Of a stretch of DNA of 38,631 nt, positions 1 through 38,631 are shown piece after piece. The DNA lies in IMG/VR virus record IMGVR_UViG_3300032244_000153, positions 1 to 38,631 of that record; one strand, given 5' to 3'. Made by a program: the position numbers and the translations under genes. The DNA comes from a virus. Lineage: Duplodnaviria > Caudoviricetes. Numbering within the stretch: the first letter of the stretch is position 1; each line of letters opens with the position of its first letter. The notes below the pieces were generated by a model that was not told the DNA's origin, did not search any database, and was given only the letters and a program-made list of their open reading frames with translations.

Positions 1-7
1 AACGAGA

Positions 8-16
8 TGGTATACT
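8..16 (+). promoter_or_regulatory. Extended -10 promoter (TGG-TATACT) for the replication operon
   Basis: TGnTATACT at 8-16; GAGGT RBS at 109-113 before ATG 119. Confidence 0.6.
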
Positions 17-20
17 GATC

Positions 21-103
21 GCAGAGCGGGTGCAACTGCTCAACATCCCAAAGGCCGGCGGTGGGGTAGGTGCGCTGCACCCGCTCCCTGCCCCACCCCG
101 GTC
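21..103 (+). promoter_or_regulatory. Structured 5' leader with alternative or pseudoknot pairings
   Basis: 24-34 GAGCGGGTGCA is the exact reverse complement of 76-86. 61-70 pairs with 87-96, 53-58 with 98-103, and 24-29 with 36-41. Confidence 0.5.
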
Positions 104-118
104 GTTTCGAGGTATCGC

Positions 119-667
119 ATGGCGACGAACTATCCGTGGTTCCCCTTCTACGCAGCCGACTGGACGCTGTCGGTGATCGGGATGAACGCAACCCAGCGCG
201 GGATCTATATCTCGCTGCTGGCCTACCAATGGGCGAACGGGCATGCACCCGCAATGCGCGAGCAATGCGCGCGCATAGCGGGCGCAGAGCAGATGCAGGA
301 CGCAGACTGGGACGCCGTGCGAGCGAAGTTCGCGCTCGTTGACAGCGACCGAATGGTGAACGCGCGGCTCGAGGAATGCCGTGGAATCTGTAAGTCCCGC
401 TCCGACAACGCGAAACGCGCGGCGGCAGCGTCGTGGCAGAAGCGCGCGCATAGCGCGAGCAATGCCGGAGCAGATGCTCCCGCAGATGCGGATGCAGATG
501 CGACCGCAATGCGACCGCATATGCGCGAGCAAAGCGCGAGCAATGCTAGTCACAGTCATAGTCAGATACCAATCCCCCCTAAAGCCCCCCCTTCAAAGGG
601 GGGGCAGCGCCTGCGGCGCAGGGATCTTGACAAGGCAGTAGCCGATCCGAACTGGATTCCGTTCTGA
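119..667 (+). CDS. YdaU/DUF1376-family replication initiator-like protein
   Basis: N-terminal PWFPFYAADW...MNATQRGIYISLLAYQW...MVNARLEE motif, then a low-complexity repeat-encoded linker. Confidence 0.85.
   Translation: MATNYPWFPFYAADWTLSVIGMNATQRGIYISLLAYQWANGHAPAMREQCARIAGAEQMQDADWDAVRAKFALVDSDRMVNARLEECRGICKSRSDNAKRAAAASWQKRAHSASNAGADAPADADADATAMRPHMREQSASNASHSHSQIPIPPKAPPSKGGQRLRRRDLDKAVADPNWIPF
251..547 (+). repeat. Iteron-like GCA(A/GA/TA)TGC repeats inside the initiator gene (candidate origin)
   Basis: GCGCGAGCAATGC x3 (256-268, 453-465, 535-547 approx.), GCGCGCGCATAGCG x2, and a dense GCAGATGC/GCAATGC/GCATATGC run at 470-547. Confidence 0.55.
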
Positions 668-690
668 CGAACCGAGCGAAGGGAACACCG

Positions 691-1158
691 ATGACCGACG
701 AAATCACCTGGCTGACCAACAAGCGACTCATGGCATCCCTGTGGCCGAAGTGGCGACCGACCAACGAGCAGGCCCGCCTCCTGAACGACCGATGGGGACT
801 GCTGCACCAGGACACCCTGCGAAAGTGCATTGAGGACAACGCCATGCAGTCGCGCCGCGAGCCGTCCGTTTCGGCGATCAACCGAGCGTACTGCAAGCTC
901 ACCGCCCCGCTCGTCGGCGCGTCGACGTCGACGCACGACACCGAGCGAACCCGGCGCGAGGCCACCTACGTGCAGCCGTTGACCGACGCCGAGGTCGCCG
1001 ACTGGGATGCGTGGGCAGAGGACGTCCTCGCCACCGCGACGTCTGCGGAGATCGATGCCGTGCGCCAGCGAATGCCCGTGGGCGAGTCGCGCCGCGTCCT
1101 CGCGGTCGCCGTCGACTACTGCCGCAGAAATCCCGAGAGATGGCCGACCTCTCGGTAA
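691..1158 (+). CDS. Hypothetical protein, replication-associated by position (loader-like slot)
   Basis: RBS-like AAGGGA, typical codon usage, directly follows the initiator. Confidence 0.65.
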   Translation: MTDEITWLTNKRLMASLWPKWRPTNEQARLLNDRWGLLHQDTLRKCIEDNAMQSRREPSVSAINRAYCKLTAPLVGASTSTHDTERTRREATYVQPLTDAEVADWDAWAEDVLATATSAEIDAVRQRMPVGESRRVLAVAVDYCRRNPERWPTSR

Positions 1159-1168
1159 ACTGCGGTGC

Positions 1169-1459
1169 ATGGGCAAGCGTCGACGAAAGCAGCCGCCAGC
1201 CATCCTCCTCGGCGGCCTCGACGACTGCCTGCTCGGCAAGATGTTCCCGCACCCCAACGACGCGCATGGCGTCCCGGTCGCCGTCTACAGCGGGGACATG
1301 ATCGCCGCCCGTCTGCGAGACGACGAGAACATGTCAATGCCCGACGCACGCGCGTTCGTGACGGACAACATCGAGCAGAACTTCCTCGGCCCAGGCACCG
1401 CTCGCGTGGTATGGGCGGCAACGAGCGAAGATTTCGGGCAGCTCGTCGACTCCGATTGA
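1169..1459 (+). CDS. Hypothetical phage protein (GLDDCLLG...VAVYS...AxxFVxxNI family)
   Basis: C-terminal part of ORF 1007..1459. Start chosen at ATG 1169, 7 nt after TAAACT (leaderless geometry). Confidence 0.7.
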   Translation: MGKRRRKQPPAILLGGLDDCLLGKMFPHPNDAHGVPVAVYSGDMIAARLRDDENMSMPDARAFVTDNIEQNFLGPGTARVVWAATSEDFGQLVDSD

Positions 1460-1472
1460 TATGCTCCCGCAT

Positions 1473-1715
1473 ATGCATATCCGTTCGTATGACGATTTCA
1501 AGACGGCGGTCACCGAGGAGGTCGCCTCCCAGGGCATGACCCGCAGCGGACTCGCCCGTCAGCTCGAGGCCGCCGGCCTCCTCCGCGCACACACCGTCCG
1601 ATGCCTGCTCGGGTCACCAGGCACCGTCATCGGTCGCCGCAAGCCGGCGTTCGACTCGGTGTTGACAATCGCCAACGCCGCCGGATTCGACCTCGTCCTC
1701 CAGCGCAGGAGCTGA
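1473..1715 (+). CDS. XRE-like HTH DNA-binding protein
   Basis: GMTRSGLARQL...KPAFDSVLTIANAAGFDL. Start at 1473 (or 1461); TGA-TATGCT -10 lies 7 nt upstream of 1473. Confidence 0.7.
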   Translation: MHIRSYDDFKTAVTEEVASQGMTRSGLARQLEAAGLLRAHTVRCLLGSPGTVIGRRKPAFDSVLTIANAAGFDLVLQRRS

Positions 1716-1720
1716 ACCCA

Positions 1721-1867
1721 TTGCCAAGCAAGTCAACAAAGCAACGTCGATTCATGGCAGCGGCCGCCCACAGCAGCGCCTTCGCCAAGCGCGCGGGAAT
1801 CTCCCAGAAGGTCGCCCGAGAGTTCAACCGTGCCGACACCCGCCGGAAGGCACGGAAGCGATCCTGA
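1721..1867 (+). CDS. Small basic phage protein (MPSKSTKQRRFMAAAAH...)
   Basis: TTG start after AGGAG; resembles the MPSxSxKQxxFMAAxAH peptides common in phages. Confidence 0.7.
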   Translation: MPSKSTKQRRFMAAAAHSSAFAKRAGISQKVAREFNRADTRRKARKRS

Positions 1868-2145
1868 TGCCTTCTAGCCCCCCTGCTGGGCAAACCAAGA
1901 TGGTCGCCGTGAACGAGAACGGCAGACGAATCGGGGAGGGACACCACAATGCCACGATCACGGACGAAACCGTCAACGCCATCCGCGAACTCCACGAAGA
2001 CCACGGCATCGGGTACCGACGCCTCGCAAGGCAGTTCGGACTCCACATCGAAACCGTCAAGAAAATCTGCCGCTACCAGCGCAGGGCAGCAACCCCCAAA
2101 GCTTGGAAGCGCGTGGAGCAGGGAAGACCGAACGCGACTCCTTGA
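1867..2145 (+). CDS. HTH protein (GEGHHNATITDETV...GYRRLARQFG)
   Basis: HTH similar to the C-terminal DNA-binding domain of phage HNH proteins; start at 1867 or 1900. Confidence 0.75.
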   Translation: MPSSPPAGQTKMVAVNENGRRIGEGHHNATITDETVNAIRELHEDHGIGYRRLARQFGLHIETVKKICRYQRRAATPKAWKRVEQGRPNATP

Positions 2146-2506
2146 CGAACTGGTCGCGTGGATCGGGGACGGCAAGCCCCTGCGGGAGTGGTGCAGGCAG
2201 GAAGGAAAGCCGCACTTCACAGTCATTTACGACTGGATGGACGAGTACGAGGACATCAACCTACGCATCGCGCGCGCGCGCGAGGATGGACACGACGCGC
2301 TGGCCGAGCAATGCCAGGTGCTGTCGGACACCCGGCCACGCGATGCCGTCGAGGTGCAATGGCGCAAGCTCCAGATCGAGACGCGCCTCAAGCTGCTCGC
2401 GAAGTGGAACCCGCGCAAGTACGGCGACCGGGTCGGCGTCGACCACGCCGGCGGCGTCAGCATCGTCCTGAAGACCAACGTCCCCGATGCCGAAGACGGA
2501 CATTGA
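1949..2506 (+). CDS. terS: Terminase small subunit (Sf6 gp1-like)
   Basis: GKPLREWC...TVIYDW...ARARE...KLQIETRLKLLAKWNPRKYGD motif; directly upstream of TerL; GGAGG before ATG 1949. Confidence 0.85.
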   Translation: MPRSRTKPSTPSANSTKTTASGTDASQGSSDSTSKPSRKSAATSAGQQPPKLGSAWSREDRTRLLDELVAWIGDGKPLREWCRQEGKPHFTVIYDWMDEYEDINLRIARAREDGHDALAEQCQVLSDTRPRDAVEVQWRKLQIETRLKLLAKWNPRKYGDRVGVDHAGGVSIVLKTNVPDAEDGH

Positions 2507-3815
2507 ACTCACGTATGCGCCTCGAGCGTGGCAGCGCGAGTGCCATCTCCTGAAGCGACGGTTCACCGTCCTGGTGCTGCACCGCCGCGCCGGCAAGACC
2601 GAGCTGGCGATCATGGAACTCATCAACCGCGCTGTCAAGTGCAGCCGGGAACTGGGGTTCTTCGTGTACGTCGCCCCGTTCCTGAAGCAGGCGAAGGCCA
2701 TCGCGTGGGCGCGACTGAAGGACAAGCTCGGCCCCCTGCGCGCGACCGGGGCAGTCGATGTCAACGAGGTCGATCTCGCCGTGACGTTCAAGCACAACGG
2801 CGCGACGATCCGCCTGTTCGGTGGCGACAACCCCGACGCCCTGCGCGGCATCCGCCTCGACGGTGCGGTCATTGACGAGGTTGCCCAGATCAAGCCCGAG
2901 GTATGGACGGAGATCGTGCAGCCGGCGCTCGCCGACCGCAAGGGATGGGCGCTGTTCATCGGCACACCCGCCGGCATGAACCTGTTCGCCGAGCTGTACT
3001 ACAAGGCCGGGAACCTCGAGGACTGGGTTGCCAAGAGATACACCGTCAACGACACCGACGCGCTCGACCCCGACGAGGTCGCTCGCCTGAAGCGCGACAT
3101 GTCCCCCGAGGCGTTCTCCCGCGAGTTCCTGTGCGATTTCAGCGCAGCAGGCGACGACCAGCTGATTTCGCTCGCCGACGCCGAGGCCGCCTCCGAGCGC
3201 GAGTACCAGGACGGCGACATCATCGACTCCCCGTTGGTGATCGGCGTCGACCCTGCCAGGTTCGGCGACGACCGCAGCGTCATCATGCTGCGGCAGGGGC
3301 TTCGCGCCGAGGAGCCGATCATCCGGCACGGCATTGACAACATGAGCCTCGCGAGCCTGGTCGCCAACGTCATCGAGGATCGCGATCCGGACGCGGTGTT
3401 CATCGACGCAGGCGCTGGTGCCGGCGTGATCGACCGACTGCGGCAGCTCGGCTACGACGTCACCGAGGTCGCGTTCGGCGGCAAGGCGACCTACCCGAAC
3501 CTGTTCGTCAACAAGCGAACCGAGATGTGGTGGGCTGTCAAGGAGTGGCTCGAGGCCGGCGGGTCGATCCCCGACGAGTCGACGCTGAAGGTCGAACTGT
3601 CGACGCCGACCTACTCCTACGACACGGTCGGACGCCGCGTCCTTGAGTCGAAGGACGAGATCAAGAAGCGACTGCAGGGCGGCGGCTCGCCCGACATCGC
3701 CGACGCGCTTGCGCTCACGTTCTCGTTCGCCGTCAGCAAGCAGCTTCCGCGCGAGGTGCGCGACCGCATCACGAAGCGCGGCAGCGACTACGACCCCTAC
3801 GAACGGGAACCGTAA
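2487..3815 (+). CDS. terL: Terminase large subunit
   Basis: Walker A HRRAGKT, Walker B GAVIDE, FIGTP coupling motif, nuclease IGVDPARFGDD and SPDIADAL. Confidence 0.97.
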   Translation: MPKTDIELTYAPRAWQRECHLLKRRFTVLVLHRRAGKTELAIMELINRAVKCSRELGFFVYVAPFLKQAKAIAWARLKDKLGPLRATGAVDVNEVDLAVTFKHNGATIRLFGGDNPDALRGIRLDGAVIDEVAQIKPEVWTEIVQPALADRKGWALFIGTPAGMNLFAELYYKAGNLEDWVAKRYTVNDTDALDPDEVARLKRDMSPEAFSREFLCDFSAAGDDQLISLADAEAASEREYQDGDIIDSPLVIGVDPARFGDDRSVIMLRQGLRAEEPIIRHGIDNMSLASLVANVIEDRDPDAVFIDAGAGAGVIDRLRQLGYDVTEVAFGGKATYPNLFVNKRTEMWWAVKEWLEAGGSIPDESTLKVELSTPTYSYDTVGRRVLESKDEIKKRLQGGGSPDIADALALTFSFAVSKQLPREVRDRITKRGSDYDPYEREP

Positions 3816-3837
3816 TCGCATCATGGAGGAATAGAGT
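3805..3837 (+). promoter_or_regulatory. Putative late promoter 1
   Basis: GGGAACCGTAA-N16-TAGAGT. Confidence 0.6.
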
Positions 3838-3838
3838 C

Positions 3839-4285
3839 ATGGTCAGGCAGGCAACCGAACAGGACGTCGACCAATTGACCGCAATGGCACGCGAGTTCAT
3901 CGGCTACAGCGCGTATGGCACGATGATCGCGCCAGCCGACGATGACATACGCACGGGCATCATCTCCGTGATCCGATCCGGCGTGATGTTCGTCGCCGAG
4001 GTCGATGGCAAGCTGGTCGGCGTCATCGCGGGGATCATCGCTCCGATGTGGTTCGCGCCGAGCATTTCGTGCGCCGTCGAACTCGCCTGGTGGGTTGACC
4101 CGGCGCACCGCATGACGCGCATCCCGTTCCGCCTGATCGCGGCGCTCGAGGAATGGGCAAGGGAATCGGGCGCGAGGCTCCTGTGCATGAGCGAACTCGT
4201 CATCAACGGCGAGACGCCAATCGCGAGGATGCTGTCGCGCATGGGATACGTCAACACCGAACGCTCTCACGTGAAGGAACTCTGA
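3839..4285 (+). CDS. GNAT-family acetyltransferase-like protein
   Basis: VRQATEQD, FVAEVDGKLVG, ELAWWVDPAHR, LEEWARESGA, RMGY; GGAGG RBS. Confidence 0.85.
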   Translation: MVRQATEQDVDQLTAMAREFIGYSAYGTMIAPADDDIRTGIISVIRSGVMFVAEVDGKLVGVIAGIIAPMWFAPSISCAVELAWWVDPAHRMTRIPFRLIAALEEWARESGARLLCMSELVINGETPIARMLSRMGYVNTERSHVKEL

Positions 4286-4286
4286 C

Positions 4287-4631
4287 ATGGCAGCAATCTC
4301 GACCATCATTGCCGGCGTTGCCGCAGGCATCGCAGCCGCCGGCACCGGGTACGCCATCTCTGCCGGCGAGCGCGGTGCCGCCGCGCAGGAGAAGGCGATG
4401 AAGCAGCAGCAGCAGGCGCAGACGGAGGCCGCCGCGCAGGCGCGCAGCCAGCAGCGGCAGTCGGAGATCGCCATGTCGGCCGCGAACCGCCGCAAGCCGA
4501 ACATCGCCGCCATCATGGACAACGCCGCCGAGGGAAGCATGGGCGGCCCGTCCGGAACCATGCTGACCGGGCCGATGGGCGTGAACCCGCAGGATCTCCA
4601 GCTCGGGCGCTCGTCGCTCCTCGGAGGCTGA
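4287..4631 (+). CDS. Small Ala/Gln-rich virion assembly protein
   Basis: Hydrophobic Ala/Gly N-terminus and C-terminal TMLTG...SLLGG, typical of pre-portal proteins in podoviruses. Confidence 0.75.
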   Translation: MAAISTIIAGVAAGIAAAGTGYAISAGERGAAAQEKAMKQQQQAQTEAAAQARSQQRQSEIAMSAANRRKPNIAAIMDNAAEGSMGGPSGTMLTGPMGVNPQDLQLGRSSLLGG

Positions 4632-4634
4632 CCC

Positions 4635-6347
4635 ATGAGCCAGTACACCGGAGACAACTCCTCGTATCCCGATGCGCCCACGCGGGATCGGCTGTTCACC
4701 CGGTGGGGCCAGCTCAAGAGCGAGCGCGCGTCGTGGCTCGCGCATTGGCAGGAGATCACCTCCTACCTGCTCCCGCGCAACGGGCGCTACTTCCGCCAGG
4801 ATCGCGACAAGGGCTGGCGTCGACACAACGCGATCTACGACAACACCGGGACGCGCGCGCTCCGCACCCTCGGCGCGGGGTTGATGTCGGGCGCAACCTC
4901 GCCGGCGCGGCAATGGTTCCGGCTCGCGACGCCAGACCCGGAGCTGAACTCGTACCAACCCGTCAAGCTCTGGCTCGACGACGTCACCAAGCGCATGCAG
5001 CGCGTGTTCCAGAAGTCGAACACCTACCGCTCGCTGCACCTGATGTACGAGGAACTCGGCGCGTTCGGCACGGGCGCGAGCATCGTGCTGCCCGACTTCG
5101 AGCAGGTCATCCACCACTACCCGCTCACGACGGGCGAATACTGCATCTCGACCGACGCGCAGGGGCGAGTCTGCACCCTGTACCGCGAGTTCGAGATGAC
5201 CGTCTCGCAGATCGTCAAGGAGTTCGGCCTTGAGAAGTGCAGCGTGTCGGTGCAGAACATGTACCGCACGGGCAACCTCGACCAATGGGTTCCGGTCATC
5301 CACGCCATCGAGCCTCGCGCCGACCGCGACATGTCGAAGCGCGACGGCAAGAACATGCCCTACGGGTCGTGGTACTTCGAGGTCGGCGGCGAGGACGGCG
5401 TGTTCCTGCGCGAGAGCGGGTTCATGCAGTTCCCCGCCGTCTGCCCCCGCTGGTCGGTTGTCGGCGGCGACATCTACGGCAACAGCCCCGGCATGGAGGC
5501 GCTCGGCGACATCAAGCAGCTCCAGCACGAGCAGCTCCGCAAGGCGCAGGCAATCGACTACCAGACCAAGCCGCCGCTCCAGGTGTCGGCCGGCATGAAG
5601 AACCGGGACGTCGACACGCTTCCCGGCGGGATCACGTTCGTCGACGGCGCGTCGCAGGGAATCCGCAGCGCGTTCGAGGTGAACCTCAACCTGAACTACC
5701 TGCTCCAGGACATTCAGGACGTCCGCGAGCGCGTCCGTGGCGCGTTCTACGCCGACCTGTTCCTGATGCTGGCGACGCAGCCGAACACCCGCATGACCGC
5801 GACCGAGGTCGCCGAGCGCCATGAGGAGAAGCTCCTCATGCTCGGCCCCGTCCTCGAGCGCCTGCACAACGAGCTGCTCGACCCGCTCATTGACATCACG
5901 TTCACGCGCATGGTGCAGAGCGGCATGATTCCGCCGGCACCCGAGGAATTGCAGGGCATGGACTTGAACGTCGAGTTCGTGTCAATGCTCGCGCAGGCGC
6001 AGCGCGCCATCGGCACAAACGCCGTCGACCGATTCGTCGGGAACCTCGGCTCCATCGCGCAGATGAAGCCCGACATCCTCGACAAGTTCGACAGCGACCA
6101 ATGGGCAGACATCTACGCCGACATGCTCGGCGTCGACCCGTCGCTCATCATCGCCGACAAGGAGGTCGCCGTGCTTCGGCAGGCTCGCAACCAGGCGATG
6201 GCCGCGAAGGAGCAGGCCGCCGCGATGGAACAGCAGTCGAAGACCGTCCGCAACATGGCGGCCGCCCCGACCGGGAATCAGAACGCCCTAACCGATGTGA
6301 TGAACATGTTCTCCGGTTACGGCTCGCCGTCCGGGGTCGAACTCTGA
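4635..6347 (+). CDS. Portal (head-tail connector, Bbp21/T7 gp8-like)
   Basis: 570 aa; YGNSPGMEALGD and MTATEVAERHEEKLLMLGPVLERL motifs. Confidence 0.95.
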   Translation: MSQYTGDNSSYPDAPTRDRLFTRWGQLKSERASWLAHWQEITSYLLPRNGRYFRQDRDKGWRRHNAIYDNTGTRALRTLGAGLMSGATSPARQWFRLATPDPELNSYQPVKLWLDDVTKRMQRVFQKSNTYRSLHLMYEELGAFGTGASIVLPDFEQVIHHYPLTTGEYCISTDAQGRVCTLYREFEMTVSQIVKEFGLEKCSVSVQNMYRTGNLDQWVPVIHAIEPRADRDMSKRDGKNMPYGSWYFEVGGEDGVFLRESGFMQFPAVCPRWSVVGGDIYGNSPGMEALGDIKQLQHEQLRKAQAIDYQTKPPLQVSAGMKNRDVDTLPGGITFVDGASQGIRSAFEVNLNLNYLLQDIQDVRERVRGAFYADLFLMLATQPNTRMTATEVAERHEEKLLMLGPVLERLHNELLDPLIDITFTRMVQSGMIPPAPEELQGMDLNVEFVSMLAQAQRAIGTNAVDRFVGNLGSIAQMKPDILDKFDSDQWADIYADMLGVDPSLIIADKEVAVLRQARNQAMAAKEQAAAMEQQSKTVRNMAAAPTGNQNALTDVMNMFSGYGSPSGVEL

Positions 6348-6357
6348 AAGGACTGAC

Positions 6358-6672
6358 ATGCTGATTTCGATGCAGCGCGAACCCGAGCGCGAGGAGATGC
6401 CGGGACAGGTGGAGATGGACGAGCCGCGCTACCCGGAAGGGTTGTGCATCAAGCTCGAGTCCGACGACCTCGAGAAGCTGAACATCACCGCCGCGCCGAA
6501 GATCGGCAGCGAGATGATGATTCAGGCGCGCGTCTATGTCTCCGAGGCCGGCGCTGTCAAGACGCAGGGCGGCACGGAGGCGATGCTGAAGCTCCAGATC
6601 ACGGACATGGCGATCTCTGGCGTGGAGCGCACGACCGCCGCTGCGACCATGCTTTACGGAAACGGGGGTTGA
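6358..6672 (+). CDS. Capsid staple/decoration-like protein
   Basis: PRYPEGLCIKL...LEKL...LQITDM...LYG pattern; position after the portal. Confidence 0.7.
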   Translation: MLISMQREPEREEMPGQVEMDEPRYPEGLCIKLESDDLEKLNITAAPKIGSEMMIQARVYVSEAGAVKTQGGTEAMLKLQITDMAISGVERTTAAATMLYGNGG

Positions 6673-6673
6673 C

Positions 6674-7252
6674 ATGGCATATCTGATGGCCGGCAGCAAC
6701 ATGCTGTTCGACAACACGACAGGGGACGTTGTCGGACTCCGTGACCGGGAAGGAACCGACACGTACTTCGCTCGCGCTCCGTACACGGGTGCCTGGTTCG
6801 ATCTGTCCGACCAGCCGTGCAGCGCGAACACCGCGACCGCGATGGAGTTTGACACGAAGGACTTCGCCTTCGGCATCTCCGTCGTGTCGAACACGCGCAT
6901 CACGTTCCCGCGAACTTCGGTCTACAACGTCCAGTTCAGCGCGCAGTTCAAGAATGTCAACAACACCTCCGAGCAGAACATCAGCGTCTGGCTCGCGAAG
7001 GGCGGGTCGAACCTCGCGAACACGAACACCGAGCTGACGATCCCGAGGAAGCACGGCGGCGGCGACGGTCTGCTCGTCGCGGCGTGGAACTTCTTCGTGT
7101 CCGTCAACACCGGCGAGTACGTGGAAATCTACTGGTCGTCGCCGAGCGCCGACGTCTCGATTGAATACAAGGCCGCGCAGACTTCGCCGGCGCGACCGGC
7201 GACACCGTCCGTGATCCTCACGGTCAACGAGGTCGATGGCAACAACATCTGA
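6674..7252 (+). CDS. Beta-sandwich (C1q/TNF-like) domain protein
   Basis: RITF...VYNVQFSAQF...VWLAKGG...YVEIYW...PSVILTV. Confidence 0.6.
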   Translation: MAYLMAGSNMLFDNTTGDVVGLRDREGTDTYFARAPYTGAWFDLSDQPCSANTATAMEFDTKDFAFGISVVSNTRITFPRTSVYNVQFSAQFKNVNNTSEQNISVWLAKGGSNLANTNTELTIPRKHGGGDGLLVAAWNFFVSVNTGEYVEIYWSSPSADVSIEYKAAQTSPARPATPSVILTVNEVDGNNI

Positions 7253-7253
7253 C

Positions 7254-7286
7254 GGGAACCGTAAGAAATAGACGCACAGATATCTT
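7254..7286 (+). promoter_or_regulatory. Putative late promoter 2 (leaderless onto GTG 7293)
   Basis: GGGAACCGTAA-N16-TATCTT-N6-GTG. Confidence 0.7.
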
Positions 7287-7292
7287 TCGGCC

Positions 7293-7628
7293 GTGAGCCA
7301 GTACGACCCTCTCGACCTGCGTGGGCAGGAGCGCGACAAGCAGAACCGCGAGCTGCGCGACAGGTTGGCGAGGGAGGCCGAGGAATCGGACGTCAAGTGG
7401 CTCATGGCGAGCAGGCGAGGCAGGCGGATCGTCTGGCGCATGCTCGACCAGGCAGGCGTGTTCCGATCATCGTTCAACACCAACGCGATGACGATGGCGT
7501 TCTCGGAAGGCGCACGGAACTCGGGACTTCGGATGCTGGCAATCGTCCACGGTTGCTGCCCCGAGCATTACCCGACCATGATGAAGGAACAGACCGATGA
7601 GCGAACCAATGATGATGGAAACGGCTGA
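7293..7628 (+). CDS. Bbp19-like protein
   Basis: DVKWLM...GRRIVWRML...GVFRSSF...MAFSEGARNSGL. Confidence 0.85.
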   Translation: MSQYDPLDLRGQERDKQNRELRDRLAREAEESDVKWLMASRRGRRIVWRMLDQAGVFRSSFNTNAMTMAFSEGARNSGLRMLAIVHGCCPEHYPTMMKEQTDERTNDDGNG

Positions 7629-8286
7629 AACCACCACACAAGCCGCTCCTGCATCAGAGTCCCCGTCCGGCGTCGCGGCGACGGCCGAGAAGCTGTACGG
7701 GGGAGAGCAGAAGGCGACCACGACCCAGGACTCGCAAGCCGCAGACGCGGCCGCTACGAGCAAGGCCGAGGCGACCGATGCGAAGACCGACGCGAAGGCT
7801 GCGGAAACCAAGCCGCAGGGCGCGCCGGAGAAGTACGAGTTCAAGGCCGAGGAAGGTCGAGCGTTCGACCCCGAGGTCATGGAAGCGTATAGCACGGTCG
7901 CGAAGGAGCTGAACCTGTCGCAGGAAGCCGCGCAGCGCGTCCTCGACGCTATGGCCCCCAAGATGGCCCAGCGTCAGCAGGCGCAGATTGAGGCCGTTCG
8001 AGCGGAGTGGGTGACCAACTCCAAAGGCGACAAGGAGTTCGGGGGCGACAAGCTCTCCGAGAACCTCGGCGTCGCCAAGAAGGCGCTCGATGCGTTCGGC
8101 ACCGCCGAACTCCGCAGTCTGCTCAATCAGTCCGGCCTGGGCGATCACCCGGAGGTGATCCGGTTCATGTACCGCGCAGGCAAGGCAATCAGCGAGGATC
8201 GGTTCGTCGGCGGCGCACCTGCCGTTGGCAAGGGCGCTCCGAAGGGCTTCTCCGATTTCGCTGACGTTCTTTACTCCAACACCTAA
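7597..8286 (+). CDS. Capsid scaffolding protein
   Basis: Acidic Ala/Thr-rich N-terminus, APEKYEF, LGDHPEVIRFMYRAGKAISED; immediately precedes the MCP. Confidence 0.85.
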   Translation: MSEPMMMETAETTTQAAPASESPSGVAATAEKLYGGEQKATTTQDSQAADAAATSKAEATDAKTDAKAAETKPQGAPEKYEFKAEEGRAFDPEVMEAYSTVAKELNLSQEAAQRVLDAMAPKMAQRQQAQIEAVRAEWVTNSKGDKEFGGDKLSENLGVAKKALDAFGTAELRSLLNQSGLGDHPEVIRFMYRAGKAISEDRFVGGAPAVGKGAPKGFSDFADVLYSNT

Positions 8287-8307
8287 TCCCACGAAAGGGG
8301 ACAAGCA

Positions 8308-9339
8308 ATGGCAACTCTTTCCAGCAACAACCTGACGCTCGCCGACTGGGCGAAGCGTACCGATCCCGAGGGCCGCGTTCCGGTCGTCGCGGAACTCCTC
8401 TCGCAGACCAACGAGATCCTCGAGGACTGCGTCTTCAAGGAGGGCAACCTCCCGACCGGCGACCGCGTCGTCATCCGCACGGGCCTCCCGAGCGTGTACT
8501 GGCGCGCGCTCAACCAGGGCATCCCGAACAGCAAGTCGACGACCGCGCAGGTCGACGAGGCTTGCGGCATCCTCGAGGCTCGCAGCGAGGTTGACAAGGA
8601 TCTCGCGATGCTGAACGGCAACACCGCCCAGTTCCGTCTGTCGGAGGACGTCGCGTTCCTCGAGGCGATGAACCAGACGCAGGCGACCACGCTGTTCTAC
8701 GGCAACCCCGCCACCGACCCGAAGCAGTTCCTCGGCCTCGCGCCGCGTTACTCGGACATCGGTGCCGGTTCGCCCAACAACGCGCAGAACATCATCTCGG
8801 CCGGTGGCTCCGACGCCACCAGCAACACCTCGATCTATCTCGTCGTGTGGGGTGACCAGACCGTGTACTGCCCGTTCCCGAAGGGCAGCTCGGCCGGCCT
8901 CATGCATGAGGATCTCGGCGAGCAGACCGTCTACAACAGCGATGGCACCCGCCTTCAGGCCTATGCCACCCGCTACCAGTGGAAGAACGGTCTGGTCGTG
9001 AAGGACTGGCGCTACGTTGTCCGCATCTGCAACATCGACACGGATGACCTGATCGGGCAGGCGACCACGCAGGCTCCGGGGGCTGCTACGGCCATCATCA
9101 AGCTGATGAGCCGCGCCCTGTACCGCATCCCGAACATGGCGATGGGTCGCGCCGCGTTCTACATGAACCGCACCGTCCACAGCGGCCTCGCGATTGCTGC
9201 GCTCGACAAGAGCCAGTACGTCCTGAAGGTCAACGAGGGTCTGTCGCAGTTCGGCACCCCGTACAGCTGGCTGTCCTTCCAGGGTGTTCCGCTCCGCAAG
9301 GTGGACGCCATCGTCAACACCGAAGCCGTCGTGAGCTGA
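8308..9339 (+). CDS. Major capsid protein (BPP-1 Bbp17-like)
   Basis: LTLADWAKR, ELLSQTNEILED, RTGLP, DWRYVVRICNID, FQGVPLRKVDAI. Confidence 0.95.
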   Translation: MATLSSNNLTLADWAKRTDPEGRVPVVAELLSQTNEILEDCVFKEGNLPTGDRVVIRTGLPSVYWRALNQGIPNSKSTTAQVDEACGILEARSEVDKDLAMLNGNTAQFRLSEDVAFLEAMNQTQATTLFYGNPATDPKQFLGLAPRYSDIGAGSPNNAQNIISAGGSDATSNTSIYLVVWGDQTVYCPFPKGSSAGLMHEDLGEQTVYNSDGTRLQAYATRYQWKNGLVVKDWRYVVRICNIDTDDLIGQATTQAPGAATAIIKLMSRALYRIPNMAMGRAAFYMNRTVHSGLAIAALDKSQYVLKVNEGLSQFGTPYSWLSFQGVPLRKVDAIVNTEAVVS

Positions 9340-9372
9340 TAGCTCCACGCAACAAGAAAGAAGGAACTCACC

Positions 9373-9849
9373 ATGATTCTCGACACCAATCTCGTCGTTT
9401 CCGGAACCGTGCCTGCCACCGGGGTGGCAACCGGGCAGGCGGCACTTCCTGTGTCTGGCACTCCCGTGCTTTCCACGGACACCATCGACCTTGCGGTCGC
9501 TCGCGACATTGGCGAAGGTTCGGATCTGTACATGAACTTCGTCACGGTCGCTGCATACAACAACCTGACGTCGCTGACGTTTGAGATCATCGGCGCGACG
9601 AACGCCGCTCTCTCGACCGGCGTGACCGTCATCGGATCGTCCGGGCCTGTTCTCCAGGCAAGCCTGACGGCGAACGCGCAGTTCTCCGTGCGGTTCAACC
9701 CGCAGCTCCTCTCGACCGGCCAGCGTTACATCGGCGCGCGGTACACCACGGTCGGTACGACTCCGACCACGGGCAGCGTGTGCGCCTATGTGGTGATGGA
9801 CGTCCAGGACGGCCGCAAGTTCTACGCGTCCGGCTTCTCGGTGACCTGA
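9373..9849 (+). CDS. Capsid cement protein (Bbp16-like)
   Basis: MILD...STDTIDL...RDIGEG...QRYIGARYT; follows the MCP. Confidence 0.85.
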   Translation: MILDTNLVVSGTVPATGVATGQAALPVSGTPVLSTDTIDLAVARDIGEGSDLYMNFVTVAAYNNLTSLTFEIIGATNAALSTGVTVIGSSGPVLQASLTANAQFSVRFNPQLLSTGQRYIGARYTTVGTTPTTGSVCAYVVMDVQDGRKFYASGFSVT

Positions 9850-9861
9850 TAGGAGAACCCG

Positions 9862-10056
9862 ATGGCAAAGGTCAAGGCAAAGGTCGTCTGCTTCGTGGAC
9901 AACCACTACCGCAACGAAGGCGACATGTTCGAGTACAACGGCCCGTTCAACGGGAACCTCGAGTACCTCGAGGCGCCCGAGGAGAAGGCCGTCGAAGAAC
10001 AGCCGGTTCGCAAGCTGCGGAAGCCCAAGAACGCCGCGACCGAAGCATCGGAGTGA
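9862..10056 (+). CDS. Small hypothetical virion-associated protein
   Basis: AGGAG RBS; CFVDNHYRNEGDMFEY. Confidence 0.75.
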   Translation: MAKVKAKVVCFVDNHYRNEGDMFEYNGPFNGNLEYLEAPEEKAVEEQPVRKLRKPKNAATEASE

Positions 10057-10074
10057 TCCTCGGATTGTGACTCG

Positions 10075-10115
10075 ACAGGAGGGGCGTCGGCGGGAAACCT
10101 CGACGCCCCTCCTGT
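10075..10115 (+). terminator. Strong hairpin after the capsid genes (terminator or RNA stabiliser)
   Basis: 15-bp perfect stem ACAGGAGGGGCGTCG/CGACGCCCCTCCTGT with an inner GG-GAAA-CC; weak U tail. Confidence 0.7.
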
Positions 10116-10133
10116 TCCTGATAGGAGGCCGGC

Positions 10134-10814
10134 ATGGCATCGGTCGTTGACATCTGCAACCTCGCGCTCGCGCACCTCGGGGACGACGCGACCGTCGCCA
10201 GCATCGACCCTCCGGAGGGATCGGCACAGGCCGAGCATTGCGCGCGCTTCTATCCCATCGCGCGCGACACCCTCCTCCAGACGCACGCATGGAACTTCGC
10301 CTCGCGCCGAGCCTCGCTCGCGCAGGTCACCATGCCGTACAGCATGTGGAAGTACGCATACGCGGTTCCCGGCGACATGATGACCGCCGTCGCCGTCCTT
10401 CCGCCCGAGGCGCAGAACGACTACGCGACGCGCTTCTCGCCGGCGGAATACCCGTACTACAACGCGAACTTCTCGCCGATGCTCGCCGCTGGGCAGTACG
10501 TGCCGCAGCGGTACTCCATCGAGACTGACACGCTCGGGAACAAGGTGCTGTACACCGACCAGGAGAACGCGCTCTTGCGGTACCAGGCGCTCGTCAACGA
10601 CCCGACCAAGTTCGACCCGCTGTTCACGATGGCGCTGTCGTGGCACCTCGCGTCAATGCTCGCCGGCCCGGTCATCAAGGGCGACCAGGGTTCCGCCGAG
10701 GCGAAGAAGTGCGCGCAGATGATGCTGCTGTATCTTCAGCAGGCGCGCGCGTCCGACGCGAACCAGCGCGACGTCAAGGTCGAACACATCGTCCCCTGGA
10801 CTTCAGGACGCTGA
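10134..10814 (+). CDS. Tail tubular protein A / adaptor (T7 gp11-like)
   Basis: MASVVDICNLALAHLG...HAWNFA...FDPLFTMALSWHLA. Confidence 0.9.
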   Translation: MASVVDICNLALAHLGDDATVASIDPPEGSAQAEHCARFYPIARDTLLQTHAWNFASRRASLAQVTMPYSMWKYAYAVPGDMMTAVAVLPPEAQNDYATRFSPAEYPYYNANFSPMLAAGQYVPQRYSIETDTLGNKVLYTDQENALLRYQALVNDPTKFDPLFTMALSWHLASMLAGPVIKGDQGSAEAKKCAQMMLLYLQQARASDANQRDVKVEHIVPWTSGR

Positions 10815-10817
10815 CCG

Positions 10818-13511
10818 ATGCCAAGCACCCGGACGTACTATCGCTCGTTCGCAGGCGGCGAGATCAGCCCGGAGATGTTCGGGCGCATCGACGACGCCAA
10901 GTACCAGACGGGCGCATCGACGATGCTCAACTTCATCGCGCTCCCGCAGGGCGCGGTGGAGAACCGTCCCGGCCTCGCGTTCGTGCGCGAGGTGAAGAAC
11001 AGCGCGTCCGCGACACGCCTGATCCCGTTCCAGTTCAGCCCGACCCAGACGCTGGTCGTGGAGATGGGTGCCGGGTACTTCCGGTTCCACACGCAGGGAG
11101 CGACGGTCGGGCCGGGAACGCCTGCCGCCTACAACGGCGCGACCGCATATGACGTCGGCGACCTCGTCGCGAGCGGTGGCGTGAACTACTACTGCATCGC
11201 GGCTACCACGGGCAACGCTCCTCCGAACGCGACCTACTGGTACGCGATGCCGGCGGGGATTCTCGAGATCCCGAACCCATACGCTGCTGCCGATCTGTTC
11301 GACATTCACTACGTGCAGAGCGGCGACATCGTCACGCTCGTCCATCCGTCCTATGCCGCGCGCGAGCTGCGTCGGTACGGCGCGACGGATTGGACTCTGA
11401 CGAGCATCAGCTTCTATTCGCCGATCAACTCGCCTTCGCCGATCACCGGAACCCCGTACCGTGGCGGGGCGCTCAACATCACGGCGGTCGCCATCGGCAG
11501 TCCAGGCGTCTTCACGACGGTGACCGATCATGGATTCACGAACGGCGACGTCGTCTTCATCGGCGAGTTGACGTTCACCAACCCGAACTCGATCAACAAC
11601 AACTTCTATACAGTCTTCGGCGTAACTGCGAACACGTTCCAAATCAAGAGGTACGACACCGGGCAGCAGATCAACACGGCGACCCTCGTCGCATACATCA
11701 GCGGCGGCTATGTGCAACCGGGATCGACTGCGTACCCGAAGCAGACGTACCGCGTGACATCGGTCACGGCAGACGGCCGCGAGAGTACGGACATCGATCT
11801 GCGATCCGTGTTCAACAATCTCGACGTTCCTGGTTCGTACAACCTGCTTTCGTGGTCGGCGGTATCCGGAGCAGCCTCGTACCGCATCTACAAGGAAACG
11901 CCAGGATTCATCGCAGCCCTGATCGGGACGACGACGGGTACATCTTTCGAGGACAACAACATCGCGCCGGATCTCGGCGTGACGTTCCCGAACAACGACA
12001 TCTCTCTGGACACGCAGTACCCGAGAGCGGTCGCCTACTACGAGCAGCGCCGCGTGTTCGCCGGCCCGAACGCGGCACCGCAGTCGATGTGGTTCACGGA
12101 GTCTGGAACCGAGAGTTCCATGATCTACCACACTCCGCTGCTCGACACCGACCGCATCAACATCAAGGTCGCCGCGCGCGAGAACAACACGATCCAGCAC
12201 CTCGTCCCGCTCACGCAGCTGCTGGCGCTGACGAACGCCGCCGAGTGGCGCGTCTCGCCGATCAACAGCGACGCGCTCACTCCGACCACGATCTCGGTTC
12301 GTCCGCAGTCGTACATCGGATCGAACAACGTGCAGCCCGTGGTCGTGAACAACGCGGTCGTCTACTGCGCGGCTCGCGGCGGCCACGTGCGCGAACTCGG
12401 CTACTCCTGGCAGTCGAGCGGGTTCATCACGGGCGACCTGTCGATCCGAGCGGCGCACCTGTTCGACGACCTCGAGATCGTTGACATGTGCTACGCGAAG
12501 GCTCCGCAGCCGCTGCTGTGGTTCGTGTCAACGAGCGGCAAGCTGCTCGGGCTGACGTACATCCCGGAGCAGCAGGTCGGCGCGTGGCACCAGCACCAGA
12601 CTGACGGCGCGTTCGAGAGCTGCACGGTCGTCTCCGAGGGCGACGAGGACTACCTGTACGTCGTGGTCAACCGCACCATCGGTGGTTCGACGAAGCGGTA
12701 CGTCGAGCGCATGGCGTCGCGTAACTTCGACGCGCTCGAGGATGCGTTCTTCGTTGACAGCGGCCTGACCTACGACGGCACGAACACCACGGCAACGACC
12801 GTGACCGTCACGACCGCGAGCGATTGGACGCCGGCGGCGACTCTCACGATCACCGCCAGCGCGACCACGTTCGCGTGGCCAGCCACGACCGATGTCGGGG
12901 ACGTCATCGTCCTGACGGACACGGACGGCACCAAGTACAGGCTGACGATCCTCTCGACCTCGTCAACGACCGTTGCCACGGCGCGCGTTGACAAGACGCT
13001 CGGCACCGCGTTCCGGGGCGTCCCGACCACGACCTGGGCTTGGGCGCGAGACACGGTCGGCGGCCTGTCGCACCTGAACGGAAAGACTGTGTCGATCCTC
13101 GGCGATGGCGCGGTGATGACGCAGCGCGTTGTGTCGTCCGGATCTGTGACACTCGACCGTCCGGCGACTGTGGTGCAGGTCGGTCTGCCGTATCAGTCCG
13201 ACCTGAAGACGCTTCCGATGATTATCCAGATGGAGGCGTTCGGGCAGGGCAGGAACAAGAACCTCAACAAGGCGTACCTGCGCGTATATCGCTCGAGCGG
13301 AATCTTCGCTGGGCCGTCCGACACGAAGCTCATTGAGTTCAAGCAGCGCACGACCGAGCCGTATGGCTCGCCGCCGGCATTGAAGACCGAGGAGATCGGC
13401 ATCGACCTGAAGCCGTCGTGGAACCCGGACGGATACCTGTTCGTGCGGCAGTCTGACCCGCTGCCGCTGACCATCGTCGGGGTCACGCTCGAGGTCGTAA
13501 TCGGAGGCTGA
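10818..13511 (+). CDS. Tail tubular protein B / nozzle (T7 gp12-like) with inserted modules
   Basis: SFAGGEISP, YVQSGDI, YPRAVAYYEQR, EQQVGAWHQH, LSHLNGKTV, QSDPLPLTI. Confidence 0.92.
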   Translation: MPSTRTYYRSFAGGEISPEMFGRIDDAKYQTGASTMLNFIALPQGAVENRPGLAFVREVKNSASATRLIPFQFSPTQTLVVEMGAGYFRFHTQGATVGPGTPAAYNGATAYDVGDLVASGGVNYYCIAATTGNAPPNATYWYAMPAGILEIPNPYAAADLFDIHYVQSGDIVTLVHPSYAARELRRYGATDWTLTSISFYSPINSPSPITGTPYRGGALNITAVAIGSPGVFTTVTDHGFTNGDVVFIGELTFTNPNSINNNFYTVFGVTANTFQIKRYDTGQQINTATLVAYISGGYVQPGSTAYPKQTYRVTSVTADGRESTDIDLRSVFNNLDVPGSYNLLSWSAVSGAASYRIYKETPGFIAALIGTTTGTSFEDNNIAPDLGVTFPNNDISLDTQYPRAVAYYEQRRVFAGPNAAPQSMWFTESGTESSMIYHTPLLDTDRINIKVAARENNTIQHLVPLTQLLALTNAAEWRVSPINSDALTPTTISVRPQSYIGSNNVQPVVVNNAVVYCAARGGHVRELGYSWQSSGFITGDLSIRAAHLFDDLEIVDMCYAKAPQPLLWFVSTSGKLLGLTYIPEQQVGAWHQHQTDGAFESCTVVSEGDEDYLYVVVNRTIGGSTKRYVERMASRNFDALEDAFFVDSGLTYDGTNTTATTVTVTTASDWTPAATLTITASATTFAWPATTDVGDVIVLTDTDGTKYRLTILSTSSTTVATARVDKTLGTAFRGVPTTTWAWARDTVGGLSHLNGKTVSILGDGAVMTQRVVSSGSVTLDRPATVVQVGLPYQSDLKTLPMIIQMEAFGQGRNKNLNKAYLRVYRSSGIFAGPSDTKLIEFKQRTTEPYGSPPALKTEEIGIDLKPSWNPDGYLFVRQSDPLPLTIVGVTLEVVIGG

Positions 13512-13512
13512 C

Positions 13513-14208
13513 ATGGCACTACAGGCAGGCGCACAAAGTCCTCTGTACGGCGAATCCTCGACGTTCCTCGTCGGCACGGCAGATGCCGGGGCCGCCCCGA
13601 GCTGGGCGAGCGGCGTGGCGCAGGGTCTGGAGATGGCCGGCCCAATCGTCTCGATCTTCGGTGCCGTCACCGGGGCCATCGGGTCGTTCTATGCGGCGCA
13701 GAGTCAGCAGAACCAGCTCCGCATGCAGGCGCAGAACCAGGCGTTCGCTGCGGAGATGGGCCGCGTCAACCAGCGCGCGGCGAGGTACACGGCCGCCGAG
13801 ATCGGTCGCGCGGGGCAGGAGCGGACGAGCGCGTTCCTCGCGCAGCGGTCGCAGGCTCGCGCCGGCGCACGGGCTGCGATGGCAAGTCGCGGCCTTCAGC
13901 TCGGCGTCGGCTCCGCGAAGGAAGTCATCGCGAGCATGGACATCACGACGGAGATCGACCGCCTGTCAATGAGCGCGGCGAACGTGCGCGCGCAGGAGGC
14001 GGCGAAGCTCCAGGCGTTCAACATCGGGACGCAGGCGATGATGAGCGACATCTCCGCGCAGAACCTGCGCGCGACCGCGAACACCATCTATCCCGGACTC
14101 GCCCTCGGGACGAGCCTGCTTGGAAGTGCCGCCGACATCGGCAGCATGTGGGCGCGCAACAAGCGCATTGAGGAACTCCTGTCCGGCGTGTCAACGCAGA
14201 GGCTCTGA
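13513..14208 (+). CDS. Internal virion/ejection protein (T7 gp14-like position)
   Basis: Ala/Gln-rich, ARAAMASRGL..GSA motif; first of three genes after the nozzle. Confidence 0.8.
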   Translation: MALQAGAQSPLYGESSTFLVGTADAGAAPSWASGVAQGLEMAGPIVSIFGAVTGAIGSFYAAQSQQNQLRMQAQNQAFAAEMGRVNQRAARYTAAEIGRAGQERTSAFLAQRSQARAGARAAMASRGLQLGVGSAKEVIASMDITTEIDRLSMSAANVRAQEAAKLQAFNIGTQAMMSDISAQNLRATANTIYPGLALGTSLLGSAADIGSMWARNKRIEELLSGVSTQRL

Positions 14209-14211
14209 TCC

Positions 14212-16026
14212 ATGCCGACCGTACCTACGACTTTCGTTCCGCAGGTCGCACCGCAGGGCGGAGGCGACATCGGCCAGTTCGCAGCTCCCGGCGTCGCGCC
14301 GATGGAGAACCTAGCCCCGAGGCAGCAGATTGAGCTGGGGCGCACGATGACGCAGGCCGGCAACGTGGCGTTCCGCGTCGGCTCGAGCCTTCAGGACGCG
14401 CTCGACGAGGCAGCGGCGAAGGAGGCAGACGTCGCCGTCCTGACGCAGTTCGGGGAACTCTCGAGCGCCTACCTGTCAACGCAGGGGAAGGAATCGGAGA
14501 CGCAGTTCCAGGCCGCGTCCGAACGCCTGTCGCAGATCGGCGCGACGGCGATGGACGGACTCCAGACCGAGACGCAGAAGCGAATGTTCGCGCCCGTCCT
14601 TGCGCGCAACATGGCGTCGATCCAGACGCGCATGGCCGGACACCGCAACGAGCAGGTCAAGCAGTACAACGTCAAGGAGGGCATCGCCCGTGGCGAGATG
14701 TACGCAGACCAGGCGGTCGTGGCCTACGCCAACAAGGACGCCATCAACCCGATGACGGGCCAGCCGTTCGGGCGCGACGAGTACGACGTCAACATCGGCG
14801 TCGCCCTGAACAGCATCCGCTCCGCTGCCGCCGAGATGGGCATCCCTGCCGATTCCGCGCAGGTGAAGCAGATGGAGCAGCGCGTGTACGACAAGGTCGC
14901 GACGGGCGTGGTCGGCGACCTGATGCGGCAGAACAAGTACGCCGAGGCGCAGGCGTTCCTCGACGAGATGTCGGGCGTTGACCCGAAGACCAACGAGACG
15001 CTACGCACCTCGCTCGACGCGAACCGCAAGCGCACGACCATCGAGGAGCTGACGAACAGCATCCGCTCGCAGGGAGTGCTGAACGCCAAGAGCGACCCCG
15101 AGACGTATGGGCAGACTGCCGGCGAGACGACCGCGCAGCCCGAGACGCTGCGCGAGGCGCTCGAGGTCGCCGAGGGCATTGAGGACGTCGAGACGCGCCG
15201 GCTGGTGCAGTCGAACCTTCGGTCGCAGTTCGCGCAGGAAGACACGCTCGCAGACCAGGAATACCGCACGCAGCTCGAGAACATTGAGCAGTTCCTCGCG
15301 GTTCCGAGCAACGGCATCGGAGACGTCGATCCCATCGCGTGGGGCGCGCTGAAGCCGCTCGACCGCGAGCGACTGATGCTCGGGCAGGGACGCCGCAACG
15401 ACCAACAGGTTCTCGACCAGGTCTACACCGACCCGGCGAAGCTCACGCCGGAGTTCCTCTCCGCGAACTGGCGCAAGCTCACGCCCGAGACGTATCGCAA
15501 GCTCGCCGACACGCTCGCGAAGCCCGGTGCCATCATGGACGCCACGGTTGACGCGCAGCAGGTCAACCGCACGCTCATCGACAACGGCATGACGAACCTC
15601 GCTGCCGCCGACAAGGGCGACGCGAAGGACTGGCAGGCGTCCGTGATTCTGCGGCAGAACATTCAGGAGTCGATTGCGATGGAGCAGGAGCGGCTCGGGC
15701 GCAAGATGTCCGACCGCGAGAAGCAGCCGTTCATCGACCAAGCGATCCTCCAGATGGGCAAGGTCAAGAGCAAAACGATGGGAATCGATTGGCTGTCGCG
15801 TGATCCGCAGATGCCGATTGCCGCGATGACCGCAGAGCAGCAGAAGAAGGCATACGTCGAGATCGCTGGCAAGGAGATGCCGCTGCTTCAAGCGCAGGCA
15901 GAGGTCATGGATATCCCCGACGCCGAGGTGCTGAAGATCGTCAAGGCAATGCAGGACGCCGGCGTGACTCGCCCGACGTCGTTCGAGATCCTCGCCGCGT
16001 GGTACGACAAGAAGGGCAAGAAGTGA
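14212..16026 (+). CDS. Internal virion/ejection protein (T7 gp15-like position)
   Basis: MPTVPT start, helical 604 aa, synteny. Confidence 0.8.
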   Translation: MPTVPTTFVPQVAPQGGGDIGQFAAPGVAPMENLAPRQQIELGRTMTQAGNVAFRVGSSLQDALDEAAAKEADVAVLTQFGELSSAYLSTQGKESETQFQAASERLSQIGATAMDGLQTETQKRMFAPVLARNMASIQTRMAGHRNEQVKQYNVKEGIARGEMYADQAVVAYANKDAINPMTGQPFGRDEYDVNIGVALNSIRSAAAEMGIPADSAQVKQMEQRVYDKVATGVVGDLMRQNKYAEAQAFLDEMSGVDPKTNETLRTSLDANRKRTTIEELTNSIRSQGVLNAKSDPETYGQTAGETTAQPETLREALEVAEGIEDVETRRLVQSNLRSQFAQEDTLADQEYRTQLENIEQFLAVPSNGIGDVDPIAWGALKPLDRERLMLGQGRRNDQQVLDQVYTDPAKLTPEFLSANWRKLTPETYRKLADTLAKPGAIMDATVDAQQVNRTLIDNGMTNLAAADKGDAKDWQASVILRQNIQESIAMEQERLGRKMSDREKQPFIDQAILQMGKVKSKTMGIDWLSRDPQMPIAAMTAEQQKKAYVEIAGKEMPLLQAQAEVMDIPDAEVLKIVKAMQDAGVTRPTSFEILAAWYDKKGKK

Positions 16027-19000
16027 TCGACGAAGACATCAACGAGCGTATGGCCCGACTCGTCCCCCAGCCCGGAGGCATCGGCGAGATGCCTTCCCAG
16101 ATCCCGCTCGGCATCAGCATGACGCCGACGTTTGAGCGCCCGAACGCCGCCCCGGACATTGACACCGACTACGCGGACGCGGCACGGCGCATCGCCGACA
16201 GCCGGCGCACGCAGATGATGTCGTCGCTCGTCAACATCACGGCCGTCGACCCCGACAGCGCGGCACGGTCGCAGAAGCTCGGCGCGCAGTTCGGCGTCGG
16301 CGGCGACCTGGCGGCGCGCAACGCCGAGGAGTTTCGGCAGCGCGCGTTCATTGACAGCATCTCCGGTCGCGACATGCTGCGACGCAACCCCGTCCTCGCG
16401 GACTACATCGCGCAGCGGCAGTTCGCGGAGATCGCGCACGACGACGTCGACGCGCTCGCGAAGACCGAGCAGGAGTTCAGCAAGGGCTGGTTCGCTCGTT
16501 TCGACCGCCCGGTTTCCGAGGTCGTGTCCGAGGGCATCGCCGGCATCGGCGAGGGTTTCGGCCGTGCGGTCGCGCAGGAGGAGATGTTCGCCATCGCGGA
16601 GCGCGTGTCGCAGCGCGGCGGTCGCATGGAGGTTTACGAGAAGGCGGCTCTGGACTCGTACCGCGAGGAAATGGCGAAGGGCGGCGAGCGCGGCGGTTTT
16701 CTTGAGGAAGCCGCTTACATTGGCACACAGCAGCTTACGAGCGCCCCGAGGATGATTGAACCGGCAATGATGGGCGCGACCGCAGGCGGCGCAATCGGCC
16801 TCGTCGGCGGCCCTGCCGGATTCGCCACCGTCCCGGCCGGCATGGCAACGGGGTTTTCTGCTGGTTTGTTTGCTGGAGCGTTTGAAAACTCGCGCAGAAT
16901 GGAGACTGCGCTCCTGTACTTGGACTTGCTTCCGGAAATTGGACACGAATCAGCAACCAGAATCGCCAATACTGTTGGCGTATTCAATGGCGCTCTAGAT
17001 GCTGGCGCAGCACGGCTCGTTGCCAAGCCGTTCGCCGGGTTGCTGCGCGGTGCCGTGCGGCAGAAGGTCAGCGAGTCAATCCGCCAGCAGACGACCCGCG
17101 CCGCGCTCGCCAACGCCGCGAAGGCATACGGCATCGGCGTCGCCGGCGAGGTCACGACCGAGACGGTGCAGGAGCTGAACAACGTCATCGGCTCGGAGAT
17201 CGGTCGCTACCTGGCCGACAAGCCGATGGAGATCGAGACGGAGGAAGGGCGCGAGGCCATCGCTACCCGTCTCGTTGACACGTTCGTCGCGACCGCGATG
17301 GGCATGTCGATCATGGGCGCGCCGGGGCCGGCGGGTCGGCTGTACGTTGACACGCGCGCCGCGAAGCAGGGCGAGCAGCAGGCCGCCAAGCTTCAGTCGA
17401 TGGTGAAAGCCATCGCCGACAACAAGCTACTGGCGCGGTCGCCCGAGCGCCTCGAGGAGTTCGCCGAGTCGGCCGTCGAAGGCACGGACTCGGAGACGAC
17501 CTACGTCAACGCGGCGGTCATGCACGACATCCTGCGGCAGTCCGGGATCACGGAGCAGGAGATGGACACCGTGCTTCCCGGCGTGCGCGCGCAGCTCACG
17601 GAGATGCAGCAGAACGGCATTGACCTGGGCAACAACGACGTCACGGTGCCGACCGCGCAGATGACCGTCCGGTTGCAGAAGACGCCGCTCCTGAACCAGA
17701 TCCTGCCGCACGCTCGCCTGTCGCCCGACGCGATGAGCATCACCGAGGTGCAGCAGTTCGAGGCGAACCGCGAGCAGCTCGTCGCCGAGGCTCGCCAGAT
17801 CATGGAGACGCGGCAGGAGACGGACGCCACGTTTGTCGCCGAGGCGCAGCAGGTCGAGGACAATGCGTTCGAGCAGGTTCGTCCAGTTCTTGATGCCATC
17901 AATATCGAAAAAGACATTGACAAGGACATGGCGGCGCGGACGATTGCCAAGTTGCGTCAGGCGATGGTGGTCGTTGACGCTGCGGAAGCCGGAATGACTC
18001 CGCTGCAATATGAGCGCGAATACGGAAGCCCGTTGCGCGTGCAGGGCGATGTCGCGCCTGTCGCGCCGCTCGAGCAGGCTATTACGCTTGAGCAGGCCGC
18101 CACTATCGACGCCGACTACCTCGCTGCCGTTGAGCGCGGTGACATGGCGACGGCGCAGCGCATGGTGGACGATGCGGCGATGGTTCAGGGACAGGAAGCC
18201 GTCACCTACGACGAGCAGGGCAACGTCGTCCCGCTGTCGCGCCGGTTTGACATCACCAGCCCGAAGCTCTTCGAGCAGGCGGCGATCAGTCGCGTGAGTG
18301 GATTGGGAGCTGAAGCCGCACGAAAATTGCGAGAGTCGGTAGCTGCTGACGGCGGCAAGAATGTAAGGGACATTACCGCCGATCAAGTCATTACTGATGA
18401 GCGCATTCCGACAATCACGCTGCAAGACCTGGTTGGAAAGCGAATCTTCCCGACCATTGCTGATCGCACAGCGGCTGGCGTGATCTACACGGGTATCGAT
18501 AGCAGCAAGGTTAATGTTGCCATTGAACTGCTCGGCGGCCCGTTGTTTCCGTTGCGCGAGTCAAACTTCAATGCAGGGGTGATCTGGGCTAATCGCGGAA
18601 AAGAAGTAATTTCCGCAAAGGGAAAGAAGATCGCCGAAGGTGCCGACTACATGATTGTGTTGATGGGCGATGCAGACATGCACAAGTCCAACACCACGGT
18701 CGCAAACGTCTTCTTTGCGACGCTAGAGGCGTATGTTCGTGATAAGCGGATCACCAAGAAAAATGCAGCAGCACTCACCAAATTGGTGAAAGATTCGGAG
18801 ACGAAAGACACAGATGTGCAGAAGTACATCGAGAAGTTCCCAGGATTAGATGACATCGCAACGCTCGAGGATTACCTGCACAGCATCAGCTTCACGGCTC
18901 GCGCTCGTCTGATTGATATTCTTGGAAGCAAGGCAGCTCTGGAACTTGGAGCGCCATCGATGGAGCGCATCCTTGACGCAACAAGAGAGGAGAGCATGGC

Positions 19001-22000
19001 TGGTCACCGTTGGGGAGACGGTGTTCTTGTCGTCAAGATCGACAAGGACAGACCGTTCATCACGCTCGGCGAAGGTGGCACGCGATTGCACCCGGACTTC
19101 CCGCTGGGCATGCGTGGGCAAGTGGTTGGCAAGCTCGACGCGGCCGTCAACTACGAATTGCTGTGGCAGGACTGGCTAGACAAGCAAAGAACGTCCAAGC
19201 TTGCTACGAATAAGGAAGCCAAAATCAATCTGCGCCGAGCATTTGAACTTTCAAAGCCAGAGCTAGAGGTAACGCAGGAGCTTGTTGATCGCATCGGCCC
19301 GATTCAGCAGGGCAACATCGACAGCAGCCGGCAGGCGGTGTTGGCCGTTGATATGGCTTTGAATCGTTGGAGAACAGGCAGCATTGCCAAGAACAAGGGA
19401 GGAGCGTCTCCGCAAGGATTTGTGGATGCCGTTGCGAACTCTCCGGCGAATGTAGTTCTGAATGAATACAAGATCGGAGACGTCAAAGCTGCCATCAAAG
19501 ATGGCAGCATGAGCATCTACCAGCTCGGCGATGAGAATTCCGGTATTTGGTTTGCGCTCAAGAAGGGCAATCCGGCTGCCGAGTACGGCCTCAATATTGA
19601 CGGCCTTACTGACCAAGATATGACTCTCACCGCCGTGGTCAATAATGAGCAGGGAGCGCGTGGTATTGGAGCGCCTGCGGTAGTGCTGAAAGCGTTGCGG
19701 GAAGGCGCTACCGTCCTCGACTGCTTCGCGGTACAATCGGCTCGCTTCCCCGACGGCTTTCTGCCGAGCCTCTATCGTGAGTTTGGATTTGAAGTTGTTG
19801 GGGAGGTTCCGTTTGAACCGAAGTATTACAGCAAGAAGAAGCTGGCCGATGCCGAGAAGTTCTGGACGGAGTCTGGATGGGACAAGAACAAGTACGGCTA
19901 CCCGCGTGTAGTCATTATGAAATGGAGAGGCACAGATGAAGACCGGGCAGGCATCACCGAGCGATATTTACGAGACGGCATTGCAGGTGTTCTCTCCGGA
20001 GGAGCTTCGGCAAATGCCCAGGCAGCAGCGGCTCTCTTTGGCGGTGATGCTGGAACGCAGGCTGGAGCAGCGGTCGGCCCCGTCGAAGGACGAGTTGGAG
20101 GGACTGAAAGACCTGTTGCTCAACGATCTCTGGCATCCCGCGCTGTCGGCATTGCCAGAGACATTGCAGCCCTGACCGACAACGAGGCTCGAAATCTTGG
20201 CATCAGCACGGCGGATCGTGATGCCATTGCGAGCGGGTTGCAGCCTGGTGGCGTATTCAGCCAAAGTGGAATTGGCGGCATCCTCGAGCAGGCCGCTGCC
20301 GGCCCAGCCCGAGGCGGATTCGACCCGCGCACTCTGAACATCTTCATTCGGTCGGGCGGGGACATCTCCACGATGTTCCATGAGCTGATCCACCTGCGGA
20401 TCGCCGAGTATCTCCGTCTCGCTGCTGGTGCAAATCCGCCGGCTCGCGTCGTTGCCGACTTGGACATCCTGTTCAAGTTCATGGGCGTAGAGGGAGACAC
20501 GTTCGAGGATCGTCTTCGCAACTACTCAACGATGAGCATCGAGAAGCGTGCGCCTCTCGAGGAGAAGGTCACCTACAACGCGGAGATTTACATCTGGGAA
20601 GGCAAGGCTCCGAGCGTGGAACTGCGCGGAGTATTCGACCGCATGGCAGCATGGATGCGTCGGGCGTACAAGTCGATTCGCGATAACCTGAACGATATCT
20701 ACCGGGACAAGTTCGGCACCGATCTCCCGATCCTCACCCCGGAAGTGCGAGGCGTATTTGATCGCATGCTCGCGACCGAGGAGCAGATCAAGCGGCAGGC
20801 GGCCATCAACGAGATGAAGCCGCAGTTCCAGACTCTTGAGCAGGCGCTCGCGAGCGGGATGACCGAGGCCGAGTACGCCGCGTACCAGGTCATGCTGCAG
20901 GAGGCGATGGACGCCGCCGTGACCGACATGACGAAGGCGAGCCTGCGGCAGATGCAATGGCTCGGCAACGCGCGCTCGCGGCTCCTGCGCGACCTCCAGC
21001 GCAAGCATGACCGCCAGCGGAAGGAAGTCCGCGACGAGGTCGCCGAGGAGATCCGGTTGCAGCCCGTGTACCGGGCGATGGAGTATCTGCGGACGGGGAC
21101 GTTCGTGGACTCGGACGGGCAGTCCGTCAAGATGGAGGGGCCGCACCGCCTCGACATGGAGGCCGTGCGGAACATCTACGCCGGCATGCCGACTCCCGAG
21201 TCGCTCGAGGCGATCCGCGCCACGGGCATGGCCGTGCCGACGAACGTCGCCCCGGACATCGCCGCGCTCGGCACGGGCGGCAAGGGCATGATGGGCAAGG
21301 ACGGCATCGACCCGGACGTCGCCGCCGAGCTGTTCGGCTACAGCAGCGGTGACGCCCTGATCCGCGCCCTGCTCGCCGCGACGCCGATGAAGGACGCCAT
21401 CGACGCACGGACGGACGAGGTGATGCTCGCCCGGTTCTCCGACCTCGTCGACCCGAAGGCGCGCGACGCCGCCGTTCAGACGGCGCTCCACAACGAGGCA
21501 CGCGCCCGGTTCGTGGCGGTGGAGCTGCGGTTTGTGGCGAAGGCCACGCAGCCGACGCGCGTCCTGATCGAGGCCGCACGGCAGGCCGCTCGCGAGATGA
21601 TCGCCGGCAAGCGCATCGTCGACGTCAAGCCGCAGGAGTTCATCGCCGCAGAGTCGCGCGCGGCTCGCGATGCCGCCGACCTCGGGAAGTACGAGGCCCA
21701 GGCGAAGATCACGGGCAAGGCCGAGTACGACCGCGTTCGTCTTGCCGCCCTCGCGGCGGGAAGCACGGAGGAGGACGCGGTTCGCGTGGCCGAGGAGGCG
21801 CAGGCCGCATTCGTCGCCGCGAGGACTGCGGAACGCGAGGCAGAGTTCAAGGCTCGGTTCGGCGCGTCCACGGTGCAGCAGGCGCTGATCCGCGCCAAGC
21901 GCGCGCAGCTCTACCAGAACCAGCTTGCCGCCGAGGCGCTGCGCGTCCGCGAGGAGGTTGACAAGGGCGTCAAGTACCTGAAGCAGGTGCTGCGCGACTC

Positions 22001-24335
22001 CAACGTCAAGCGCATGGGCGCGGACTACGCCGACCAGATCGAGCGCATCCTCGAGCGGTTCAACCTGGCGCGGTTGAGCGTGAAGGCTCGCGCCGAGCGG
22101 CAGTCGCTTTCGGATTGGCTCGCGAAGCTCAAGGAGCAGGGTCTTGAACCTGACCTCGCTCCCGAGGTGATCGACGAGGCGAATCGGAAGCAGTACCAGG
22201 AGATGACCGTCGCCGAGTTCCGCGACCTTGTCGATAGTGTCAAGCAGCTTGAACACGTTGGCAAGGAGAAGGAAAACATCCGTCGCGGAAACGAACTGCT
22301 GAAGTTCACCGAGGAGCGCGACAGGATTGACGAGAGCCTTCGCGCCAACTTCAAGGGGAAGATCACCAAGCCGCGTTCGCCGCGAGAGGAAGGCGCTCGC
22401 AAGAAGTGGAAGCTGAAGAAGTGGATGTTCGATGGCCTGGTCGCCGCGAGCATCGTGCGAATCATGGACGGCGGCAAGGACAACGGGCCGCTATGGAACT
22501 ACCTGATCCGCACGGCAAACGCCGCCGGCGACATGGAGACTCGCATGCGCGCCGAGGCAACAAAGCGCCTGACGGAGATCCTTGCCCCGGTGTTCAAGCT
22601 CGGCAAGATGGGCGGCAAGGGAATCTACTTCCCCACAATCGGTGAGTCGCTGAACCGTGAAGCAAGGATCGTCATCGCCTTGAACATGGGCAACGACGGC
22701 AATCGCCAGCGCCTACTCGACGGCGAGGGCTGGACGCTTGAGCAGCTCACGCCCGTCCTCGAGAGCCTGACCGAAGCCGAATGGACGGCCGTGCAGGAGA
22801 TGTGGGATTTCTTCGAGACGTACCGTCCGCTCGTTGCCGCGAAGGAACGACGCCTGTACGGCAAGGAACCGAACTGGGTCACGCCGACGCCGTTCACCGT
22901 CCGCACCGCAGATGGCAAGGAAGTTCGTCTGACCGGCGGCTACTACCCGATCAAGTATGACCCGGTCGCGTCCGAGGCATCTGCTCGTCAAGATGCCGCC
23001 GAATCTGCAAAGGATCAGCTGCGCGGAGCGTATACGGCTGCAAGCACGCGCCGTTCCTTCACGAAGCAGCGTGCCAAGAAGGTCAACGAGCGCCCGTTGA
23101 TCTACAGCATGTTCGGCCTGTACAGCGGTGTCAACGAGGTCATCCACGACCTGTCATGGCACGAATGGCTGATTCAGGCGAACCGCCTGATGCGCGACGA
23201 GAAGTTCAACAAGACCGTCCGCGAGACGTATGGCGCAATCGCCGTCGAGAGGCTGAAGGATTGGGTCAACAAGAATGCCGCCGGCGATGCCAGTTCTGAT
23301 GATGCGATTGCTGCTGCCGTGTCTTTGCTGCGGCGGAACGTCAGCGTGAGCGGTCTTGGTTTCAATGTCGTCAGCGCCGCGCTTCAGATTACGGGATTTA
23401 ACCAGAGCATTGTTCGCGTCGGCGCGAAGTGGATTGCTCGAGGCGTGGCGTATACGGTCGCGAATCCCTTGCGGACATTCAAGGAAGTGAACGACAAGTC
23501 GTCGTTCATGGCGGATCGCGCTCGCACGCAGTTCCGCGAAATCAACGAAGTTCGGAATATGGTGCGAGGTGAAAGCGCGGCAAAGCGATCTATCTCGCTC
23601 GGTGCATACTTCTTGATGATGCGTATGCAGCGCATGGTCGACGTCCCGACCTGGGTCGGCGCTTATCAGAAGGCTCTTGACAGCGGAACGGACGAGGACA
23701 CCGCAATCGCGCTTGCCGACCAGGCGGTCATTGACTCGCAGGGCAGCGGCATGACGAAGGATCAGTCCGCGTGGCAGCAGGGCGGCGAGGTGTCAAAGCT
23801 GTTCACGGTGTTCTACTCGTACATGAACACCGTCTACAACATGACCGCCGTGTCAACGATGACGCCCCGCAGCAAGGGCCGGCTGGCATCGGACTATCTG
23901 ATGCTGCTTGTCGTTCCGGTCGTCCTGAACTACGCGCTGAAGAACGCGCTCACCCCGGACGTCGACGACGAGGAACCCGACCTCGAGAAGATTGCCCAGG
24001 ATCTCATCGCCGAGGAGCTGGCGTTCCTGATGGGAACGATGGTCGTTGTGCGCGAATTCCAACTTATCGCCGACAAGGTAACTGGCAGGGAAGCTGGTGG
24101 TCGAGGGTACGAGGGGCCGGCAGGTCTGCGCGGCATCGGCGAGACGATGAAGTTCTTCACGCAAGCGTCGCAGGGCGAGTTTGACCGCGCATTCCGCAAG
24201 AGCGCCGTCAACATGCTCGGCCTCGCGACCGGGCTTCCCTCGGCGCAGATCAACCGCACGCTCGACGGCATCGAGGCGCTCGCGGAGGGCGAAACCGAGA
24301 ATCCGCTCGCACCGTTGACGGGCGTGAAGCGGTGA
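16023..24335 (+). CDS. Giant ejection/polyvalent protein (~2,770 aa) with a GNAT-like module and an HExxH motif
   Basis: 8.3 kb ORF in the gp16 position; GTG start overlapping the upstream TGA; STMFHELIH at ~20367-20393; GATVLDCF...LYREFGFEVV at ~19700-19800; C-terminal ADQAVIDSQG...LFTVFYSY. Confidence 0.9.
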   Translation: MIDEDINERMARLVPQPGGIGEMPSQIPLGISMTPTFERPNAAPDIDTDYADAARRIADSRRTQMMSSLVNITAVDPDSAARSQKLGAQFGVGGDLAARNAEEFRQRAFIDSISGRDMLRRNPVLADYIAQRQFAEIAHDDVDALAKTEQEFSKGWFARFDRPVSEVVSEGIAGIGEGFGRAVAQEEMFAIAERVSQRGGRMEVYEKAALDSYREEMAKGGERGGFLEEAAYIGTQQLTSAPRMIEPAMMGATAGGAIGLVGGPAGFATVPAGMATGFSAGLFAGAFENSRRMETALLYLDLLPEIGHESATRIANTVGVFNGALDAGAARLVAKPFAGLLRGAVRQKVSESIRQQTTRAALANAAKAYGIGVAGEVTTETVQELNNVIGSEIGRYLADKPMEIETEEGREAIATRLVDTFVATAMGMSIMGAPGPAGRLYVDTRAAKQGEQQAAKLQSMVKAIADNKLLARSPERLEEFAESAVEGTDSETTYVNAAVMHDILRQSGITEQEMDTVLPGVRAQLTEMQQNGIDLGNNDVTVPTAQMTVRLQKTPLLNQILPHARLSPDAMSITEVQQFEANREQLVAEARQIMETRQETDATFVAEAQQVEDNAFEQVRPVLDAINIEKDIDKDMAARTIAKLRQAMVVVDAAEAGMTPLQYEREYGSPLRVQGDVAPVAPLEQAITLEQAATIDADYLAAVERGDMATAQRMVDDAAMVQGQEAVTYDEQGNVVPLSRRFDITSPKLFEQAAISRVSGLGAEAARKLRESVAADGGKNVRDITADQVITDERIPTITLQDLVGKRIFPTIADRTAAGVIYTGIDSSKVNVAIELLGGPLFPLRESNFNAGVIWANRGKEVISAKGKKIAEGADYMIVLMGDADMHKSNTTVANVFFATLEAYVRDKRITKKNAAALTKLVKDSETKDTDVQKYIEKFPGLDDIATLEDYLHSISFTARARLIDILGSKAALELGAPSMERILDATREESMAGHRWGDGVLVVKIDKDRPFITLGEGGTRLHPDFPLGMRGQVVGKLDAAVNYELLWQDWLDKQRTSKLATNKEAKINLRRAFELSKPELEVTQELVDRIGPIQQGNIDSSRQAVLAVDMALNRWRTGSIAKNKGGASPQGFVDAVANSPANVVLNEYKIGDVKAAIKDGSMSIYQLGDENSGIWFALKKGNPAAEYGLNIDGLTDQDMTLTAVVNNEQGARGIGAPAVVLKALREGATVLDCFAVQSARFPDGFLPSLYREFGFEVVGEVPFEPKYYSKKKLADAEKFWTESGWDKNKYGYPRVVIMKWRGTDEDRAGITERYLRDGIAGVLSGGASANAQAAAALFGGDAGTQAGAAVGPVEGRVGGTERPVAQRSLASRAVGIARDIAALTDNEARNLGISTADRDAIASGLQPGGVFSQSGIGGILEQAAAGPARGGFDPRTLNIFIRSGGDISTMFHELIHLRIAEYLRLAAGANPPARVVADLDILFKFMGVEGDTFEDRLRNYSTMSIEKRAPLEEKVTYNAEIYIWEGKAPSVELRGVFDRMAAWMRRAYKSIRDNLNDIYRDKFGTDLPILTPEVRGVFDRMLATEEQIKRQAAINEMKPQFQTLEQALASGMTEAEYAAYQVMLQEAMDAAVTDMTKASLRQMQWLGNARSRLLRDLQRKHDRQRKEVRDEVAEEIRLQPVYRAMEYLRTGTFVDSDGQSVKMEGPHRLDMEAVRNIYAGMPTPESLEAIRATGMAVPTNVAPDIAALGTGGKGMMGKDGIDPDVAAELFGYSSGDALIRALLAATPMKDAIDARTDEVMLARFSDLVDPKARDAAVQTALHNEARARFVAVELRFVAKATQPTRVLIEAARQAAREMIAGKRIVDVKPQEFIAAESRAARDAADLGKYEAQAKITGKAEYDRVRLAALAAGSTEEDAVRVAEEAQAAFVAARTAEREAEFKARFGASTVQQALIRAKRAQLYQNQLAAEALRVREEVDKGVKYLKQVLRDSNVKRMGADYADQIERILERFNLARLSVKARAERQSLSDWLAKLKEQGLEPDLAPEVIDEANRKQYQEMTVAEFRDLVDSVKQLEHVGKEKENIRRGNELLKFTEERDRIDESLRANFKGKITKPRSPREEGARKKWKLKKWMFDGLVAASIVRIMDGGKDNGPLWNYLIRTANAAGDMETRMRAEATKRLTEILAPVFKLGKMGGKGIYFPTIGESLNREARIVIALNMGNDGNRQRLLDGEGWTLEQLTPVLESLTEAEWTAVQEMWDFFETYRPLVAAKERRLYGKEPNWVTPTPFTVRTADGKEVRLTGGYYPIKYDPVASEASARQDAAESAKDQLRGAYTAASTRRSFTKQRAKKVNERPLIYSMFGLYSGVNEVIHDLSWHEWLIQANRLMRDEKFNKTVRETYGAIAVERLKDWVNKNAAGDASSDDAIAAAVSLLRRNVSVSGLGFNVVSAALQITGFNQSIVRVGAKWIARGVAYTVANPLRTFKEVNDKSSFMADRARTQFREINEVRNMVRGESAAKRSISLGAYFLMMRMQRMVDVPTWVGAYQKALDSGTDEDTAIALADQAVIDSQGSGMTKDQSAWQQGGEVSKLFTVFYSYMNTVYNMTAVSTMTPRSKGRLASDYLMLLVVPVVLNYALKNALTPDVDDEEPDLEKIAQDLIAEELAFLMGTMVVVREFQLIADKVTGREAGGRGYEGPAGLRGIGETMKFFTQASQGEFDRAFRKSAVNMLGLATGLPSAQINRTLDGIEALAEGETENPLAPLTGVKR

Positions 24336-24339
24336 CGAT

Positions 24340-24372
24340 GGGAACCGTAATCAGCACCCAATTCCCTAGCCT
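24340..24372 (+). promoter_or_regulatory. Putative late promoter 3
   Basis: GGGAACCGTAA-N16-TAGCCT; GAGGA RBS then ATG 24400. Confidence 0.7.
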
Positions 24373-24399
24373 TTCAGGGCGCATCGAGGAGACACGGGA

Positions 24400-25878
24400 A
24401 TGACGATCAGCAGCCCAGTTCGCATCGCAGGCCCGTACATCGGGGCGGGTACGCTCGCCACGTTCTCGTTCACGTTCAAGGTGTTCTCGGCGAGCGACAT
24501 CGAGGTCGTGCAGGTGGTTGTGTCAACTGGCGCGCAGACGACGCTGACGCTCACGACCGACTACACGGTCGCGCTCAACGGCAACCAGAACACGAATCCG
24601 GGCGGAAGCATCACGCTGGTCGCCGGCAATCTCGCGACCGGGACGAATCTCGTCATCACCTCGAACGTCCTGAATCTGCAACCGACCGACCTGACGAACC
24701 AGGGCGGGTTCTACCCCGAGGTCATCAACGACTCGCTCGACCGGGCGACGATCCAGATCCAGCAGCTCAACGACACCGCGCAGAACGCGGTGCATGCCCC
24801 GGTGACTGACGGCGCGCTGGCAATGACGCTTCCCTCGGCGGGAATCCGCGCCAACAAGTTCCTCGCCTTCGGCGCGACCGGGCTTCCCGTGGCATCGGAC
24901 GGAACGACGACGCCGGCGATCACCTCGGGCGGCGACATCACGCTGACGGCCAACGACGCCGGAAGCAACGTCAACCGCGACATCATTTTCGTTGACAACA
25001 CGACCGAGCGTATGCGCCTGACCGGGTCAAACGGTCGGCTCGGCATCGGCACGGCTACGCCGGCGGTCGCTCTTGACGTCGTCGGCGCGGCGGCGGTGAG
25101 CGGGAATCTCACCGTTGACACCACGACGCTGGTGGTCGATGCCACGAACAACCGCGTTGGAATCGCGAATGCCAGCCCAGCGGTCGCTCTTGACGTCACC
25201 GGAGCAGCATCCGTCAGCGGCAATCTGACGGTCGATACCACGACGCTCGTCGTGGACGCCACGAACAACCGCGTCGGCATCGGAACGGCGACGCCAGCGG
25301 TGGCTCTTGAGGTGACTGGTTCTGCAACCGTTAGCTCCACGATCAAATCCGGTGCGGGAACCATCGGCACCTCCGGTGCAGGCTGCGACCTCTCCCCGAC
25401 CGGCACGATCCGGGCGCAGGCGACATCCGGGAACGCCTACGAGGTCTGGGACTCAAGCAGCGGCACCGCCTCTCGCGTGTCCTTGGTCACGTACCAAGGC
25501 GGAGCGATCTTCGCAACTGGGCGCATCAGCGCGCTCTCCGGCACCGGCAACCGGGCCGTCTACAGCGACGGCAACGGCATCCTTACGAACTCGTCCTCCG
25601 ACCAGACCCTCAAGGAGTCCGTCGAGAACATCGCCGACGGCCCCGTGATCGTCTCTGCCCTCCGCCCCGTGCGCTTCAACTGGATCGACACGGCTCGGTT
25701 CGGGTATCAGCGCGAGGTCGGCCTCATCGCACAGGAGGTGCAGGCGGTTCTGCCCGAGGTGGTCGGGACGAACAACGACGGCACCCTGACCGTCGATTAC
25801 CCGAAGATCGTCTCGGTGCTGATCTCGGCTGTCCAGTCGTTGCAGCAGCGGGTCGCCGCGCTCGAGGCCGGAGCGTGA
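24400..25878 (+). CDS. Tail fibre with a T7 gp17-like N-terminal anchor and a C-terminal S74 autochaperone
   Basis: FSFTFKVF...DYTV...QPTDLTNQGGFYPEVINDSLDR; RVGIGT repeats; SSDQTLK...GLIAQEV...VDY...coiled-coil end. Confidence 0.92.
   Translation: MTISSPVRIAGPYIGAGTLATFSFTFKVFSASDIEVVQVVVSTGAQTTLTLTTDYTVALNGNQNTNPGGSITLVAGNLATGTNLVITSNVLNLQPTDLTNQGGFYPEVINDSLDRATIQIQQLNDTAQNAVHAPVTDGALAMTLPSAGIRANKFLAFGATGLPVASDGTTTPAITSGGDITLTANDAGSNVNRDIIFVDNTTERMRLTGSNGRLGIGTATPAVALDVVGAAAVSGNLTVDTTTLVVDATNNRVGIANASPAVALDVTGAASVSGNLTVDTTTLVVDATNNRVGIGTATPAVALEVTGSATVSSTIKSGAGTIGTSGAGCDLSPTGTIRAQATSGNAYEVWDSSSGTASRVSLVTYQGGAIFATGRISALSGTGNRAVYSDGNGILTNSSSDQTLKESVENIADGPVIVSALRPVRFNWIDTARFGYQREVGLIAQEVQAVLPEVVGTNNDGTLTVDYPKIVSVLISAVQSLQQRVAALEAGA
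25036..25335 (+). repeat. ~2.5 tandem 117-bp (39-aa) repeats in the tail fibre
   Basis: Units start at 25036, 25153 and 25270: R(L/V)GI..A(T/S)PAVAL(D/E)V.G.A.VSGNLTVDTTTLVVDATNN. Confidence 0.9.
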
Positions 25879-25880
25879 AC

Positions 25881-26105
25881 ATGAGCAACATGCACCACGA
25901 CGAACTCTTCCTCGCCATCGGGCGGCTCGAGGGAAAGCTCGACTCCTTGATCGCCATGCAGGGAAAGCAGGGCGACGAGCTGAAGGATCACGACATCCGC
26001 ATCCGCAACCTCGAGCAGTCGAAGAGCCACTTCATCGGGTACGCGGCCGCCGCCGGCGGCGCACTCGGACTCGTCGCCCACTACGCCATCAAGGCATTCG
26101 CCTAA
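25881..26105 (+). CDS. Holin/XhlA-like small membrane protein
   Basis: Coiled coil (IGRLEGKLD...RIRNLEQ) plus one C-terminal hydrophobic helix; start 25875-25890 uncertain. Confidence 0.6.
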   Translation: MSNMHHDELFLAIGRLEGKLDSLIAMQGKQGDELKDHDIRIRNLEQSKSHFIGYAAAAGGALGLVAHYAIKAFA

Positions 26106-26114
26106 AGGAACACC

Positions 26115-26666
26115 ATGCCGACCGACATCACCATCTCCACCGACAAGCCGTCGTTCCTGGTCACGACGAGCATGCCGACCACCGGCAACCTGACCGGAAC
26201 CTACGACGTCTCCGTCCCGACCGCTACTTTGCCGTCGACGACCGGGCAGACGTTCCTGATCCCGACCAACCTCGGCGACAAGCCGAGCCTGATCCGGTTG
26301 ACCCCGTTCGCCAGCGTGAACAACGGAACCACCCCAGGCTTCCGCGTGATCGGCTGGACGACCTACACCCAGACGAGCGGCACGCCGATCTACGTCCCGA
26401 TGCTGCTCGCCGACTGCGCCTGCTCGTACAACGCGACGACCGGCAGCATCCCGAGCCTGTCCGTCAACAGCGTCACGCAGCACTTCTTCCACCAGATCGT
26501 GGTGGGAACCGGCGTCCCGACCGTGAACATCTACACGCCCGGTACGGCCGCTGCTGTCGGCACGCCTCCCGCGAGCGTGGTGATCGACACCATCGGATGC
26601 CAGTACGTGACGATCCAGTTCGAGTCGTCGACCGGAACGATGGGCTGCTTCTACGCCTTCCTTTGA
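26115..26666 (+). CDS. Hypothetical Thr-rich beta protein (virion-associated?)
   Basis: AAGGA RBS, strong codon bias, located upstream of the spike gene. Confidence 0.7.
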   Translation: MPTDITISTDKPSFLVTTSMPTTGNLTGTYDVSVPTATLPSTTGQTFLIPTNLGDKPSLIRLTPFASVNNGTTPGFRVIGWTTYTQTSGTPIYVPMLLADCACSYNATTGSIPSLSVNSVTQHFFHQIVVGTGVPTVNIYTPGTAAAVGTPPASVVIDTIGCQYVTIQFESSTGTMGCFYAFL

Positions 26667-26678
26667 TCGGAGCCAGCG

Positions 26679-28562
26679 ATGCGGAGCCTCCTCGGCCGAT
26701 TCCATCGTCCGTTTGCCCGTGGCGTTGACGAGCAGCTGCTGCTGCTCAACAACCTGGGCGACGGCTCCACGCTCTCGCTGGACTTCACCACGGGCGTCCT
26801 CGACCCGCGCCTGACGTTCACGCGCACGACCAACGCCACCTTCATCAACTCGCAGGGGTTGGTGGAATGGGCGAACTCCAACATGTATTGGAACACGGCG
26901 TTCGAGGGATTGAGCGGATCGAACCCGTCATTGACCTCCTCTGGCTGGGGATACGCTCTTTCAACTGGCGGAACTGCCGTCTTCAACGGAGACGGATCGG
27001 TTACGGTTACAACGACGGCTGCGGAGCGTAGAGCGATCTTCCGGTCTTCCGGGTTTTCCGGTGGCGGTCTTCGTGTCGTTGCATCGGTTGATGTAACGAT
27101 TGCCTCCGGATCGCTACAGGCGAGCCAAGTAATCTTTACTGGTACACCGACAAACGCGCAGCACTACGTCAATGGTGTCATCTGGAACAGTTCCCACCCG
27201 ATCTGGAACGGCGGAATCCTCCCTGTCGGTACGCAGTTCAATATTGCCTACGCTACCGACTCTCTGACAAGCAGCACGACGAGCATGTATTTCGGTGTCG
27301 GTTGTTCGTCGGCGATCGCCGGATCTGCCACGTTCTCCAATCCTCGATGGACAATGTGGAAGGGAAGCGAAACCGTCCCGTACTACCCTAATACTTCCGC
27401 GACCAACAACAGTACGGCAGATCGTTACAAGAGTGCTGACTACCAAGCCCCCCGCTTCGAATACGACCCGTCCACGCTCCAGACTCGCGGACTGCTAATT
27501 GAGGGAAGCGCGAACAACCTTCTCTGTTTGAGCGAATCATTTGCGACATCTGGCGGCACGACGAACTGGGCGTACAACGGCAATTCCGGAGCGGTTACGA
27601 GCGAAGTAAATCCCGCTGGCGTTGCGTCATCGTTTCAGTTCCGCGAAACTGCTACTGGTGGCGGTCTGCTACATCAGCCTGTTACTCCTGCACTTCCTGC
27701 TGGTGGACAAACCTACACCTTTAGCATTTGGATGCGCGGATCTGTCTATTCATCGGTAACGACAACACAGGCACAGATCGGTATTCAGGTCGGCGGTACA
27801 TTCCAAACCGTGACTCCGAGAATCGTTGGTGGATATGCGGCAAGTATCTCTGGTACGACGATCTGCACAGTCAGCGGTCTATCCACCACGCAATGGACGC
27901 GAGTCGAAATCGCCACGACCGCGAGTATCGCTGCGTCCACCACGGTGAATGTCTTTGTCTGGCCGAACACAACAAGTTACGAGAACAACGCGAGCGTTCT
28001 TCTGTGGGGAGCGCAGTTTGAGGCAGGCTCCGGCGCATCCTCGTACATCCCGACCGGGGCAAGCACGGGGAGCAGGGCGTTCGATTCCTGCGTGATGGAA
28101 GATATCACTTCGCTTCAGTACAGTACCAAGACCGGGACGATGTTCTACGCGGGAAGATTCACGCAAATGAATGCGGCGAGTTTTCCGAATCGCGTTGGAT
28201 TCACCAGAGAGACTGGAGATTTCCGAACGTTTGCGGCATTGTCAACCACAACATCTCTGCTCCCGTGCTTTGCCAATTCCGGAACTACCGTTCTTACCAC
28301 GCAAAACATCACACTCAACTCCGAGTTGAAACTGGCATTTTCGTTCGATGCTGATCTGTCCACAGCAGAAGTGAAAAGCAGTCTCAATGGTGGCGCGATT
28401 GTCCAGAGCGGAGCATCGGCACTCACAGAGTCTTCTGTTCCGACCTACTTCATGCTTGGCCAGAAGGGGTATGGCGCATTCTTCCCGCACGGAACCGTTC
28501 GCTCTGTCAAGTATTGGCCGTCCGTACTCCCGACCGCACAACTCCAAGCCCTGACCACCTGA
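26679..28562 (+). CDS. Head/tail spike-like protein with carbohydrate-binding/LamG-like modules
   Basis: LSLDF, FTRTTNATF, PRFEYDP..GLLIEG..NN, WGAQFEAG..SSYIPT, VKYWP..L..AQLQALT motifs. Confidence 0.75.
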   Translation: MRSLLGRFHRPFARGVDEQLLLLNNLGDGSTLSLDFTTGVLDPRLTFTRTTNATFINSQGLVEWANSNMYWNTAFEGLSGSNPSLTSSGWGYALSTGGTAVFNGDGSVTVTTTAAERRAIFRSSGFSGGGLRVVASVDVTIASGSLQASQVIFTGTPTNAQHYVNGVIWNSSHPIWNGGILPVGTQFNIAYATDSLTSSTTSMYFGVGCSSAIAGSATFSNPRWTMWKGSETVPYYPNTSATNNSTADRYKSADYQAPRFEYDPSTLQTRGLLIEGSANNLLCLSESFATSGGTTNWAYNGNSGAVTSEVNPAGVASSFQFRETATGGGLLHQPVTPALPAGGQTYTFSIWMRGSVYSSVTTTQAQIGIQVGGTFQTVTPRIVGGYAASISGTTICTVSGLSTTQWTRVEIATTASIAASTTVNVFVWPNTTSYENNASVLLWGAQFEAGSGASSYIPTGASTGSRAFDSCVMEDITSLQYSTKTGTMFYAGRFTQMNAASFPNRVGFTRETGDFRTFAALSTTTSLLPCFANSGTTVLTTQNITLNSELKLAFSFDADLSTAEVKSSLNGGAIVQSGASALTESSVPTYFMLGQKGYGAFFPHGTVRSVKYWPSVLPTAQLQALTT

Positions 28563-28563
28563 C

Positions 28564-28866
28564 ATGGACTACCTACTCCGCGCAACCACCGAGTCCGACC
28601 TAGAAGATGCCCTCATCGCCGCAGGGCTTGCCGAGGAACGCACCGACGAGGACGGCGAGGTCGTGGTGCTGCCCGTCACGGGTGTCACGCTTGACCGCAT
28701 CGGCGCAATCCCTCCCGTCATCGACGAGGAGAACGTGGTGATTCGCCCCGGCGACCCTCGCTTCCACGCGAACATCCGCGTGTCGTTTGAGTTGACGAAG
28801 GCGCAGGAGGACGAGTTGCCGACATTCACGCCGCTCCCAGGCGTCCCGTACCGGGTGTTCATTTGA
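28564..28866 (+). CDS. Hypothetical protein (spike-associated)
   Basis: MDYLLR...LDRIGAI...FHANIR...PYRVF; coupled to the spike gene. Confidence 0.7.
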   Translation: MDYLLRATTESDLEDALIAAGLAEERTDEDGEVVVLPVTGVTLDRIGAIPPVIDEENVVIRPGDPRFHANIRVSFELTKAQEDELPTFTPLPGVPYRVFI

Positions 28867-29354
28867 AGCTCGCCGTACTGCTCGCACTCGCGCTCGCCGC
28901 CTGCAACCCGGTCGCTCGCATCTCCGCGAACGCGACCGCGATCCGCAACGAGGCCGGCGCGCTCATCGACCACGGCAACGCCATCGGCGACCAGGTCGTC
29001 GTGCAGGGAGCGACCCGCATCGACGAGCATGCCAGCGCGATCCACGGCGACATTCCGTCCGTACAGGCCATCGTGCCGGCGTGGCTGTCGACGCTGAAGT
29101 GGTGGGGCATCGCGCTCGCCGTGGTTGGCATCGCGTTCCTGGTCTGGAATTCTGGAATTGGCAGCGCCGTTCGCATCGCGATTGGCTGGCTGCCCCGCAA
29201 GAAGGTCGCCCAGGCCGAGCTTGCGGCGGATATGCTCGACCCCAATTCCCAAGAAGGGGATCGTGAGTACGTCGCGTTCATGCGGTCGCAGGACGCGGAG
29301 TTCGACGCAGCATTCAAGCGCGCCGTCAGCCGGCGCAAGAAAGGCACGACATGA
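28863..29354 (+). CDS. Lipoprotein with an internal TM helix (spanin candidate)
   Basis: TTG start, signal peptide with lipobox LAAC (Cys14), TM segment WWGIALAVVGIAFLVW. Confidence 0.7.
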   Translation: MKLAVLLALALAACNPVARISANATAIRNEAGALIDHGNAIGDQVVVQGATRIDEHASAIHGDIPSVQAIVPAWLSTLKWWGIALAVVGIAFLVWNSGIGSAVRIAIGWLPRKKVAQAELAADMLDPNSQEGDREYVAFMRSQDAEFDAAFKRAVSRRKKGTT

Positions 29355-29464
29355 GCGCGTTCATCGGCAGCATCTGGTTCGCGGGTCTTACGTTTCTCGC
29401 GGGGTACATCCTCGGGCAGGTCGTCCCAATCGGCTCCCTCGGCAAGCTCTTCAGCAAGAAGTGA
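29351..29464 (+). CDS. 37-aa membrane peptide (holin-like candidate), absent from the ORF track
   Basis: ATGA overlap; MSAFIGSIWFAGLTFLAGYILGQVVPIGSLGKLFSKK. Confidence 0.65.
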   Translation: MSAFIGSIWFAGLTFLAGYILGQVVPIGSLGKLFSKK

Positions 29465-29484
29465 CGCCGTCCCGTCCTCTCGCG

Positions 29485-29580
29485 CAGGCGCGGCCGACTG
29501 CGGGTTCGCCCCGGTTCGCCGCGCCTGTCCATTGAAAAACCCCCGCCGGTTGGTCGCTTCCTGCAACCGCGCGGCGGGGG
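29485..29580 (-). terminator. Convergent terminator zone (two hairpins)
   Basis: CCCCCGCCG/CGGCGGGGG (29540-29580) followed on the minus strand by TTTTT (29535-29539); second stem CAGGCGCGGC/GCCGCGCCTG (29485-29527). Confidence 0.75.
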
Positions 29581-29602
29581 GAGAAGAGGTAGGGGGATCG
29601 TA

Positions 29603-30109
29603 TCAGCGGATACGCAGGCTCGTCCCTCGCGGGAGGATCGTGCATCCTGGGATCACCGCGCCCCCCTCAAGCGCGGTGCGGATCGCGTCACGGTTGAACG
29701 TGACCGACACCGTCTGGAACTCGGGCGGCAGGCTCGCCGCGTCGGCGGTGACCTCGAGAGGCGCCTTGCCGCCGTTGCCGGCGACCGACAACTTGAACCG
29801 CGCGGTGTCCAACTTTGTCTTCCCGCTCGCCTCCATCGCCGACTTGAGGCGTTCCTTCAGGCGGTCGGCGAGCGCGTCGTCGGCGTCGGCGAGTCCCTTG
29901 ATGCGGCGCGCCTCGGCGACACGGGCGGCCGACCGCAGCTCGAGGCTGCGGATCAACGCGGCGTAGTCGTCGGCCTTCGACTCAAGCGCGGCATCCAGCC
30001 CCGCGAGGTGTTCGTTCAGCGCCTCCTGCGCCTCGGGGCTGTCGACGCCTCCCTCGAGGATGGCGTCAAGGACGGTTTCCAGTTCGGACGTAATTGCGTA
30101 CAGGCTCAT
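29603..30109 (-). CDS. Siphovirus Gp157-family protein
   Basis: MSLYAI...KADDY...RLKERL...IRTALEGG.VIPG..SLRIR; GAGGAG RBS. Confidence 0.9.
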   Translation of the reverse strand: MSLYAITSELETVLDAILEGGVDSPEAQEALNEHLAGLDAALESKADDYAALIRSLELRSAARVAEARRIKGLADADDALADRLKERLKSAMEASGKTKLDTARFKLSVAGNGGKAPLEVTADAASLPPEFQTVSVTFNRDAIRTALEGGAVIPGCTILPRGTSLRIR

Positions 30110-30131
30110 GGGTGTCTCCTCTCGGTGTGGT

Positions 30132-31079
30132 TCAGAACGGGACGTCGTTGGGGTCAACCTCGAGCGGCTTGACCGGGCCGAGGACGCGCATGATGGACAG
30201 GCTCGTCCCGATGCGCGCGATCTCGAGGGTGACCTCGCTGCCGATGTTCGCCTCGGCGAGGTCGCCGTACTCCGCGACCGAGGTCGCGATCCACGCGGTG
30301 CCGTGTTCGCCGGCGGCCTGGATGGCGATGGGCTTGCCGGGACGGCGCACGACACGCTGCACCATGAACTTCCCCTCGTACTCGTCGGGGTAGTTGTCGG
30401 CGACTGCCGGCGCGGCGGGAGCCTCGGGGGCGGCCGCAGGGGCGCTCTGCGCCGTCTTGCGCTTGCGGACGGGCTTCGGGGCGTCCTCGGCGACGGGCGC
30501 GTCCTTGGGCATCGTGGCGGCCTCCACGACCTCGGGAGCCGGGAGCGCGGCGGGGCGGCTGCGCGGAGCGTCCTCGACGATCTCCGTCTCGCCGTGCGCC
30601 TCGACGTACACCGGGGCAGCGCCGAGGGCGTCGGGGCAATGCTGCTTGTAGCCGCTGGAGATGCAACGGGCGAACAGCATCGCCTTCGGCCACTTGCGCC
30701 AGTTGTCGCCGCCGAGCTGCGCCCGTCGCGCGTCGTCCATCGTGAACTCGGTCGTGCCGATCTCCTCCCACTTGTTGTCCATCGTGCGACCGAAGAAGAC
30801 GATGCTGCACTCGGCATCCGAGCAGGTGGCGCGGTAGTCGTACTTCCCGGCACGCTTGATGGAGGCGGCCATCAGGTTCGCCGCCAGCACGGCCTTGCCC
30901 TTGATGATGTGCAGTCCGGTCATCGCGTCGTAGTCGGACAGGCCGAGGCCGCGCCCGATGATGATCTTCGCGCATGCCGCCGCCTCGGACTGAATGTCGG
31001 GGAACATCCCCGACGCCTTGAACACCTGCGCCACCGTCATGGGGTCAAGCTGCGTCTGACCAATTCGTGCAAGTTCCAT
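30132..31079 (-). CDS. RecT/Red-beta-like ssDNA-annealing recombinase
   Basis: SGMFPDI...GRGLGL...LHIIKGK...NWRKWPKAMLFARCIS; AGGAG RBS before ATG 31079; acidic PF C-terminus. Confidence 0.8.
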   Translation of the reverse strand: MELARIGQTQLDPMTVAQVFKASGMFPDIQSEAAACAKIIIGRGLGLSDYDAMTGLHIIKGKAVLAANLMAASIKRAGKYDYRATCSDAECSIVFFGRTMDNKWEEIGTTEFTMDDARRAQLGGDNWRKWPKAMLFARCISSGYKQHCPDALGAAPVYVEAHGETEIVEDAPRSRPAALPAPEVVEAATMPKDAPVAEDAPKPVRKRKTAQSAPAAAPEAPAAPAVADNYPDEYEGKFMVQRVVRRPGKPIAIQAAGEHGTAWIATSVAEYGDLAEANIGSEVTLEIARIGTSLSIMRVLGPVKPLEVDPNDVPF

Positions 31080-31112
31080 GTCAATCTCCTCTCGTCTGCG
31101 CGGAACGCCGCG

Positions 31113-31173
31113 CCCGGTCGTCGGCAACGTGCCTTCGACGGGATAAGTATACGCCCCGGTATCAGCGTGTCAA
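31113..31173 (-). promoter_or_regulatory. Sigma70-type promoter with a +1 hairpin
   Basis: TTGACA (31173-31168)-N16-TATACT (31151-31146), followed by hairpin GTCG-AA-GGCA-CGT-TGCC-GA-CGAC. Confidence 0.8.
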
Positions 31174-31182
31174 TGGGGTGAA

Positions 31183-31767
31183 TCAGGCGATTTTCACGGC
31201 CACGATCCCGGTCGCGTTCGCGCCGCTGCCGTTGTTCGGCGTGGTCGCCTTGAGGACGTCGGCAGCGATTGACCCGTTTGCCTGTAGCAAGATCGTCGTC
31301 GTCGACGCCAGCGTGATGATCGCGTTGCAGCTCAACGCCGCCCAGTTGTTCGCGACGCTCGCGTGATACTGCTGCACGCTCGCGTAGTGCGTGAGTCCGT
31401 CAGATATGCGAACGTTGTAGTTGCCGGCAGTCGTGGCCGTGCGGCCGACCGTCGCGCTCGCCATGACAAGCCACGTGCCGGCGGCAAGCGACACGGACGG
31501 CCCGTTGTACCAGGTGTTCGCGCTGGCCATCGAGACGTCGGAGGCGAGGAACGCCGATGCGTTCGTCAGGGCTACGGGCGAGGAACCTGCCGGCGCGGTC
31601 GCGATCCATTGCGTGCCGCTCCATGCGATGACGTCGTCCTTCGCCGCATTCCCTTGCTGCAACTCCGAAAGCGGATGCGTATGTCCGCGCTTGGACGAGC
31701 GAAGCAGGGTCGATGTCAGCGATGCAATCTGCCTTTGCAGGGTAACGACGGTCGTGTCCTGGCGCAT
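31183..31767 (-). CDS. Fibre/decoration-like protein lying in the early region
   Basis: HTHPLSEL, VIAWSGTQW fibre motifs and a beta-rich C-terminus (LAAGTWLVMASA...IVAVKIA); TAGAAT 6 nt upstream of the ATG. Confidence 0.65.
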   Translation of the reverse strand: MRQDTTVVTLQRQIASLTSTLLRSSKRGHTHPLSELQQGNAAKDDVIAWSGTQWIATAPAGSSPVALTNASAFLASDVSMASANTWYNGPSVSLAAGTWLVMASATVGRTATTAGNYNVRISDGLTHYASVQQYHASVANNWAALSCNAIITLASTTTILLQANGSIAADVLKATTPNNGSGANATGIVAVKIA

Positions 31768-31798
31768 CGCCGCATTCTACGCAAGGATCGTTGCATAT

Positions 31799-32209
31799 TC
31801 AGGTGATTACGGAAACGAGCGTTTCGTCGCGGTCGCCGTATTCCTTCGCCGCCCAGATGCAGCCGACCTGCGAGTCGTCGACGTACACGACTCCGGTCAT
31901 CGAGTCGCACGCGCCTCGGACGAGCTTGTCAAGATCCGGCCTCGGCGGCGCAAGCGGAGCGCCGGCACGGATCGCGCCCTTTGCCGTGAAGTGCGAGCGC
32001 GGACGCACGAACCTGAACGTCAGCTCGAGCGCGACCACGCCGGCATGGGGCGGCTTCGTCCACGCCTCCCTCGCCGCCAGCGCGAACACCGCGCGCCACG
32101 GCTTCAGTCGCTTGCTCGACTCAATCAGCACGGTGCGTCCGCTGCGTAGCCGCATCGGTCGCTTGCTGCCCTGGGGCGCGGCCGCGCCCGGTACGACGAA
32201 CTCAATCAT
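31799..32209 (-). CDS. rusA: RusA-family Holliday junction resolvase
   Basis: FVVPG..PQGSKR, FRFVRPRSH, PDLDKLVRG..DSMTGVVYVDDSQV. Confidence 0.92.
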   Translation of the reverse strand: MIEFVVPGAAAPQGSKRPMRLRSGRTVLIESSKRLKPWRAVFALAAREAWTKPPHAGVVALELTFRFVRPRSHFTAKGAIRAGAPLAPPRPDLDKLVRGACDSMTGVVYVDDSQVGCIWAAKEYGDRDETLVSVIT

Positions 32210-32390
32210 CTCGCCTCCGATGGTTCGCCGCACGCAGCGCGGCGTTGTTGATGTCTCGCATCAGCTTCGCGATCTCCGACCGCAGGTACACGACCTCCTG
32301 CATCAGCTCGATTGTCAGCGGGTCGGCGGTCGCGCTGGCGCGCACCCGGTCGACGATGTCCTCCTCGTACTCCCCTCGCCCCGGTTTCAT
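32202..32390 (-). CDS. Small hypothetical protein (DIVDRVR paralogue)
   Basis: GGGAG RBS; tightly packed operon. Confidence 0.65.
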   Translation of the reverse strand: MKPGRGEYEEDIVDRVRASATADPLTIELMQEVVYLRSEIAKLMRDINNAALRAANHRRRDD

Positions 32391-32391
32391 G

Positions 32392-32634
32392 TCAGCCGCT
32401 CCCTTCGTACAGGATGCGCTCGATGTGCGACGGCATCATCGCTCGCAGCCGACCGACCTCCCTTGACAGCACGGCGCACCGCTCGCTCTGCTGCTCGAGG
32501 AGCTTGGTCGTCCATGCGTTCAACGATTGCAGCCGCATGATCTCGCGCACGGCCTCGTCGGCAGCGTCGAGCTTCAGGCTCCGCAGGCGGGTTACGAGGT
32601 TCTCGTCGCTGTGTTCGTCTCCTGGGTCGGTCAT
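32392..32634 (-). CDS. Small hypothetical protein (NLVTRLR paralogue)
   Basis: GAGGT RBS; ATGA overlap. Confidence 0.65.
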   Translation of the reverse strand: MTDPGDEHSDENLVTRLRSLKLDAADEAVREIMRLQSLNAWTTKLLEQQSERCAVLSREVGRLRAMMPSHIERILYEGSG

Positions 32635-32888
32635 ATCTCGCGCACCTCGGTTTCCTGGATCTTGGACTGAAGTCGTGCGTTACGCTCGGTCAGCTCGCGG
32701 ACGCGCGCACGGAGTGACTCTACCTGTCCGTCCATGTTGGCCGTCTCGCATTCGGCCTCGACGAGCCGGCGCACCTCGGCGCGGAGGGCGACGATCTCGT
32801 CAGCCGCCTCCTCGCGCTCGTCGTTCGCCATGTCGCCCATCGCCTCCCATCGGACGCGCAGCCTGTCAACGAGGTCTTTCATCTCCAT
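32631..32888 (-). CDS. Small coiled-coil protein (DLVDRLR...EAADEI)
   Basis: AGGAAGG RBS; C-terminal part of ORF 32631..33008. Confidence 0.65.
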   Translation of the reverse strand: MEMKDLVDRLRVRWEAMGDMANDEREEAADEIVALRAEVRRLVEAECETANMDGQVESLRARVRELTERNARLQSKIQETEVREI

Positions 32889-33051
32889 CCTTCCTGCGGC
32901 GCATCGGCCGCAGTTGCGAGAGTGCGCGGTGCAGTTCGGCGTTGCATCGGTCGCATGCCTCGGGCTTTCCGTGCGAATGCCGAGGCATGACGTCCATGTC
33001 CGACTCAACCCATCGGTTGTCGCGCCAAATCACGACGGTGTTCTCGTTCAC
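32866..33051 (-). CDS. Small hypothetical protein (HSH...CDRC)
   Basis: GTG start overlapping the upstream stop; GGAGGA RBS. Confidence 0.55.
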   Translation of the reverse strand: MNENTVVIWRDNRWVESDMDVMPRHSHGKPEACDRCNAELHRALSQLRPMRRRKDGDERPR

Positions 33052-33224
33052 TTGCCGTCCTCCTTCCGTAGCCGCTGCACTTCCTTCATGTTTTCCTCCA
33101 ACGCCCACCGCAGTTCTTCGATGAGTTGCGTGGCGTTCGGTGTCGCTCCGCTCAATCCCCGCGTCTGGGCGAGGATGCGGTCGGACTTCTGTGCGAGTGT
33201 CATGGCGCAGGTGTTACTGAACAT
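33048..33224 (-). CDS. Small hypothetical protein
   Basis: AAGGAG RBS before MFSNTC. Confidence 0.6.
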   Translation of the reverse strand: MFSNTCAMTLAQKSDRILAQTRGLSGATPNATQLIEELRWALEENMKEVQRLRKEDGK

Positions 33225-33399
33225 TGCGAGTCTCCTTCCGTGTGGTGTTGTGGTTCGTGCTGCTCTTGGCTCTCCGGGCCTCACCGATCATCGCAATGAG
33301 CAGGACGACCGCGAAGATCGGGATGAGGATGAAGAACACATCGTCGCCCGATGCGTTGTGTCCATACTTCGTGTTCTTGTATCTGCCGCCTACTGGCAT
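33214..33399 (-). CDS. Small single-TM membrane protein
   Basis: AGGAGG RBS; VFFILIPIFAVVLLIAMI. Confidence 0.6.
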   Translation of the reverse strand: MPVGGRYKNTKYGHNASGDDVFFILIPIFAVVLLIAMIGEARRAKSSTNHNTTRKETRNVQ

Positions 33400-33626
33400 G
33401 GCTCGTCCTCCTGATTGAAGCAGTCCCAACCCTTGGCTTTGGCGAAGTCGTGCTGCAATTCAGCACTAGTGAAATGCAAACGGCAGCACATCCGCCTCGC
33501 CTCGTCGCGCTCGGCGGCGAGGTTGTCAATGGCGTTGGCGGCCTCGCGCAGTACGTCCGGATGCACGGAGTGACCGCGCCGGCGGGTGTCGGCGAGACGT
33601 CGAAGCCGCGTGGCAAGGTCGTTCAT
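33390..33626 (-). CDS. Small hypothetical protein (NDLATRLR...ERDEARR...GWDCF)
   Basis: GGAGG RBS; ATGA overlap. Confidence 0.7.
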   Translation of the reverse strand: MNDLATRLRRLADTRRRGHSVHPDVLREAANAIDNLAAERDEARRMCCRLHFTSAELQHDFAKAKGWDCFNQEDEPCQ

Positions 33627-33970
33627 CGCTTGCCTCCGACCGTCATCACCTGCGCCACCAGCGCGCCGTGCAGCTCCGCGAGCGAGTCGAACTCGAGCAG
33701 CACGTGATCCTCGCCGTGCAGCATGGCGATCAGATGCTCCTCCTCGCTCATGTCCTGGCGAACCTTCGTGTAGGTTCCCGTGATCTCGCCGCTGCCGTCG
33801 ACGTACATGTGCAGCTTCAGGCTCTCGCACCGGCAGTTGTCGTGGATGCCGCGATCCTCCATCCGGCGATCCCACTCCGCGAGCATCGCCATCACCGCAG
33901 GCATGCACGACCAGTCGGTCGCCGACGCCTCAAGCGTCCTCGTCCTCTCGGCTCTGCTTCGGCGGCTCAT
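33623..33970 (-). CDS. Hypothetical protein
   Basis: GGAG before ATG 33970; start uncertain (33905 or 34093 are possible). Confidence 0.6.
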   Translation of the reverse strand: MSRRSRAERTRTLEASATDWSCMPAVMAMLAEWDRRMEDRGIHDNCRCESLKLHMYVDGSGEITGTYTKVRQDMSEEEHLIAMLHGEDHVLLEFDSLAELHGALVAQVMTVGGKR

Positions 33971-34109
33971 GCCCGACTCCGTGCCTGTTTGGCCGGCAGT
34001 CGTGGCATCGGTCGCGGTCTTCCTCGACAGTCTCAAAAGCCTCGCCGCAGATGCGGCAAACTTGTAGGCGCGTGACAGGGGGCTTTCGCTCATTGCGTCG
34101 TCGCGGCAT
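33930..34109 (-). CDS. Small Zn-ribbon protein (CRIC...CHDC)
   Basis: AAGGAGG RBS before ATG 34109; paired CxxC motifs. Confidence 0.55.
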   Translation of the reverse strand: MPRRRNERKPPVTRLQVCRICGEAFETVEEDRDRCHDCRPNRHGVGHEPPKQSREDEDA

Positions 34110-34263
34110 TCGCCGCCTCCTTGCTCTTGTGGCGCGAGCCGTTGACGATGCGGCACACCGCCGCCGGTGATACGCCGTACTTACGGGCGATGGCCGCCTG
34201 GGTCGCGCCTGCCGCGAACTCCGCGCGGATGGCATCGACCGTCTCCTGCTTGATCTTGGTCAC
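34090..34263 (-). CDS. 57-aa HTH protein, absent from the ORF track
   Basis: GTG start overlapping the upstream stop; TKIKQETVDAIRAEFAAGATQAAIARKYGVSPAAVCRIVNG. Confidence 0.8.
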   Translation of the reverse strand: MTKIKQETVDAIRAEFAAGATQAAIARKYGVSPAAVCRIVNGSRHKSKEAANAATTQ

Positions 34264-34478
34264 TCGACTTCCCTTTCGATGGCTCTGATGGTGTCGTTGA
34301 CGATCCTGACCGCGAGCCGGCGGTCGATCTCCGTCCCCTCCTCCAGCGAGGAGGCAAGGCGCTTGAGGTTCGGGACATGGACGCGCATCGAGCGGAGCCG
34401 ACCGCGCAGCTCCGACAGCCGCAGGTTCCGCTCGTTGATGACCGTCTCGTACCAGTACGTTTGGTCAGCGGGGGCCAT
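34260..34478 (-). CDS. Hypothetical protein
   Basis: AGGAG RBS; MAPADQTYWYETVINERN. Confidence 0.6.
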   Translation of the reverse strand: MAPADQTYWYETVINERNLRLSELRGRLRSMRVHVPNLKRLASSLEEGTEIDRRLAVRIVNDTIRAIEREVE

Positions 34479-34671
34479 CACGGAGGTCGCTCCTCTCCCG
34501 CGAGACGCGAATGTCCTGATCTGCGCGAACAATGATGCGTACATGCCGATGTTCTTTCGCGTTCAAAGAGAGAACGGCGATGCGCCGGCCATCGGCATTC
34601 GTAAGGACGCAACCCTCATCCGGTCGCAGCTTGATGGCGAGAAATCCCTGTCCGCTGGTCGTGTCATCCAT
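34465..34671 (-). CDS. Divergent CsrA/RsmA-like protein
   Basis: FLAIKLRPDEGCVL...VRIIVRADQDIRVSRE parallels CsrA MLxLxRxxGExxxI...VRIGIxAPxxVxVxRxE; 68 aa. Confidence 0.55.
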   Translation of the reverse strand: MDDTTSGQGFLAIKLRPDEGCVLTNADGRRIAVLSLNAKEHRHVRIIVRADQDIRVSRERSDLRDGPR

Positions 34672-34945
34672 GACGATCTCCTTCGTGGTTCAAGTCCCCC
34701 GCCGGCGCAATTCCGGCTGTTCCGGCGGGGGTGGGGTCAACGCGACCCCGTTGTTCGTATGCGGCGATTCGCTCGCCGATCAGAATTGCAGCAGCCTCCT
34801 CCGCAAGATCGGCAGCCTCGAGCAATACATTGTTCGACTGATACCAACCATGCAGACCAATGAGTGAAGACATGCCACGCAGCGTTTCCGCAAGGTCATC
34901 GAGGCGTTGCTGTCTTTCGATGTGATCTGAAAATAGGCTGCTCAC
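34664..34945 (-). CDS. Hypothetical protein
   Basis: GTG start overlapping the upstream TGA; C-terminal part of ORF 34664..35374. Confidence 0.6.
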   Translation of the reverse strand: MSSLFSDHIERQQRLDDLAETLRGMSSLIGLHGWYQSNNVLLEAADLAEEAAAILIGERIAAYEQRGRVDPTPAGTAGIAPAGDLNHEGDRHG

Positions 34946-35286
34946 TTGCGCCTCGCCTTCGGGCCGAGCGACTCGAGCTGCTCGCGGATCGGCTTGCCGT
35001 CCATCGCCTGGATCACCGCCTGCATCGGGAACTCGCTCGGCATGTTGCTGTTGGTGAGCGGCACGCCGTTCAGGTTCACGGACAGGATCGTCCAATCCGA
35101 CAGGCGGTATCGACGCAGCTTGGTAAGGCTTCCCCAGGTTGAGTGCAGCTCGTACTCCTCCTCGATCCATTGCGCCGACACGGTGAGCGTGATGTCGTTG
35201 GAGGCGACGTAGTCGGCGATGTCGTTGCCGACATCGGAGCTGAAGACGTCGAGCGTCTGCTCGATGTTGATGATGCGGTCGCTCAT
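34942..35286 (-). CDS. Hypothetical protein
   Basis: GGAGG RBS; ATGA overlap. Confidence 0.7.
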   Translation of the reverse strand: MSDRIINIEQTLDVFSSDVGNDIADYVASNDITLTVSAQWIEEEYELHSTWGSLTKLRRYRLSDWTILSVNLNGVPLTNSNMPSEFPMQAVIQAMDGKPIREQLESLGPKARRK

Positions 35287-35591
35287 GCGAGCCTCCAGAC
35301 TCGGAGAAGGTTCGAGTGGCTGGCGACGCGCGCGCTCTTGACGAATCGCCCCGTCCACACCCATTCGCGGCCACGGAACACGCTGCCGGCGGCGTTGCCG
35401 AGTTCGGCCGGGTCGTACCCGTTCACGACGAGTGCGGCCGCGACGTCGTCCATTGACACCTCGCCACGCTCACGGGCGACGAACCGCGCGCGCTCGCGTG
35501 CGACCTCGAGGATCGCCTCGCGGTTGTCGGCGGCGAGCGCCATGCCCTGCTCCTTGCGACGTTCCGATTCTGCTGCGTCGAACAGGTTCAT
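35283..35591 (-). CDS. Hypothetical wHTH-like phage protein (GEVSMDDV...GNAAGSVF...RVWRL)
   Basis: Recognisable phage family pattern; ATGA overlap. Confidence 0.75.
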   Translation of the reverse strand: MNLFDAAESERRKEQGMALAADNREAILEVARERARFVARERGEVSMDDVAAALVVNGYDPAELGNAAGSVFRGREWVWTGRFVKSARVASHSNLLRVWRLA

Positions 35592-35824
35592 CGGCGCACC
35601 GCCTTCGGGTTGAGGATGCCTGGATTCACAACGCGGTACCCGATTCCGGGTTCGTGTTCGATCTGCACGTTGCACCAATCACGGGCGCGGAGAACGATGT
35701 TCGACACCTGCCTCGGCGTGATGTTCCAGCGACGAGCGAGGTCGGCGCGCGTGAGCGGCTTGGCGTGCAGGACGGTGACCATCTCGAAGATGCGGTCGAT
35801 GGTGACGGCGGTGTCGCTCTTCAC
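35588..35824 (-). CDS. Winged-HTH protein (HTH_11-like)
   Basis: RIFEMVTVL..KPLTRADLARRWNITPRQV...GYRV; GGAGGT RBS. Confidence 0.75.
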   Translation of the reverse strand: MKSDTAVTIDRIFEMVTVLHAKPLTRADLARRWNITPRQVSNIVLRARDWCNVQIEHEPGIGYRVVNPGILNPKAVRR

Positions 35825-36066
35825 AGGCGCACCTCCGTTCCGCCGTGCAGCGCGAGGAATGCGTCCTCGGCCTGCGCGAGTTCCTCGACGACGGCGTCGA
35901 ACGCCGGCGTGTTGTCGTAGTCGGCGTGGTTGAACGCCTGATGCGCGCGAACCAGGCGGCTCGCGGACGGCGTGGCGAGCTGCTCGGCGGCGGTGAGCAG
36001 GACGTCGCGGTGTCGGTTGCGGATCACGGGGTTCTCGAGTCCACGGTTGACGGTCATCACCTGCAT
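35821..36066 (-). CDS. Hypothetical protein (first early gene)
   Basis: GAGGAG RBS, directly downstream of the leftward promoter. Confidence 0.75.
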   Translation of the reverse strand: MQVMTVNRGLENPVIRNRHRDVLLTAAEQLATPSASRLVRAHQAFNHADYDNTPAFDAVVEELAQAEDAFLALHGGTEVRL

Positions 36067-36084
36067 GGCTGTCTCCTCTGTTGT

Positions 36085-36152
36085 CCGTCAATGTCGGGCA
36101 ACGTGCCGTTCATTGACAGGGGCAAGTTATGCAGTCGTATATCGGCTGTCAA
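36085..36152 (-). promoter_or_regulatory. Sigma70-type early promoter with a +1 hairpin
   Basis: TTGACA (36152-36147)-N17-TAACTT (36129-36124), followed by hairpin GTCAATG-AAC-GGCA-CGT-TGCC-CGA-CATTGAC. Confidence 0.8.
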
Positions 36153-36227
36153 GTGGCAGAACTTGAGGAATCTAGAAGATTATTTTCTGAATCTCGGAAT
36201 GGCCGCAAGTCGTGGTAGGGTCGGCGC

Positions 36228-37199
36228 GTGGGCAAGACCAGCAAGCCCGTGCGCCGCGCAACGCCGACTGCCGGCACGGTCGCCGCGCCATCGTGGACGG
36301 TCACCCACCACGGAAAGAACATCCACATCGTCGACTGCGTCGGCGACAACTTCCGGTCGTGGGAGCAATACCTGCTGCTCCGAAGCGATGCCCACACGGA
36401 CAACAAGAAGTGCGACCGCGACCTCGAGGAGAAGCACCTGCGCGAGGCCGTCGAGCGCGGCGCGATCATCTGCGATCTTGGAGATTGCCTCGATCTTATG
36501 CAGGGTTCCGCCGATAGGCGGCAATGCAAGTCGCAGCTCCGCAGTTCGCACGCCGCCGCCGCGTACTTCGATGCCGTCATCAACGAGACGGCCGAACGCT
36601 ACGCGCCATACGCGCAGAACTGGGCGTTCCTGGGCGTCGGAAATCACGAATCCGCGTGGCTCAAGCACCACGAAACCTGCCCGACCACGAACCTCGTCCG
36701 CGCCATCAAGTCGATCAACCCCAGGTCGCAGATCGGTGCCGGCGGTTACGGCGGCTGGTTCAAGCTGCGCGTCGGCGTCAACAACTGCAAGCTCACCTGG
36801 ACGATGCGATACCACCACGGTTCGGGCGGCGGCGCGCCGATGTCGATGGGCGTCCTTGACAGCAGGCGAATGATGTCGTGGCTCGAGGGCGTCGACTGCA
36901 TCGCGGTCGGCCACAACCACCACTCAAACATCGTCGGCGTCGCTCGCGAGTATCTCGAGACGCGCAACGGCGTGTACGAGATCCGGAACCGGCATTGCGA
37001 CTTCATCCGCTGCGGCACCTACAAGCAGGATTGGGGCGACGGCTCGGGCGGGTGGATTGTTGAGAAGGGGCCGGGGCCGACGAGCCTGCGCGCGAAGTGG
37101 GTGAGACTCTTCATACGATGGGAGACGGAGAACGACCAGCACGGCGGTCGCTCTCGAGGTCACCCGCGCATCGCGTGGGACATCATGGACGCACACTAG
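36228..37199 (+). CDS. Calcineurin-like metallophosphoesterase
   Basis: SDAH, GDCLD, GNHE, HHG and GHNH motifs in canonical order; TGG-TAGGGT-N6-GTG upstream. Confidence 0.88.
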   Translation: MGKTSKPVRRATPTAGTVAAPSWTVTHHGKNIHIVDCVGDNFRSWEQYLLLRSDAHTDNKKCDRDLEEKHLREAVERGAIICDLGDCLDLMQGSADRRQCKSQLRSSHAAAAYFDAVINETAERYAPYAQNWAFLGVGNHESAWLKHHETCPTTNLVRAIKSINPRSQIGAGGYGGWFKLRVGVNNCKLTWTMRYHHGSGGGAPMSMGVLDSRRMMSWLEGVDCIAVGHNHHSNIVGVAREYLETRNGVYEIRNRHCDFIRCGTYKQDWGDGSGGWIVEKGPGPTSLRAKWVRLFIRWETENDQHGGRSRGHPRIAWDIMDAH

Positions 37200-37218
37200 C
37201 CGTTTCAGAAGGACAGAC

Positions 37219-37485
37219 ATGCCGACGCCAGCAAAGGGCAAGCGATTCGTCAAGGTCGTGCGGAATCCGGAGACGGGACGCACGCGCAAGGTTTCCTACG
37301 GACAGGCCGGCAAGGCGAAGGGCGGAGGCGACCGCATCAAGCCCGGAACCGCGAAGGGCGACGCCTACTGCGCGCGCAGCTTCGCGCAGATGAAGTCGCA
37401 CCCGGCTGCGGCAAGGAACCCCAACAGTCCGCTGCGACTGTCACGCGCGAAGTGGAAGTGCAGCGGCAAGACCTCAAGGAGCTGA
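37219..37485 (+). CDS. Basic phage protein (YCARS...PNSPLRLSRAKWKC; DUF6321-like)
   Basis: AAGGA RBS; recognisable motif. Confidence 0.75.
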   Translation: MPTPAKGKRFVKVVRNPETGRTRKVSYGQAGKAKGGGDRIKPGTAKGDAYCARSFAQMKSHPAAARNPNSPLRLSRAKWKCSGKTSRS

Positions 37486-37487
37486 AC

Positions 37488-37622
37488 ATGGCGAAGAAGA
37501 CAGCGAAGCGCGGCCTGTACGCGAACATCAACGCACGACGCAAGGCCGGCACCAGCAGGTCGAAGTCCAAGTCGACCGTCAGCCCCTCGGCTTATAAGGC
37601 AATGAAGCGCGGCTTCAAGTGA
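37488..37622 (+). CDS. 44-aa basic peptide (KRGLYANINARRK), absent from the ORF track
   Basis: AAGGAG RBS; GLYANI motif seen in small phage proteins. Confidence 0.75.
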   Translation: MAKKTAKRGLYANINARRKAGTSRSKSKSTVSPSAYKAMKRGFK

Positions 37623-37629
37623 GCCGACC

Positions 37630-37899
37630 ATGCGCGTCCGACTCGGCGGCAAGTACTGGACGTTGAGGTTCAGCCCGAACCTGCACGATTTCGGCGACAT
37701 GGTCGATCCGGGCCGTGCCGCCGGTCGCGTGCTGCGCGTTGCTACCTGGCAGAGCGAGGAGGAGCGGTTGGACACGACGCTCCACGAAGCCATACACGCC
37801 TGCCGGCAGGAGCTGGACGAGAAGGCCGTCACCGACTTGGCGAACGACCTGTCGAGACTGCTGTGGCGTCTGGGCTACAGGCGTCAGTCGAGCCAGTAG
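37630..37899 (+). CDS. Small HExxH zincin-like protein
   Basis: LDTTLHEAIHA...DEKAV..LA. Confidence 0.75.
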   Translation: MRVRLGGKYWTLRFSPNLHDFGDMVDPGRAAGRVLRVATWQSEEERLDTTLHEAIHACRQELDEKAVTDLANDLSRLLWRLGYRRQSSQ

Positions 37900-38432
37900 A
37901 CCTCCTCACCACGGCGGTAGTGCCTGAAGTCCTCGGAACCCTTCGAGAACTTCGTGAAGTGCCTGTCGAGGTACTGCACGTGGTTGTTCGGGAGCAGCAT
38001 GAACTGCCCGTCGCCGCGCTCGATGAGGTTCAGCGGCTTGTGTTCCTGCGGGTAGCGGCTGAACCCGTCCGACCAGTCGAACACCAGCCCGGTGTGCCGG
38101 CCGGTGAATCCGTCGTTGCGGTTCACGCCCATGCACAGCAGCCCTTCGAGGTAGGTCAGATGCACGACCTCAAGGTGTTCGCCCATGCCGCCCCAGGGCT
38201 GGAGCGAGTCGATGCCGTTGCCGAACGTCGTCAAGGTGGACATCAGATGCAGCGGCACGCCGCACCAGTTCGCGCCGCTCTCGAGCAGCACGTGCGCGAG
38301 CATCGCCTGTCCCGGCCGGCAGTACGCCGCGTGCCAGATGCCGCGCGTCACGCCCTTCGGCATGTTCGGCCCGAGCGCCAAGTTGCAGACGTTGACGTAC
38401 AGGTGATACGGCAGGGAAGCGTGGCGTGGCAT
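37884..38432 (-). CDS. Hypothetical phage protein
   Basis: Coherent codon usage; HVLLESGANW..VPLH, EHK.LNLI...GQF.LLPNN motifs. Confidence 0.75.
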   Translation of the reverse strand: MPRHASLPYHLYVNVCNLALGPNMPKGVTRGIWHAAYCRPGQAMLAHVLLESGANWCGVPLHLMSTLTTFGNGIDSLQPWGGMGEHLEVVHLTYLEGLLCMGVNRNDGFTGRHTGLVFDWSDGFSRYPQEHKPLNLIERGDGQFMLLPNNHVQYLDRHFTKFSKGSEDFRHYRRGEEVYWLD

Positions 38433-38598
38433 CGTGCGCGTATACTACGCTCGCGAGGACGCGGGTCTGCGGCAGTCGACGCCAACCACCCGCACGGGCG
38501 CGCCCTGAAGGCCGCGAGGTACGCCGGCGCGACGATCACCCGTTGGGGTAGCAACAACCTTTCGCCGGGGACAGGCGGTGCGAAGCGCCGCTGTGTCC

Positions 38599-38630
38599 CA
38601 TGTTGCACCATGTTGCATGCGTGATGCAAC
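38599..38630. promoter_or_regulatory. Operator-like repeats and palindrome
   Basis: CATGTTGCA x2 (38599, 38609); GTTGCAT-N5-ATGCAAC (38612-38630). Confidence 0.45.
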
Positions 38631-38631
38631 C

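Follow-up and report, generated by a model that had tools for sequence, protein, structure and literature searches.

The window analyzed here, the whole 38,631-nucleotide stretch of the viral record, is of the podovirus type and carries a giant open reading frame (ORF; positions 15999 to 24335, + strand) that has the genes for terminase, portal, capsid, tail tube/nozzle, and an internal virion protein on its 5′ side and tail fiber genes on its 3′ side, one of these being the very next gene. As listed, the ORF encodes 2778 amino acids (aa); its true start is likely the GTG at 16023, giving 2770 aa, which is also the length of P0002. The product is a giant Bbp10/IVP-D-like polyvalent virion protein: it shows 45.7% identity to BPP-1 Bbp10 across 53% of the query and, by scaffold homology and syntenic position, belongs with the ejection proteins of the group formed by Bbp10, epsilon15 gp17, and T7 IVP-D (gp16). 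Bbp10 and epsilon15 gp17 are given as T7 IVP-D homologs in Table 2 of PMC4819975, and this listing, together with the Bbp10 homology and the gene position, bears out the gp16-position identity proposed in the initial annotation. Forty-eight phage records match the ORF, none of them covering >80% of its length.

An LPD22 domain (Pfam PF18834; E = 8.2e-15, above the cut-off) lies at 16230 to 16484 (+; aa 78 to 162). An HExxH peptidase motif (HELIH; 20379 to 20393, +), evident in the sequence, had been placed directly after the last of the linkers described below; it is present, but it begins 32 codons after the linker start, close to it rather than directly behind it. All 61 arrays compared below keep the motif intact (49 scored by pattern and 12 by eye). 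The ORF has the location of a late virion gene and multiple domains (LPD22, HExxH, and a GNAT fold here; ART-PolyVal and PBECR in relatives). Because of the LPD22 domain, the Bbp10/IVP-D homology, and the gene position, we class its product as a polyvalent protein as PMC5512222 uses the term, one that would be packaged and injected along with the DNA. A different polyvalent protein, of 2811 aa, is reported to be present in phi24B virions (10.64898/2026.04.10.717836). The GenBank labels "crystallin motif" and "lysin" attached to Bbp10-type records are unsupported by our domain scans.

Linkers, modules, and alleles of a multislot array

The initial annotation had noted a motif, YTY-GAGCAGGC, in frame at four places in the ORF, and we find it at each of them, namely, 18069 (CTC), 18087 (CTT), 18270 (TTC), and 20283 (CTC); the peptides quoted there are likewise all present in the translation. 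A fifth copy, at 20835 (CTT; LEQAL), had been overlooked. The ORF contains five [LF]EQA copies, whereas 5000 shuffles of its residues averaged 0.13 and 0 of them reached 4; the linker is not among the 20 largest families from a generic repeat finder. The fifth LEQA copy (20835 to 20846, +) lies within the scaffold and is not a swap point: the homology of two relatives, L101 and L106, continues through it, and remoter relatives have QEQS or QAES there. The claimed enrichment of A/T-ending codons was also recovered, with a GC3 of 0.589 over the 671 codons from 18270 to 20283 versus 0.829 in either flank. GC3 along the ORF is not flat, its step coincides with this segment, and when two change points were fitted to the whole ORF, unsupervised and without the linker positions as input, the segment returned was 18288 to 20274.

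What had been described as a single cargo bay has to be corrected to a multislot array, in which 18087 to 18283 is a second, collapsed ADP-ribosyltransferase (ART)-like module. The N-terminal scaffold ends in a conserved left arm (18029 to 18080, +) that terminates in linker 1 (LEQA, 18069 to 18080). L009 to L012, which are close relatives on the left, diverge at this linker (18079) into different modules; L009 is 98.6% identical over 10.7 kb, matching in L009, L010, and L011 ends at 18079, and a 51-nt left-arm island is all that L012 and L002 retain there. Linker 2 and the head arm of the ART-like module (ATIDADYLAAVERGDMATAQRMVD; 18087 to 18183, +) form an island of 86 to 92% nucleotide identity in L002, L003, and L009 to L012. 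In the alignment of relatives, a 15-nt filler (18184 to 18198, +) replaces the variable ART-like core and is followed by the tail arm (18199 to 18283, +), which ends in linker 3 (FEQA, 18270 to 18281), constitutes the left homology arm of the cassette, and is an 86 to 98% island in L002, L003, L009, and L010. Relatives carry differing ART cores between the same head and tail arms, and the version with a core in L009 matches ART-PolyVal (PF18760). The collapsed form (61 to 63 aa; cluster 2) is found in 7 of the 61 arrays, and run X1, which may be the source of the window, has a 287-bp contig that spans the filler and shows 0 differences; given this contig and the recurrence in other phages, we rejected an assembly artifact. 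Linker 4 (LEQA) and the first residues of the peptidase domain (GPARGGFDP) make up the right homology arm (20283 to 20330, +), a 41- to 52-nt island of 86 to 89% identity in L001 to L003, beyond which the following 230 nt are unalignable.

Between linkers 3 and 4 lies an in-frame cassette of 2,013 bp (671 codons; 18273 to 20285, +), its breakpoint being ambiguous by an 8- to 11-nt direct repeat. Exactly this segment is missing, in frame and with one linker kept, from L101 and L106 (possibly not independent samples), whose right junction was preset by the search pattern and whose left junction was not; both are 92 to 97% identical to the window on either side of the cassette. L010, which is one contig with L005 and L040, likewise lacks the cassette but has other modules upstream. 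Two runs of four (X2 and X3) yielded contigs joining 18272 to 20286 with 8 nt of shared sequence; X2 also contains the cassette itself at ~98% identity, and X4 contains a 2,059-bp contig consisting of the cassette plus arms (89%). The exact 2,013-bp joint was not listed for any of 4 further runs. Loose ends in runs X5 and X12 connect the ART tail with the peptidase start, and high depth in X5 is confined to the 3′ 598 bp of the cassette, a pattern that hints at exchange within modules as well. In P0003 the cargo is 91% identical, with EQAA at both sides, while the scaffold is merely 38 to 70% identical; the corresponding values in P0004 are 83% and 25 to 44%. Across the aligned relatives, homology stops at the linkers, between which other domains are found, and the locus displays precise insertion/deletion, replacement by other modules, and transfer across divergent scaffolds, with breakpoints at the linkers and arms. 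The full and empty alleles may reflect a gain of the module by the window or a loss by L101, and the low GC3 and P0003 favor a gain at some point.

Breakpoints and the likely substrates of recombination

The breakpoint set comprised the 79 arrays in which both anchors are present, reduced to 61 by dereplication. Of 442 ends of DNA homology, 174 lie ≤24 nt from a linker (at random, 36 on average and 53 at most), as do 76 of 295 once scaffold edges are excluded (at random, 15 on average and 27 at most), these being nonindependent breakpoints from loci recruited by arm sequence and right-junction pattern and hence biased toward this architecture. Second peaks occur at ±84 to 96 nt, equal to the arm lengths. 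Parsing of the arrays gave 107 modules in 28 clusters, which are lower bounds because 9 of the 61 arrays gave no parsed module. The usual order is a small module, then an ART-like one, then a large one, and 25 architectures are seen among 38 multimodule arrays; M-domain identities from the truncated loci L026, L038, and L067 were left out of the array comparison.

Ordinary phage mosaicism combined with selection offers one account of these patterns: breakpoints would fall anywhere, only in-frame products at flexible domain boundaries would survive, and the linker would be a passive scar. The majority of breakpoints (268 of 442, or 61%) indeed lie away from linkers, and deletion between short repeats is possible without special machinery. 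The scaffold is mosaic as well. In a comparison of 42 proteins, cargo identity against that of the M domain gave a rho of 0.67 and M against C gave 0.45, and 10 to 14 of 27 to 28 well-supported splits were in conflict, about equally in all comparisons; since the scaffold is itself mosaic at this family depth, the cargo does not stand out in such deep trees. However, the islands that end or start at linkers (41 to 94 nt) are 83 to 98% identical between phages whose neighboring DNA is unalignable, the same slots are reused combinatorially, and the same cargo carries a different linker in other scaffold families, all of which makes an account in terms of mosaicism and selection unlikely.

The linkers had been interpreted as the recombination junctions of a cassette-swapping system. 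Homology does break there, but a dedicated swapping site is not what we see, and the 45- to 95-nt conserved arms adjoining the linker are likely the recombination substrates. If GAGCAGGC were the crossover core of a dedicated site-specific system, the exactness of the indel at this 8-mer would be expected, as would the coding of the linker glutamate by GAG in 107 of the 110 junction linkers counted prior to dereplication. Yet in the dereplicated [FL]EQA linkers GAG CAG occurs in 56 of 73 (77%) versus ~69% expected from scaffold codon use, 17 of the 73 having synonymous changes, and the linker amino acids vary across the family. A preference for TTT/CTT before GAG is gone against a dicodon control, the YTT-before-GAG bias being general rather than linker specific. 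No integrase or site-specific recombinase was found among the part of the ORFs scanned in this possibly incomplete contig. Linkers that vary both synonymously and nonsynonymously do not constitute a conserved DNA crossover site of the integron or shufflon kind, and a dedicated system of this sort is highly improbable. The 8- to 11-nt motif is without DNA-level constraint; with GAG CAG near the codon-use expectation and a variable protein motif, the 8-mer is this lineage's codon spelling of a protein motif.

We consider it probable instead that the cassette is an in-frame module of a tandem array that phages gain, lose, or swap at short hydrophobic-x-Gln (h-x-Q) linkers, likely via the arms, and that it supplies a predicted acetyltransferase which is likely packaged and injected and modifies a host or phage target. 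Coinfecting relatives would recombine on the left through the tail arm of the ART-like module and on the right through the peptidase domain start, alleles being replaced by homologous recombination through these conserved arms. A RecT-like single-stranded DNA annealing protein encoded by the phage (30132 to 31079, − strand; PHROG 561, E = 4.4e-10) is a candidate recombinase that probably assists; its gene adjoins Gp157, with RusA upstream (Pfam Sipho_Gp157 and RusA). Phage Rad52-like recombinases are described as generating mosaics across diverged DNA (PMC3945230). Clean loss may also come about by deletion between the 8- to 11-nt direct repeats. Because every module begins and ends at the same in-frame linker, recombinants stay in frame.

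The linker as a protein motif

Among 128 proteins examined, 63 (some of them duplicates) have the peptidase pattern, and in 61 of these 63 an h-x-Q with a variable middle residue lies ≤16 aa upstream of the peptidase RG.F, versus a background of 22%. In Bbp10-type scaffolds, h-x-Q flanks the cargo on the left in 50 of 52 cases and on the right in 26 of 26. Other scaffolds, including the LPD38 type, have [YF][SA][RAGKQ] before the same cargo in 19 of 36 cases (14% background) and h-x-Q there in 3 of 36; for scaffolds not of the Bbp10 type, just 4 right cargo ends were scorable.

Peptidase cleavage is the leading, if tentative, idea for the persistence of the linker at the protein level, which cutting at h-x-Q would explain. 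The linkers may (also) serve for proteolytic release, in which the HExxH peptidase next to them, or the product of the head-region gene labeled protease, would cut at h-x-Q and free each module as from a viral polyprotein, a possibility that we hold to be somewhat doubtful. It draws on the h-x-Q frequencies upstream of the peptidase and on both cargo flanks, on the freedom of the middle residue, on the conservation of HExxH in all 61 arrays, and on an ORF (7597 to 8286) that matches a PHROG labeled protease. The T4 protease gp21 cleaves at I/L-x-E, and 3C-like proteases cleave after Gln, both of which count in its favor. Autoproteolysis by MPTases was proposed in section 8 of PMC5512222, which also reports, against such release, that the N4 virion RNAP, ArdC, and TraC1 escape cleavage during packaging or transfer even though an MPTase is present. 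The residue after the Gln is moreover unrestricted (A, G, T, P, D, Q, R, S, N, or E), a strict cleavage rule with a small residue at this position is not satisfied, and the motif may merely travel with each recombination as part of the first strand of the peptidase. Release at the linkers and module swapping via the arms are compatible with each other.

Cargo domains and comparison with known systems

The cassette contains a GNAT-fold domain (19326 to 19949, +; cargo residues 349 to 556, ORF aa ~1110 to 1317). The GNAT-like domain of the earlier claim stands as a fold, by structure comparison, but not as a Pfam match: at E values of up to 10, Pfam gave nothing in the cargo, including no GNAT, EVE, YTH, or ASCH. 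The canonical acetyl-CoA motif A of GNATs is Q/RxxGxG; here the motif A region reads NNEQGARGIG, an atypical variant, and across 46 sequences N1216 and G1222 do not vary. Upstream lies an uncharacterized N-terminal domain (18372 to 19319, +), weakly PUA-like (EVE/YTH/ASCH) and with a helical insertion, whose conserved residues are W863, H895, N898, and H1031; its structural Z of 6.4 is below the level of 8 that the tool sets for a clear match, and Foldseek gave no match for it. Foldseek against the PDB gave no match at E ≤ 0.001, the sole PHROGs match in the cargo was the unknown-function phrog_2563, and the ESM Atlas gave no usable match, which is uninformative either way. A PDB sequence search returned one match (E = 0.33) that was judged to be due to chance. 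The 670-aa module is predicted to form one folding unit, in which the EVE/YTH-like domain would bind (modified) nucleic acid and the GNAT would acetylate that nucleic acid or a nearby substrate (aminoacyl-tRNA or protein) early in infection.

The polyvalent proteins of PMC5512222 (Iyer et al. 2017) resemble this one in late-gene position and in having LPD22, MPTase, ART, PBECR, and GNAT domains in varying combinations, and injection and autoproteolysis are proposed there too; their variable domain content, GNATs beside ARTs included, is already published. That work describes domain accretion over evolutionary time, and its text, external supplements aside, has 0 occurrences of "linker" and no fixed slots, arms, or population-level indels. 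A further difference is that the cargo N-terminal domain here matches no Pfam family. In BPP-1 a single PBECR1 module sits at the same site, between FDQE and FYQG, in an array of ~165 aa versus 743 aa here. Domain swapping among ejection proteins has been noted in PMC8954989. Polymorphic toxins (CDI, Rhs, and MuF; PMC3482391) likewise recombine effector domains onto a constant delivery body, but the modules here lie inside the protein in tandem and keep the frame at both ends, the donors are other phages, and neither immunity genes nor orphan cassettes were found next to the gene. GNAT-EVE fusions also pair a GNAT with a PUA-like modified-base reader; according to PMC7641849, they occur in prophages, and acetylation of DNA bases or aminoacyl-tRNA has been proposed for them. 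The present unit differs from these fusions in its reversed domain order, its embedding in a virion protein, and a weak PUA-like assignment that is split by the helical insert, and no ASCH partner gene was seen.

In the literature searched, the supplements of PMC5512222 and most subscription papers being outside its scope, we found no earlier description of an array in which slots share a linker and have homology arms, ART cores are nested, and indel alleles are exact. It is a speculative thought that Bbp10-like ejection proteins might be programmable effector magazines in which h-x-Q is both recombination joint and metallopeptidase cut site, with scaffold-specific linker dialects (h-x-Q versus YS[R/A]); wild populations would then shuffle dozens of injected enzymes via three slots, including a nested one in which the ART core varies between fixed arms, and the module here would be a new modified-base reader-acetyltransferase fusion with nucleic acid as its target during the first minutes after infection.

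Polyvalent virion proteins have hitherto been known as static domain lists, and this locus shows their likely turnover: the slots are fixed and share a linker, the homology arms are short, and near-identical phages carry alleles that are full, empty, or replaced. The linker gives exact boundaries for the 28 module clusters, so that these can be individually expressed and screened for antidefense or host-takeover activity, and it is a concrete candidate cleavage site for the autoproteolysis hypothesis of 2017. With modules of 72 to 1777 aa tolerated, it also marks a natural insertion site for protein delivery by laboratory phages.

Cargo domain and linkers in other proteins

The uncharacterised N-domain of the cargo also forms the end of a set of proteins of 400 to 475 aa (P0212, P0217, P0222, P0223, P0225, and P0229), from which the GNAT-fold domain is absent; these represent a stand-alone form of the N-domain. 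The same cargo is bordered by YS[R/A/G]-type linkers in other giant scaffolds, namely, P0014, P0016, P0020, P0025, P0027, P0049, P0053-P0057, P0059, and P0063, and this linker type is read as a second linker dialect.

Other genes of the window

A canonical GNAT (Pfam Acetyltransf_1) also has a gene of its own at 3839-4285 on the plus strand, with terminase on one side and portal on the other. The gene preceding the capsid gene (7597-8286, plus strand) matches phrog_458, which is labelled protease (E = 1.8e-56); its product may be either a scaffold protein with a carried-over protease label or a second candidate cutter of the h-x-Q linkers. Near the right end lie a phosphoesterase-like gene (phrog_7339; 36228-37199), encoded on the plus strand, opposite to its neighbours, and a minus-strand gene with a match to phrog_3704, labelled ferredoxin (37884-38432).

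Possible variable patches within and beyond the scaffold

The contigs of three close relatives (L009, L011, and L012) terminate within the array of tandem modules, as expected if strain variation in the array had broken the assembly. Smaller GC3 dips (0.58 to 0.64) were observed in the scaffold ORF at 16749-17050 and about 22899-23050, and numerous differences and one joint were found near 16700-17015 in sequencing runs X2-X4. These two segments may represent additional exchange patches.

In the tail nozzle gene, GC dips at 11500-12000, and approximately 11450-11900 is unaligned in the related loci L001 and L013. Matches of L009-L012 to the window break off at about 9340 and either restart at 9620-10150 or continue, which suggests additional variable patches. 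Finally, the tail-type gene at 26679-28562 (phrog_5939, plus strand), with a low-GC core at approximately 27000-28500, has a GC3 of 0.63 versus 0.85 to 0.92 in other structural genes, and this points to a second, likely swapped module, in this case in a receptor-binding protein.
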